In this document: positions 1-33,146 of the stretch, in pieces
How positions within the stretch are numbered: the first letter of the stretch is position 1
Layout of the letters: each line of letters starts with the position of its first letter
Source of the DNA: an uncultured Candidatus Saccharibacteria bacterium
GTDB taxonomy: Bacteria > Patescibacteriota > Saccharimonadia > Saccharimonadales > CAIOMD01
Length of the DNA: 33,146 bases
NCBI GenBank assembly: GCA_964426305.1
Contig: CAYRPO010000002.1
Coordinates: 1-33,146 of the forward strand
Reading direction: 5' to 3'
Notes under the pieces: generated by a model
Databases searched by the model: none
Seen by the model: the letters and a program-made list of their open reading frames with translations, nothing else
What the model was told of the DNA's origin: nothing
Program-made: the position numbers and the translations under genes

Positions 1-305
1 CGCACACTCAAGAAAGTAAGCCCGATCAATACAGGATCAATCTCATTGGACGTTTAGCATTACTCGAAGCTCGATATGGCGGTCGACTACGTTCTCTGAG
101 GTTGGGATTACAAGCAGCGTGGTTTGCGCTAAAGAGCGAATCAGTAAGACTTGCGGCGTACGCCGATCCGAGCCTATCGACCAAAGCGCGATATCAAGCC
201 AAGGCCAAAGCGACCGTTCGCGCAGCAGGAGTACCGCTGGTCGTCCTTGCGCGAAGCACTGGAGTTGATCGTGATGCGACACTCATCACAGATCGACTCA
301 TGTAG
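1..305 (+). CDS. 3' end of a hypothetical protein gene entering from upstream of the window (partial)
   Basis: The frame beginning at nt 3 is open for 100 codons up to TAG 303-305 and abuts the convergent xth stop (316). No motif recognised. The antisense ORF 43..282 is also open, so the strand call is weak. Confidence 0.3.
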   Translation, partial: HTQESKPDQYRINLIGRLALLEARYGGRLRSLRLGLQAAWFALKSESVRLAAYADPSLSTKARYQAKAKATVRAAGVPLVVLARSTGVDRDATLITDRLM

Positions 306-315
306 GCTCTGTGGT

Positions 316-1116
316 TTACATGTCAATTTCGACACTCACTGGACAGTGATCACTACCCATGACATTGGCATGAATTTGAGCATTTTTAAGCTTGTCTTTT
401 AGACTTGCAGACACCAAAAAATAATCGATGCGCCAACCGACATTACGGGCTCGGGCATTGGCCCAGTGTGTCCACCAGGTGTAATGACCATTGCCGGTAG
501 GCGTGAACAGGCGAAACGTGTCAACAAAGCCTGCGTCCAGGAACTTCTGAAACCCTTCGCGCTCTTCGTTGGTGAATCCATGTTTACCTACATTTGCTTT
601 GGGGTTGGCAAGGTCGTCTTCGCTGTAAGCGACATTCAGGTCGCCACTAAAAACCACTGGCTTGGTTTGCTCTAGGTGTTGCACGTACGCCAAAAACCCG
701 GGGTCCCACGTTATGTGGCGCAGGCCAAGTCGCGACAGGTCGCCCTTGCTGTTCGGCGTGTAGACAGTGACGTAGTAAAAATTGTCATATTCTGCAGTGG
801 TAATGCGCCCTTCGCGCAAGGGGTCGCCGTATGAATCGGCAAATGGCCCAAACCGCTCGCTAATTTCTGCTGGTATATCGTATGTGACGTTTACAGGCTT
901 GATCTTGCTAAAAATTGCCGTGCCACTGTAGCCTTTTTTTGCGGCACTGTTCCAAAATTCTGTGTACTGTGGCAGGTCAATTGTCGCTTGCCCCTGTTCT
1001 GCCTTGGTCTCTTGCAGGCCAAGTATGTCAGGCTGATGCTCGGCTACAAATTGCTGAAACGTGCCTTTACTTACAACCGCCCGGATGCCGTTTACGTTCC
1101 AACTGTATAATTTCAT
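316..1116 (-). CDS. xth: Exodeoxyribonuclease III / AP endonuclease
   Basis: Translation from ATG 1116 (MKLYSWNVNGIRA...) carries ExoIII hallmarks WNVNG, LQETK and a C-terminal SDHCPV. The 30 extra N-terminal codons of the track ORF (to 1206) look non-coding. TGcTATGCT lies 6 nt upstream of the ATG. Confidence 0.9.
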   Translation of the reverse strand: MKLYSWNVNGIRAVVSKGTFQQFVAEHQPDILGLQETKAEQGQATIDLPQYTEFWNSAAKKGYSGTAIFSKIKPVNVTYDIPAEISERFGPFADSYGDPLREGRITTAEYDNFYYVTVYTPNSKGDLSRLGLRHITWDPGFLAYVQHLEQTKPVVFSGDLNVAYSEDDLANPKANVGKHGFTNEEREGFQKFLDAGFVDTFRLFTPTGNGHYTWWTHWANARARNVGWRIDYFLVSASLKDKLKNAQIHANVMGSDHCPVSVEIDM

Positions 1117-1556
1117 GTATGTAGCATAGCAGAAAATAACTGTTGATTTTCGCATAAAAAGCAGTAGGCTAGATGTTGTCGTACATGTCGAGTGAGCGGA
1201 GGGCAAGATGACGAAGTCTCTGGACGGAGCATCTATGGAGGTATGGAGTCAAGCACTCCCAAGGATCTTCAGGAGCTCCAATAGCAGCGGTATTGCGTTT
1301 ACAACAGAACCAATCAGGCTGAGTATCCTTGTTCAGGCACGTCTCGGCACTTCCGTAGACGTTCTGATGATTCCCGAGGGGACCGAAGGTTTACTTCCCT
1401 GACAAGTCTGAACCCACGTCTCGCAGTGCGGGTCGAGCAATTGCGTACCTGTATGGCCAGGACCTGATCATAACCATCAAGCGGTACTCGGGCGAGGTGC
1501 AATACCGCAAACTACCAAAGGGCACCCCTGCCCGTGGACACGTTTGACCATGTACG

Positions 1557-1593
1557 AAAAGGCACGAGTGATCATCCCGATCCCGTGCCTTTT
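1557..1593. terminator. Weak bidirectional hairpin (aaaaGGCACG-17 nt-CGTGCCtttt)
   Basis: A 6-bp GC stem is flanked by an A-run and a T-run (10 bp if the A:U pairs form). It is followed by ttttctcttttc on the plus strand and ttttcg on the minus strand. Confidence 0.35.
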
Positions 1594-1742
1594 CTCTTTT
1601 CTGCGCCGATCCTGTCGACACATATACTTCACAAAACTTTCAAAACGCATTGAAAACTTTATGAAGCAGACAAGCTAAGAGTATTTTCCCGGAGGGCCGG
1701 GCGGGTTTGGCATCACTGTCTCCCCCGCCCGGACCATCCAGA

Positions 1743-3476
1743 CTATTGCTGCGACCCCGCCAGTCGCTTCTGGAGCTCGTTGCTGAGCTGCGAGATGCAG
1801 TTGGCGAGATCGGCCTCGCTCAGCTGGCTGGGCTGAGAGCAGTTGAGGCCAGTGCTGTCGTTGTTGCCCGAAGGCGACTCAGACGGTGGTTCTCCGGTGT
1901 TGGTCTGCGTGTCGCCAGAGATGTTGTACACCACGGGCTGGATACGGGCGTCGGAATCGATAACGATCCGGTAGATGACACGAGCGTTTCGTTCTGCGAA
2001 CACCTGCCAGGTGTTCGCATCAATCGGGAGGAACTCCACGATCGAACCAGGCTTCTCGCCGGTGAAGAATCCAGCATTCTTGTCGCTTACGGACTGAATG
2101 ACCCGAGACTCCAGGTCGTCCAGGTTTGCCACGATGGCATCGTCGTTGGCCACGTAGACCCGCTGCTCGTTGAGCTGGCCAGCTGTGGCCTGGTCGGCCG
2201 GTACGATGCTGAAGGCAGTGAGCTGCTGGCTGTCCGAGGACCGTGGGGTTAACGGGTTCACCCAATAGATCCGGCCATCTGTGGTATTGCGGAGCAAGTA
2301 GTTGCCGTTGTTGCTGGCCTGCGAGCTGACGTTGGTCCGCTCAAAGCCGAACTGCAGACGGTTCTTATTCTTGCGCCCAGCCTGCCACTCGATGGCGCTG
2401 ATTTGCTGATCCACTAGTGACGAGCTGTATGCCGGTCCGGGCAGTTCGCCTGCCTTGACACTGGTGCGATGCTCGATCGTGGGCTCACCCGAAGGCGAGC
2501 CGGAGATAATGAGCACGCCAGCGCTCCGCGTTGTGGTGCGGTTGCTGAAGGCTTTCTGCTCGACAACAGGGATGACGATGGTCGCTTGACCGTTGTTGCA
2601 GTAGCCCCACATGTCAGCGGGGACATACAGCAACTCGCGGTACTTGTGAGCGATGAGGTCCGAAAGGTTCCGTCCCCACTTCCCGTCGAACGCGTAGTTG
2701 ATGGCGTTGTTGCTATCGAACTTGCATGAGGTCGGCTGCTTGCGACTGCCGTCCCACTCGACGACACCCCACACAGGGGTTTTGTTGTGGCCGTCGCGGA
2801 TTGCCGTCCACGCACCCGTCCCCTCGTTGCCATACACGTACGACAGCGAATCGGAGAGCAGGTAGGTGTTCGGGATTGAACCGCTGGTGCGGGACATGAC
2901 GATATCGGCACCACGTGCGCTTGCGACGCGTTGCTCCCAGGTGTAGTCGAAGTTGCCCTCGACGATCTTTCCGGGTACGTCGTGGATGCCCACGATGGCG
3001 TTGTCGACAACCGTAGCGCCTTCAGTCAGTGGCTTCATTGCGCTCGGCAGGTTGCTGATGTCCGAGACGACGAAGTTGGTGCTGCCCGCGAATGAGCGTG
3101 CACCATCCTTGTCGTTGTTCCAGAGGCTGATTAAGCCCCCGACGAGACCGAGTGCCAGCGCCGAGGCGGCGATGACTGCAGCGAGCAATTCTGCCCGCTT
3201 CTTCTCGCGGTTGGCGATGAACGCCGCGATGCCCAGCACGTAGATCGCCAGGACGATGAAGCCCCAGACTGTGCTGTGCAGGATGTTCCAGCCGGACGGC
3301 CAGATCTGCCGCGATGCGAACGCCACAGTGAACGCTTGCCAGAAGCGAGCGCCAGTGTCTTGGATGTGGCCGAAGTACAGCCAAAGCCCGCCTAGGACGA
3401 TTGAGATGATGATGGCGACGCCTATGATCGGCGCCCAGGGGGTGTATCCCCTCGAACCATACCTGTTCATGTTCAT
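1743..3476 (-). CDS. Multi-pass membrane protein with large extracytoplasmic domain (hypothetical)
   Basis: 577-aa ORF with ATG 3476 preceded by AAGGAAG. It has four N-terminal hydrophobic helices (e.g. WAPIIGVAIIISIVLGGLWLYFG, LLAAVIAASALALGLVGGLISLW) followed by about 430 aa of soluble domain. It is visibly G+C-richer than its neighbours, and all long overlapping ORFs are shadow frames. Confidence 0.8.
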   Translation of the reverse strand: MNMNRYGSRGYTPWAPIIGVAIIISIVLGGLWLYFGHIQDTGARFWQAFTVAFASRQIWPSGWNILHSTVWGFIVLAIYVLGIAAFIANREKKRAELLAAVIAASALALGLVGGLISLWNNDKDGARSFAGSTNFVVSDISNLPSAMKPLTEGATVVDNAIVGIHDVPGKIVEGNFDYTWEQRVASARGADIVMSRTSGSIPNTYLLSDSLSYVYGNEGTGAWTAIRDGHNKTPVWGVVEWDGSRKQPTSCKFDSNNAINYAFDGKWGRNLSDLIAHKYRELLYVPADMWGYCNNGQATIVIPVVEQKAFSNRTTTRSAGVLIISGSPSGEPTIEHRTSVKAGELPGPAYSSSLVDQQISAIEWQAGRKNKNRLQFGFERTNVSSQASNNGNYLLRNTTDGRIYWVNPLTPRSSDSQQLTAFSIVPADQATAGQLNEQRVYVANDDAIVANLDDLESRVIQSVSDKNAGFFTGEKPGSIVEFLPIDANTWQVFAERNARVIYRIVIDSDARIQPVVYNISGDTQTNTGEPPSESPSGNNDSTGLNCSQPSQLSEADLANCISQLSNELQKRLAGSQQ

Positions 3477-3510
3477 GCTCTTCCTTGTCTGTGCCGGTAA
3501 TACGCTTCCC

Positions 3511-3559
3511 GGGTCACATCCTATCTTTTAAATATGTAATAAAAGATAAAATGTGACCC
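3511..3559. promoter_or_regulatory. Imperfect 49-nt inverted repeat just upstream of the 577-aa gene
   Basis: GGGTCACAT(3511-3519)/ATGTGACCC(3551-3559) plus ATCTTTT(3523-3529)/AAAAGAT(3541-3547), with an 11-nt loop. It lies 35 nt upstream of ATG 3476 at the G+C-rich/A+T-rich transition. Confidence 0.4.
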
Positions 3560-4001
3560 AGGATTGTTTAACTCTTAGCTTGTCAAAGTGCATGGGGCGT
3601 AATGACGCCGCCAATTGCTTGAAGTACAGGTTATGTACTCCACGAAAATCTTGTAACAAAAGATCTTTGTGAAATACACATGCGTTGATTTTTTGCATGC
3701 AGCAAACAGTGCAGCTTACAGATAAGACTGTAGGCAGGCGTAATAGCTACAATACCCAATAGATCGCAGCAAACTATAAAATAACACTAAATATGCAATA
3801 AGTCAATTATATGACCTCAGTTGCATATAGATCATCACATTACCACTTCACAACGAAAAGCCAAGAAACAATGACCTCTGTAAAAATACTATAGAGCGTC
3901 TATCTTGTCTGGCGTACTGCCGTAAAACTATAGCTTCCCAATTTGCTAACTGGGCACCTTAGTGTAAAGAGTTCGGTGCACACTTTGGAAATCAGGAAAG
4001 A

Positions 4002-4029
4002 TTCAAAATAGGGTTCTTATTGATATAAT
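4002..4029 (+). promoter_or_regulatory. Sigma70-type promoter with extended -10 (TTCAAA-16 nt-TGaTATAAT)
   Basis: TATAAT at 4024-4029 is preceded by TGa, with TTCAAA at 4002-4007. The ATG at 4042 lies only 12 nt after the -10 and has no SD, implying a very short or absent leader. Confidence 0.45.
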
Positions 4030-4041
4030 TTGTAGATTGTT

Positions 4042-4770
4042 ATGAAGAAAGCATTACTGTTGCAGTTGCGCGAAGATTCGCGGCCAAATCAAAACGAATA
4101 TGAGGCGGTTTTGCGTCATGGCGGCCTAGATTCGCGACAAGTTCAGCGAGTGCAGATGCACGTTGAGGATTTTGATGATCTTGACATGCACGACTATGCG
4201 GCGGTGATCGTGGGTGGCGGTCCGTATGACGTCAGCAAGCCTGTCGACGGCAAAACAGCGCGCCAGCAATATGTCGAGATGACGCTCAAAAAGCACATAG
4301 ACACCATCTATGAGTATGATATTCCGTATATGGGGATTTGCTATGGTCTGGGCGTCTTGGTTGATTCGCTTGGAGGTGTTGTCAGCTCGGACTATACCGA
4401 AGCCGTAGGACCTATTAATTTACAACTAACCGACGCCGGCCGAGAAGACCGGCTATTTTCAGCGTGTCACATGGCTGCAGCATTAGTTGGTCATCATGAG
4501 GGCATACGTCAGTTGCCTCATGGCGCTGTTTTGCTGGCAAGTTCTAGTACCTGCCCAGTGCAAGCCATACGAGTTAAACAAAACATATATGGTTTACAAT
4601 TTCATCCAGAGCTAGACACTGTTGGGCTTGCTATTCGACTGGAGGCATACAAGCATCACGGATATTTTAAGCCCGAAGAGTTTGATGAGATTATGGATTC
4701 TGCAAGCATTGTTAGCTTGAGTCAGGCGCATCAAGTTGTACGAGTGTTTTGTCAAAAATTCACCGATTAA
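4042..4770 (+). CDS. Class I (type 1) glutamine amidotransferase-like protein
   Basis: Nucleophile elbow MGICYGLGVL and the downstream LQFHPE (His-Glu of the triad). 242 aa. Confidence 0.85.
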   Translation: MKKALLLQLREDSRPNQNEYEAVLRHGGLDSRQVQRVQMHVEDFDDLDMHDYAAVIVGGGPYDVSKPVDGKTARQQYVEMTLKKHIDTIYEYDIPYMGICYGLGVLVDSLGGVVSSDYTEAVGPINLQLTDAGREDRLFSACHMAAALVGHHEGIRQLPHGAVLLASSSTCPVQAIRVKQNIYGLQFHPELDTVGLAIRLEAYKHHGYFKPEEFDEIMDSASIVSLSQAHQVVRVFCQKFTD

Positions 4771-4797
4771 TCATGTATGGTGCTATATACTAGACGT

Positions 4798-5181
4798 ATG
4801 AATAGTAGTGCCCCCGCAACGCGTAAAGACATTGACGATGTGATTGAGCTGATTACTTCTTTTGTGGGAGCTGTAGACACGCGCTTCAATACTTTAGAAG
4901 GCCGCTTTGACAAGCTCGAAGGCCGCTTTGACAAGCTCGAAGGCCGCTTTGACAAGCTAGAGCTACAAATGGTACAGGTGCTTGAGCGATTAGACGTGCT
5001 CGAATCAGAACAACAGGCACTACGGAACGACATACGTTCGATTTTTGATATGCTTGACCAGATCGCCAAGCGGCAAGAAGTAAACGATGATGAGCGGTTG
5101 GTTATGGGTCATCAGTTGGATAGGCTTGATCGTTGGGTGCATGAAGTGGCCAACAAAATCGGCCACAAACTTTCTGCTTAG
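4798..5181 (+). CDS. Coiled-coil hypothetical protein with triplicated LEGRFDK heptad
   Basis: The ORF runs 4777..5181. I prefer the ATG at 4798 because TGcTATATA (4781-4789) lies 8 nt upstream, giving a leaderless arrangement. The sequence is heptad-rich and helical, and no enzymatic motif was seen. Confidence 0.65.
   Translation: MNSSAPATRKDIDDVIELITSFVGAVDTRFNTLEGRFDKLEGRFDKLEGRFDKLELQMVQVLERLDVLESEQQALRNDIRSIFDMLDQIAKRQEVNDDERLVMGHQLDRLDRWVHEVANKIGHKLSA
4897..4959 (+). repeat. Three tandem copies of a 21-bp unit GAAGGCCGCTTTGACAAGCTC
   Basis: Copies 4897-4917 and 4918-4938 are identical, and 4939-4959 differs only at its last base. The repeat is in frame and encodes EGRFDKL x3. Confidence 0.95.
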
Positions 5182-5190
5182 ACCAAAATA

Positions 5191-5661
5191 CTAGCGGTGC
5201 TTTATGTCACGGGCTATGTCACGGCTGATGTCTTGTTTTTTAATGTTCGCGCGCTTGTCGTATTTCTTTTGGCCGCGTCCGGGTGCAATGACAATTTTTA
5301 TGTAGCGGCCCTGGGTCAGAAATTTCACCGGTACAATTGTCATGCCCTGTTGTTTCGCTGTCTGTAGTTGTGCAAGTTCGCGCTGCTTTACGAGTAGCTT
5401 GCGAGGACGGGTTTGCGTTTCTTCGGGCAGATGTGCGCGGTTTGTGATGAGCGGCGTAATTGTCGCGTTGTACAGCCACAGCTCGTCGTCTTTGATGTTA
5501 GCAAATGCGCCACGCAGATGACCATGTCCCATGCGCAAAGACTTGGTTTCGGGGCCAGTCAAGACAATGCCGGCTACGATGTCGGCTTGTAAATTGTAGT
5601 CGAAGTTGGCGCGTCGATTGACAATTGATTTTACTGGCGGTTTCTTTGATGACTTGGCCAT
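5191..5661 (-). CDS. smpB: SsrA-binding protein SmpB
   Basis: From ATG 5661: MAKSSKKPPVKSIVNRRANFDYNL...GIVLTGPETKSLR...LWLYNATITP...RPRKLLVKQRELAQL, the typical SmpB layout. The longer track ORF (to 5886) overlaps the upstream gene. Confidence 0.9.
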   Translation of the reverse strand: MAKSSKKPPVKSIVNRRANFDYNLQADIVAGIVLTGPETKSLRMGHGHLRGAFANIKDDELWLYNATITPLITNRAHLPEETQTRPRKLLVKQRELAQLQTAKQQGMTIVPVKFLTQGRYIKIVIAPGRGQKKYDKRANIKKQDISRDIARDIKHR

Positions 5662-5704
5662 AACGGCTCTATTGTACCCTACTACGACAAAGTCAGCATG
5701 TTGC

Positions 5705-6859
5705 CTAGGGGTTTTGACCGTCGTCGAGTGCTGTGCCGCTGAGTTTTGCGTTCTTGACGGTGTTCCATAGACTTGGGTCGTCGAACTTGACTTTGCGCCA
5801 GTACCACCATTCGCCACCCCATAGGTCAATATCTCGAAAACCGGTTGCTTCGCCATAGTCGATGCGTTCTTGTAAGCGTTTGGCATTCATGCTTTTGTCT
5901 TGTTCAGCAATGCTTGCGTCTTTGACTGCCATGGGGGGCCATGGCTCGGCTTGGAGCTCGTGCAACATGCTAGATCGGCCGGTCAAGATTTGCTGTTGAG
6001 CAGCGCGCCAGGCGTAATACCATGACGGAAACGGATACTCAAAGTAACGCTTGGTGATGGTGTAGTCGAATACGCGTTTGTAGACCGACACGCCAACCTG
6101 ATCGGGCAACGGTTCGCTTGTCGCTACACCGAAATAATTGTTTGCGTAGCTGATGATCACGGGAGTTTTGTTGTCCAGGCGTTTTACTAGGTCAAACTCG
6201 CTTTGCAACCGGGAACGCGTGGGCGCAGGACATTCACCAAAAACGGTCAAAAAATGCTCGTTTTCAAGCTGGTAGCTACCCAATACAGGGTTGTCTTTGT
6301 AGCGATCTATGACGGCAGTCATGTATTGTTCCAGCTCGTTGTACCAGGCGGCTTCGTCTTGTTTGTTGCCAACCCAGTCCGGAAAATGGCACTCTGGCCA
6401 GCGGGGCTGTCGCAGCCCAATTGCCAACGTTACCGTACCGCCTACCTCGGCAACGCGCGCAAATTCCCAGTCGAGTTCGCGAAAGTCATACTGGCCGTTG
6501 ACTGGCTCGATATCTTTCCAGTAGCTTACCAGTCGAAAACGGCGAAAGCCGAGATCGTCGCGCAGTGCTAGCATTGTTTCGTGTGGATCTAGGTCAAAGT
6601 ACCGAGCATAGTTTGGTATGAACGTCACGCCCCAGGTGAGCGGTTCGTCGGCATGCTGTTTTTGGTACCAATATGCCAGCGCATACGCCTGTGCCGTAAA
6701 CAGCACCAAAAAAGCAGTCAAACACAGCAGTATACGCTGCCATATTCTGCGCTGTTTCCACCAGGCAATTGCTCTGGCGACCATGCTCGAATTCAGTCGT
6801 TTCTTAGACTTGCGTGGTACTTTTTTGCTGGTATGTGTGGTTGACTTATTGGCTGACAT
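5705..6859 (-). CDS. Membrane-anchored clan GH-A (TIM-barrel) glycoside hydrolase-like protein
   Basis: Basic N-terminus plus one TM helix (ILLCLTAFLVLFTAQAYALAYW). WKDIEPVNGQYDFRELD is a GH42/GH5-like pattern, and YQLENEH is a candidate acid/base NE motif. Confidence 0.7.
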   Translation of the reverse strand: MSANKSTTHTSKKVPRKSKKRLNSSMVARAIAWWKQRRIWQRILLCLTAFLVLFTAQAYALAYWYQKQHADEPLTWGVTFIPNYARYFDLDPHETMLALRDDLGFRRFRLVSYWKDIEPVNGQYDFRELDWEFARVAEVGGTVTLAIGLRQPRWPECHFPDWVGNKQDEAAWYNELEQYMTAVIDRYKDNPVLGSYQLENEHFLTVFGECPAPTRSRLQSEFDLVKRLDNKTPVIISYANNYFGVATSEPLPDQVGVSVYKRVFDYTITKRYFEYPFPSWYYAWRAAQQQILTGRSSMLHELQAEPWPPMAVKDASIAEQDKSMNAKRLQERIDYGEATGFRDIDLWGGEWWYWRKVKFDDPSLWNTVKNAKLSGTALDDGQNP

Positions 6860-6914
6860 ACAATAGAGCGGCTACGCTTATGCTATTAGTATACATGTAT
6901 AATAAAGGTTACAT

Positions 6915-7787
6915 ATGCGCACAATCACGAACCCTACAATCTCAGTTATTATACCGGCGTACAATGAAGAGGCTAGGATTGCTCCCTGTTTGCGTGCGTT
7001 ACAACAGCAAACAGTTCTCCCGTTTGAGATCATTGTTGTAGATAACAATTCGACTGATCAAACTGCGGCAATTGTGTCGCGATTTCCAAATATTCGGCTT
7101 GTCCATGAGCAAAAACAAGGACTAAGCCATGCCCGAAATCGAGGCTTTGCCGAAGCTAGGGGCGACATATTGGCACGGATTGACGCAGACGCGGTGGTGA
7201 ATAATGACTGGATTGAGCAAGTACAGACATGGTTTTCGCAGCACCCAGATGGAGAGGCCGTAACTGGCTATGGTCGAAGCACTGTTGGATTGACCTCTGA
7301 ACGTATTGGTCGAATCTGGAGCTGGGCGTATCAGAAGCACGTGCAAGGATTTTTTGGTATTCCAATACTCTGGGGTTCAAACATGGCTATGAGTGCTCAG
7401 GCTTGGCGACGTGCTCAAAAATACTGCATCCTTGACGATAGGCTCGTTCACGAAGACCAGGACCTGTCTTTAGCACTAGCATCTGTTGGGGTTCGTGTTG
7501 ACGTGAACCCCGCCATGTTTGTCAATGTTGATTTTGGGGATGTCCAGTATATGGACAAGTTTTTGTCGTACTATCAACGCAAGCATTCGACTCGTCGACT
7601 GTCTGAACAATCTGATCGGCCCCAAGTAGCAACTGTTCATCCGTTGAAGAGGATGATCTTTCAGGTTATAACGTTGCCAATTCTAGGTAGTCATTTTGCA
7701 ATATGCGTATGGAGTTCGTCGACGCGCAGATTTAAAGCAACATACAACGTAGCGCGCAACAGCATAGTGCCTGATGCTATTGAATAG
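6915..7787 (+). CDS. Family 2 glycosyltransferase
   Basis: ISVIIPAYNEE...IIVVDNNSTDQT...ARIDADA are the GT-A/GT2 signature motifs. Confidence 0.85.
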   Translation: MRTITNPTISVIIPAYNEEARIAPCLRALQQQTVLPFEIIVVDNNSTDQTAAIVSRFPNIRLVHEQKQGLSHARNRGFAEARGDILARIDADAVVNNDWIEQVQTWFSQHPDGEAVTGYGRSTVGLTSERIGRIWSWAYQKHVQGFFGIPILWGSNMAMSAQAWRRAQKYCILDDRLVHEDQDLSLALASVGVRVDVNPAMFVNVDFGDVQYMDKFLSYYQRKHSTRRLSEQSDRPQVATVHPLKRMIFQVITLPILGSHFAICVWSSSTRRFKATYNVARNSIVPDAIE

Positions 7788-8376
7788 TATTTGACTTTGG
7801 TCTGTCGCTGTCAGGACTCGTGATCTGGCAGTCACCGCTCCAGACACCCCTTGCCTGTTCGCGCGCTTGTTTGGCGGCCTCACGAAATTCGTCGGCTTTT
7901 GTGAACGGGAAGCTGAGATATGCAAAACCATAACCCTCTTCGATGAGTTTTTTGTTAAATAGTGTGTCGTCGGACAAATACACGTAGCGCAACAGTCTGT
8001 TGTATCGATCGCGGTTTTGGTTCGTTGGGTCAGCCTCAAGCCGGACATTTTGCGTGCTAAGCGTCTTTTTGGTGTAGTCGCTCGCAGCTTTGCCGTAGCA
8101 CTCAACAGGACTGTTTGGCTTGACAGTCTCTGGTGTGTCAACACCGATCATTCGCACTTTTTCGGTTCTTCCATCCATGTCTACACTAAATGTGTCACCG
8201 TCACTCACCTCTACCACCCGATAATATCCCGGCTGGACTGTTGCGGCTTTGGGTAGCTCAATTCGTGGAGCGATGGTTGCAGTGAGTATACTGAGCGCCG
8301 CCAGGCTTGCTAACGACGCAAGTCCTAGTACTACTTTCGGTTTACCGCTTCGTGAATGTTTGGTGCCGAGACTCAT
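7777..8376 (-). CDS. Secreted thermonuclease (SNase/micrococcal nuclease family)
   Basis: From ATG 8376 there is a signal/anchor (VVLGLASLASLAALSILTA). The SNase core follows: DGDTF...VRMIGVDTPE...YGKAAS...DRYNRLLRYVY. The 3' end overlaps the convergent GT2 gene by 11 nt. Confidence 0.85.
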   Translation of the reverse strand: MSLGTKHSRSGKPKVVLGLASLASLAALSILTATIAPRIELPKAATVQPGYYRVVEVSDGDTFSVDMDGRTEKVRMIGVDTPETVKPNSPVECYGKAASDYTKKTLSTQNVRLEADPTNQNRDRYNRLLRYVYLSDDTLFNKKLIEEGYGFAYLSFPFTKADEFREAAKQAREQARGVWSGDCQITSPDSDRPKSNTIQ

Positions 8377-8435
8377 CTGTACCCTATAGTATAGCGCGCT
8401 AGCCAAAAAGGTGCGCAAACTGATATGGTTATATC

Positions 8436-9059
8436 ATGGATGAAATCAGAAAACAGTTTCAGCTGACTGCTGAGCAAGATCGTCAGTTTGTAGCGCTTGA
8501 GCACCTGTATGCAGGCTGGAATGCCAAGATCAATGTCATTTCCCGAAAAGACATGGAGTTGTTTTATGGGCATCATGTACTACACAGTTTGGCGATTGCA
8601 AAAGCCGTGCAATTTGCGCCTGGGTCGCGGGTATTGGACCTTGGGACGGGCGGAGGTTTTCCGGGTATACCGCTTGCAATTTTGTTTCCTCGGACAACAT
8701 TTTTGTTGGTCGATTCGGTTGGCAAAAAGTTAAAAGTTGTCGATGATGTTGCGCGTCAGCTCGGGCTAAAAAATGTTACTACCCTCCATGAGCGTGTCGA
8801 AAACGTGCCTGGCACATTTGACTTTGTAGTGTCGCGTGCTGTGACTCGGCTTGATACTGCGTGGGGTTGGATTTCTGCGAAAATCGCCAAACAAGCAAAG
8901 CATGATCTGCCAAATGGTTTACTGTACCTCAAGGGTGGGCAGATTGCCGATGAGCTCCCGCCGGGCGTACAGGTCGATCAATGGGATCTCAGTGAATGGT
9001 TTACTGGAGCGTACTTTGTCGAAAAAGGCTTGGTGCTAATTTCGCAAAAACACCGCTAA
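8436..9059 (+). CDS. rsmG: 16S rRNA (guanine527-N7)-methyltransferase
   Basis: WNAKINVIS...HHVLHSL...VLDLGTGGGFPGIPLAI...LVDSVGKK is the GidB/RsmG pattern. TGaTATGGT lies 6 nt upstream of the ATG. Confidence 0.9.
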   Translation: MDEIRKQFQLTAEQDRQFVALEHLYAGWNAKINVISRKDMELFYGHHVLHSLAIAKAVQFAPGSRVLDLGTGGGFPGIPLAILFPRTTFLLVDSVGKKLKVVDDVARQLGLKNVTTLHERVENVPGTFDFVVSRAVTRLDTAWGWISAKIAKQAKHDLPNGLLYLKGGQIADELPPGVQVDQWDLSEWFTGAYFVEKGLVLISQKHR

Positions 9060-10013
9060 CGCTTCGCTCGACTCAAGGCTATGAGGTGACTCTGCAAAAG
9101 CAGTCATGTCTTCAGCGCTATGACTGTCGCCTGACGCAATAGTTGATAGGCCGTATGTCATAGCAAGGTTTTGCAGTGTCTGTACATCCGCCTGGATGTT
9201 GTTTTGCGATATGGTATTGACGACCGATGTTTCAAGGCCGTCAAAATAGTGCTCTTTTATGAGCTGTTCCAGCTGATCTAGCGGCAGCGCAACTTTGTTG
9301 AAGAACCAATGTGCCAAAATGGCCTTTCCGCCGGCTTCTCGGATGAGCTCGACAGATTCTTTGAGGCCCACCATGGAGTTGTGTGTGCTACCACGAGCTG
9401 GTCGAAAGCTGTAATTTTTCATATATAGTACGTAGGGTTCTTGTTTTGGCCCGCCATCCTGGTAGTCTTGCCAGAGTTTTTGTACGTTTTTGCGAGTTCC
9501 TTTTTGAGCCTCTTTTTCTAGGGCGTGCAACAGGCGGTCGTGTATGGCTCTATTTGCGCTATGCGTGTCTAGTTCTAATGCCTGTACGGTATGAGGGCTG
9601 GCGATAGACCCTTTTCCAGCTTTTTCTAGAACTTTCTCTACAGTTACATCAAAGCCCAATGACTGTAAGTGGGCGACAGTATTGTGCATGGTCTGGCTAC
9701 GCTCAGCCTGTAGTTGCTTGCAGTACGCCGTTAGCTTTGGGTGGGTGCGGTTAACGCCTATGCCGAGCAGATGTATGGTACCACCCTTGGCTAGTGGCCG
9801 CGGGCTGTAGTATGTGGTGAGCTCGATACCGCTATGCCATGCAACTGGTCCATTGTAGTTTTTAAGCTGTGGCATCACTTCGTCTGGAATCAGTAAATCG
9901 TGATCCGAAAAAACAACATCCGTCAAACCAAGCACCTCTGCCTCGTGCATAATTTCCATGTGAGTCTGGTTGCCGTCAGAATACAGCGTGTGGGTGTGGG
10001 CAGATGCTTTCAT
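9036..10013 (-). CDS. PHP-domain metal-dependent phosphoesterase
   Basis: N-terminal HTHTLYSDG and VFSDHD, with a C-terminal GDSHS. These are PHP-family metal ligands. Confidence 0.8.
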   Translation of the reverse strand: MKASAHTHTLYSDGNQTHMEIMHEAEVLGLTDVVFSDHDLLIPDEVMPQLKNYNGPVAWHSGIELTTYYSPRPLAKGGTIHLLGIGVNRTHPKLTAYCKQLQAERSQTMHNTVAHLQSLGFDVTVEKVLEKAGKGSIASPHTVQALELDTHSANRAIHDRLLHALEKEAQKGTRKNVQKLWQDYQDGGPKQEPYVLYMKNYSFRPARGSTHNSMVGLKESVELIREAGGKAILAHWFFNKVALPLDQLEQLIKEHYFDGLETSVVNTISQNNIQADVQTLQNLAMTYGLSTIASGDSHSAEDMTAFAESPHSLESSEALAVFLRN

Positions 10014-10043
10014 CGTTCTACTGTATCATCATAGCGTTGTGGC

Positions 10044-10082
10044 GCACAAAAACACCCCCGAAAGTTGGGGGTGTTTTTGTGC
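10044..10082 (-). terminator. Intrinsic terminator (GCACAAAAACACCCCC-gaaagt-TGGGGGTGTTTTTGTGC)
   Basis: About 16-bp stem whose 3' arm contains a U-run. It lies 15 nt downstream of the surface-protein stop (10097). Confidence 0.75.
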
Positions 10083-10096
10083 ACATTGGCTCGAAG

Positions 10097-11290
10097 TTAG
10101 CGGTTCAGTCGGCGCAGTGTCCAGGCTCGGAAGCCAAGGCCACCAGCAATGCTTGTTGTAGTGAATAGAGCAGCTAGGCCACCCGCACCAGTAGTTGGGA
10201 GCTCTTTCGGAGGAGTAACGGGCGTTTCTGGCTCGTCGATCACAACAGTACAGTCTGTGCTTGTCACTGTGGTGCTTGTTTTGTTTGGTAGTGCAATATT
10301 TGCCGTGGCTCGAGCGGTGTATTGACCAGCCTTTGTGTAGGTGTAGCTGGCGCTCCCATTGTTTGGCACCGTTACCTTGGCGCTATTTTCACCAAATGCT
10401 ATAGTAATGTCTTTTACTGTTGCGCCATTGGTAGCGCTTGCCTTTGCGGTAAATTCATATTTGCGATTACCAAGAGGCTTCTTTGTCAAGATTTCACACG
10501 TATAATTGGGGTTAGCAGGCAGCTCTTTTACAGAGAATGTCGCTGCACACGCACTGGCCGTTTTCTCTGTGGCGTTGCCGTTCAGTGTGCCTACGACAGT
10601 TGCCTTGACGGTGTAATTTCCGGCCTTGTCAAAGGTGTATGTTGAGCTGCTGTTTGGTGTAACTGTCTTAACAGTACCGTCGCTAAAGTTATAGCGAACA
10701 GAAGATGCTGTTGCGCCACCCGATGCAAGTACTTTGTTGATCAATGTTACTTTGGTGCGATTGCTGACAGTTGCCTGCAAACTAGTACACTCAAGTTTCT
10801 GCGGAGCAACGGGCTTCGCCGTAACAGGGTTTCCGCAAGGGGTCATGATGGCGTATTCAAATTGACCATTGCTGTTTATATGGACAAGCGCTTCTTGGGC
10901 AGAGCCCATCTTGTCTACGTTGACACGTCCCATCGTTCGGATATATGTGATGGCGCCGGTAGCAACGACTTTGTTGCCGACTCGGACTTCTCCGTTCTGA
11001 AATACGACACCCTTCACGAAATTATCGGCCTGGATGCGACTTGCATTGAGTCCGAACTGGCTAAAAATCTTTTGAATGTCGCTCGCCGAGTTTTTTGTGT
11101 CTCCATTTTGTAATTTGTCGAGTACGTCATTTTTTGTCGAAGATCCACAATACATAACAGCGAACTTATCGCAGTCGGGTGTGGTATCGATATTTGCGGC
11201 ATGGACAATTTTTGTCTGTGTAAATGGCAAGATCGCCGCAGCCAAAAATGCCAACGTGACAAGTCCTGCGCTAAAAGTTGATGTCTTCAT
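10097..11290 (-). CDS. Sortase-anchored (LPXTG) surface protein with PKD/Ig-like repeats
   Basis: Signal peptide MKTSTFSAGLVTLAFLAAAILPF. Two PKD-like segments (FSDGT...YTFDKAGNYTVKATV and ...YTYTKAGQYTARATA). The C-terminus has LPTTG, a hydrophobic stretch and RRLNR. SD is GAGGAGGAG. Confidence 0.85.
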   Translation of the reverse strand: MKTSTFSAGLVTLAFLAAAILPFTQTKIVHAANIDTTPDCDKFAVMYCGSSTKNDVLDKLQNGDTKNSASDIQKIFSQFGLNASRIQADNFVKGVVFQNGEVRVGNKVVATGAITYIRTMGRVNVDKMGSAQEALVHINSNGQFEYAIMTPCGNPVTAKPVAPQKLECTSLQATVSNRTKVTLINKVLASGGATASSVRYNFSDGTVKTVTPNSSSTYTFDKAGNYTVKATVVGTLNGNATEKTASACAATFSVKELPANPNYTCEILTKKPLGNRKYEFTAKASATNGATVKDITIAFGENSAKVTVPNNGSASYTYTKAGQYTARATANIALPNKTSTTVTSTDCTVVIDEPETPVTPPKELPTTGAGGLAALFTTTSIAGGLGFRAWTLRRLNR

Positions 11291-11324
11291 AGCCCTAAAA
11301 CTCCTCCTCAGGGGTTATGTATAA

Positions 11325-11353
11325 ATACTAACATACATTAGCATATTTGTCAA
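11325..11353 (-). promoter_or_regulatory. Promoter TTGACA-17 nt-TAGTAT for the surface-protein gene
   Basis: Minus-strand TTGACA (11353-11348), a 17-nt spacer, then TAGTAT (11330-11325). It lies about 35 nt upstream of the ATG. Confidence 0.5.
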
Positions 11354-11374
11354 TAGGCTTATGATTGACTGGTC

Positions 11375-11944
11375 CTAAAAATCAATACCAGCGTTAGCCA
11401 GGTATTGATCGTCGAAATGATGTTTCAATTTTGTCATATCGGTCGCAATGTCAGCGTATTGCAGGAGCTTGGGTGGAAAGTTGCGACCTGTCAGACAGAG
11501 GCTTGTTTTGGGGTGACGATCTTGCATGAGCTCCTGTAGGAGGTGTTCAGACAGGAGGCCATCATGCACGGCGTTGTTGATTTCATCACAAACAACCAGG
11601 TCGTAGTGTCCGCTGGTAGCTGCCTCAAAGGCAGTTTTGTAGGTTGTCATGGCTGAGGCTTTGTGTTCGGATTCGCTAACTCCTTTGGCGCTGATGTCTC
11701 CAGCGTTGTAGAAGCCCTTCCCGCCCTTGTAAAACAGTAATTTATCACCAAAAACCGGTCCAATTTTCTCTAAAAAGGTATGTTCGCTAACTTTCCATGT
11801 CTTGATGAATTGTATATAAGCGACACGCCAATCGGCGCCCAATGCACGGGCGGTTAGGCCAAGCGAGGCACTGGTCTTGCCTTTGCCTTCACCGGTATAT
11901 ACCACCACTACCGATTCTTTTGTTTTGTAGTCTTCAAACGCCAT
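11375..11944 (-). CDS. cobO: ATP:cob(I)alamin adenosyltransferase (CobA/CobO/BtuR type)
   Basis: VVYTGEGKGKTSASLG P-loop, IQFIK, LVVCDEINNA and LTGRNFP are characteristic of the CobO/BtuR family. Confidence 0.8.
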   Translation of the reverse strand: MAFEDYKTKESVVVVYTGEGKGKTSASLGLTARALGADWRVAYIQFIKTWKVSEHTFLEKIGPVFGDKLLFYKGGKGFYNAGDISAKGVSESEHKASAMTTYKTAFEAATSGHYDLVVCDEINNAVHDGLLSEHLLQELMQDRHPKTSLCLTGRNFPPKLLQYADIATDMTKLKHHFDDQYLANAGIDF

Positions 11945-12016
11945 AATTACTTAACAAGCATAAGTACTTGCGCTTGTTCGGTCAAGTCTCAAATGTAAAT
12001 GGAATGCGTCTTGTGT

Positions 12017-12361
12017 CTAGGTCGGCAACACGCAGTAAGCGCAGGCGCCGTTGATCTGTCGAAATAACGGGCTAGAAGGATCTGATTTGCGTCGCATCGC
12101 CTGCTGAAGCTCGCGCAGGTCTTTCATAACAATATGCTCATTCAGGCTTGCTGTTTGCTCTGCTACTTCTTGGGCGGCATCACGGAGGCCTGCGGTTCCG
12201 GCTGGCGCCTCGATGAATGACTGATGTCTCATGAACGATTCACCCAGTAATGCAAGCGTTGCCCTGCGCTGTGCTTGTTCTTCGGCAATGTCTTCCATGT
12301 CGGGCGGTATGAGCCCGTGCAGTTCACCTAAACGTACGACGATCTCGAGTGCATTTGGCAC
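12017..12361 (-). CDS. Hypothetical acidic helical protein
   Basis: 114-codon ORF with a GTG start, and the first in-frame Met is at codon 22. No motif recognised. It is co-directional with cobO. Confidence 0.5.
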   Translation of the reverse strand: MPNALEIVVRLGELHGLIPPDMEDIAEEQAQRRATLALLGESFMRHQSFIEAPAGTAGLRDAAQEVAEQTASLNEHIVMKDLRELQQAMRRKSDPSSPLFRQINGACAYCVLPT

Positions 12362-12391
12362 GCGTGACTTGTCTATGGATTCTAGAAAAGC

Positions 12392-12613
12392 TCAAACATG
12401 CATTGCATCCTGTGGTCCTGCAGGATCGGACGTTTCCAAAAAACGAGATACAGGCAATGCTCCAAGCTGTTCAGGCCGCCGTGGGCGCGGAATCTGACCT
12501 TCGTGATTTCGTGTTGATTCACCAACTTGTGTCACGCGCATTTCCCTGTCTATGATCTCAATACTACCATATATAGTGTAGTGTTTGCCAGTCTGTGGCA
12601 CTAGGATTTGCAT
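12392..12613 (-). CDS. Hypothetical small protein (weak call)
   Basis: The track ORF starts with TTG at 12637 and the first ATG is at 12613. No SD and no motif. Confidence 0.25.
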   Translation of the reverse strand: MQILVPQTGKHYTIYGSIEIIDREMRVTQVGESTRNHEGQIPRPRRPEQLGALPVSRFLETSDPAGPQDAMHV

Positions 12614-12708
12614 TATGTGCGATTGGGTTTTTGTCAAGGACTTGACTTTGTAAGGGGTTACACCGTACGCTTATGGGTATCAGACTTTAAAAGGAGGGTA
12701 ACCCTTAC

Positions 12709-13485
12709 ATGAAACAGCGACAAATCGCTGCGGTGCTGGCCGAATTTCTCGGCACGCTCGTACTTGTTCTTGTAGTGTTAAACGTTGTTCGCTACGGCGC
12801 ACCGTTTTTCACCGCAATCGCTGCTGCCGTTACGGTAGCAACTTTTTATACTGTAGCCGCCCGAGTCGGTGCTGGCCATTTTAACCCAGCAGTCACTATC
12901 GCCATGGTGGCCGTTCGGCGTGCCAGTGTTGTTAAGGGTATCGCCTTTGTAGCCGCCCAGTTCTTGGCTGGCGTTGCTGGCTGGAAGCTTGGCGAGTATC
13001 TGCTTGGCAGAACTCTCGAAAACAACACATGGCCGGGCTTTGACCAGAAGGTATTTTTGGCCGAGCTCATTGGTACCTTTGTGTTCGTCGCGATCCTGAC
13101 TGCCGCTGTTGGCAAGAAGATGAGTGATCGAGATACTGGCGTTACTATTGGTGCAGGCTTATTCGTCGGCTCAACAGTTGCTGGTTTAGGTATCTTGGCA
13201 GGTGGCGTGTTGAATCCTGCCATTGCCTTTGGCACACATGCATTTGACTGGACCGAGACAATGCTTGCGCCAATCCTAGGCGGTCTGCTTGGTGCGGTTG
13301 TCGTAGAGTTACTAGTTAATCGCGATACGGCCGCAAAAGTTGGGCTACCAAAGTCTGCCGCTAAAACCGCACAGACCAAGGTCGAGAAGCCAGTAGAAAA
13401 AACAGTCGAAACGCCAAAACCTGCCGTCAAAAAGCCGGTAGCAAAAAAATCAACCGCGAAAAAAGTGGTCGCCAAGAAGAAGTAA
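12709..13485 (+). CDS. MIP-family channel (aquaporin/glycerol facilitator-like) with Lys/Pro-rich C-terminal tail
   Basis: Two NPA boxes (GHFNPAVT, LNPAIAFG) and six hydrophobic helices. Strong SD AAAGGAGGG. Tail is KPVEKTVETPKPAVKKPVAKKSTAKKVVAKKK. Confidence 0.9.
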   Translation: MKQRQIAAVLAEFLGTLVLVLVVLNVVRYGAPFFTAIAAAVTVATFYTVAARVGAGHFNPAVTIAMVAVRRASVVKGIAFVAAQFLAGVAGWKLGEYLLGRTLENNTWPGFDQKVFLAELIGTFVFVAILTAAVGKKMSDRDTGVTIGAGLFVGSTVAGLGILAGGVLNPAIAFGTHAFDWTETMLAPILGGLLGAVVVELLVNRDTAAKVGLPKSAAKTAQTKVEKPVEKTVETPKPAVKKPVAKKSTAKKVVAKKK

Positions 13486-13545
13486 TTTCTCTGCATACAC
13501 TAAAAAAGGCTCCAAAAGGAGCCTTTTTTAGTGTATGCAGAGAAA
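13486..13545. terminator. Bidirectional terminator: perfect 28-bp palindrome with AAAA loop
   Basis: 13486-13513 is the exact reverse complement of 13518-13545. The core is GGCTCC-aaaa-GGAGCC flanked by A6/T6. It lies between convergent stops 13485 and 13554. Confidence 0.85.
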
Positions 13546-13553
13546 GCTTTATA

Positions 13554-16500
13554 TCAGATGTTTTCTATGAGCCAGTTTTCGAAGTCTATGACGCCCTTGT
13601 ATGATTTATCGAATCCAGATACGTCTGGCAGATCGAGTGTTTTGACGCGTCGCCATACGGCACCGATGAGCGCTTTCATGCGCTCGACTTCGTCTGCTTT
13701 GTAGTCTAGAACCAATTCTTGGATATGATTGTCTTCGTCTGGCTCGACGAATACCAACCGTCCGGCTTCGACTTTATAGTCTCGGTAGGTATGTGAATTT
13801 TCAACCAAAAGTTTGTAGAACAATAGCTGTTGCTTGTAGCGATGCAGTTTAATGTCGTTGGTCCAGCGGTTATGCGGCCGGCCGGTTTTAAAGTCGGTGA
13901 CGACGATTATTTTATCTTCGCGGTCAATGAGCATTTGGTCTAGGTTGCCGTTTAGGTGGGCATCGCCGACAAAACTGCCTTCGTCGCGAAATGGTCGCTC
14001 ATGCTCGTTTGCAGGGTTAAAGTTTGGCCACCACTGGGGTAAAAAGACGCCCAGGTCTTGTTGTCCTTTCGTGAGGCGACGTTCGTATTCGGTTTGGCTC
14101 AGACCTTTCTCTCGTAGTTTCGTAGCGAAAGTTGCCTGGACTTGTTCGACTTCTGGCAGTTCGTCGTGTTTTCGCACATAATGATGGACCCATTCGAGGG
14201 TTTCGTGCATGGCGTTACCATATTGGCCGTCTGCCGATGGGCTCTTTGGAAACTTCAACACAGTGTTAAGCAAAAAGTGCTCTGGTCCGGCAAATACAAG
14301 GTCGGTAAAGGTGTTGATGTGTGTTGCACTGATCTGAAAGTTGTCCATACGTGGCAACAGTAGCTCGCGTAGGTCGGGCGCATTGGGGCCTGCGATGTGC
14401 CTTGTTTGCCAGTTGACTGTCATGGTCTCCAGGGCTGGCGCCTCTAGGTCTGACTCGATAATGTTTTGGGCATATGCTGGCATGAGCGGTGATCTGTTTG
14501 GTGATTGGTCGTCTGTTTCTTCCAGGAACTCCAGGCGTGTAGTGGCCGTCCCGCTATAGCTGGATCCACTGCTTGTAATATATAGGCCCAATTTGGCACG
14601 CGTCAATGCAACGTACAACAGGCGCTTTCGCTCGTCTTTGTTTTTGCCAGCTTGCCGAATGTATGCCAGATTTTTTGGCAACGTAATGTTTGACGATTTG
14701 CCTCGAGCTTTCATGCCCCATGCTTCGTCGACAGTGTCAATGACAAAAACATGTTCGAACTCAAGGCCTTTGGAGCCATAAGCAGTCAACAGCTGTACTG
14801 CTTTTTGGGCGCTGTGATATGGGCTGGTGTTGAGCAGTTTTTCTCCGGCGGCTCGATATGTGTCTACGAACGTTACAAAGTCTGCAAGCGTGAGCGGCTG
14901 ATCGGTACCCTGCTTGTATTCGCGAACATGCGACCTTAGCACAGTTAGGTTCGAAATGGTGTGCAAAAATTGCTCGGTATCGCCGTCTTGCGCTGTCGGG
15001 CCGAAGTGATAATCGAAATACGGCGATCGATACTCGGCCAGGTCGGGTTCGTGCACGGCCAGTGGACTTGCGCCCGTTAGGTAGTCCAGGACACTTTCGA
15101 GCGTCTCGACCGATATGATTTGGCTAATTCTGGCAAAAAACAGTGCAATTGGCTTAAGGTCTGGATCTTGCATCATGAGTGCCTGCCAATGCGCCGGCTC
15201 CTGCGGGCTGTAACGGTTTTTGCTAGCCTGCCACGACAGCTGCCAGATCTGACTTGTGCTTAGTCCCCAGTGGTCTGCACTCAAAACTTCGGGCCAAAAT
15301 GCATCGGCCATCTCTTGGTCGTCAGCTGCCAGTGCTAAGGCCAATTTGCTTTGTATATATAGTTGCATGATGTGCGGGTCATCTAGGACATTTTCTCGTT
15401 TGTCATAGCGTACTGGTAGTCCAGCGGCGTGCAAAAACGGCACAAGCGGCTCGAGATATTTGTGTTGCGGGGCAATGATTGCAATCTGATCAAGCTGTAC
15501 ACCCTGCTCTGCTAGCTGTTTTGCATGACTTGCAAGCCACGCACTTTGAGCCGGATCACTCTGAAAATGCCGACGTTCCACCGCTGCTTTTTTAGGTAAA
15601 TGCGGGTTAGCTGCTACGAAATCTTTGTCGGGCAGACCCAGGGCGGTCGTCAATCGGGCTTCGATTTGACGCATAACACCTTTGGCAGTACCAATGATGT
15701 CGGCATGTGAACGCCAGTTCTCGGTTAGTGTGATCAGCTTAGTACCATCGTATAGCTTTGCGAACTGCGACATGTTCATGTAGTCGGCACCCTGAAAGGC
15801 GTAGATTGCCTGATCATCGTCGCCGACAGCGAGTACGTTTGGGCGACCCTCACTGAGTGGGTTGTTTGTAAGGAGCTGTATGAGTTTAAGCTGCGATGGG
15901 TTTGTGTCCTGGAACTCGTCGAGCATGATGTATTGATATTGCTCGTGCAGTCCAAAACGTAAATCGTCATAAGCCTCGATGCGCTCGATCGCCCGAAGGA
16001 TCATGTCGTCATAGTCGAACAGTTCCGCTTTTATAAGTGCAGCCTGGTATGCTTCGTATATATCTGCGGCACCAAGTAGCTTGAGCGCTTCCTTTTTACC
16101 ACTCAAGCCAAATTGGTTGTCGGTGTTTTTACAGAGCCACACATTTTTCCACGCTGTCAGCTCATTGGTTTTGCCACTGCTTGCGCAGGCCTCTAGGGCT
16201 GTCTGCAATTCAAACACGGCAAGCGTGTACAGTGGCTTGACGCCATCGATCAGCCGCTCGTCACGGTGTTGTACCAAAATGTCTAACAGGCCACGAAACA
16301 AGTCAATCGACGTTTTGCTCATACGTGAAAAGCCAGCCAAATGTCCGGCAATTTGCGGACTGACTGCGTCGATGTATCGAATATTGCTGTTTGCGATGGC
16401 TTGAACGTCGTCTGGTGTAAGCGCGCCACGTTTTGCCTCGCTTACAAATGCCAGTGCATCACGCAAGTAAATGTCGCTGCGCCACAGTGGGTTGGTTGAC

Positions 16501-16895
16501 GGAACTGATGCGTATACTTGGCTCATGAGTTCATGCTGGCCAAGGGCGTCGACTGGTTGACTGCCGGCCAGGTCTTCAAAGTAGTCGCGGTGGCTGCGAA
16601 TCAGGTCGCTACCAAAGGCGTGATACGTTCCAATTTTGACATCGTAGGCCGATTTGCCAATATAGCGCTGTAAGCGTTCGCGCATGTTTCGTGCGCCGAC
16701 ATCGGTAAATGTAAGACACAATATGTTCTGGGGTAATGTGTCGGTTTTGGTAAGTATATTTGCGGCACGCAGGGCAAGTAATTGTGTTTTACCAGTTCCA
16801 GGCCCAGCCAGCACTAGTACCGGCCCATCGATGCAGTCCACTGCACTCTTTTGGGCTGTGTTCAGTTGTGTATAGGCAGTATCAAAAGCGGACAT
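13554..16895 (-). CDS. UvrD/PcrA-family DNA helicase fused to a C-terminal PD-(D/E)XK (RecB-like) nuclease domain
   Basis: From ATG 16895: LAGPGTGKT (motif I), LDEFQDTN (motif II), YGSKGLEFEHVF and LLYVALTRAK (motifs V/VI). The C-terminus has VTDFKTG...YKQQLLFYKLL, a nuclease motif. Confidence 0.85.
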   Translation of the reverse strand: MSAFDTAYTQLNTAQKSAVDCIDGPVLVLAGPGTGKTQLLALRAANILTKTDTLPQNILCLTFTDVGARNMRERLQRYIGKSAYDVKIGTYHAFGSDLIRSHRDYFEDLAGSQPVDALGQHELMSQVYASVPSTNPLWRSDIYLRDALAFVSEAKRGALTPDDVQAIANSNIRYIDAVSPQIAGHLAGFSRMSKTSIDLFRGLLDILVQHRDERLIDGVKPLYTLAVFELQTALEACASSGKTNELTAWKNVWLCKNTDNQFGLSGKKEALKLLGAADIYEAYQAALIKAELFDYDDMILRAIERIEAYDDLRFGLHEQYQYIMLDEFQDTNPSQLKLIQLLTNNPLSEGRPNVLAVGDDDQAIYAFQGADYMNMSQFAKLYDGTKLITLTENWRSHADIIGTAKGVMRQIEARLTTALGLPDKDFVAANPHLPKKAAVERRHFQSDPAQSAWLASHAKQLAEQGVQLDQIAIIAPQHKYLEPLVPFLHAAGLPVRYDKRENVLDDPHIMQLYIQSKLALALAADDQEMADAFWPEVLSADHWGLSTSQIWQLSWQASKNRYSPQEPAHWQALMMQDPDLKPIALFFARISQIISVETLESVLDYLTGASPLAVHEPDLAEYRSPYFDYHFGPTAQDGDTEQFLHTISNLTVLRSHVREYKQGTDQPLTLADFVTFVDTYRAAGEKLLNTSPYHSAQKAVQLLTAYGSKGLEFEHVFVIDTVDEAWGMKARGKSSNITLPKNLAYIRQAGKNKDERKRLLYVALTRAKLGLYITSSGSSYSGTATTRLEFLEETDDQSPNRSPLMPAYAQNIIESDLEAPALETMTVNWQTRHIAGPNAPDLRELLLPRMDNFQISATHINTFTDLVFAGPEHFLLNTVLKFPKSPSADGQYGNAMHETLEWVHHYVRKHDELPEVEQVQATFATKLREKGLSQTEYERRLTKGQQDLGVFLPQWWPNFNPANEHERPFRDEGSFVGDAHLNGNLDQMLIDREDKIIVVTDFKTGRPHNRWTNDIKLHRYKQQLLFYKLLVENSHTYRDYKVEAGRLVFVEPDEDNHIQELVLDYKADEVERMKALIGAVWRRVKTLDLPDVSGFDKSYKGVIDFENWLIENI

Positions 16896-17015
16896 AATGT
16901 ATGTAAGTATAGCCTGCTTTAGGGGGAGCGTATAGTTTACGGTTAATACAAAAACCACCACGACTACCCGAAGGGTGGACAATCGTGATGGTCGGATACG
17001 AGTTGCTAGGTCTAA

Positions 17016-17552
17016 CTAGCGTTTCTTTGCTCGGGAGGTTGTTCTTTTGGCGGGAGTATGTTTCTTTGACTTTGTCGGCACGAGCAGGGCTATGAGAATG
17101 ACGAGCAGTGCAATTGCGAGCGCCCATAGTGCGTACGCGATCGACATAGCAATCTGCCCCACCAGGCTCCATCCCCAGGCGCTGAGTAGCAGACCTCGTA
17201 GAGTTTCACCCATAAATAATGTCTGTCGTTGGCTGGCAAGTTTTTGATCGGATGTATTGTTCATCCATTCGGCGCTTACTTCGGAATATGTTTTGCCTCC
17301 AGCGATTTTTTGCAAGTGTCCACCAATATATTCAGAGAAAGCTTTTGCTTCAACTCCTGTGTCGACTTTGTGATTCGCATATGGCACAAGAGCCGAGTTT
17401 TCTTTTTCCAATGTAGCAGCGTCAGGAAATGTGATCTTTTGTGCAGCGAGCTGCTCGTGTACTGTTTGCAGGGCAAAGCTAGCTCCGATGGCGAGGCCCG
17501 TACCAACCGCCACTAGCATAATTGCCGCAACAAGCAAATATTTTTTTAACAT
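17016..17552 (-). CDS. Hypothetical membrane protein (N- and C-terminal TM helices, basic tail)
   Basis: ATG 17552 is preceded by AAGGAG. Hydrophobic segments include LLVAAIMLVAVGTGLAIGASFAL and IAMSIAYALWALAIALLVILIALLV. Confidence 0.75.
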   Translation of the reverse strand: MLKKYLLVAAIMLVAVGTGLAIGASFALQTVHEQLAAQKITFPDAATLEKENSALVPYANHKVDTGVEAKAFSEYIGGHLQKIAGGKTYSEVSAEWMNNTSDQKLASQRQTLFMGETLRGLLLSAWGWSLVGQIAMSIAYALWALAIALLVILIALLVPTKSKKHTPAKRTTSRAKKR

Positions 17553-17623
17553 CTTATGTTCTCCTTTTTGTTTTTTGTGTTGCGTATATGGGCTGAACAT
17601 AGCACAGGCACGGCAAATGCGTA

Positions 17624-17639
17624 TGTGATCTATGTCACA
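17624..17639. promoter_or_regulatory. Perfect CRP/FNR-type operator TGTGA-TCTATG-TCACA
   Basis: 16-bp site with both half-sites at consensus, 5 nt downstream of the Crp/Fnr gene stop. Its centre (17631.5) is about 42 nt upstream of the start site predicted from the -10 TATGTT (17601-17596) of the membrane-protein gene. Confidence 0.6.
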
Positions 17640-17644
17640 CTCTT

Positions 17645-18286
17645 CTAGAATAAGGCCTCAAGGGCTGGAACGCTTGGTATGCGTAGGCGACCGTCAGCAA
17701 GAGTTTCGGCAAAATTCTGATGCTTTAATTTTGTCAATTCACGGCTGACCGTTTCTCGGGCTAATCCTGTTCGGTCGGCAAGCTCTTGGGTCGTAACTCG
17801 CATAGTGACGGCACCGTCATCTTCTGTGGTTCCGAATCGTTTTGCGGTCGTTACGAGCTCAAAAAGCAGCCGATCTTGCGCAGTTCCTGACATGAGGCGT
17901 GCCATCCGCTCCAGCAGGCCATCGGTTCCGCGTTGGATACGGTCGAGTAGGTCAAGTGTCACGGTGGGCTGGGTGTGCAAAAAATCAATCACGTCTGCCT
18001 GAGGGGCAAATCGTACGGTTGTTTTGATGGCGGCTTGGTAAAAATAATGATTGTCAATGCCACTAATTGCCCATGACATCGGGAAAAAGGCAGGTTTTTG
18101 TAGTATGTTGACGATCACTTTGTCCCCCTGGCCGCTGATGTCGTAGACACGGACTTGTCCGTCGACTATATACATCACACCTTTTGGTGTTTCATGCGCT
18201 AGAATCAGGTGTTCGCCTTTGGCAAAAGTTTTTGTAGGGTAGCATGCGAAAAAACTGTCAACGAGGTCTTGGACGGATCTGCTCAT
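17645..18286 (-). CDS. Crp/Fnr-family transcriptional regulator
   Basis: N-terminal cNMP-binding-like beta-roll followed by a C-terminal HTH (TQELADRTGLARETVSRELTKLK). Confidence 0.85.
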   Translation of the reverse strand: MSRSVQDLVDSFFACYPTKTFAKGEHLILAHETPKGVMYIVDGQVRVYDISGQGDKVIVNILQKPAFFPMSWAISGIDNHYFYQAAIKTTVRFAPQADVIDFLHTQPTVTLDLLDRIQRGTDGLLERMARLMSGTAQDRLLFELVTTAKRFGTTEDDGAVTMRVTTQELADRTGLARETVSRELTKLKHQNFAETLADGRLRIPSVPALEALF

Positions 18287-18339
18287 AATACATACATGGT
18301 ATCAGCTTGTTTTGTATGTGTAAAAAATATTGTTACAGT

Positions 18340-18657
18340 ATGTTTATGACAAAGTCAGTCAAAGCCAAAAAACCAGAAAAATCAGCCGATTCGCTAAGCG
18401 ACACACAGAAGCGTCAGCTCGAACTTGGCAAGATGTTGCAGTCGATGTTCGAAATGGGCTACGTCAACAAGCGCATGACCATTACTATGAGTTTTGCCAA
18501 AGGGGTTGCGAGCGGCTTTGGTGCCGTTGTCGGTGCGACGCTAGTCTTGGCGCTTGTACTGTGGATTTTGAGTCTTTTTGACCAATTCCCTTTCGTCAAT
18601 GCCATCCGCGAAGCGCTTGAGTCCGGTTCGCCGACAACTACTCAGATACCGAAATAA
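18340..18657 (+). CDS. Small membrane protein (DUF5665-like, from memory)
   Basis: In-frame ATGs at 18340 and 18346. Lys-rich N-terminus, then FAKGVASGFGAVVGATLVLALVLWILSLF. The family assignment is recollection only. Confidence 0.65.
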   Translation: MFMTKSVKAKKPEKSADSLSDTQKRQLELGKMLQSMFEMGYVNKRMTITMSFAKGVASGFGAVVGATLVLALVLWILSLFDQFPFVNAIREALESGSPTTTQIPK

Positions 18658-18726
18658 CCCGGCTGTATACTTATACAAAAGCACATGACTTACAGGCTTT
18701 GCGTACCTGCGCCCCAAGAGCTGGAC

Positions 18727-19245
18727 TTATCTCTTTGCACTGTTTTGCCATTTGGTCAGCGCAGTATGTATGGCCATTTTGAACGAAATTTCTCTATCGA
18801 CTAATTCTTTGATGACTGAAAACGTGTATGGCTCTTTTGGTCCTGCGCCAAGATATTTTCTGATTTCGGTACCGAACTCAGCCCCATCTCTAACTTGATC
18901 AGAAACTGTTCTAGGAACCGATAGTCCTGACACGGTCGAACTATAATATGATTTGCCGTCGTAGATGCATGCCACACAAACAAGCACTGCGTTTGAATCG
19001 GTCCATGCTAGACCTGCTTCTACGCCTAATGATATATCGCCTTCTCTTGTTTGTGATGAATTCCAAGCGCTGTAGGCACGATTCTTTGCTCCTGACTCTG
19101 TTTCTGCGAGGCTAGTCGGTTGGTCGCTCACTCCACTGTTTACGTCTATTGGAACAATAACACAACTGTCGAGCAAAATATTTGCTTCATTGTCTACGTA
19201 GGTAGTTTTCTGCTTACTGACTGTACCAAGATAGATAGTCATCAT
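18727..19245 (-). CDS. DUF84/YjjX-type non-canonical purine NTP phosphatase (ITPase/XTPase)
   Basis: The pattern V..SGVSDQP....ET..GA.NRA, then GVEAGL, matches the YjjX family as I remember it (VESGVPEQP...ETRAGARNR...IEAG). It is the last gene of the operon. Confidence 0.65.
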   Translation of the reverse strand: MMTIYLGTVSKQKTTYVDNEANILLDSCVIVPIDVNSGVSDQPTSLAETESGAKNRAYSAWNSSQTREGDISLGVEAGLAWTDSNAVLVCVACIYDGKSYYSSTVSGLSVPRTVSDQVRDGAEFGTEIRKYLGAGPKEPYTFSVIKELVDREISFKMAIHTALTKWQNSAKR

Positions 19246-19249
19246 TTAC

Positions 19250-20359
19250 TTATAATACATGGTTCATTTTACTTTTTTTTGTTTCGAGATATCTTTTGTT
19301 GATTTCGTTAGGTTTGACCATGTGGGGGATTACGTCGTCAATTAATACGCCCAATTTTCGAAGCTTAATTGACTTGTCAGGGTTGTTGCTAAGAAGCCGT
19401 ATACTGCATACGCCTAAATCATCCAAAACGTCTCTTACGATGTCGTACGTGCGCATCTCTGAAGGTAAACCAAGGGCAAGATTGGCGTCTACGGTGTCTA
19501 GACCTTGACTTTGCAGTTTGTAGGCTTTGATCTTATTTATTATGTTTATGCCTCTCCCCTCTTGAAATAAATAAAACAGAATTCCGCAATCTTGCCTGGA
19601 TAGTATTTCAAGGGCCAGCTCGAGTTGCTCACCGCATTCACAGTGATTGGAGAACAATATGTCTCCAGTGATACATGAAGAATGGACACGAGTTAGCACC
19701 CCTTTGGATTGACCGACATCGCCTTTAATTAGAGCTAAGTGGTAAGAGTAGTCGACTTTGGACTGATACGCTCGCAACTCAAACAACCCATATTTTGTGT
19801 TTAACTTGGTTGATTCAACAAAATCATACATGGAATACGGTTTTGCGTTGATTCGCATACCACTCAAACAATCTGTAGCCACATTTCTTACGTTTTGTTC
19901 GCCGTCAACCTCAAAAAGCGAGCTTGCTCTTGTAGAGAGTATGGTGTCAACTTTTGTGCTATTTCTGTGTGATAAATAGTATTCATCAGTGATTTTCTGC
20001 TTGTCTTCAGCTCCCTGTCCACCGTGCAGAAGATAATTTAATGAGACATTAACTCGAATGACGGTAAGTTTAGCAATAAGTTTATCGTCAACCCACCTCA
20101 CAATTTCAGAGGCTTCGTGTGGATGAATACCAAATCCTCTGATTATTAATGTCTCATTTTCGTGAGAGCTAAGTGCTTCGCGCAGCATGGATACAAGGGA
20201 TTTCTTTTCGCCTGTACTCATGTTGTGAGTGTCGATATTTTGCTTCTTTGCAAGTTCCTCCCAAGATATAACTGGTGCGTTAAGAATTCTGCTTAATTCG
20301 TATGATAGCTCGGTCTTCCCGCTTGAAGGCGCACCTAGAAGTATGACTACGTCTTTCAC
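19250..20359 (-). CDS. Fusion protein: N-terminal P-loop NMP-kinase-like domain + C-terminal GTP cyclohydrolase II
   Basis: GTG start overlapping the upstream stop (GTGA). N-terminus has LLGAPSSGKTE. C-terminus has RVHSSCITGDILFSNHCECGEQL (three Zn cysteines of RibA), EGRGINIINKIKAY, DTVDAN and RLLSNNPDK. Confidence 0.85.
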   Translation of the reverse strand: MKDVVILLGAPSSGKTELSYELSRILNAPVISWEELAKKQNIDTHNMSTGEKKSLVSMLREALSSHENETLIIRGFGIHPHEASEIVRWVDDKLIAKLTVIRVNVSLNYLLHGGQGAEDKQKITDEYYLSHRNSTKVDTILSTRASSLFEVDGEQNVRNVATDCLSGMRINAKPYSMYDFVESTKLNTKYGLFELRAYQSKVDYSYHLALIKGDVGQSKGVLTRVHSSCITGDILFSNHCECGEQLELALEILSRQDCGILFYLFQEGRGINIINKIKAYKLQSQGLDTVDANLALGLPSEMRTYDIVRDVLDDLGVCSIRLLSNNPDKSIKLRKLGVLIDDVIPHMVKPNEINKRYLETKKSKMNHVL

Positions 20360-21360
20360 TGCAATATACCCTTTTCCGTTAGATCAATTAATGTGTCAAA
20401 ATCATTGTCCGTCCATGGATGTATGAAGCTAAATGCGAACAGAGTATGTTTTAATTTGGCTGCAAATGGAAACTGAGTGCTGTCAATCGCAGAATATGTT
20501 TTATTCCAGAAAGGCGTACATTTTTTGAAATTATTTGCGGCAAATCTGTCGTACATTGCTTGAGAGTCTGAGACTATAACAGGTAGCATAGTTGGAAACG
20601 CAACCTCGTGTGTGATCATAGACGATGCTATAGCAAGTTGATTATCATCTACGGCGCGACTTATTATCGCGAACACCTTAGAAAACTCACGCCTAACTTG
20701 TTTTGATCGTTCTTCTAACTCAGTTTTATTTGGAGCCTGCAAGTCATCATCAGTTAGTGTATAGCCGCCGTATTGGGCATATCGCGGCCCAAAAGGGTTT
20801 CGTGAATCAATACCCAGATGTATGCCACTACCTTGCGAAACAGCTCCAGTATGGTATCGACGGTAGTTTTCGCTCTCGTACTCTGCTACTTCGGATGGCA
20901 ACTGAGCAATCGGCGGCATATCTACAGGATCTTTACTCACTAGAAATGCACCATTTGGTGTTAGAAGTTGTTTACGAAGACTATATATGGCAAAGGCACC
21001 CATTGGTCGTGCCCTTTCTGTACTTAGGTCAATTAAGTTATAGGCATTATCAGTTATAACTTCTGCAAACTCGTGAGCATTGGGCAAACCAAAATAGTTT
21101 ACTATGAGCGCTTCGGAGATTGAGTCGTCTTGCCTTTGACTATGGAACAGACCATCTTTAGGATTGAAAATAACATCGTAAGGATGCATTTCAATACCGG
21201 CTTGACGTAATGCTTCTAGCTCATCACCGCACGCATAGGCGGGCACAGATAAATCCATAATACCTCTTTTTACGAGAGACTCAGCGGCCTTGTGTAATGC
21301 ATTTCTTCCAAACAGGAATGGTATTGTCTGCCTGTCATCGGCGATTCTTCGTTCTGTCAT
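20356..21360 (-). CDS. DegT/DnrJ/EryC1-like PLP-dependent enzyme (sugar aminotransferase/dehydratase fold)
   Basis: FGRNALHKAAESL...LSVPAYACGDELEALRQAGIEMHPYDV resembles the DegT N-terminal layout. YSLRKQLLTPNGAFLV resembles the SFhxxKxlttgeGG Schiff-base lysine region. ATGA overlap with the upstream gene. Confidence 0.55.
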   Translation of the reverse strand: MTERRIADDRQTIPFLFGRNALHKAAESLVKRGIMDLSVPAYACGDELEALRQAGIEMHPYDVIFNPKDGLFHSQRQDDSISEALIVNYFGLPNAHEFAEVITDNAYNLIDLSTERARPMGAFAIYSLRKQLLTPNGAFLVSKDPVDMPPIAQLPSEVAEYESENYRRYHTGAVSQGSGIHLGIDSRNPFGPRYAQYGGYTLTDDDLQAPNKTELEERSKQVRREFSKVFAIISRAVDDNQLAIASSMITHEVAFPTMLPVIVSDSQAMYDRFAANNFKKCTPFWNKTYSAIDSTQFPFAAKLKHTLFAFSFIHPWTDNDFDTLIDLTEKGILQ

Positions 21361-22217
21361 ATGATCTCCACGTCATACGTGCGAGTGAGTTGAGATGGTC
21401 TAAACTGCAATTTATGATTTCGAGTTCCTTCTTCTGTGCCCAAATCACCATCATTAATTCTTGTTTTGCCCTTAGCAAAAGCAGTCTCGAAGAGGTAAAA
21501 ATATAGATACGATGAAGCTTTTGTTGTGCCAGATCGTCTAGCGTCATTTATTCCTTTGGTGATGCATGCGATAAGAACATCGTCTCTTGAAAAGTCGTAT
21601 ATCGATATACCTGCCGGCCGGTCTCTATAGTACAGAACAACACCCTGAGTCTCTGTTGTGCTTTTGCCATGTGCTATTGCCCTCATCAATGATCCTTCCG
21701 CCTGAGACCTGTCTCGAGCGTATATGTCTGCTCTTTGACTGCGCCAAAGTTCATTTACTAGTAAGGCATCTGGCAATGTTGATGTGCTTAAAGCACGCAA
21801 GACAAAATCTGGATCCTCTAGTACCTTCTTTTTATTTCGGAGTTTGGCGTACTGGGATCCCTTTAGCTCACGCATCGTTTGAACGTCATAGAAAACTTCT
21901 TGGTCAGCTCTAATTACAGGACGCGTGCTAGACCCTCCTAGTTGGCGTATTTGTGCTACCTGTGAAGGGCTGCAGAATTTGATCCAAACAGACCTAGACG
22001 ATTCCCTTGTAGTGTCTTCATTTGGAATTGAGTGTGCCGCAATGATTTCCGAGATTGGAACAATAACCTGATGTTCGCTCTGAAAACTTAGCAACGGTCG
22101 ACCATCTTGCGACTCAATCTCAACTGGGCTATGGTCTCCTGCCAAATAATGTCCGTAGCTTTCGAATTGCTCATGTACGACTTGATCTGGATCGAATCCT
22201 ACTCTGTTAATGTTCAC
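21357..22217 (-). CDS. Hypothetical protein, possible DUF2156 (MprF C-domain/VlmA-like) aminoacyl-tRNA-dependent transferase fold
   Basis: GTG start preceded by AAGGTGAGAG, with an 11-nt overlap with the upstream gene. The C-terminal part, ...YYRDRPAGISIYDF...INDGDLGTEEGTRNHKLQFRP, recalls the ...lG.s...GL..FK.KF.P ending of LPG_synthase_C proteins. Memory-based and unverified. Confidence 0.45.
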   Translation of the reverse strand: MNINRVGFDPDQVVHEQFESYGHYLAGDHSPVEIESQDGRPLLSFQSEHQVIVPISEIIAAHSIPNEDTTRESSRSVWIKFCSPSQVAQIRQLGGSSTRPVIRADQEVFYDVQTMRELKGSQYAKLRNKKKVLEDPDFVLRALSTSTLPDALLVNELWRSQRADIYARDRSQAEGSLMRAIAHGKSTTETQGVVLYYRDRPAGISIYDFSRDDVLIACITKGINDARRSGTTKASSYLYFYLFETAFAKGKTRINDGDLGTEEGTRNHKLQFRPSQLTRTYDVEII

Positions 22218-23034
22218 AAACTCTCACCTTTCGAGGAACGAACAACGGAACTTCCAGATTAGGCATAAGTCGTGTGCGTTCAATAGCTGATTCTGACCAA
22301 AAGTATATTGCATCTGGATACCCACGGTTAATCTCAGCAGCCAAATACGGATATGCTATGGCTAGTTGTTCGGAGCGAGCATCTGACATTTCGTCGCTCC
22401 AGCCCAATAGCTCCGCATAACAGATACGGTTACGCATTTTGACAATATTTAAATCGGACGGGGAATGTTTAATGAGTTCAATCGACGTGCCTTCTTCGCC
22501 CAAAGTATCGGCAAGTGTATGTATCGAGCTTAACTTGATCGCATTAAAATCAGGTGGAATATTTTTCAGTAGATCAAGAAATGTATCATGTAAATCATCG
22601 GCGTAGCTGGTTCCCTTAAGCTCATGCAGATTTTCGAGAATTAAGTCGCTAAATAGTATTGTGATAGTTGACTTAATGTCATATTTTTTTGCAAGATTTG
22701 CAATATAGACTAGTGTATTAATATTCTCCCTTGTTTTGTTGCCAATCTTGTTGTTATAGCCATATATACCTGCACCTGTTTTGTATGAGGGGCAAAATAT
22801 GCTCACTAGCGCGAGTTTTTGTAACCCTAACCCAATTTTAATTATTTTCTTACGCAGTGCAGATTCTTGAGCTACATTTAAGTAGCCGATATTTGCAAAA
22901 TCAATGAACTCCTCGTAAAATTTCTCAGCCTGAACGAGGCGAGCATTCTCTTGTTCTGTAAACAAAATCTTTTGCCTACTAACCACCTGACCTATACCAG
23001 CGTTTGATGCAACTTGTTTGATTAAAATTGTCAT
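22207..23034 (-). CDS. Hypothetical protein (275 aa), function unknown
   Basis: ATG 23034 lies 10 nt after the tRNA CCA end. No family recognised with confidence. See the findings for a speculative cyclodipeptide-synthase-like motif spacing. Confidence 0.7.
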   Translation of the reverse strand: MTILIKQVASNAGIGQVVSRQKILFTEQENARLVQAEKFYEEFIDFANIGYLNVAQESALRKKIIKIGLGLQKLALVSIFCPSYKTGAGIYGYNNKIGNKTRENINTLVYIANLAKKYDIKSTITILFSDLILENLHELKGTSYADDLHDTFLDLLKNIPPDFNAIKLSSIHTLADTLGEEGTSIELIKHSPSDLNIVKMRNRICYAELLGWSDEMSDARSEQLAIAYPYLAAEINRGYPDAIYFWSESAIERTRLMPNLEVPLFVPRKVRVCEH

Positions 23035-23044
23035 AATATTCTCT

Positions 23045-23120
23045 TGGAGCCCGAGGACAGACTTAAACTGCCGACCTGATACAAACCATGTATCCGCTCT
23101 CTCTTCTGAGCTACTCGGGC
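23045..23120 (-). tRNA. Non-canonical tRNA-Thr(GGU)-like gene with encoded CCA
   Basis: The reverse complement folds as GCCCGAG-TA-GCTC-AGAAGAGA-GAGC-G-GATAC-ATGGTTT-GTATC-AGGTC-GGCAG-TTTAAGT-CTGTC-CTCGGGC-T-CCA. That is 76 nt with all four stems intact and anticodon GGT. The D loop lacks GG, the T loop is TTTAAGT, and position 37 is T. Confidence 0.8.
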
Positions 23121-23133
23121 ATATCGTGTGGAA

Positions 23134-23811
23134 CTATATAACTTTTACTTCCCTCGCCGCAACGCTTACGTCCAAAATATCACCAAGTTCCGACAGCACA
23201 ACTTCTGGTGGCTTCGAAGTGGTGTCGATATGGCTTATGGCAAAACCAGACATTTGTAGATGACTGAATAGCCTCGGCACCGTCTCGGTATAGTCAGTAA
23301 ACCTTCTTTGAAATGATACTAGCTCATCATCGGTTCGGGCTGTGACGGTATTGCTACCACATCTGACACACGTGATCATGTCCGGTGCTTGCATATCGCA
23401 TTTTTGACAAATGCGACGCGAAGATACCCTTTGCGAAGCCTGTTCGAGGTCAACGTCAAATACTGCAACTGTGCCCGGAATTATATCGGGACGACTATTC
23501 AGCATATCATCGAGTATCTTTAGCTCTCGAGGCCACTTTGGAAAACCGTCGAATACTATATTTTCGGCTACGCATGAGCTGAGCGATCGTTCAATAATAC
23601 GAGACATGATACAACGTGGGTATTCTCTGACGGTCTCAAGATACGCACGCATGCGCTTTGACAGAGCTGTATCTTGTCTCAGTTCGTTTCTGAAGAGTGC
23701 ACCGACAGAAACATAGTCAATCTCTTGGCCGTCTATCCCTTCTATGGCCGTTGTTTTGCCAGAACCTGGAGGACCATAGAGAATATGGACTTTTTGGAGT
23801 GACTCACTCAT
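23134..23811 (-). CDS. Adenylate-kinase-family protein with zinc-type LID (divergent paralog)
   Basis: GPPGSGKTT (canonical Adk has GKGT), VSVGALFR, VFDGFPKWPREL, LID CQKC...CVRCGS, and RTDDELVSFQRRFTDY. Confidence 0.8.
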   Translation of the reverse strand: MSESLQKVHILYGPPGSGKTTAIEGIDGQEIDYVSVGALFRNELRQDTALSKRMRAYLETVREYPRCIMSRIIERSLSSCVAENIVFDGFPKWPRELKILDDMLNSRPDIIPGTVAVFDVDLEQASQRVSSRRICQKCDMQAPDMITCVRCGSNTVTARTDDELVSFQRRFTDYTETVPRLFSHLQMSGFAISHIDTTSKPPEVVLSELGDILDVSVAAREVKVI

Positions 23812-23814
23812 AAT

Positions 23815-24315
23815 TTAGCTCTCTTCAAATAGCGATAAGTCGCGGTCAACAGAAACTATCGTAAATGTTGATTTTTGATTAACAGAAACTACGTCGCCAG
23901 GTTTTTTGCCAAGAAGCGCAGCTCCAAGCGGTGTGTCATAACTGATTGTTCCATTGTCAGGTTTTCCTTCGCCGTGGCCAACGATTGTCCAAGTTTTTTG
24001 TATCCCTTTATTTGAGAGTAATTCGACGATTGATCCGATCCAAACTTCGTCGACAGGTCGTTCGCATACTGAATCTGTGTCCAGTATCACCGCTGCGTCT
24101 AAAATGCCTTGTATGCGATTCCTGCTAGTAGGAATTTCAAATTGTACTTCTGCGCGGTGTTGTTTGAACTCGGTATTTTCAGGCAAGTCTGGATCTCGGC
24201 GGGCTGCTTCGCCAATGAGACGAAACAATTCTTTTTGTCGCGCATTAAGCATTTCAAGTTGCGTGTCTAGCAGCTCGCGGCCTCTTGGTGTTAGGTATAA
24301 AGATGAATCGGACAT
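23815..24315 (-). CDS. greA: Transcript cleavage factor GreA family
   Basis: LTPRGRELL..., coiled-coil tip DLPENTEF (acidic D/E pair retained), and a C-terminal domain ISYDTPLGAALLGKKPGDVV. The track start at 24333 is TTG, so the ATG at 24315 is preferred. Confidence 0.85.
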   Translation of the reverse strand: MSDSSLYLTPRGRELLDTQLEMLNARQKELFRLIGEAARRDPDLPENTEFKQHRAEVQFEIPTSRNRIQGILDAAVILDTDSVCERPVDEVWIGSIVELLSNKGIQKTWTIVGHGEGKPDNGTISYDTPLGAALLGKKPGDVVSVNQKSTFTIVSVDRDLSLFEES

Positions 24316-24486
24316 CTGAGTATTATTCCACAATAATTAAATTATGTAAATATTATTATAGAATAGTCATATTTGAAGTATTGTATATAATCTGCATCAC
24401 ACATTTTGACTGTAAATAAAGAAAAATAGTTCCAGTGCTGCTGCATGTTTTGTGACCCAGACTTATCATTTTTACCTACACTAAAA

Positions 24487-24549
24487 AGGTCTCGTTCGGG
24501 GCCGTGCCAGTCAACGGGTGTTGACACGGTACGGCCCACGACGAGACCT
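24487..24549 (-). terminator. Long GC-rich hairpin followed by TTTTT on the minus strand
   Basis: Three stacked stem segments: AGGTCTCGT/ACGAGACCT, GGGCCGT/ACGGCCC and GTCAAC/GTTGAC. The loop is GGGT. It lies 11 nt downstream of the small-ORF stop. Confidence 0.65.
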
Positions 24550-24559
24550 GTAGCGAGGG

Positions 24560-24715
24560 TTAATCAACGAATTCGGGCTCTACTTCGTTCCGCCATCTGC
24601 GAACGAACTCGCGCCATTTGCGCCTATCTCCTTCGCCCCACGCCCATTTGCGATACCAGCGTCCAGCATGCTTGTCCCTTTGCGGAGTTACCTGGGGACG
24701 ATTCTTACGTGACAT
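24560..24715 (-). CDS. Unannotated 51-aa Trp/Arg-rich small protein
   Basis: Hand translation gives MSRKNRPQVTPQRDKHAGRWYRKWAWGEGDRRKWREFVRRWRNEVEPEFVD, then TAA (24562-24560). SD GAGAGGA lies 10 nt upstream and the terminator hairpin immediately downstream. It is below the 60-aa cutoff of the ORF track. Confidence 0.6.
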   Translation of the reverse strand: MSRKNRPQVTPQRDKHAGRWYRKWAWGEGDRRKWREFVRRWRNEVEPEFVD

Positions 24716-24775
24716 GGTCTTGTCATCCTCTCGTATGTCAGCTCAGCTGTCGCGAGCATCGCGTGTAGTACACAT

Positions 24776-24803
24776 AGTATATAACACCTGTAGGATATGG
24801 CAA
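24776..24803 (-). promoter_or_regulatory. Candidate promoter TTGCCA-16 nt-TATACT for the small ORF
   Basis: Minus-strand TTGCCA (24803-24798), a 16-nt spacer, then TATACT (24781-24776). It lies about 60 nt upstream of ATG 24715. Confidence 0.4.
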
Positions 24804-24899
24804 GACGGGCAAAAGTTGGCCTGCCGAAAATTGACGAGATTATGAAAAAGTGATACGGTATAAGACATTCGTTCCCTACGACAAAAGAGGTGAAAACGC

Positions 24900-25394
24900 A
24901 TGAACCTTGTGCTTGCAAAGGCCGTCGGAAAAGCAGCGCTCGTAAGCCCGCCTGTCAAGTGGGCATGTTCGTTGGCATTTGTGGTAACCATGCTCGATGT
25001 GCTCGCCGGCAGAGACATCCACGGCGTGGATGGCATGGCTGGGACATTTGCATACTACGTGCTACTGTACCTGCCGTTGACGTTCGTGCTGTCGGTCTGC
25101 CTATGGGCAGCGCAGTATATGTGTTCACGCAGAATCAGCATGCCGTGGCAGTCAAGAAACGGCAGTTACATACTGCTTGTTGGGCTTTTCTTGCCCCTCT
25201 TGCCGTGGACCATAGAAAGCATGTGGGCCTTTGGTCACTCCGAAGGTGTGCAACATTACCAAGAGCTGCTGATGTCAACATCGCACCCTGGAGCAATCCT
25301 TGTGGGGTACGCGGGCCATCCGACCATCATCTATGCCATGATGGTGCTGATGGCGTGCAGTATGACGTACGCCATGCGATCTATTGTGGACTAG
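24900..25394 (+). CDS. Hypothetical polytopic membrane protein (164 aa)
   Basis: ATG preceded by AAAGAGGTG. Four to five hydrophobic helices. The overlapping 197-aa Arg-rich ORF (24890..25483) looks like a shadow frame. Confidence 0.7.
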   Translation: MNLVLAKAVGKAALVSPPVKWACSLAFVVTMLDVLAGRDIHGVDGMAGTFAYYVLLYLPLTFVLSVCLWAAQYMCSRRISMPWQSRNGSYILLVGLFLPLLPWTIESMWAFGHSEGVQHYQELLMSTSHPGAILVGYAGHPTIIYAMMVLMACSMTYAMRSIVD

Positions 25395-25401
25395 CGGGAC
25401 G

Positions 25402-25438
25402 AAAACACCCCCGGGCTCATGTGGCCCAGGGGTGTTTT
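25402..25438. terminator. Bidirectional intrinsic terminator (AAAACACCCC...GGGGTGTTTT)
   Basis: 10-bp outer stem plus inner GGGC/GCCC. A T-run (tttttctttttt) follows on the plus strand. It lies between convergent stops 25394 and 25456. Confidence 0.75.
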
Positions 25439-25455
25439 TCTTTTTTGCTTAGGGT

Positions 25456-26667
25456 TTACTTTTCTATGAAGGTCAGCGCATAGCCGGTGCGTCCGGCACG
25501 GCCGGCACGGCCGATGCGATGCGTGTAATCTTCGTAGGTTTTTGGTGTCGCGTAGTTGATGACGTGTGTGATGTCGACAACGTCAATTCCGCGAGCGGCT
25601 ACATCGGTAGCTACCAGTACGTTGATCTCGCTGGCTTTGAAACGATTGAGGGCGCGCTGGCGCTGGCCCTGGCTCTTGCCGCCATGGATTGCATCTACCT
25701 TAAAACCGCGAGCTTCTAGCTCTTTGCTGAGTCGTTCGACGCTGCGCTGGGTGTCGTCAAAGATCACTGTCTTGACAACGTATTCACTGACGAGCGTGTC
25801 GTGCAGCTTTTCGATCTTGTCTTCGCGCCCGTTGTAGGTAACGATGTCTTGTTCGACATTGTCACTGGTATCGCTGGTTTTGACCGAGATGTTTACGGGG
25901 TTGCTGCTAAAACTGTCGATAAGTGTTCGGACGCTACGGTCCATAGTTGCCGAAAAGAAGAACGACTGTCGTTCGGGTTGCATCTGGCCCAAAATGTGCC
26001 GCATGTCATGGATGAAGCCCATGTCAAGCATGCGGTCAACTTCGTCTAGGACAACGGTATTAAAGCCACCGAGGTCTAGGCTGCCGCGCTCCATGTGGTC
26101 CTTGATACGGCCGGGGGTGCCAATGATGACACGAGGCCGGTCGCGCAAATCGCGGAGCTGTGGTCCCATGGCGGTGCCGCCAATAAGCAGAGTACCCCAT
26201 AGGCCGCTTCCCTTGCCGATCCACTTGAATTCGTCAAGAATCTGCTGGGCAAGCTCACGTGTTGGTGCCATAATTAGCGCCTTGGCACGTGGGTCGTTCA
26301 TAAGTCGGTCGAGCACGGGAATCGCGAAGGCTACTGTTTTACCAGTGCCGGTGTTAGCAATGCCAACTATGTCGCTGCCTGTCAGCCCAACAGGAATGGA
26401 CTGGTCTTGAATTGGTGATGGGTTGGTGTAGCCTTTGGTTTGAATATTTTGCTTTAGTATGTCATGCATAGCAAAGTCGGCAAACGTATGCATCGGTGCA
26501 TATTCTTCGGTTGCGACTGGCTTTGCAGGTTTTACGAAACGTGAAGGATGAATATTGTCCTTCTTCATTTTGTTGCCACCGCCACTGCGACCGCTGTTAC
26601 CGCCACCGAAGCGACGACGAGTGCTTGAACCGCCAAACGAGCGGCGATGAGTAGATGTATACGGCAT
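25456..26667 (-). CDS. DEAD-box ATP-dependent RNA helicase with N-terminal Arg/Gly-rich tail
   Basis: From ATG 26667 (SD AGAAAGAGGA): Q motif ...PSPIQ, ANTGTGKT, VLDEVD, SAT, ARGID and HRIGRAGRAG. The N-terminal 45 aa are RRRFGGGNSGRSGGG-like. Confidence 0.9.
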   Translation of the reverse strand: MPYTSTHRRSFGGSSTRRRFGGGNSGRSGGGNKMKKDNIHPSRFVKPAKPVATEEYAPMHTFADFAMHDILKQNIQTKGYTNPSPIQDQSIPVGLTGSDIVGIANTGTGKTVAFAIPVLDRLMNDPRAKALIMAPTRELAQQILDEFKWIGKGSGLWGTLLIGGTAMGPQLRDLRDRPRVIIGTPGRIKDHMERGSLDLGGFNTVVLDEVDRMLDMGFIHDMRHILGQMQPERQSFFFSATMDRSVRTLIDSFSSNPVNISVKTSDTSDNVEQDIVTYNGREDKIEKLHDTLVSEYVVKTVIFDDTQRSVERLSKELEARGFKVDAIHGGKSQGQRQRALNRFKASEINVLVATDVAARGIDVVDITHVINYATPKTYEDYTHRIGRAGRAGRTGYALTFIEK

Positions 26668-26865
26668 AAAAAAGAATCCTCTTTCTAGTGTTTTTAGGTT
26701 AGTACCGATTGCCAAAAATGAAAATCGGATACCTCGCCTACACTAAAAAACCCGGATTCATTTCTTTCAATGCAATTATCTTAGCATAAAAACTTTTAAA
26801 ATGCAACCAACTCGTACTCATCCAAGACCTTTACAAAAACAAAAGCATTTACAGGGGTGATTTTG

Positions 26866-26894
26866 TTGACAGTGTACTAAAATGCTCGCATACT
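26866..26894 (+). promoter_or_regulatory. Candidate promoter TTGACA-17 nt-CATACT
   Basis: TTGACA at 26866-26871 and CATACT at 26889-26894 (alternatively TACTAT at 26891-26896). It lies 60 nt upstream of ATG 26954. Confidence 0.45.
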
Positions 26895-26953
26895 ATATGC
26901 ACGTTCATGGCGTTCGCCACTGAATAGCCCCTACGAGTTTCCTGGGAGTCCAC

Positions 26954-27628
26954 ATGTCTAACTCAGACAACGAAACACAACCGCTGCCTGTCGAAGACGA
27001 AGAAGATGTGACTGTATCGTCAGACGATACACAAGACATTCCTGTCGTGCGTATGGGTGCGGCTGACGAGTACTTTCGGCCACAAGCAGTAGAGCCGCCA
27101 GATTTTGTCGTGAAGGCACTCGACAAGCAACAGGGCATGGTGTACCTGTTCTCGGAACAGAGAAGTAAGTGGGTACTGGTGTCGCCGATCTGTGTCATGG
27201 TCTTGGCTGTGGTCGGGTCTTGCTGGTTCTATGCAAACGGCAACCCAACAGGCGCCCTTGTGTACATCCCGCTACTTCTCGTAGCCCTTGCCGGCTACGA
27301 CCTGTTCAGTCAGTGGTTCCGGTGGCGCTACACGTGGTTCCTGTTCACATACAACACCGAATCGCGCAAATTGCATCTGCGCAAGGCCAGAAGCGTTCCG
27401 ACACTTTTGCGCTTCATCTTTGGTGACGACGAGATCAATGCAGCTGAATACAAAGACCTAAAGGTGAATACCTTTAGGGGTGGCGTCATCGATGGCCTTT
27501 TTGATCTAGTGAGCTATAAGTCGGACACCGCTGCGCAGCGGACAGACGAATGGCTCAAGGACATGCAGCACTTGCGCAATGGCAAGTACTTCAGAAAGCT
27601 CATGACGTGGGCCGGCCAGCAGGCATAA
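26954..27628 (+). CDS. Hypothetical membrane protein (acidic N-terminus, two central TM helices)
   Basis: SD GGGAG. The N-terminus has DNETQPLPVEDEEDVTVSSDD, and the TM pair is VLVSPICVMVLAVVGSCWFY / LVYIPLLLVALAGYDLF. Two TM helices plus a soluble C-domain is reminiscent of bacterial PH-like (YdbT/DUF304) proteins, unverified. Confidence 0.7.
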   Translation: MSNSDNETQPLPVEDEEDVTVSSDDTQDIPVVRMGAADEYFRPQAVEPPDFVVKALDKQQGMVYLFSEQRSKWVLVSPICVMVLAVVGSCWFYANGNPTGALVYIPLLLVALAGYDLFSQWFRWRYTWFLFTYNTESRKLHLRKARSVPTLLRFIFGDDEINAAEYKDLKVNTFRGGVIDGLFDLVSYKSDTAAQRTDEWLKDMQHLRNGKYFRKLMTWAGQQA

Positions 27629-27634
27629 TAAATT

Positions 27635-27674
27635 GGTGGGGCCAGGCGAAGTATATACTTTGCCTGGCCCCACC
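27635..27674 (+). terminator. Hairpin GGTGGGGCCAGGC-14 nt-GCCTGGCCCCACC followed by T6
   Basis: 13-bp perfect GC-rich stem whose loop is itself palindromic (AAGTATATACTT). The T-run starts 7 nt after the stem. Confidence 0.6.
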
Positions 27675-27762
27675 CAGTACTTTTTTGAACGACCAGAGCA
27701 TGGTAACTACGTTACGTGTTGTGGTTGTATCGCAAAGGTAATGCATGTTAGCAATCCTAAAC

Positions 27763-27870
27763 ACTGAAACTTTTCAGTACTTGGGGTTGCCCGGACCTAC
27801 TCGATTTTTCAGACGAGTAGGTCCGGTATCGACGTTTCGTAGTCGATTCCGCCCGCATGGCATGCGGGCG
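27763..27870. other. Cluster of four consecutive hairpins downstream of the T4SS-like operon
   Basis: Hairpins: ACTGAAA/TTTCAGT (27763-27778); CCGGACCTACTCG/CGAGTAGGTCCGG (27791-27826); ATCGAC/GTCGAT (27828-27847); CGCCCGCATG/CATGCGGGCG (27850-27870). None has a clear U-tract. Confidence 0.5.
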
Positions 27871-27880
27871 ACGTGTGTTG

Positions 27881-29353
27881 CTATGCGGCAACACCAACCT
27901 GAACTGAGCCAAGCTCTCGCAGCCGGGCTTGGATGTGTGGCAAGGTACTTACTGCAACACGGTCGGTGGCGACTTCATTTGCTGCATTGGTCTGTACCAA
28001 CGGTATTTCACTTGGCAACAGCACGTGCCTGACCCACATCATTTTCTGGCCAGGCACCAAGACCCCCCACTCTCCCACGCCGAGCTGGGTGGTGTACCAA
28101 GCATCGGCGTCGGAAGCGCCGCGCCGCGTGATTGCGTGCAGCGTGCTATCGTCTTGCTCCTGCCTGCCATATAAGCGCATACCAATGCTTCGACTCAGGC
28201 TCTGGCCAAGACCTCGCAACTCGCTGTCTTCGGCACCGACCATGGTGAAGTCGGCTTCGTTGTGCGAGACCATAATTTCGGTCCCGGGGTAGCTTCGCTG
28301 CTTGCGCAGCTTGGTATCACGAGCACGGGCATGCGCGAGGTCCTTGATTGCACTGTGCACCTCGTCGCTGGCTGTAACATTGGGGCTAAGCCTCATGTCC
28401 CATCGTTCCAACGCTGCAGCATCCCAGCGTGCGAGCTGTGCTTCAAGGATTGCGCCTGGCTTGCCTGTCACCCCCGTCCAGTCTAGATTGACCATGGGGA
28501 GCGACAAGAGGTCGTACAGGCTTCTGTTGCCGCCAAAAAGCTTACCGTAGTCCGCACGCAGTAGCTGTCCTATGATGGCGCTAAAACTGCCAGCTCCCTC
28601 CCGGAACTTTTGCTCGTCGATATTGTGCGGACGAGCAATTGCCAAGCGTAGCTGGTCAGCCAGCAGTTCATTCTCGGCACACTCTTGCGTGTATCGATGT
28701 AGTACCTCGCTGTTGCTTGCCTCGTAGTACCGATCCAAATCGGTCATGTCCAGGCCGCGTGCCTTAACTTCTAGAACCTCTGGCGAGGCAATGTCGGCAA
28801 GGTCTTTCAGCATGGTGTACACGGCAACCTGTGCTGCAAGCGTCTGATACGTGTCTAGACGTTTGCCGGTAATTGTCGTGGCGACGCCGATTGCCGTCTC
28901 TAGAATGTCCCACTCTGTCATGCCCATGAGCGGGTCAAACAAGTTGATCGAACCTTGCTCGATCAACTTGACCGTGTCGGCAAGCAGAAAGTCGGCAACA
29001 TCGGCATTCTCGCCGCGTCCCTTATTGGGCTTGCGGTCGTGCATGCGCGCTGTGGCCTCTCGGGGCAGGCCCGTCACAGGATCTGGCCCGCTTTGCAGTG
29101 CTAAAAGTCGCAAGACGAGCGACTTTACCAGTGCGGACTTACCATGTCCAATTTGGCCAAGAATCAGAAGCGTGCAGACATTGATGATGTCAAGCTTCTT
29201 GAGCAGCTGTGGGTCGATGAACACGACTTGACCTGTGCGCATCTCGAAGCCAAAGAACGCGCCAGAATCTAGCCAGCGTGGTGTTGTGCACCATGGCTGC
29301 ATCTTTGCCATTACACTGGCATCGCCCTTGAAAAACTTTCTGCTACTTCCCAT
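27881..29353 (-). CDS. VirB4-type (T4SS) P-loop ATPase domain protein, no TM segment
   Basis: Walker A ILGQIGHGKSALV, Walker B-like VTASDEVHSAI, then RSYPGTEIMVSHNEADF (the VirB4 RK..hhh.tQ..sD-like region). SD GAAGGGGA. Confidence 0.7.
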   Translation of the reverse strand: MGSSRKFFKGDASVMAKMQPWCTTPRWLDSGAFFGFEMRTGQVVFIDPQLLKKLDIINVCTLLILGQIGHGKSALVKSLVLRLLALQSGPDPVTGLPREATARMHDRKPNKGRGENADVADFLLADTVKLIEQGSINLFDPLMGMTEWDILETAIGVATTITGKRLDTYQTLAAQVAVYTMLKDLADIASPEVLEVKARGLDMTDLDRYYEASNSEVLHRYTQECAENELLADQLRLAIARPHNIDEQKFREGAGSFSAIIGQLLRADYGKLFGGNRSLYDLLSLPMVNLDWTGVTGKPGAILEAQLARWDAAALERWDMRLSPNVTASDEVHSAIKDLAHARARDTKLRKQRSYPGTEIMVSHNEADFTMVGAEDSELRGLGQSLSRSIGMRLYGRQEQDDSTLHAITRRGASDADAWYTTQLGVGEWGVLVPGQKMMWVRHVLLPSEIPLVQTNAANEVATDRVAVSTLPHIQARLRELGSVQVGVAA

Positions 29354-29482
29354 GACACATCCCCTTCGGGTGGATTGTGGGCGAACGTTTCATAACTTTG
29401 GTTGTTAAGGGATTCGGAGGTGATGTTTCGCGCACCTCAACAACGCGTCAAACACATGTAACATGTTGTTGAGATGTGAGAT

Positions 29483-29522
29483 CCCCAGAGGAGGTGCGGC
29501 TTTCGCTGCGCCTCCTCTGGGG
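29483..29522. other. Strong hairpin in the spacer between the two VirB4-like halves
   Basis: CCCCAGAGGAGGTGCG / TGCGCCTCCTCTGGGG: 15 Watson-Crick pairs plus one G.U. Two further, mutually exclusive hairpins lie at 29417-29438 and 29436-29473. Confidence 0.6.
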
Positions 29523-29545
29523 TAGTACCTCACAAACAATCACAA

Positions 29546-31123
29546 CTACAGCAGACCTATGCAGGTTGTTGCTGTCAGCATGGCGCGGAATTGCCTTGAT
29601 CGTCCAGTGACGACCGTAGCTAGTGCGCCAACGCTTTTTGCAACACCCAGCAGTCTTGCCAGATCTGCTTCCAGCTCTTCAGGATCGTCACTTGCCGCAC
29701 TCAGATACACGTCGAAGTACTCGGTGTGCCCCTTTGCTGCAAGTTCCTCTTGGCGTGCGTCGAGCGATTCGCGTCGATTTCGGGTCTTGGGTCCGAATTC
29801 GAATCCAAGCGAGTCAAGGACACTGTCAAAGATACTTGCGAACCAGCTGGTTCGCAAGTACTCGGCATTGCCGGTTGTTGACTCGCCGATCACACTGACG
29901 CTCGGCCACCTGACGCCCGAGTCCGAGAACAGGGCTGGCATGAGATTTGGCACGATGTCTCGAGGTAACTGTGTTAGTCGCACGGTTACGTGCCCTGTTT
30001 GGTCGGTGACACATGAGCTGTTGTCAGTGTAGATCCCGAACTGTGGGTGGTACAGCGGTGCCATACCTTCCGCCTCAGAGGCGATGTGCTGGTCGCGTTC
30101 CTCGCGGTACGCTTCGAGTCCGGCAACATCCCACGCTGCGCGCAGGTAATCCTCGCACTCTAGTTGATCCAAGATGTGAGGATTATGGACAGTTGCCCGC
30201 TTTAGCGCATCGCAGACATCGAGTGCCATGTCGACAATCGTTGTCCGAAGTGCTTCTCGGGGCGTGACCTCTGCCTTGCCTTTTGCCGCAGAACGCAGCA
30301 AGGGTGGACGCTGAATGGTTATGACAGCGACCATATCCACGTCGCAGCCTTCGATATTCGCTAGTGCGATTGACTCGGCTACGATTGCGCCAAGGCGTGC
30401 TCGACGAACATCTTCTTTCGAGACAAGACCCTGTTCGTACAGCTCTTCGAGCGTCTGCCCTGTCTTTGCCATGGGGACTAGAGCGGCAGGCACAAGAATG
30501 TCGGGATACGCATTCTGGTCATACGCAACTCGGATCTCCGAGGTGCTGTATGGTCGTCTACGATACCCAAAACTTACCTCGGCGGTCAGGCCGGAGTAGT
30601 TCGCAATCCGTCGTATGACACTCGCGATGACCTCTTGAGCATCGTGCATGCCCATGAGCGACATGCCAGCAATGTCGCTACCACTACTGGCAATGACGAT
30701 CGAGTCCGTGCCAGTGACGGTGTTATAGATGAGCCCAATGTCGTGCAATTTGTCGACACGAAGGGGCATTGGCACATGTCTGCGCAGTATGTCTTGACGC
30801 GGTTTCTTGCTCGGCTGCCCTGCCTCGTCAGTAGCCTTGGTCCAGTCCTCCCAAAGAGTGTCCTTCAGGTAGAGTCGAATCCACAGGCTGTAGACATACT
30901 CGCCAATGGCGTAATACCGTCTGCTCCAAAGCAGCGGCCACCACAGCCATAGTCCAATGGCAATGCCCGGAAACAAAAATGCGAATCCAAAGCGAGTCCA
31001 ACCGATCAGGTTGATCGATATGAGGACTAGTGCCATGCGGCCATCGGCGCGGTGATTGAGTTTGAACAAGTCGTAGGAGAGCCGTGTTGGCGCTTCTACG
31101 TAGGGGACAGTCTGTCCTTCCAT
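29546..31123 (-). CDS. Membrane-anchored protein, candidate VirB3-like TM + VirB4 N-terminal-domain protein
   Basis: 525 aa, SD GGAGGGTAGG. N-terminal hydrophobic hairpin MALVLISINLIGWTRFGFAFLFPGIAIGLWLWWPLLW, no P-loop. It sits immediately upstream of the ATPase. The functional call comes from architecture and synteny only. Confidence 0.45.
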   Translation of the reverse strand: MEGQTVPYVEAPTRLSYDLFKLNHRADGRMALVLISINLIGWTRFGFAFLFPGIAIGLWLWWPLLWSRRYYAIGEYVYSLWIRLYLKDTLWEDWTKATDEAGQPSKKPRQDILRRHVPMPLRVDKLHDIGLIYNTVTGTDSIVIASSGSDIAGMSLMGMHDAQEVIASVIRRIANYSGLTAEVSFGYRRRPYSTSEIRVAYDQNAYPDILVPAALVPMAKTGQTLEELYEQGLVSKEDVRRARLGAIVAESIALANIEGCDVDMVAVITIQRPPLLRSAAKGKAEVTPREALRTTIVDMALDVCDALKRATVHNPHILDQLECEDYLRAAWDVAGLEAYREERDQHIASEAEGMAPLYHPQFGIYTDNSSCVTDQTGHVTVRLTQLPRDIVPNLMPALFSDSGVRWPSVSVIGESTTGNAEYLRTSWFASIFDSVLDSLGFEFGPKTRNRRESLDARQEELAAKGHTEYFDVYLSAASDDPEELEADLARLLGVAKSVGALATVVTGRSRQFRAMLTATTCIGLL

Positions 31124-31131
31124 AGGTGCAC

Positions 31132-32217
31132 CTACCCTCCTGGTTTCTTGAATTTGCCGCCAAACCTTGAGGCAGCAGTTGCGCCCACTACCGCAACCTT
31201 TGCGACGGGGTGTGTGCTCGACGCAACCTTCATGGCTGCCATGGTAGCTCCGGCGGCTGCGACCTTCGTCCCAGCCTTAACAGATGCCTTGGCAACTTCC
31301 TTGGTCGCTTCCCTGCCGACCTCGTGTGCTGCCGCTTTACGGAAGCCACGGGCATGATTGGCATTTGTGTGCTGCTGTATGTCGACCTTATTCTTAATTG
31401 TCGACACGACTTTACCGGTCACCAGTGCGGCTACGGTGCCTTCAACCCACTTTACGCCGGAGTAGGCAACCGCAAACAGCACGAACTGCGAGATGATCGC
31501 AGCGACGTACGACATGATCGTGAATACATAGGACACGAAAAACGTACGTCCAAGCGGCATGGTGTAGATCGCGACTTGGCCCATCTCTAGGAAGAAGACA
31601 GCAAAGGGTCGACCGAACATGGTTGCGACAATGCCAAGGCTCAGAATGGCGTTTGAGAACGCCTTGCTGCGCTTGCCAAAAGCACTGATGCTGTAGGCAA
31701 GCGGACCCCAGAACCGAAACACGACGATCAGGATCTGGTAAGAGGAGATCAGCGCTGTCAGCGTTACTCCCCAGAACAAGGCAACAACCAGCCCTGTAAT
31801 CGAACCAGTTAAGCTTTGAACACCAGCGATGCCTGGCACTACTGGTGCGTCGGCCGGAGGATCATAGAAATCCATTGCTGCCGCGAAGTCATTACCAAAA
31901 GCGACCATCTCGTCTACGAGTTTGTCGAAGACTGGGATGAAAACCACGCACACGACAAAGACAAGGAATGCCTTGCCGACGCGGTCAAACTTGCGGAATG
32001 TCAGAGCCGACAAGACAACGACAAGCAGCAAGACAGTCTGGGCGTACCAAATTGCAGTGGTGTGCGCCATGCTGTACAGGTCACTCAGGTCGCCCGATGC
32101 GGTCGGTGGGTTGATGATGATCTGTTCGAACAGATCAGTCATCTTGGTGTACAGGTCGAGGAGATCGTCCTTGATTCCACCGAGTGGGTCAAGCGGGTTG
32201 AAGAACGAGGGAACCAT
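31132..32217 (-). CDS. Polytopic membrane protein, VirB6/TrbL-like, with Ala/Lys-rich C-terminal tail
   Basis: At least six hydrophobic helices. SD AGGGAGG. It sits between the pilin-like and VirB4-like genes. Tail is ...KEVAKASVKAGTKVAAAGATMAAMKVASS.... Confidence 0.5.
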   Translation of the reverse strand: MVPSFFNPLDPLGGIKDDLLDLYTKMTDLFEQIIINPPTASGDLSDLYSMAHTTAIWYAQTVLLLVVVLSALTFRKFDRVGKAFLVFVVCVVFIPVFDKLVDEMVAFGNDFAAAMDFYDPPADAPVVPGIAGVQSLTGSITGLVVALFWGVTLTALISSYQILIVVFRFWGPLAYSISAFGKRSKAFSNAILSLGIVATMFGRPFAVFFLEMGQVAIYTMPLGRTFFVSYVFTIMSYVAAIISQFVLFAVAYSGVKWVEGTVAALVTGKVVSTIKNKVDIQQHTNANHARGFRKAAAHEVGREATKEVAKASVKAGTKVAAAGATMAAMKVASSTHPVAKVAVVGATAASRFGGKFKKPGG

Positions 32218-32243
32218 GGGAACCTCCCTAAGAAGGATTGTTT

Positions 32244-32281
32244 GTAGCCCCCGTTAACTGGTGTTGGTTAACGGGGGCTAC
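32244..32281. other. Perfect 15-bp intercistronic hairpin GTAGCCCCCGTTAAC-8 nt-GTTAACGGGGGCTAC
   Basis: Lies between the stop of the 118-aa gene (32292) and the SD/ATG of the VirB6-like gene (32217). No U-tract on either strand. Confidence 0.7.
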
Positions 32282-32291
32282 GTGGTTGTGC

Positions 32292-32648
32292 CTAGCAGGG
32301 AGAGCCACCCATACCAGTCAAGCTACTCTTCAGGGTAGCGTAGATGGCCAGGAGTGCGATCAGGAAGAATGCGTACTTGAACCAGCTGGCACCCTTGCCA
32401 TTCTTCGACAAGACCACGCCGATCACGATCGAGATGAACGCAATCCAGCCGCCGTATTCCTTGAACAGGTTCTCGGCGTTGGTGAGGATGGGCTTGGCAA
32501 GATCCTTAGAGATCTCTACCCCCTCGCAATCGTCGATAGCTGCTGCGGCGCGTGGTGCAGGACCAAGCATGAGCCAAGCAACAGCAAAGCTCAGCGCAGC
32601 GATGGCCGAGTACCTAGCGGCACTCAGCCTAGTGATTACAGTGTTCAT
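32292..32648 (-). CDS. Small secreted/membrane protein, VirB2/TrbC pilin-like architecture
   Basis: SD AAAGGAG. Signal-like N-terminus ending AAAAID, followed by two hydrophobic helices (GGWIAFISIVIGVVL, YAFFLIALLAIYATL). The call comes from architecture and position only. Confidence 0.45.
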   Translation of the reverse strand: MNTVITRLSAARYSAIAALSFAVAWLMLGPAPRAAAAIDDCEGVEISKDLAKPILTNAENLFKEYGGWIAFISIVIGVVLSKNGKGASWFKYAFFLIALLAIYATLKSSLTGMGGSPC

Positions 32649-32721
32649 CAGTCGCTCCTTTGCTTACGATGAACAAGTGACGCTCAGGTGAGTATCACTA
32701 GGGGTGCTACGCAGCATGCGA

Positions 32722-33146
32722 TTACTCGCTTGCTGCGATCTCGGTCACTTCCTGCTCCATCGGCGATGCCAGCATCGTGGAAGTGTCGTCTACAGCCGCG
32801 TCTAGCGACCGCATACGTTCTTCGGCTACAGTTACCAGTCCCTGATTCAGGGATTGCAGGAATGCCAGCTTTGCCTTGTCGGGCATTGTGACGTAGTCGA
32901 CGACAGGCAGCAGCTCGTTGGACGGGTCGCGGCGTCGCTTGACCTTTTCCGGCATGAAGTAACTGTTGTACGGGATGAAGAAGATTCGTTCCTGCGGAAT
33001 GCCGAACAGACTTGAGTAGTGCTCTCGCTGCTCATTCTTGCCCGAAGCGACGACGATCAGAATGCCGTGGCATTCGATCTTGTCGCCCTGTAGGGTGCGA
33101 TAGCTGGCGATTGCTTGCTCGAGCTCGTCGATGGCCGTGAGCTTAT
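32722..33146 (-). CDS. 3' part of a hypothetical gene continuing beyond the window end (partial)
   Basis: The frame of track ORF 32722..32955 stays open upstream to nt 33144 (hand translation ...KLTAIDELEQAIASYRTLQGDKIECHGILIVVASGKNEQREHYSSLFGIPQERIFFIPYNSYFMPEKVK...). It is therefore probably longer than the 77 aa listed. Confidence 0.6.
   Translation of the reverse strand, partial: KLTAIDELEQAIASYRTLQGDKIECHGILIVVASGKNEQREHYSSLFGIPQERIFFIPYNSYFMPEKVKRRRDPSNELLPVVDYVTMPDKAKLAFLQSLNQGLVTVAEERMRSLDAAVDDTSTMLASPMEQEVTEIAASE

Follow-up and report, generated by a model that had tools for sequence, protein, structure and literature searches.

A recurrent Patescibacteria operon with a tRNA-Thr-like RNA, an unannotated enzyme family and a GTP cyclohydrolase points to an undescribed tRNA-dependent pathway

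What brings a tRNA, two kinase-like domains, a GTP cyclohydrolase, a PLP-dependent enzyme and a possible aminoacyl-tRNA transferase together in one tight gene cluster? The question is raised by a locus in a 33,146-nucleotide stretch of DNA from an uncultured Candidatus Saccharibacteria bacterium (the window), in which seven closely spaced genes and one tRNA occupy positions 18727-24333 of the minus strand, the strand of all features described below. ORF listing and ARAGORN bore out the original prediction of a head-to-tail cluster of seven coding sequences and a tRNA, and the junctions computed from coordinates were identical to those first listed (from the GreA-like gene to the DUF84 gene: a 3-nt gap, 13 nt, 10 nt, an 11-nt overlap, an ATGA 4-nt overlap, a GTGA 4-nt overlap and a 4-nt gap). 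The strongest minus-strand promoter-like site lies immediately 5' of the GreA ATG, at 24350-24322, and is a candidate operon promoter of sigma-70-like sequence (TTTACA-17-AATAAT with TG; a consensus match only). The supposed lack of internal terminator hairpins held in part: terminator-like motifs were fewer than in shuffled sequence (mean 5.4), but two were present, both weak. The lower G+C content that had been noted was also recovered (42.7% in the operon versus 51.1% in the remaining window), with GC3 values of 34-42% against 50-63% in the flanking genes.

The order ADK-like kinase, tRNA, ORF275, ORF286, ORF334, kinase-GCHII and DUF84 recurred in over 30 independent loci spread across Saccharibacteria, Paceibacteria, Amesbacteria and further Patescibacteria, and was kept in every locus retrieved by protein search, so that the arrangement exceeds chance and the genes are indeed syntenic in relatives. 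The genes flanking the operon vary from locus to locus. One variant (L021) retains the tRNA, ORF275, kinase-GCHII, ADK and DUF84 genes and lacks ORF286 and ORF334, and more distant versions of the system carry a CYTH triphosphatase in place of DUF84. No literature on this gene cluster was found.

The RNA gene (23045-23120) encodes a tRNA-Thr-like molecule with anticodon GGU, U73 and an encoded CCA. It was present as a single copy when the window was scanned with a custom covariance model (96.8 bits), and a search with the 5' half of the tRNA returned operon loci and nothing else (23 of 23 true matches, in which the gene order was likewise kept). Across 26 distinct orthologs the cloverleaf was 98.7% paired, with 83 double-change cells versus 24.7 in shuffles and covariation at all five pairs of the anticodon stem; the acceptor arm is a perfect 7 bp. 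Many of these RNAs scored 50-63 bits with the Rfam tRNA model and thus remain near ordinary tRNAs. The D arm, G1-C72, C2-G71, U73 and G35U36 (26/26) were invariant, while positions 32-34, 37 and 38 and the length of the loop varied: position 34 was A, U, C or G in 11, 8, 3 and 1 copies, and position 37 was U in most (U14/A8/C1). GG18-19 was found in none of the 26 orthologs, U33 and a purine at 37 were often absent, and three copies had anticodon loops of 8-9 nt. The description of this RNA as private and odd was thereby strongly reinforced. Threonine identity resides in acceptor-stem pairs and anticodon nucleotides (PMC9976931), and G1-C72, C2-G71, G35 and U36 of the operon tRNA correspond to that set. 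In a distant version of the system, a tRNA-Val-like RNA (UAC, A73) carries two of the valine identity elements, A35 and A73. Judged by these nucleotides, the operon tRNA is probably charged but non-decoding, and probably acts as an aminoacyl carrier. A precedent for such a carrier, serving a transferase outside translation, is the non-proteogenic tRNA-Gly of S. aureus, which is charged by the normal GlyRS, binds EF-Tu weakly and is read by a Fem transferase through its D and T arms (PMC7826273).

The gene that follows the tRNA, ORF275 (22207-23034), had no sequence match in Pfam, NCBIfam or PDB, and its family comprised 95 cluster representatives among 1.84 billion. The AlphaFold model (pLDDT 89.9) indicates a Rossmann fold of the HUP type, and Foldseek placed IsnA/PvcA first (E 3e-6, TM about 0.5), followed by TyrRS/TrpRS and CDPS; the matches are moderate, with roughly 10% identity, and the enzymes ranked nearest bind either an amino acid or the acceptor end of aminoacyl-tRNA. 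The modelled structure makes ORF275 the first member of an unannotated family whose fold resembles those of class-I synthetases, CDPS and IsnA. Residues C81, P82, Y84, G98, E134, Y206 and R220 are invariant. A GTP cyclohydrolase of type I, IB or II adjoined ORF275 in every context examined, and the protein is fused to ORF286 (P0009, P0021, P0023, P0028, P0037, L004 and L011), to ADK (P0030, P0033 and P0048) and also to NDK. This link to three cyclohydrolase types, together with the fusions to ADK, NDK and the transferase, is the strongest lead to emerge from the locus, and had been missed by the original prediction.

The remaining enzyme assignments first made from the sequence were largely upheld. 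ORF286 (21357-22217) is a soluble homolog of tandem-GNAT aminoacyl-tRNA transferases of the DUF2156/LPG_synthase_C type: PF09924 was matched by 10 of 12 orthologs (best 2e-10), and the AlphaFold model (pLDDT 86.7) retrieved 2hqy first (9e-14, TM 0.73), then L-PGS, A-PGS, MprF, FemX and Sbb17/Sba18, with TM values of 0.6-0.73 against DUF2156, aaPGS and FemX. The fold, as modelled, is that of a DUF2156/MprF/FemX aminoacyl-tRNA transferase, in line with the MprF-C-type enzyme first suggested. ORF334 (20356-21360) is a divergent DegT/DnrJ/EryC1-type PLP-dependent aminotransferase, as proposed, its ortholog profile matching sugar aminotransferases in the PDB (2.2e-13) and PF01041 being found in 6 of 10 orthologs (best 3.7e-24); D104, S127 and K130 are invariant, the PLP lysine and aspartate thus being retained, and K130 aligns with the Schiff-base lysine. 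The fusion of a P-loop (ADK-like) kinase to GCHII (19250-20359, 369 aa) was confirmed by PF00925 at 1.9e-55 over residues 183-344, by a score of 220 bits against the RibA model NF001591 (cutoff 148) and by PF00406 ADK matches to the N-terminal domain of its orthologs. The zinc cysteines C229/C240/C242, Y280 and R303 were kept in 13 orthologs; we take these, from a numbering offset, to be E. coli C54/C65/C67, Y105 and R128, and the GCHII catalytic residues are all intact.

Three further proteins belong to families with equivalog models, and all three scored below the cutoffs. The divergent ADK-like NMP kinase (23134-23811, 225 aa), with a zinc lid, matched PF00406 at 4.7e-15 and TIGR01351 at 96 bits (cutoff 168); its P-loop, R41, R128/R132 and lid cysteines were kept in 25 orthologs, and its gene immediately precedes the tRNA in every locus. 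The DUF84/NTPase_I-T protein (18727-19245, 172 aa), of the YjjX-type ITP/XTP pyrophosphatase family, was assigned as before (PF01931, 9e-22) and was the final cluster gene in all complete loci. The GreA-like protein (23815-24333; 172 aa if translated from TTG 24333, 166 aa if from ATG 24315, the start originally chosen) matched PF01272 at 1.2e-17 and NCBIfam GreA models at 80 bits, and by eye its DLPEN tip motif lines up with DLKEN of E. coli. Its gene shares the low G+C content of the operon. The position of greA varies across loci: it lies 5' of ADK in Saccharibacteria-type loci, L006 and L007, and elsewhere or inverted in L008, L009, L021 and L036. GreA is best treated as a neighbour linked to the operon, not as an established enzyme of the pathway.

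Taken as a set, the operon points to an undescribed tRNA-dependent pathway acting on a GTP-derived molecule, and the best model, to which we assign a probability of roughly 40%, is the tRNA-dependent threonylation of a GTP-derived metabolite. In the order of steps that we infer, the ADK-like kinase and the GCHII-fused kinase domain would hold guanine nucleotides at the triphosphate level, and GCHII would open the GTP ring to give 2,5-diamino-6-ribosylamino-pyrimidinone 5'-phosphate. The tRNA-like RNA would be excised from the polycistronic transcript and then threonylated by the housekeeping ThrRS, which is proposed because the acceptor-stem and G35/U36 identity elements are retained; it would be excluded from translation because it lacks G18G19 and a purine at 37, often lacks U33 and has no fixed wobble base. 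Thr-tRNA may then be the activated donor for ORF275 (which has the invariant Cys81) and ORF286, which would acylate amino groups of the GTP-derived scaffold, one of them presumably installed by ORF334, and DUF84 would strip pyrophosphate from, or clean up, a non-canonical NTP. Several observations weigh against this model, among them the only moderate fold matches of ORF275, the closeness of many of the RNAs to ordinary tRNAs and the distant ORF275-GCH modules that show no tRNA nearby. Since L021 lacks ORF286, the recognised aminoacyl-tRNA transferase is dispensable and the partner of the tRNA must be ORF275. The end products of GCH I, IB and II differ, and a single acceptor shared by all ORF275 relatives is therefore not obvious. 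The cluster encodes no exporter or obvious final target.

The retention of tRNA and ORF275 as a pair in L021, and the start of ORF275 always 3-11 nt 3' of the tRNA, would also suit a different role for ORF275, namely that of a minimal, ATP-dependent synthetase-like ligase loading the RNA with a group other than threonine (possibly a GTP-derived compound or another acid), which ORF286 would pass on while ADK or NDK recycles AMP/ADP. The catalytic domains of TyrRS, TrpRS and CysRS are among its fold neighbours, and fusion to ADK or NDK fits an AMP-releasing enzyme. We nevertheless consider such a ligase unlikely: no HIGH or KMSKS motif was seen by eye in ORF275, in which CPSYK follows strand 1, a protein of 275 aa is unlikely to reach from the acceptor end to the invariant G35U36, and the Thr-type and Val-type RNAs fit standard synthetase identity sets, most simply because ThrRS and ValRS charge them.

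Next in plausibility, though also unlikely, is that the tRNA-like element acts mainly in cis and that the enzymes form a pterin/flavin-like cofactor or salvage pathway without use of aminoacyl-tRNA. Cleavage by RNase P/Z could separate the ADK message from an ORF275 message with almost no leader, or binding of ThrRS could make operon translation responsive to threonine or to the state of the tRNA. The ADK reading frame terminates within the tRNA in several loci; no Shine-Dalgarno sequence was seen by eye in the short interval before ORF275; in L038 the RNA lies 7 nt 5' of a different first gene, FolE2; and several distant ORF275-GCH modules have no tRNA nearby. Control by a leader mimic of tRNA-Thr is known from E. 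coli thrS (PMC9976931), but that operator lacks the acceptor arm that is perfect in the operon RNA. A processing signal, moreover, would have no need for an invariant G35U36, for conservation of U73, for a CCA in the gene or for covariation in the anticodon stem, and the cluster itself encodes an aminoacyl-tRNA transferase homolog, two genes from the RNA and in several lineages joined to ORF275 as a fusion.

The cluster could instead make a toxic or signalling nucleotide analogue directed at phages, hosts or competitors, with the kinases raising a modified NMP to the NTP and DUF84 or CYTH providing self-protection or a switch. Nucleotide-analogue systems such as viperin-type chain terminators are known, and a combination of NMP kinase, NDK and NTP pyrophosphatase is reminiscent of them; the window cluster also stands out as an island in base composition, its flanking genes change from one genome to the next, and CPR bacteria live on host cells. 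This reading, close to the defence module offered originally as an alternative, is improbable, however, as PADLOC matched none of the seven operon proteins, the cluster has no effector, sensor or immunity-type gene, the distant L041 version is set among housekeeping genes (RRF, RseP and RNase Y), and conserved gene order spans several CPR classes. Far less probable still is a cassette of the Sec/Pyl kind, in which the kinase and PLP enzyme would remodel tRNA-bound threonine into a non-standard amino acid for proteins. The placement of a tRNA gene among biosynthetic genes that include kinases and a PLP enzyme of fold type I resembles pylTSBCD and the PSTK/SepSecS route, but the variable wobble base, the frequent lack of U33 and of a purine at 37 and the 8-9-nt loops of three copies are incompatible with a conserved decoding role, L021 lacks the PLP enzyme, and GCHII is left without a role. 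Chance juxtaposition of housekeeping greA, adk, tRNA-Thr, ribA and yjjX with three orphan ORFs, conceivable in that the annotated families all include housekeeping members, is contradicted by the synteny and gene fusions, by the confinement of the tRNA variant to this context and by the sub-equivalog scores of ADK, GreA and DUF84, and is the least credible of all.

The operon is a self-contained, horizontally mobile unit, widespread among the ultra-small CPR/Patescibacteria and built around a private RNA derived from tRNA-Thr, the enzyme ORF275 and a GTP cyclohydrolase.

The gene and tRNA map of the original prediction, all on the minus strand, was reproduced by mechanical ORF listing together with ARAGORN, the latter calling a tRNA-Thr(GGU) at 23045-23120. 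The listed ORFs comprise a GreA-like gene (23815-24333, its start having been placed at an ATG at 24315 in the prediction), an ADK-like gene (23134-23811), ORF275 (22207-23034), ORF286 (21357-22217), ORF334 (20356-21360), a fusion of a kinase and a GTP cyclohydrolase II (kinase-GCHII, 19250-20359) and a DUF84 gene (18727-19245). The junctions were also as predicted. From GreA onwards, spacers of 3, 13 and 10 nt are followed by ORFs that overlap, first by 11 nt and then twice by 4 nt, before a last gap of 4 nt. Two terminator-like motifs were found inside the operon, both weak and fewer than in shuffled sequences, and the best promoter-like site on the minus strand was located just upstream of GreA. 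The -10 element of this best site stops roughly 7 nt short of the ATG at 24315 (window 24315-24350). It may therefore be this ATG, and not the TTG further upstream at 24333, that opens the GreA gene, and the transcript could even be leaderless. In this co-transcribed unit, a GCHII that looks active is combined with an NTP pyrophosphatase, two NMP-kinase-type domains, a PLP aminotransferase, an aa-tRNA-transferase-fold protein, a synthetase/CDPS/IsnA-like protein and a structured tRNA-Thr-derived RNA. The mechanism that we consider most likely for this unit, with a probability of roughly 0.4, is tRNA-dependent threonylation of a scaffold that the GCHII product gives rise to.

The assumption that these genes belong together was upheld by gene-neighbourhood comparison, in which the order ADK, short gap, ORF275, ORF286, ORF334, kinase-GCHII and DUF84 recurred in contigs carrying ORF275 relatives, with flanking genes that were unrelated from locus to locus. 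Carriers among species-representative genomes were Saccharibacteria, Paceibacteria/Paceibacterota, an unclassified Patescibacterium, Candidatus Amesbacteria and an unclassified 'bacterium'. The cluster is also carried by one 4.5-kb contig binned as a Nanoarchaeota MAG (L010, JBBSXF010000060.1), the tRNA-like sequence of which is identical to one on a groundwater metagenome contig (L015); with one short contig as its basis, the occurrence in DPANN may be real or may reflect mis-binning of CPR sequence. Between ADK and ORF275, the same tRNA-like gene was present in every gap, including copies that ARAGORN missed or miscalled. In the reverse test, the metagenome collection was scanned with the 5' half of the tRNA-like RNA alone, and 23 of the resulting 24 stretches had ADK directly upstream and/or ORF275 directly downstream. 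The 24th (L027), outside the operon, was an ordinary high-G+C tRNA-Arg that fitted the degenerate pattern by chance.

Across 26 distinct sequences, the RNA forms a cloverleaf with 7-bp acceptor, 4-bp D, 5-bp anticodon and 5-bp T stems, in which 98.7% of cells were paired. Covariation amounted to 83 double-change cells compared with 24.7 in shuffles (above all 500 shuffles), including all five pairs of the anticodon stem. Pairing collapsed when the 3' partner was slid by 1-3 columns, and the minimum-free-energy fold of the window copy was the cloverleaf. G1-C72, C2-G71 and G35-U36 were kept in all 26 sequences, and U73 was conserved. The D arm is conserved throughout (UAGCUCAG[C/A][A/U]GAGAGAGC), its near-invariant loop reading AG[C/A][A/U]GAGA, and GG is absent from this loop in every copy (no G18G19). 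Position 34 varies (A in 11, U in 8, C in 3 and G in 1), as do, among the 7-nt loops, positions 33 (16 U, 6 A, 1 G) and 37 (14 U, 8 A, 1 C); C56 is replaced by A or U in seven copies, and the anticodon loop has 8-9 nt in three. Judged as a canonical elongator tRNA-Thr, the RNA fails on G18G19, U33, a purine at 37, a shared anticodon and a 7-nt loop throughout. Threonine identity resides in acceptor-stem pairs and anticodon nucleotides (PMC9976931), and under this rule the RNA has kept the ThrRS identity elements (acceptor-stem pairs and G35U36) and with them, presumably, what ThrRS requires. Judging from the sequences, the features needed by the ribosome and by the t6A machinery (A37 being the t6A site) have been lost, and the orthologous RNAs have no common codon specificity. 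The exact identity pairs of the acceptor stem are those of E. coli.

The Rfam tRNA model (RF00005) gave 15 copies in the loci searched scores of 49.6-63.3 bits, compared with 67-72 bits for neighbouring normal tRNAs, which calls for some caution over how atypical the RNA is. It was silent on the window copy and on those of L001-L003, L006, L018, L023 and L036, and a recheck at E<=10 still gave no match for the copies of the window, L003, L006, L018, L023 and L036. A reading of this silence as strong atypicality was downgraded, near-identical orthologs scoring about 51 bits; filtering is the probable reason why the window copy was missed, since L003 differs little from L004 (51 bits). Detection of the tRNA-like RNA by the standard pipeline is erratic.

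For ORF275, searches of Pfam, NCBIfam and PDB sequences with the window protein gave no match, no Pfam family covers any of 51 members, and no PDB relative was found even with a broad profile of these 51 sequences. A word-indexed protein search returned only six relatives per query, and it took an exhaustive HMM search, run over 1.84 billion cluster representatives, to reach 95, the only relatives found; genome collections were scanned with a 20-sequence alignment. The AlphaFold model (pLDDT 89.9) had as its best Foldseek neighbour the isonitrile synthases IsnA/PvcA (E 3e-6, TM ~0.5), with class-I TyrRS/TrpRS catalytic domains, CDPS and PP-loop enzymes as further neighbours, and in a viral structure library TrpRS, CysRS and tRNA-dependent CDPS were found weakly, nothing in that library being significant. 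In the model, the invariant residues (C81, P82, Y84, G98, E134, Y206 and R220) follow the beta-strands of the Rossmann core, which is the usual place of the active site in folds of this type, and the 20-sequence alignment has the conserved motifs CPSYK, DLxLEN and WSESxxER. The Rossmann (HUP) fold is common to ORF275, CDPS and class-Ic synthetases in two libraries (TyrRS, TrpRS, CDPS), and the invariant nucleophile-type Cys81 follows strand 1, a position that we take to be that of the acyl-accepting serine in CDPS and of HIGH in the synthetases. The TM scores are, however, only 0.39-0.51, sequence similarity is absent and the set of conserved residues is a different one; no CDPS serine motif was seen by eye, the residue after strand 1 being the invariant Cys. 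IsnA/PvcA (DIT1_PvcA) is the best structural match, but PF05141 matched none of the 51 members and no IsnB-type dioxygenase partner was present in any locus examined. The predicted likeness of ORF275 to CDPS, class-Ic synthetases and IsnA is accordingly one of fold only, and by the membership tests for each it falls outside all three.

Several ORF275 relatives are fused to their neighbours, forming a single polypeptide with ORF286 (P0009, P0021, P0023, P0028, P0037, L004 and L011), with ADK (P0030, P0033 and P0048) or with NDK (P0065). The ADK fusions identify the ADK-like gene as a real component and not a housekeeping bystander. Together with the synthetase-like fold, the ADK and NDK fusions would also suit an ORF275 that acts as a minimal ligase, charging the tRNA-like RNA itself. 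We regard this as unlikely, since neither HIGH nor KMSKS was seen by eye in the 20-sequence alignment, and since RNAs of the Thr type and of a Val type found in a distant locus both fit standard identity sets.

The distance from the 3' end of the tRNA to the start codon of ORF275 was 3-11 nt in every locus (window 23035-23044; junctions of L001-L036), and no Shine-Dalgarno sequence was seen by eye at these junctions; 3' processing of the tRNA would give a near-leaderless ORF275 message. On the other side, the ADK frame stops within the tRNA gene in several of the loci examined (L001, 9295-9969; L004, 14-574; L006, 1132-1806; and L007, L008, L009 and L012), often at a UAG made by U8-A9-G10, and in L004 it reads through the entire tRNA. 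Cleavage by RNase P would then deprive the ADK message of its stop codon wherever that codon lies in the tRNA. The fixed spacing to the next start codon is in line with an RNA that serves mainly as a cis processing or regulatory element, a role that appears rather unlikely in view of the invariant G35U36, the U73/CCA end and the transferase encoded nearby.

The window proteins of both ORF286 and ORF334 gave no match in Pfam, NCBIfam or PDB sequence searches, and the assignments of ORF275, ORF286 and ORF334 were made solely from ortholog profiles and structure prediction. The original prediction had guessed a C-terminal MprF-type transferase and a DegT-type enzyme, and both guesses were right. 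PF09924 (LPG_synthase_C) was matched by 10 of 12 ORF286 orthologs (best 2e-10), with nothing at E<=0.1 for the window protein and scores of 25-36 bits, around the cutoff of 27.5, for the fusion proteins. A 10-ortholog ORF334 profile found DegT-family sugar aminotransferases in the PDB (2.2e-13), K130 being aligned to the Schiff-base lysine; D104 and K130 are invariant, and six of the ten orthologs matched PF01041 directly (best 3.7e-24). The AlphaFold model of ORF286 (pLDDT 86.7) matched the DUF2156 structure 2hqy in Foldseek (E 9e-14, TM 0.73), followed by L-PGS, A-PGS, MprF soluble domains and FemX at 1e-11 to 1e-10, and by the aa-tRNA-dependent peptide synthases Sbb17/Sba18. ORF286 is thus modelled as a tandem-GNAT DUF2156-type aa-tRNA transferase fold, for which aminoacyl transfer is predicted. 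One locus (L021, 5473-8946 of the 184-kb contig Ga0265296_1000088) contains ADK, the tRNA-like gene, ORF275, kinase-GCHII and DUF84, with neither ORF286 nor ORF334. Their joint absence marks ORF286 and ORF334 as an accessory pair, a coupling that would be logical if the amine acylated by the transferase were the product of the aminotransferase, and the tRNA being kept in L021, its obligatory partner is therefore ORF275.

The ADK-like protein has a Pfam ADK domain and scored 96 bits with TIGR01351, below the equivalog cutoff of 168; its motif is DGFPK in place of DGFPR (by eye), and by equivalog score and canonical NMP-site residues it does not qualify as a housekeeping Adk. In the kinase-GCHII fusion, a P-loop kinase domain precedes a GCHII domain scoring 187 bits with PF00925 and 220 bits with NF001591 (RibA; cutoff 148). 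The zinc cysteines (C229, C240 and C242) and the catalytic Y280 and R303 were conserved in 13 of 13 orthologs, and the kinase P-loops, the ADK lid arginines and cysteines were invariant across orthologs; from these residues, the ADK-like and kinase-GCHII proteins look active. The DUF84 protein is of the NTPase_I-T family. The GCHII domain shares with RibA/RibBA a score above the subfamily cutoff and intact zinc and catalytic residues, but is fused to a P-loop kinase instead of a DHBP synthase. None of ribD, ribE and ribH was found in the 33-kb window or in locus flanks of up to 10 kb, and a housekeeping riboflavin role was rejected as a poor fit with the absent rib neighbours, the kinase fusion and the swapping of GCH types. 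The GreA-like protein consists of GreA C-terminal and N-terminal domains (Pfam/NCBIfam); its gene is upstream in L006/L007 and the Saccharibacteria-type loci, has a different position or is inverted in others, and is treated here as a linked neighbour. In one Saccharibacteria MAG (L001, 7197-9292), the cluster has upstream of it two GreA-family genes with an unannotated 299-aa gene between them, and the GreA linked to the operon may be an additional copy.

The G+C content of the operon was 42.7% compared with 51.1% for the rest of the window, and GC3 was 34-42% compared with 50-63% in the flanking genes, GreA being as low in G+C as the rest of the operon. The operon is therefore a compositional island in this genome, and its low G+C (window 18000-24500) suggests a recent horizontal acquisition. 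A small DUF5665 gene (18307-18657, plus strand) lies in a region of similarly low G+C, and a Crp/FNR-type regulator (cNMP-binding domain and HTH; 17645-18286, minus strand) is situated directly downstream of the operon. The region described as T4SS-like in the original prediction (26954-32217) has four sizeable ORFs without a Pfam match, of 224 aa on the plus strand and of 490, 525 and 361 aa on the minus strand. Island-like behaviour would also accord with a conflict system producing a nucleotide analogue, which is improbable given that none of the seven operon proteins matched any PADLOC 2.0 defence model at E<=0.01 and that there is no effector. With pylTSBCD the operon has in common an atypical tRNA gene inside a biosynthetic operon and the character of a mobile cassette, but the anticodon varies, which contradicts a Sec/Pyl-like recoding cassette and makes it very improbable; a fixed suppressor anticodon and a class-II synthetase of PylS type are both lacking, and the tRNA, unlike that of pylTSBCD, does not look fit for decoding. 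The synteny and the fusions contradict a chance juxtaposition of housekeeping genes, which hardly merits consideration.

More distant relatives of ORF275 were found in other gene contexts. L037 has GCHII followed by an NDK-ORF275 fusion. L038 (669-3737) has a tRNA-Val-like RNA, a FolE2-type GCH IB, CYTH, an ORF275-ADK fusion and NDK (by our own reading of a terminal 37-aa ORF, which is truncated); its RNA is atypical (UAC, A73, CCA, no D-loop GG) and lies 7 nt before FolE2. The order in L039/L040 is ORF275, CYTH, ADK, a split GCH I and ADK, and in L041/L042, in housekeeping-gene surroundings, CYTH, ORF275 and GCH I; L043 has FolE2, ORF275 and a 669-aa protein with a methyltransferase domain. 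In L044 (311-3418), the ORF275 relative stands between two different GTP cyclohydrolases, of which the upstream one is of FolE2 type and the downstream one is the GCHII domain of a 481-aa protein. A GTP cyclohydrolase thus adjoins ORF275 in seven of seven distant contexts, and these usually add nucleotide kinases and either DUF84 or CYTH as the NTP phosphohydrolase, so that the common theme is ORF275 with a GTP ring-opening enzyme and enzymes of NTP supply and trimming, of which a private tRNA-like RNA is often part. Among relatives, the cyclohydrolase is interchangeable (GCHII, GCH I or GCH IB). The CYTH family, domains of which occur in the distant versions, includes cyclases, and a cNMP-binding regulator is found near the window operon.

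In the proposed tRNA-dependent threonylation, the tRNA-like RNA would be excised and then threonylated by the housekeeping ThrRS, and its altered D, T and anticodon loops would hold it off EF-Tu and the ribosome. ORF275, together with ORF286 where present, would move the threonyl group to amino groups of the scaffold derived from the GCHII product, one such amine being supplied by ORF334 from a keto (Amadori-type) form, while the kinases would maintain GTP and DUF84 would process or clean a non-canonical NTP. More speculatively, the link between ORF275 and the cyclohydrolases could lie in ribosylamino-diaminopyrimidine, which is common to all three cyclohydrolase types and can rearrange to a ribulose-phosphate-like ketone. 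IsnA condenses the amine of an amino acid with the keto group of ribulose 5-phosphate, and a keto-sugar phosphate from ring-opened GTP, analogous to this substrate, would therefore explain the linkage.

The closest functional analogy is the non-proteogenic tRNA-Gly of Staphylococcus with FemXAB/FmhB, the isoacceptors of which have a low affinity for EF-Tu and supply an aa-tRNA-dependent transferase of GNAT fold, in S. aureus being kept off EF-Tu and the ribosome while feeding the Fem transferases (PMC7826273). Both systems have extra tRNA paralogues that keep synthetase identity elements and differ in the D and T arms, and FemX is structurally matched by ORF286 (Foldseek). Unlike the staphylococcal tRNA-Gly, the tRNA described here is embedded in an operon and degenerate in its anticodon loop (33, 34, 37 and length); it also differs from the Fem system in its Thr identity, in having nucleotide enzymes and not cell-wall genes as partners, and in persisting without the transferase in L021. 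ORF286 shares the tandem-GNAT fold of MprF, aaPGS and stand-alone DUF2156 proteins (PF09924; TM 0.6-0.73), and its C-terminal motif NDGxLGxExGTxxHKxxFxP resembles GLRxFKxKFxP, which we take to be the family signature. Unlike MprF, it has no membrane or flippase domain, and the window protein is below Pfam detection; its neighbours in the genome suggest that the acceptor is a soluble compound of nucleotide origin and not a lipid. As in our proposal, a GNAT-type transferase of streptothricin-type pathways (Sbb17/Sba18) acylates a small-molecule amine from aa-tRNA. PacB and VlmA represent further tRNA-dependent steps of nucleoside/peptide antibiotic pathways, in which a DegT-type aminotransferase creating the amine is a common partner. 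These antibiotic pathways, however, use ordinary cellular tRNAs in large-genome actinomycetes and are without a GTP cyclohydrolase or a dedicated tRNA. A puromycin-like aminonucleoside route was rejected, there being no dehydrogenase, and is a loose analogy only.

More broadly, and tentatively, the cluster could represent a type of pathway in CPR, possibly also in some DPANN archaea, in which a private tRNA retired from decoding is the activated amino-acid carrier or even the assembly scaffold, ORF275 the key catalyst and an aminoacylated ring-opened purine or pteridine the product, with Thr-type and Val-type versions; such a pathway would tie ORF275 mechanistically to GTP cyclohydrolases of all three types. 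Searches of the literature on GCHII in Patescibacteria/Saccharibacteria, on GCH-CYTH neighbourhoods and on the IsnA structure did not turn up the cluster, ORF275 or any tRNA-Thr-like gene embedded in a CPR operon. Taken singly, the components can be recognised, the closest families being DUF2156/aaPGS/FemX for ORF286, DegT for ORF334 and RibA for GCHII. The combination of a private non-decoding tRNA, a new GCH-bound family, kinases and an NTPase, and an optional aa-tRNA transferase matches no known system.

For tRNA biology, if true, the operon would clearly exemplify a tRNA paralogue that has been retained for charging, freed from decoding and encoded in the operon that uses it, and would extend the staphylococcal tRNA-Gly/Fem paradigm. 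For enzymology, ORF275 represents a new protein family without a Pfam model, and because its partner is always a GTP cyclohydrolase, be it of type I, IB or II, undescribed chemistry on ring-opened GTP is indicated. The parts of the operon are all small and soluble, making reconstitution of the pathway and direct identification of its product feasible. CPR/Patescibacteria have tiny genomes with almost no biosynthesis, and if several of their classes have conserved an operon of seven genes and a dedicated RNA, it must therefore serve some important purpose in their lifestyle.

Follow-up and report, generated by a model that had tools for sequence, protein, structure and literature searches.

The window analyzed here is a 33,146-nucleotide stretch of a contig (CAYRPO010000002.1) from an uncultured Candidatus Saccharibacteria bacterium. 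On its minus strand lies an operon with a GreA-like gene first and a promoter-like site at 24350-24322, comprising the following features:

18727..19245, minus strand: DUF84 (YjjX-type ITP/XTP) NTPase, the final gene of the cassette
19250..20359, minus strand: GTP cyclohydrolase II (RibA) fused to a P-loop kinase domain
20356..21360, minus strand: DegT/DnrJ/EryC1-like fold-type-I PLP enzyme, 334 aa, with K130 invariant
21357..22217, minus strand: divergent DUF2156/LPG_synthase_C tandem-GNAT protein, 286 aa, GTG start; putative aminoacyl-tRNA transferase
22207..23034, minus strand: "CPSY"-family protein, 275 aa, ATG start, with a predicted class-Ic aaRS-like Rossmann fold lacking ATP motifs
23045..23120, minus strand: tRNA-Thr(GGU)-like gene (ARAGORN), supernumerary and non-canonical, between the adk-like and 275-aa genes
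23134..23811, minus strand: adenylate-kinase-like P-loop kinase, always part of the cassette
23815..24333, minus strand: GreA-like factor, head of the operon

As had been proposed in a preliminary description of this DNA, the 275-aa and 286-aa ORFs lie directly downstream of the tRNA gene, with all three on the minus strand and a 10-nt gap separating the tRNA from the start of the 275-aa gene. The start of the 286-aa gene overlaps the stop of the 275-aa gene by 11 nt; the two genes are translationally coupled, and belong to a cassette of Patescibacteria that is both rare and mobile. The gene order (Adk-like, apparently non-decoding tRNA-Thr, CPSY, DUF2156, DegT-like, kinase-GTP cyclohydrolase II, DUF84) is conserved, with synteny extending over about 25 loci, and in most related loci a Gre-like gene lies alongside. 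Natural fusions of the 275-aa and 286-aa proteins also occur (hhalign probability 99.9-100%), and single ORFs are present in loci L008 and L009. Both ORFs are real genes: they have homologues throughout Patescibacteria and in a single DPANN MAG, and their predicted folds are confident (AF2 pLDDT 93-95). Taken alone, neither gave a match in Pfam or NCBIfam scans, and the 334-aa DegT-like protein alone had no Pfam match. Scans of both ORFs with PADLOC and PHROGs were blank, with nothing to suggest a defence or phage family, and neither tblastn against 50,697 phage records nor a scan of viral contigs produced a match. We found no paper describing this cassette, which is a rare, undescribed gene set of ultra-small bacteria.

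The 286-aa protein had been tentatively likened to DUF2156 proteins, a comparison that held at the level of the wider family. The window's protein by itself did not match PF09924, but 35 of the 41 members of its family did (E ≤ 0.01), and its fused relatives scored 27.7-35.9 bits against a curated cut-off of 27.5 bits. The A1 profile retrieved two proteins (P0057 and P0060) with PF09924 scores of 144-159 bits, and the A3 family profile matched PDB entry 2hqy (E = 5.9e-5), with the C-terminal motif aligned to that of 2hqy itself. A precomputed PF09924 flag on protein P0002 was not reproduced by hmmscan; the link to PF09924 is drawn through the wider family. The AF2 model of the 286-aa protein (pLDDT 95) has a tandem duplicated GNAT fold, for which the best Foldseek match was 2hqy (E = 3.4e-14, TM 0.72), followed by L-PGS/MprF, FemX and Sbb17; entries 4v36, 5vrv, 6lv0 and 7duw were matched at E values of 1e-11 to 1e-10. 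The preliminary description had the protein ending with a DUF2156-type motif. That motif, INDGDLGTEEGTRNHKLQFRP, is present at residues 254-274, although 12 more residues follow it, so that it lies near the end rather than at it. It has the form G-x-x-x-[FH]-K-x-x-F-x-P with a catalytic-type lysine; G260, E262, G264, K269 and P274 are invariant in 41 sequences, H268 is nearly so, and G257 is also invariant in the family. On these profiles and the predicted structure, the 286-aa protein is classed as a divergent DUF2156/LPG_synthase_C (PF09924) tandem-GNAT protein and a putative aminoacyl-tRNA transferase.

The 286-aa protein has the tandem-GNAT fold of the DUF2156 transferases, i.e., the C-terminal domain of MprF/aa-PGS, VlmA, fungal ErdS and the stand-alone 2hqy, and shares two motifs with them: Y..L.G......RN in the centre and, at the C-terminal end, G..G.R.HK..F.P, in which the lysine is invariant. 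However, it is soluble and lacks a membrane domain, is too divergent to be recognized by the Pfam model alone, and has as its partner, separate or fused, a CPSY protein in place of an aaRS or a flippase; its acceptor is likely to be a nucleotide-derived small molecule and not a lipid. The double-GNAT architecture is also that of FemX and the Sbb17-Orf11-type peptide synthases (Foldseek E values of 1e-10 to 1e-8), and in FemX the conserved lysine of the C-terminal motif is K305, in parallel with the lysine of the 286-aa protein (PMC12945691). These enzymes differ in that the 286-aa protein has no sequence-level match to them, that its presumed donor tRNA is encoded within the operon, and that its proposed acceptor is neither a peptidoglycan precursor nor streptothrisamine. 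Tandem-GNAT acetyltransferases did appear lower in the Foldseek list, as would be expected if the protein were an acyl-CoA-dependent enzyme of the Eis/MshD type and the neighbouring tRNA irrelevant. We regard this as very improbable: the top matches were all DUF2156, aa-PGS, FemX or Sbb17 proteins, with E values better by 5-8 orders of magnitude, the PF09924 motifs, including the lysine of the C-terminal motif, are conserved in the family, and the cassette carries a dedicated tRNA that is itself conserved.

The tRNA gene had been called private. ARAGORN identified it as tRNA-Thr(GGT), an extra copy beside a full set of tRNA-Thr genes (CGT, GGT and TGT) elsewhere in the genome, and it has a non-canonical D loop without G18G19 and a U at position 37. 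It keeps the ThrRS identity elements G1-C72, C2-G71, G35 and U36. To judge from its sequence, it is a non-decoding tRNA-Thr that has probably lost the features needed for decoding. There is precedent for such specialization, in that staphylococcal Fem enzymes use non-proteinogenic tRNA isoacceptors. Nearly every type I locus has a tRNA-like gene, with the acceptor, D and T arms conserved and N34 variable. Since tRNA genes are common insertion points and the G+C content, about 0.50 in the flanks, falls to 0.41-0.45 over 19-24 kb, it could be argued that the gene is ordinary, or marks the site where an island integrated, and that its adjacency to the ORFs has no functional meaning. We give that idea almost no credence, because the tRNA is an extra, non-canonical copy that travels with the cassette across distant lineages, in a constant slot, its acceptor, D and T arms staying almost identical.

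The 275-aa protein is the founding member of an undescribed family without a Pfam match, which we have termed CPSY after its hallmark, an invariant C81-P82-S83-Y84. The invariant residues are F80, C81, P82, Y84, G92, G98, D130, E134, N135, R201, Y206, W212 and R220. Its AF2 model (pLDDT 93.5) has a predicted class-Ic aaRS-like Rossmann fold, i.e., the catalytic fold common to TyrRS/TrpRS, the cyclodipeptide synthases (CDPS) and IsnA/PvcA, without ATP-binding motifs. HIGH and KMSKS motifs were found in none of the 21 CPSY members, and all 275 residues are accounted for by the catalytic-domain fold, leaving no anticodon-binding domain; identity as a class Ic aaRS (TyrRS/TrpRS) was rejected on both counts. 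A sequence-profile search of the PDB with the family gave chance matches only (riboflavin kinase and an SPX domain), and a weak match to DUF3273 (E = 0.11) was unsupported in other members or in a genome search.

The preliminary description had noted LALVSIFCPSY at residues 74-84 and Y230-LAA-E234, both of which are present, and had suggested from their spacing a weak resemblance to CDPS or class-I aaRS-like folds. The resemblance in fold was upheld by the structural matches of the model, but the motif argument was not: S78 is conserved in 13 of the 21 members, Y230 in 8 and E234 in only 2. Searching with the CDPS profile (PF16715) found nothing in genome G000, yet matches in 5 other Patescibacteria genomes, and hhalign of the 275-aa family (A4) against four CDPS sequences returned a probability of 0.3%. 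With no CDPS sequence homology, and the proposed equivalents of the CDPS serine, Tyr178 and Glu182 not conserved, the protein is fold-related to CDPS but is not a CDPS. Its invariant positions are instead C81, Y84, D130, E134, R201 and R220, and its N terminus extends about 40 residues further. Cys81 is a possible counterpart of the CDPS serine, as judged by strand position and an alignment rather than by superposition. Significant profile or structure matches to the predicted folds, which the preliminary description had set as its own test, were thus obtained for both proteins.

Another interpretation is that the 275-aa protein is a loader, an aaRS-derived enzyme that places something non-standard, either a modified amino acid or a group derived from GTP, on the 3' end of the private tRNA, from which the DUF2156 enzyme passes it on. 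The CPSY gene immediately precedes the transferase gene or is fused with it, and the tRNA's apparent loss of decoding features would also fit. However, with HIGH and KMSKS missing there is no evident ATP activation, the protein has no anticodon-binding domain, and the tRNA retains G35-U36 along with the ThrRS identity elements of the acceptor, which fits ordinary charging. We consider a loader distinctly improbable.

A stronger competitor arises from the Foldseek results, in which PIsnA/PvcA gave the best matches (PIsnA, E = 1.8e-6) and the longest aligned stretches of the 275-aa model; an Atlas feature search also listed clusters with PF05141 in 11% of members. The 275-aa protein might then be IsnA/PvcA-like, joining an amino group to a keto-sugar phosphate (e.g., the cyclohydrolase product in its Amadori, or ribulosyl, form) without a tRNA, the private tRNA serving the DUF2156 transferase only. 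A GTP cyclohydrolase always accompanies the CPSY family, which also speaks for it. Moreover, a sister CPSY clade occurs in GTP cyclohydrolase I-CYTH-Adk (type II) cassettes, without DUF2156, and in most type II loci a neighbouring tRNA is missing, so that the CPSY family may not need one. Against this, PF05141 matched neither the 275-aa protein (E ≤ 1) nor any of the 21 members (E ≤ 5), although the PF05141 search of genomes found no match in any control genome either. No IsnB/PvcB-type Fe/2OG oxygenase, the partner of IsnA/PvcA, was found among the cassette genes with Pfam or NCBIfam, and CPSY is linked instead to tRNA genes and GTP cyclohydrolases. In addition, tRNA genes lie directly upstream of CPSY in four contexts that lack DUF2156 (L024, L016, L036/37 and L047). 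We therefore think the IsnA/PvcA-like reading unlikely, though less so than a loader. Of the cassette genes, CPSY shows the most constant association with the private tRNA and a GTP cyclohydrolase. A riboflavin-pathway context for the latter was rejected on the absence of RibD_C and lumazine synthase from the genome (89.6% complete).

On balance we lean, by a small margin, towards a model in which tRNA-borne threonine and a ring-opened GTP product are joined by the CPSY and DUF2156 enzymes of the cassette. Its observed basis is the folds, family links, fusion, synteny and tRNA linkage, from which we infer donor and acceptor, the sequence of the steps and the part played by Cys81. ThrRS would charge the non-decoding tRNA-Thr-like RNA of the cassette, in which the identity elements for ThrRS are preserved, and the kinase-GTP cyclohydrolase II would make the ring-opened GTP product. 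The 275-aa protein would act at the aminoacyl-tRNA end in a CDPS-like manner, possibly via the invariant Cys81 just past the first Rossmann strand, and couple the amino acid to that product. The 286-aa protein would take threonine from the cassette tRNA and put it on the amine or hydroxyl of a small acceptor, and the DUF2156 and DegT-like enzymes would then extend or tailor the product.

The tRNA-dependent enzyme families known to act on small molecules are the Fem/DUF2156 GNATs, CDPS, LanB-like PEARLs and aaRS-like enzymes (PMC12945691). To these the cassette adds a DUF2156 transferase paired, and in some lineages fused, with an unclassified aaRS-fold enzyme; a tRNA of its own, apparently stripped of decoding features; and GTP ring-opening tied to both enzymes in a host where riboflavin synthesis is missing. 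If confirmed, the model would provide a new enzyme family, a new metabolite made from GTP and an amino acid, and a clean natural case of a tRNA devoted to non-ribosomal chemistry. More speculatively, and with appreciably less confidence than in the model itself, CPSY could represent a third independent aminoacyl-tRNA-using line from the class-I synthetase fold, after CDPS. GTP cyclohydrolase I or II would supply a ring-opened guanine nucleotide, to which a cysteine nucleophile of CPSY would join the amino acid carried by the tRNA. Every lineage would have its own non-decoding carrier tRNA of the Thr, Gly or Val type, and the products might be unseen amino-acid-pyrimidine or pterin-like metabolites or cofactors of ultra-small bacteria. 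The sister clade in the GTP cyclohydrolase I-CYTH-Adk cassettes is newly seen here, and its early branches bear other odd tRNAs.

The 275- and 286-aa proteins are encoded on the minus strand of the window, among the following genes.

23815-24333, minus strand, GreA-like gene
23134-23811, minus strand, Adk-like kinase
23045-23120, minus strand, tRNA-Thr(GGT)
22207-23034, minus strand, 275-aa ORF
21357-22217, minus strand, 286-aa ORF with a GTG start
20356-21360, minus strand, 334-aa ORF
19250-20359, minus strand, P-loop kinase fused to GTP cyclohydrolase II
18727-19245, minus strand, DUF84 NTPase

Adjacent ORFs overlap by 11 nt (275/286), 4 nt (286/334) and 4 nt (334/369); a promoter-like site was found 5' of greA, and there was no convincing internal terminator in the cassette gene run. 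The contig belongs to an 844-kb genome of Patescibacteria type, 89.6% complete. The G+C content of the cassette (0.41-0.45 over 19000-24000), compared with about 0.50 in the flanks and 0.54-0.57 past 28 kb, is consistent with horizontal acquisition.

When used as a lone query, the 286-aa protein matched nothing in Pfam or NCBIfam. With a profile built from it and its single close relative, 80 proteins were retrieved from 1.84 billion representatives. PF09924 (LPG_synthase_C/DUF2156) was matched by 35 of the 41 aligned family members at E≤0.01 (best 2e-13), and the lowest-ranked profile matches, P0057 and P0060, are themselves typical members of PF09924 (144-159 bits). The family profile also matched the DUF2156 crystal structure 2hqy (E 5.9e-5), in an alignment that covers both the central Y..L.G......RN and the C-terminal G.E.G.R.HK..F.P motifs. 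K269 of the latter, invariant in the family, occupies the same motif position as the essential lysines of FemX (K305) and DhpH (K329) (PMC12945691). All motifs quoted in the preliminary description sit at the residues given there; the DUF2156-like motif with which it had the protein end is present, but stops 12 residues short of the C terminus.

The AF2 model of the 286-aa protein (pLDDT 95, pTM 0.92) is nearest to 2hqy (E 3e-14, TM 0.72), followed by L-PGS, MprF, FemX and Sbb17, a peptide synthase that depends on aminoacyl-tRNA. Acetyl-CoA-dependent tandem GNATs, the relatives pertinent to the rival explanation that this is an acyl-CoA GNAT, rank far below. We file the protein as a divergent DUF2156 member: the earlier proposal of an aminoacyl-tRNA-dependent transferase stands as to fold and family, given the PF09924 and 2hqy matches, and the tRNA-dependent activity is putative.

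The 275-aa protein was modeled as a Rossmann fold (pLDDT 93.5), with the isonitrile synthases PIsnA (E 1.8e-6) and PvcA, and then TyrRS, as its Foldseek neighbors, which bears out the class I synthetase-like fold suggested previously. The CDPS-like positions suggested with it are not kept among 21 aligned relatives (S78 in 13, Y230 in 8, E234 in 2). Across the same alignment, F80, C81, P82, Y84, G92, G98, D130, E134, N135, R201, Y206, W212 and R220 are invariant, and S83, E248, S249, E252 and R253 nearly so. The CPSY motif comes immediately after the first Rossmann strand (residues 74-80), as do the HIGH loop of synthetases and the catalytic serine of CDPSs, a putative equivalence by strand position.

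Three assignments were rejected for this protein. PF16715 did not pick it up, and hhalign of the family against four Patescibacteria CDPSs gave a probability of 0.3%, so that it is not a CDPS. It is not a synthetase, since HIGH and KMSKS motifs are missing from every member; this absence also speaks against the rival explanation that CPSY loads the tRNA. PIsnA and PvcA are nearest by fold, as would suit an IsnA-like condensation without tRNA, yet none of the 21 aligned relatives matched a Pfam family at thresholds up to E 5, and the IsnA assignment was rejected. Because fold similarity is combined with the lack of HIGH/KMSKS, CDPS homology and Pfam matches, CPSY is, as modeled, a new family inside the class-Ic synthetase-like fold.

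The two proteins also occur as single polypeptides. In P0015 (583 aa) and P0029 (615 aa), the N-terminal halves match the 275-aa family by hhalign (100% and 99.9% probability, respectively) and the C-terminal halves align to PF09924; fused ORFs of 637 and 658 aa are encoded at loci L008 and L009. The type I cassette (Adk-like, tRNA, 275, 286, 334, kinase-GTP cyclohydrolase II, DUF84) was found at ten reference-genome loci, in Saccharibacteria, Paceibacteria, Taylorbacteria, Amesbacteria and one Nanoarchaeota MAG, and about 15 metagenome loci share its gene order. It is rare: 60 relatives from the same family or order were searched and it was found in none, and a sample of 400 further genomes from the phylum yielded the 275-aa family in just 2. 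A full-text literature search found no description of the cassette or of the CPSY family. One type I locus (L024:4205-7678) keeps Adk-like, tRNA-Thr(TGT), CPSY, kinase-GTP cyclohydrolase II and DUF84, and lacks DUF2156 and DegT-like genes.

A rival explanation takes the adjacency of tRNA and ORFs as chance; nearly every type I locus has a tRNA-like gene at this place, including two loci where ARAGORN overlooked it. The acceptor, D and T arms of this private tRNA are nearly identical between lineages, and the anticodon stem covaries. Position 34 can be A, C, G or U, while G35-U36, G1-C72, C2-G71 and U73, which are ThrRS identity elements, are retained. In the window genome it is a fourth tRNA-Thr, alongside a full normal set, and it lacks G18G19 and has U37.

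From these folds, family links, fusions and gene context we infer a donor, an acceptor and an order of steps. Most likely, the private tRNA would be charged by housekeeping ThrRS, and CPSY and the DUF2156 enzyme would use the resulting Thr-tRNA in acylating the guanine nucleotide whose ring cyclohydrolase II has opened (a diaminopyrimidine), or something derived from it. The PLP enzyme would tailor the product, and the kinases and NTPase would determine its phosphate state. Since RibD_C and lumazine synthase are absent from the genome (89.6% complete), the cassette cyclohydrolase II is not a supplier of riboflavin synthesis. The 334-aa family profile matches DegT/DnrJ/EryC1 sugar aminotransferases (E 2.5e-18), and K130, the lysine of its SLRK motif, is invariant. 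An IEDCAH stretch found in most orthologues is deleted from the window protein, which keeps the SLRK lysine and, as a PLP enzyme, may be weakened or altered. The Adk-like gene is the sole adenylate-kinase homologue in the assembly by tblastn, and so may serve as the housekeeping Adk as well.

A metagenome scan brought up a second CPSY clade, which shares 22-29% identity with the window's 275-aa protein, retains CPSY, D130, E134, R201, Y206, W212, R220 and E252 and is cleanly apart from the type I clade in a FastTree tree. Its cassette, type II, and the tRNAs beside it are located as follows.

L041:3060-6125; also L015, L016, L036-L039, L042-L060: GTP cyclohydrolase I-CYTH-CPSY-Adk-like-ASCH
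L016:1427-1502; L036:4415-4489; L047:4892-4964; L045:6251-6325: aberrant tRNAs adjoining CPSY genes, two of them Gly(UCC) that lack GG in the D loop

This order holds at about 24 loci, none with DUF2156; the cyclohydrolase matches PF01227 (143-154 bits), with an Adk domain fused in some. The constant partners of CPSY are thus a GTP cyclohydrolase, Adk-like kinases and an NTP hydrolase. In three early-branching type II lineages an aberrant tRNA lies directly 5' of the CPSY gene: Val(AAC) with C33, one whose anticodon loop has 6 nt, and Gly(UCC) lacking the D-loop GG. Because these tRNAs, and that of L024, occur without DUF2156, the link of CPSY to private tRNAs is independent of DUF2156. At two type II loci (L056:4779-5622 and L058:4824-5666) the CPSY gene is broken into two or three frames, which points to a frameshift, a pseudogene or an error of assembly.

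Follow-up and report, generated by a model that had tools for sequence, protein, structure and literature searches.

A non-canonical tRNA-Thr-like gene in a GTP cyclohydrolase cassette of Saccharibacteria and relatives, a candidate threonine carrier outside translation

A non-canonical tRNA-Thr(GGU)-like gene, located within a gene cassette of an uncultured Candidatus Saccharibacteria bacterium (assembly GCA_964426305.1), probably encodes a dedicated non-translational carrier, i.e. a tRNA that would be charged by threonyl-tRNA synthetase (ThrRS), be unfit for the ribosome and serve as threonine donor to a GTP-derived acceptor. This reading is held with moderate confidence. The whole stretch of DNA analysed, in the following referred to as the window, comprises 33,146 nucleotides (positions 1 to 33,146 of contig CAYRPO010000002.1). 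The RNA encoded at this locus is real and selected, and represents neither a chance fold nor a decaying gene. The cassette is rare, occurs in ultra-small CPR bacteria (Patescibacteria) and, judged from gene content, may link aminoacyl-tRNA to GTP cyclohydrolase chemistry in an uncharacterised pathway. Literature searches on the cassette, on Thr-tRNA-dependent natural products, on DUF2156 proteins acting with nucleotides and on GTP cyclohydrolase plus kinases in defence retrieved no description.

Sequence, fold and conservation of the cassette tRNA

Read from position 23120 to 23045, the 5' half of the tRNA is GCCCGAG UA GCUC AGAAGAGA GAGC G GAUAC AUGGUUU GUAUC and the 3' half is AGGUC GGCAG UUUAAGU CUGUC CUCGGGC U CCA. 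The acceptor (7 bp), D (4 bp) and anticodon (5 bp) stems are all perfect, the T stem contains a single G50.U64 pair, and the anticodon GGU is preceded by U33 in a normal 7-nt loop. The 76-nt cloverleaf with its three perfect stems, GGU, U37, U56 and encoded CCA had been described in the original prediction and was confirmed in the sequence. The strand, absent from that prediction, is minus. The minimum free energy fold corresponds to the cloverleaf (-29.6 kcal/mol, z = -3.3) and was equalled by 0 of 200 shuffles. Aligned with E. coli thrT, the D loop reads A14 G15 A16 A17 G18 A19 G20 A21 in standard numbering, and the deviant positions of the window copy are A19 (no G19), U56 (no C56) and U37. 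The loss of G18-G19 claimed earlier holds for the GG motif, which is absent, but G18 is probably kept and only G19 replaced by A. An A19-U56 pair could in principle form in the window copy. The stretch AGGUC GGCAG, attributed in the original prediction to E. coli tRNA-Thr(GGU), is indeed that of thrT(GGU), whereas thrV(GGU) has AGGUC CCCAG (thrV, thrT and thrU sequences taken by coordinates). A BLASTN search of the 76-mer against E. coli genomes yielded no match and was uninformative.

CPR genomes (Saccharibacteria, Paceibacteria) and metagenomes yielded 13 distinct homologues of the tRNA. Overall, 98.2 % of the cells in their alignment are paired, compensatory changes occur in 9 of 21 pairs, and all five pairs of the anticodon stem covary. 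The covariation score was reached by 0 of 500 shuffles, and slid controls pair at just 31–50 %. Covariation of positions 19 and 56, proposed earlier as a check, was not detected, the combinations present being A/A, A/U, A/C and G/A. The homologues share 66–99 % nucleotide identity (mean pairwise ~80 %) versus 24–60 % identity of the neighbouring proteins. A decaying tRNA pseudogene, as considered in the original prediction, or a chance cloverleaf would account for the missing universal G19, C56 and purine 37 as well as for the lack of an Rfam report for the window copy; both are, however, effectively refuted by these comparative data, since identity exceeds that of the flanking proteins, all stems stay paired and the deviant D loop AGNAGAGA is itself conserved in 11 of 13 copies.

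ARAGORN predicted a single tRNA in the window, the minus-strand tRNA-Thr(ggt) described here, and, across the 13 family members, called 8 as tRNA-Thr and a ninth as unassigned tRNA, with 4 being missed. The Rfam model RF00005 did not report the window tRNA at the gathering score (29 bits) or at E<=10; searches with 601-nt and 86-nt slices and with the identical copies in loci L004 and L005 were likewise without report. The same applies to L141 and L085, resulting in three sequence types without report (window/L004/L005, L141, L085), which could reflect filter-stage loss. Bit scores of 50.5 (L014), 49.2 (L218) and 43.0 (L159) were obtained for other members and of 67–68 for two ordinary tRNAs. 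Cassette tRNAs thus fall into a detection blind spot, as they escape ARAGORN (4 of 13) and, for some sequence types, Rfam.

Conservation within the family is unevenly distributed. All 13 homologues keep the pairs G1-C72 and C2-G71 as well as G35 and U36 without exception; together these elements form the bacterial ThrRS identity set, as established for E. coli ThrRS. Nucleotide 34 varies freely among G, U, A and C (anticodons GGU, UGU, CGU and AGU), and nucleotide 33 of the seven-nt anticodon loops is U in 6 of 12 and A or G in the other 6, one further member possessing an 8-nt loop. At position 37, eight of the 13 members have a pyrimidine and five a purine (A37 in all five). At the elbow, 12 of the 13 copies have A19, one has GG and three have C56, and G19 and C56 never occur together. 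The CCA end is encoded in 11 of 13 copies. Ordinary tRNA-Thr from other loci (n = 33) served as controls and carry U33 in 32 cases (one C33) and A37, GG and C56 in 33 of 33 each; among wider control tRNAs, 273 of 278 have GG, and 268 of 269 sequences scorable at position 56 have C56. These controls are by-catch of the collection scans, in which ordinary tRNAs with a TTCAAGT T loop made up ~190 of ~200 matches because the scan pattern had left position 56 free (any base). As to the descent from a normal tRNA-Thr suggested in the original prediction, the tRNA body, with the anticodon arm masked, scored alike against Thr, Met and Val tRNAs, in a comparison set biased by the search pattern. Overall, the conservation pattern supports selection on the ThrRS identity set rather than on decoding features (U33, nucleotide 34, purine 37, G19-C56). 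Some copies could still decode, as U33 is retained in six members and A37 in five.

A normal decoding tRNA-Thr in CPR bacteria, syntenic by chance and with oddities reflecting an unusual translation apparatus, would agree with the ARAGORN calls, with the three members scoring above the Rfam gathering score, and with U33 and the normal 7-nt loop of the window copy. CPR genomes are also small, their tRNAs are often single-copy and their ribosomes atypical. Such a decoding role is nevertheless very unlikely: orthologues switch between four anticodons, half lose U33 and one gains an 8-nt loop, the 33 ordinary tRNA-Thr are canonical at each deviant position save one C33, and related cassettes without the neighbouring transferase gene lack this tRNA. 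Loop deviations shared by most tRNAs of the organism, which the original prediction had named as a counter-argument, are partly discounted by a Saccharibacteria relative, in which a fully canonical tRNA-Lys shares the contig with the cassette and the deviations are thus not organism-wide.

Binding to EF-Tu was predicted by means of the additive T-stem rules (PMC3239215, Table 2). A weak affinity of -8.6 kcal/mol results for the window copy and a range of -8.1 to -10.0 kcal/mol for the family, as compared to a class mean of -10.0 kcal/mol listed for tRNA-Thr(CGU) (PMC3239215). Predicted affinity is not uniformly weak, 5 of 13 members lying within ~0.6 kcal/mol of the normal value.

Gene order and encoded proteins of the cassette

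The seven-gene cassette (Table 1) is ordered as follows: GreA-like gene, adenylate-kinase-like (ADK-like) gene, tRNA, gene of protein X, gene of a putative DUF2156/LPG_synthase_C-type aminoacyl-tRNA transferase (ATT), gene of a putative DegT-like PLP enzyme (protein Y), kinase-GTP cyclohydrolase II fusion and ITPase-like NTPase gene. Contigs bearing the tRNA are named Ca. Saccharibacteria, Ca. Paceibacteria or Ca. Paceibacterota. The tRNA slot between the ADK-like gene and X is fixed in every cassette with an ATT gene, and every locus with an ATT gene has the tRNA. Four X-containing cassettes without ATT gene (L222–L225) are devoid of the tRNA; GTP cyclohydrolase and nucleotide kinases are always present in these tRNA-less, ATT-less cassettes, which points to a nucleotide substrate of X.

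Table 1. Features of the cassette in the window
Feature	Position	Strand	Basis of assignment
Best sigma-70-like match, possible cassette promoter	24322..24350	-	Upstream of GreA-like gene; consensus match only
GreA/GreB-family transcript-cleavage-factor paralogue, first cassette gene	23815..24333	-	Pfam GreA_GreB 1.2e-17, NCBIfam
Adenylate-kinase-family NMP kinase, Cys4 zinc lid	23134..23811	-	Pfam ADK 4.7e-15
Non-canonical tRNA-Thr(GGU)-like gene, encoded CCA	23045..23120	-	ARAGORN, fold, family alignment, covariation
Protein X, 275 aa, HUP/class-I-aaRS-like alpha/beta fold	22207..23034	-	AlphaFold2 + Foldseek
Putative free-standing DUF2156/LPG_synthase_C-like aminoacyl-tRNA transferase (ATT), 286 aa	21357..22217	-	Orthologue PF09924 matches
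Protein Y, 334 aa, putative divergent DegT/DnrJ/EryC1-like fold-type-I PLP/PMP enzyme	20356..21360	-	Profile, Pfam, Foldseek
P-loop kinase + GTP cyclohydrolase II (RibA-type) fusion	19250..20359	-	Pfam GTP_cyclohydro2 1.9e-55
NTPase_I-T (DUF84, inosine/xanthosine triphosphatase-like), last cassette gene	18727..19245	-	Pfam PF01931 9e-22

In the window, the tRNA starts 13 nt after the stop codon of the ADK-like gene and its 3' end lies 10 nt before the ATG of X, in line with the operon-embedded position predicted originally. Across the family, the tRNA is wedged 2–13 nt past the ADK-like stop and 3–12 nt ahead of the X start, and overlaps the start codon in L218. The sigma-70-like match upstream of the cassette agrees in 10 of 12 positions and has a TG extension. 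The gap that separates the tRNA from the ADK-like gene contains no promoter-like site, and neither a separate promoter-like nor a terminator-like site flanks the tRNA. This arrangement would also suit a cis-acting tRNA-like element, which carries no amino acid and controls processing or expression of the operon RNA, be it through a cut by RNase P or RNase Z that splits the greA-adk message from the X-to-NTPase message or through control over translation of X. Little or no room is left for a ribosome-binding site, so that the mRNA of X would be almost leaderless after excision. A pure processing signal, however, needs neither invariant G35-U36 and G1-C72/C2-G71 nor the CCA end found in most copies, and would not be expected to track the presence of the ATT gene, rendering this alternative quite improbable. 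A processing role and a carrier role are not mutually exclusive.

Two further roles were considered and dropped: a T-box-like or decoy function, for which no supporting feature was found, and the tRNA as target of a GTP-derived (queuosine-like) base modification, in view of the freely varying nucleotide 34. PADLOC detected no defence-model match for the cassette proteins and only two weak HTH-type matches, with a Crp-like regulator in the flank. Among viral contigs, none harboured the tRNA pattern and none a relative of protein X.

The GreA-like protein retains the acidic tip motif DLPEN (alignment of the tip with an E. coli GreA sequence), and its gene is conserved in the cassette. The ADK-like protein, syntenic in all relatives, is divergent, because it scores only 96 bits against TIGR01351 (cut-off, 168). 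In the fusion protein, the translation of which contains HSSCITGDILFSNHCECG, the match to NCBIfam NF001591 (220 bits) exceeds the cut-off of 148, and the zinc motif Cys-x10-Cys-x-Cys of GTP cyclohydrolase II appears intact. The NTPase gene, too, is conserved across the cassettes; in L011, it is joined to that of GTP cyclohydrolase II.

ATT is the presumed user of the charged cassette tRNA. The window protein has no PF09924 match even at E<=10, and its assignment is drawn from orthologues sharing 28–43 % identity: PF09924 was detected in 5 of 7 orthologues (best E 2.2e-13), and the sole non-self homologue among 5.8 billion sequences also carries this domain. The orthologue profile has its top PDB match, at a weak E of 0.05 over 210 residues, in 2HQY, which we take to be a DUF2156 structure, the title of the deposit being just 'conserved hypothetical protein'. 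A basic stretch, KLRNKK, is conserved in the alignment. Sequence-only PDB searches with X and the 286-aa ATT returned nothing useful.

Protein Y contains the candidate cofactor motifs D104-x-A106 and S127-L-R-K130, with D104, A106 and K130 being invariant. Its orthologue profile matched best to PDB entries that are all DegT-family (weak E, 0.04–0.3), PF01041 was detected in 1 of 7 orthologues (3e-4), and the L219 orthologue has a precomputed PF01041 match. The Foldseek matches, all DegT-family, are supportive only, as the model is poor (pLDDT 56, TM ~0.3).

Protein X has no Pfam, NCBIfam or PADLOC match, and 10 further relatives are likewise without Pfam match. Among 1.84 billion proteins, the family has only 95 cluster representatives, and all named copies carry the annotation hypothetical. 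Natural fusions of X with LPG_synthase_C, ADK and NDK domains exist, the fusion with the ATT domain occurring in five cluster representatives. The AlphaFold2 model (pLDDT 89.9) has its best matches in two isonitrile synthases, PIsnA and PvcA (Foldseek: 9dh4, 9dhm, 3e59; E 3e-6 to 1.5e-4, TM ~0.5), followed by lower matches to TrpRS, TyrRS and cyclodipeptide synthases (aminoacyl-tRNA synthetases: TM 0.39–0.47). The likeness to IsnA/PvcA is one of fold: neither X nor its relatives match the Pfam family of these enzymes, the Pfam annotation of the cassette genes includes no IsnB/PvcB-type Fe/2-oxoglutarate partner, and X is instead consistently partnered by GTP cyclohydrolase and nucleotide kinases. 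In PMC7949033, isonitrile synthases are described as joining amino-acid nitrogen to ribulose-5-phosphate carbon, which suggests by analogy that X may join an amine to a sugar-phosphate.

The lower structural matches of X also bear on a different version of the dedicated carrier, in which the tRNA would be charged or remodelled by cassette enzymes rather than simply carry threonine loaded by ThrRS. X would then be a minimal synthetase loading a non-canonical residue, or threonine would be modified on the tRNA by the P-loop kinase and then by Y, in the manner of Ser-tRNASec, which is converted to Sep-tRNASec and on to Sec-tRNASec, and the DUF2156 enzyme would transfer the product. Besides the matches to TrpRS, TyrRS and cyclodipeptide synthases, the X-DUF2156 fusions recalling ErdS, a fungal AspRS-DUF2156 protein (PMC8913301), the presence of two ADK-like kinase domains alongside a PLP-like enzyme of fold type I, and the appearance of SepSecS among the Foldseek matches of Y (rank 41) speak for this version. 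It is unlikely in view of the better match of X to isonitrile synthases than to aminoacyl-tRNA synthetases, of conserved residues of X revealing neither HIGH nor KMSKS and no visible anticodon-binding domain, of the nucleotide substrate indicated by tRNA-less, ATT-less X cassettes, of the NMP-kinase-like appearance of both kinases and of the low confidence of the Y model.

Proposed function and comparison with known systems

The favoured reading, a tRNA supplying ThrRS-loaded threonine to cassette enzymes, envisages the following sequence of events. The tRNA would form part of the polycistronic cassette transcript, from which the usual tRNA-processing enzymes would release it. Since G1-C72, C2-G71, G35 and U36 are kept, ordinary cellular ThrRS is proposed to charge it with threonine; G35 and U36 might, though, be read by a cassette protein and not by ThrRS. 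The charged tRNA would be a poor ribosomal substrate, because G19-C56 is lost, U33, purine 37 and nucleotide 34 are unconserved, and the T stem of the window copy is predicted to be EF-Tu-weak. Judged from gene association, the DUF2156/LPG_synthase_C-type transferase would then take the threonyl group from the tRNA and place it on an acceptor made by GTP cyclohydrolase II, the two nucleotide kinases, X and the DegT-like PLP enzyme. As to the product, a pyrimidine or purine nucleotide derived from GTP and bearing a threonyl group is a guess, on which the Gre-factor paralogue and the NTPase would cope with toxicity or with effects on RNA polymerase. That the tRNA could serve the neighbouring enzymes as their own aminoacyl carrier, as suggested in the original prediction, gains support from the putative transferase-family neighbour, the fixed slot, the co-occurrence of both genes and the selection pattern.

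To our knowledge, very few tRNAs are dedicated to chemistry over translation, the classic case being the staphylococcal cell-wall tRNA-Gly. This Staphylococcus tRNA-Gly, which deviates in its D and T loops, is aminoacylated by the normal synthetase, has a low affinity for EF-Tu and is used in cell-wall synthesis (PMC8007984, PMC3239215). The cassette tRNA resembles this donor of the FemXAB pentaglycine bridge in being isoacceptor-like with D- and T-loop deviations, and is predicted to share normal charging, weak EF-Tu binding and the feeding of a transferase. It differs in that it is tRNA-Thr-like, is encoded in one operon with its presumed user enzymes, occurs in CPR bacteria and is partnered by a DUF2156-type rather than a Fem-type transferase; moreover, its EF-Tu weakness is predicted and not uniform across the family. 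The relaxed anticodon loop, in which U33 and nucleotides 34 and 37 vary, sets it further apart, and we know of no report of such relaxation for staphylococcal non-proteinogenic tRNA-Gly.

VlmA is presumably a DUF2156 member. It uses Ser-tRNA (PMC12945691), and characterised DUF2156 members are aminoacyl-tRNA transferases, namely aminoacyl-glycerolipid synthases/MprF and fungal ErdS and ErgS (PMC8913301). The cassette ATT is related to them by the PF09924 matches of its orthologues and by KLRNKK, which sits where the family has a positively charged tRNA-binding helix; like ErgS, it is free-standing and soluble. In contrast, the known members use ordinary cellular aminoacyl-tRNAs with lipids, sterols or hydroxylamine as acceptors, and the window ATT is so divergent that every Pfam threshold is missed. 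Among the DUF2156 systems found, none possesses its own tRNA gene or GTP cyclohydrolase, kinase and DegT partners.

A pathway-dedicated supply of aminoacyl-tRNA, coupled physically or genetically to a transferase, is also provided by ErdS (AspRS paralogue-DUF2156), which itself charges the tRNA and hands it on to its transferase domain (PMC8913301), and by VlmL/VlmA. The X-DUF2156 fusions resemble the ErdS architecture; the dedicated part of the cassette is, however, the tRNA and not a synthetase, X not being demonstrably one. A specialised, non-standard tRNA serves as scaffold in the tRNASec/PSTK/SepSecS and SepRS/SepCysS pathways and with the Asp/Glu-tRNA amidotransferases, and kinase and PLP enzymes are present in the cassette, too; unlike what is proposed for the cassette tRNA, those tRNAs reach the ribosome and keep their decoding features. 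In E. coli, the thrU-tyrU-glyT-thrT-tufB cluster is co-transcribed, with a tRNA-Thr gene likewise directly upstream of a same-strand protein gene. There, canonical decoding tRNAs head the operon at normal leader spacing, whereas the cassette tRNA lies within its operon, right against the following start codon.

A more far-reaching reading, which is doubtful at present, proposes an undescribed tRNA-scaffolded pathway: a ribosome-insulated orthogonal tRNA with rebuilt elbow and relaxed anticodon loop would deliver threonine, or a threonine derivative formed on the tRNA by kinase and PLP enzyme, to a ring-opened GTP product of GTP cyclohydrolase II. The resulting new aminoacyl- or 8-substituted nucleotide would be phosphorylated to the triphosphate and act on RNA polymerase. 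If true, this would explain the presence of the Gre-factor paralogue and the house-cleaning NTPase, and CPR episymbionts might use the product against hosts, competitors or phages.

The carrier reading favoured here makes the tRNA family a natural experiment, in which the needs of the synthetase (acceptor pairs, G35, U36) would have been kept and those of the ribosome (U33, nucleotide 34, purine 37, G19-C56) released. It would thereby provide a testable system for the question of how a pool of aminoacyl-tRNA is kept apart from translation in the cell, and the cassette tRNA may offer a natural template for orthogonal tRNAs.

Cassette layout and the tRNA gene

The cassette, compiled below, is a compact row of minus-strand genes. 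The G+C content of the cassette (window 18700-24350) is 41–45 % vs 49–57 % in most of the flanks, which suggests horizontal acquisition. None of the cassette proteins matched a PADLOC defence model. Elsewhere in the window, ORFs of 577, 325, 490, 525 and 361 aa (within 1743-3476, 9036-10013 and 27881-32217) lack a Pfam match, in keeping with a lineage that, like the CPR bacteria, is poorly characterised.

Features of the cassette in the window, in the order of the gene row
Feature	Position	Strand	Remark
GreA/GreB-family protein	23815-24333	-	first in gene row
Adenylate-kinase (ADK)-family protein, Cys4 lid	23134-23811	-	
Cassette tRNA	23045-23120	-	between ADK-like gene and X
Protein X, 275 aa, no family match	22207-23034	-	
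286-aa protein	21357-22217	-	
Protein Y, 334 aa	20356-21360	-	
P-loop kinase + bona fide GTP cyclohydrolase II fusion	19250-20359	-	
NTPase_I-T/ITPase-like protein	18727-19245	-	end of gene row

The cassette tRNA (reverse complement of window 23045..23120) reads GCCCGAG-UA-GCUC-AGAAGAGA-GAGC-G-GAUAC-AUGGUUU-GUAUC-AGGUC-GGCAG-UUUAAGU-CUGUC-CUCGGGC-U-CCA. Reading of the sequence confirmed the originally predicted perfect acceptor, D and anticodon stems, a T stem with a single G.U pair (50:64), anticodon GGU, U37, U56 in the T loop and an encoded CCA. The D loop, described as devoid of G18-G19, indeed lacks the GG doublet, but alignment with E. coli thrT (A14 G15 A16 A17 G18 A19 G20 A21) indicates that G18 is probably kept and G19 alone is missing. 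The motif AGGUC GGCAG, originally likened to E. coli tRNA-Thr(GGU), matches thrT(GGU) exactly but differs from thrV. Descent from a tRNA-Thr is a possibility; with the anticodon arm masked, Thr, Met and Val tRNAs score alike, in a comparison set biased by the search pattern. ARAGORN reports tRNA-Thr(ggt) on the minus strand as the sole tRNA across the 33-kb window, and the cloverleaf is the minimum-free-energy fold (-29.6 kcal/mol, z = -3.3; 0 of 200 shuffles fold as well).

In the window, the ADK-like stop codon is followed by 13 nt, the tRNA, 10 nt and the start codon of X. On the minus strand, promoter-like sites are grouped ahead of the GreA-like gene, and the scan found none directly before the tRNA. 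The tRNA would be co-transcribed with the cassette and then excised, leaving an X mRNA that would be nearly leaderless. The X start codon lies 3–12 nt past the tRNA 3' end (window 23034-23045 and homologous sites in relatives L006 to L219), with an overlap in the related locus L218. This narrow gap favours an element that acts mainly in cis, in processing or in the control of translation; such an explanation is decidedly unlikely and leaves G35-U36, the encoded CCA (not encoded in L218 and a further relative, L212) and the transferase link unaccounted for.

Distribution and conservation of the tRNA family

Homologues are very scarce: among 5.8 billion sequences, five non-self homologues of X and one of the 286-aa protein were found. 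Their contigs carry this cassette with its gene order unchanged, in every case with a tRNA-like gene between the ADK-like gene and X; three of these tRNA-like genes were missed by ARAGORN and spotted by eye. Further members, in Candidatus Saccharibacteria and Candidatus Paceibacteria MAGs, came from scanning genome and metagenome collections for the tRNA pattern; the remaining ~190 matches were ordinary tRNAs. The X family comprises only 95 clusters (profile search, 1.84 billion representatives), and its distant members revealed two more tRNA-bearing cassettes, L218 and L219/L220, the L220 contig belonging to a Ca. Paceibacterota MAG with X fused to the next gene. Neither the tRNA pattern nor X was found in viral contigs, and all named database copies are annotated as 'hypothetical protein'. 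In one relative (L008), a DDE transposase is located ~2 kb downstream of the cassette. The resulting family set comprises 13 distinct tRNA sequences.

Detection of these RNAs by standard tools is uneven. The window tRNA gave no Rfam tRNA-model match at gathering score or at E<=10 (short slices, identical copies): RF00005 (cmscan) was silent on the window and family loci L004, L005, L141 and L085, including at E<=10 on an 86-nt slice. It did report members L014 (50.5 bits), L218 (49.2 bits) and L159 (43.0 bits). Reported and unreported members are very similar in sequence, and the filter stage is probably the cause of the misses. The ARAGORN misses are four members with A33.

In the 13-sequence alignment, 98.2 % of cloverleaf cells are paired and both-sided changes occur in 9 of 21 pairs, with covariation in all five pairs of the anticodon stem. 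None of 500 shuffles attained the pairing or the covariation score of the real alignment, and pairing fell to 31–50 % once the partner was shifted by 1–3 columns. Family tRNAs share 66–99 % pairwise nucleotide identity (mean 80 %), flanking proteins 24–60 %. Pairing, covariation and tRNA identity above that of the flanking proteins exclude a chance fold, and leave a pseudogene with negligible probability; the decaying tRNA considered in the original prediction is ruled out on the same grounds.

Invariant in all 13 members are G1-C72, C2-G71, C3-G70, G35 and U36, as well as U8, A14, G15, G18, A21, C48, G53, U54, U55, A57, A58 and C61, and the D stem is constant except for one G.U. Nucleotide 34 may be G, U, A or C, the anticodon always being NGU (Thr). 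Position 33 is U in six members and A/G in six, with an 8-nt loop in one, vs U in 32 of 33 ordinary tRNA-Thr controls, a figure biased by ARAGORN disfavouring loops without U33. Nucleotide 37 is a pyrimidine in 8 of 13 (controls: A, 33/33), nucleotide 19 is A in 12 of 13 (controls: GG, 33/33), and nucleotide 56 is A in eight, U in two and C in three (controls: C, 33/33); G19 and C56 never occur together (0/13). Across the whole control set of 278 ordinary tRNAs, purine 37 and GG are each present in 98 % and C56 in >99 % of scorable cases. Conservation of the D loop AGNAGAGA in 11 of 13 members makes its deviation appear selected and not a product of drift. The contig of one Saccharibacteria member also holds a fully canonical tRNA-Lys (GG D loop, U33, A37, UUCAAGU T loop), so that the deviations do not characterise the tRNAs of that organism in general.

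G1-C72, C2-G71, G35 and U36 are taken here to be the bacterial ThrRS identity set. U33, a modified purine 37, a constrained nucleotide 34 and the G19-C56 elbow are needed by the ribosome and its partners, and the elbow is not contacted by ThrRS. The simplest reading of the aligned sequences would be selection for Thr charging combined with release from decoding; an ordinary decoding tRNA is very improbable.

Cassette proteins and a possible wider X module

The window 286-aa protein falls below every Pfam threshold. However, five of its seven orthologues match PF09924 (LPG_synthase_C/DUF2156; best E 2.2e-13), the best PDB match of the orthologue profile is 2HQY (E 0.05, 210 residues), presumably a DUF2156 structure, and the basic stretch KLRNKK is conserved; it is thus a putative DUF2156-family transferase, assigned through its orthologues only. 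PF09924 is a family of aminoacyl-tRNA transferases including bacterial MprF-type synthases and fungal ErdS and ErgS (PMC8913301); VlmA uses Ser-tRNA as substrate (PMC12945691). The transferase is akin to DUF2156 enzymes that stand alone, ErgS for example, and natural X-DUF2156 fusions (five representatives) are reminiscent of ErdS. X is also fused to ADK (two) and NDK (one). Protein X matches no sequence family; its confident structure model (pLDDT 89.9) is nearest to the isonitrile synthases PIsnA and PvcA (E ~3e-6, TM ~0.5), followed by TrpRS, TyrRS and cyclodipeptide synthases. That cassette enzymes charge the tRNA or remodel the amino acid on it is rather unlikely. Y is, with moderate support, a divergent DegT/DnrJ/EryC1-like enzyme. 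The GreA-like protein, a fixed member of the cassette, keeps the catalytic acidic tip DLPEN (compared with E. coli GreA); its gene is a paralogue, because a second GreA_GreB gene lies just upstream of the cassette's own on the Saccharibacteria contig L009 (5197-5670, 6777-7292).

More distant X homologues occur without a DUF2156 gene in cassettes with other GTP cyclohydrolases (type I or FolE2), CYTH and nucleotide kinases, as in loci L222 (4797-8120) and L225 (435-2341) with GTP cyclohydrolase I or II, CYTH, ADK and NDK. The four such loci L222–L225 have no adjacent tRNA-like gene. X, GTP cyclohydrolase and nucleotide kinases look like a wider uncharacterised module; across these loci and the cassette, GTP cyclohydrolase and kinases are the companions of X, and the aminoacyl-tRNA transferase is that of the tRNA. 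In L222, the module is located beside NucS- and PD-(D/E)XK-type nucleases. In locus L221, a cassette of FolE2-type GTP cyclohydrolase, CYTH and an X-ADK fusion is preceded, at a distance of 6 nt, by an aberrant tRNA-Val(UAC)-like gene (669-743) with a 6-nt D loop and a shortened T loop. The contig ends before a transferase gene could show; the gene may represent another type of odd tRNA linked to such cassettes.

Putative role of the cassette tRNA

The family is a conserved, structured tRNA-like gene with a fixed place in the cassette, a distinct selection pattern and an association with the DUF2156 family. The cassette tRNA is probably a dedicated Thr carrier for the cassette enzymes; the aminoacyl carrier favoured by the original prediction thus gains support from comparative genomics. 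Housekeeping ThrRS would charge the tRNA, EF-Tu and the ribosome would use it poorly, and the DUF2156-like enzyme would move Thr onto an acceptor made from GTP by the other cassette enzymes. T-stem rules predict EF-Tu binding of -8.6 kcal/mol for the window copy and -8.1 to -10.0 kcal/mol across the family, the tRNA-Thr(CGU) class mean being -10.0 kcal/mol (PMC3239215); given this span, EF-Tu exclusion is not uniformly predicted.

The nearest functional analogue may be the staphylococcal non-proteinogenic tRNA-Gly, from which the cassette tRNA differs in amino acid, host group, operon-internal gene, relaxed anticodon loop and partner enzyme (DUF2156 vs Fem). Neither a GNAT-fold enzyme dependent on Thr-tRNA nor a tRNA encoded by its own pathway is listed in a 2026 review of natural-product enzymes that use aminoacyl-tRNA. 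Literature searches found the cassette described nowhere; its tRNA would be a non-proteinogenic carrier within an apparently undescribed pathway. In L219 (1-7168) and L220, of the Ca. Paceibacterota MAG, the cassette adjoins surface-polysaccharide genes (glycosyltransferase, PIG-L, WbqC, methyltransferase, flippase, Wzy_C), neighbours which hint at a modified nucleotide-sugar or surface decoration as possible product. One guess at the product is a threonylated form of what GTP cyclohydrolase II makes, phosphorylated at a later step; if true, this would explain why the cassette has kinases, an NTPase and a Gre paralogue.
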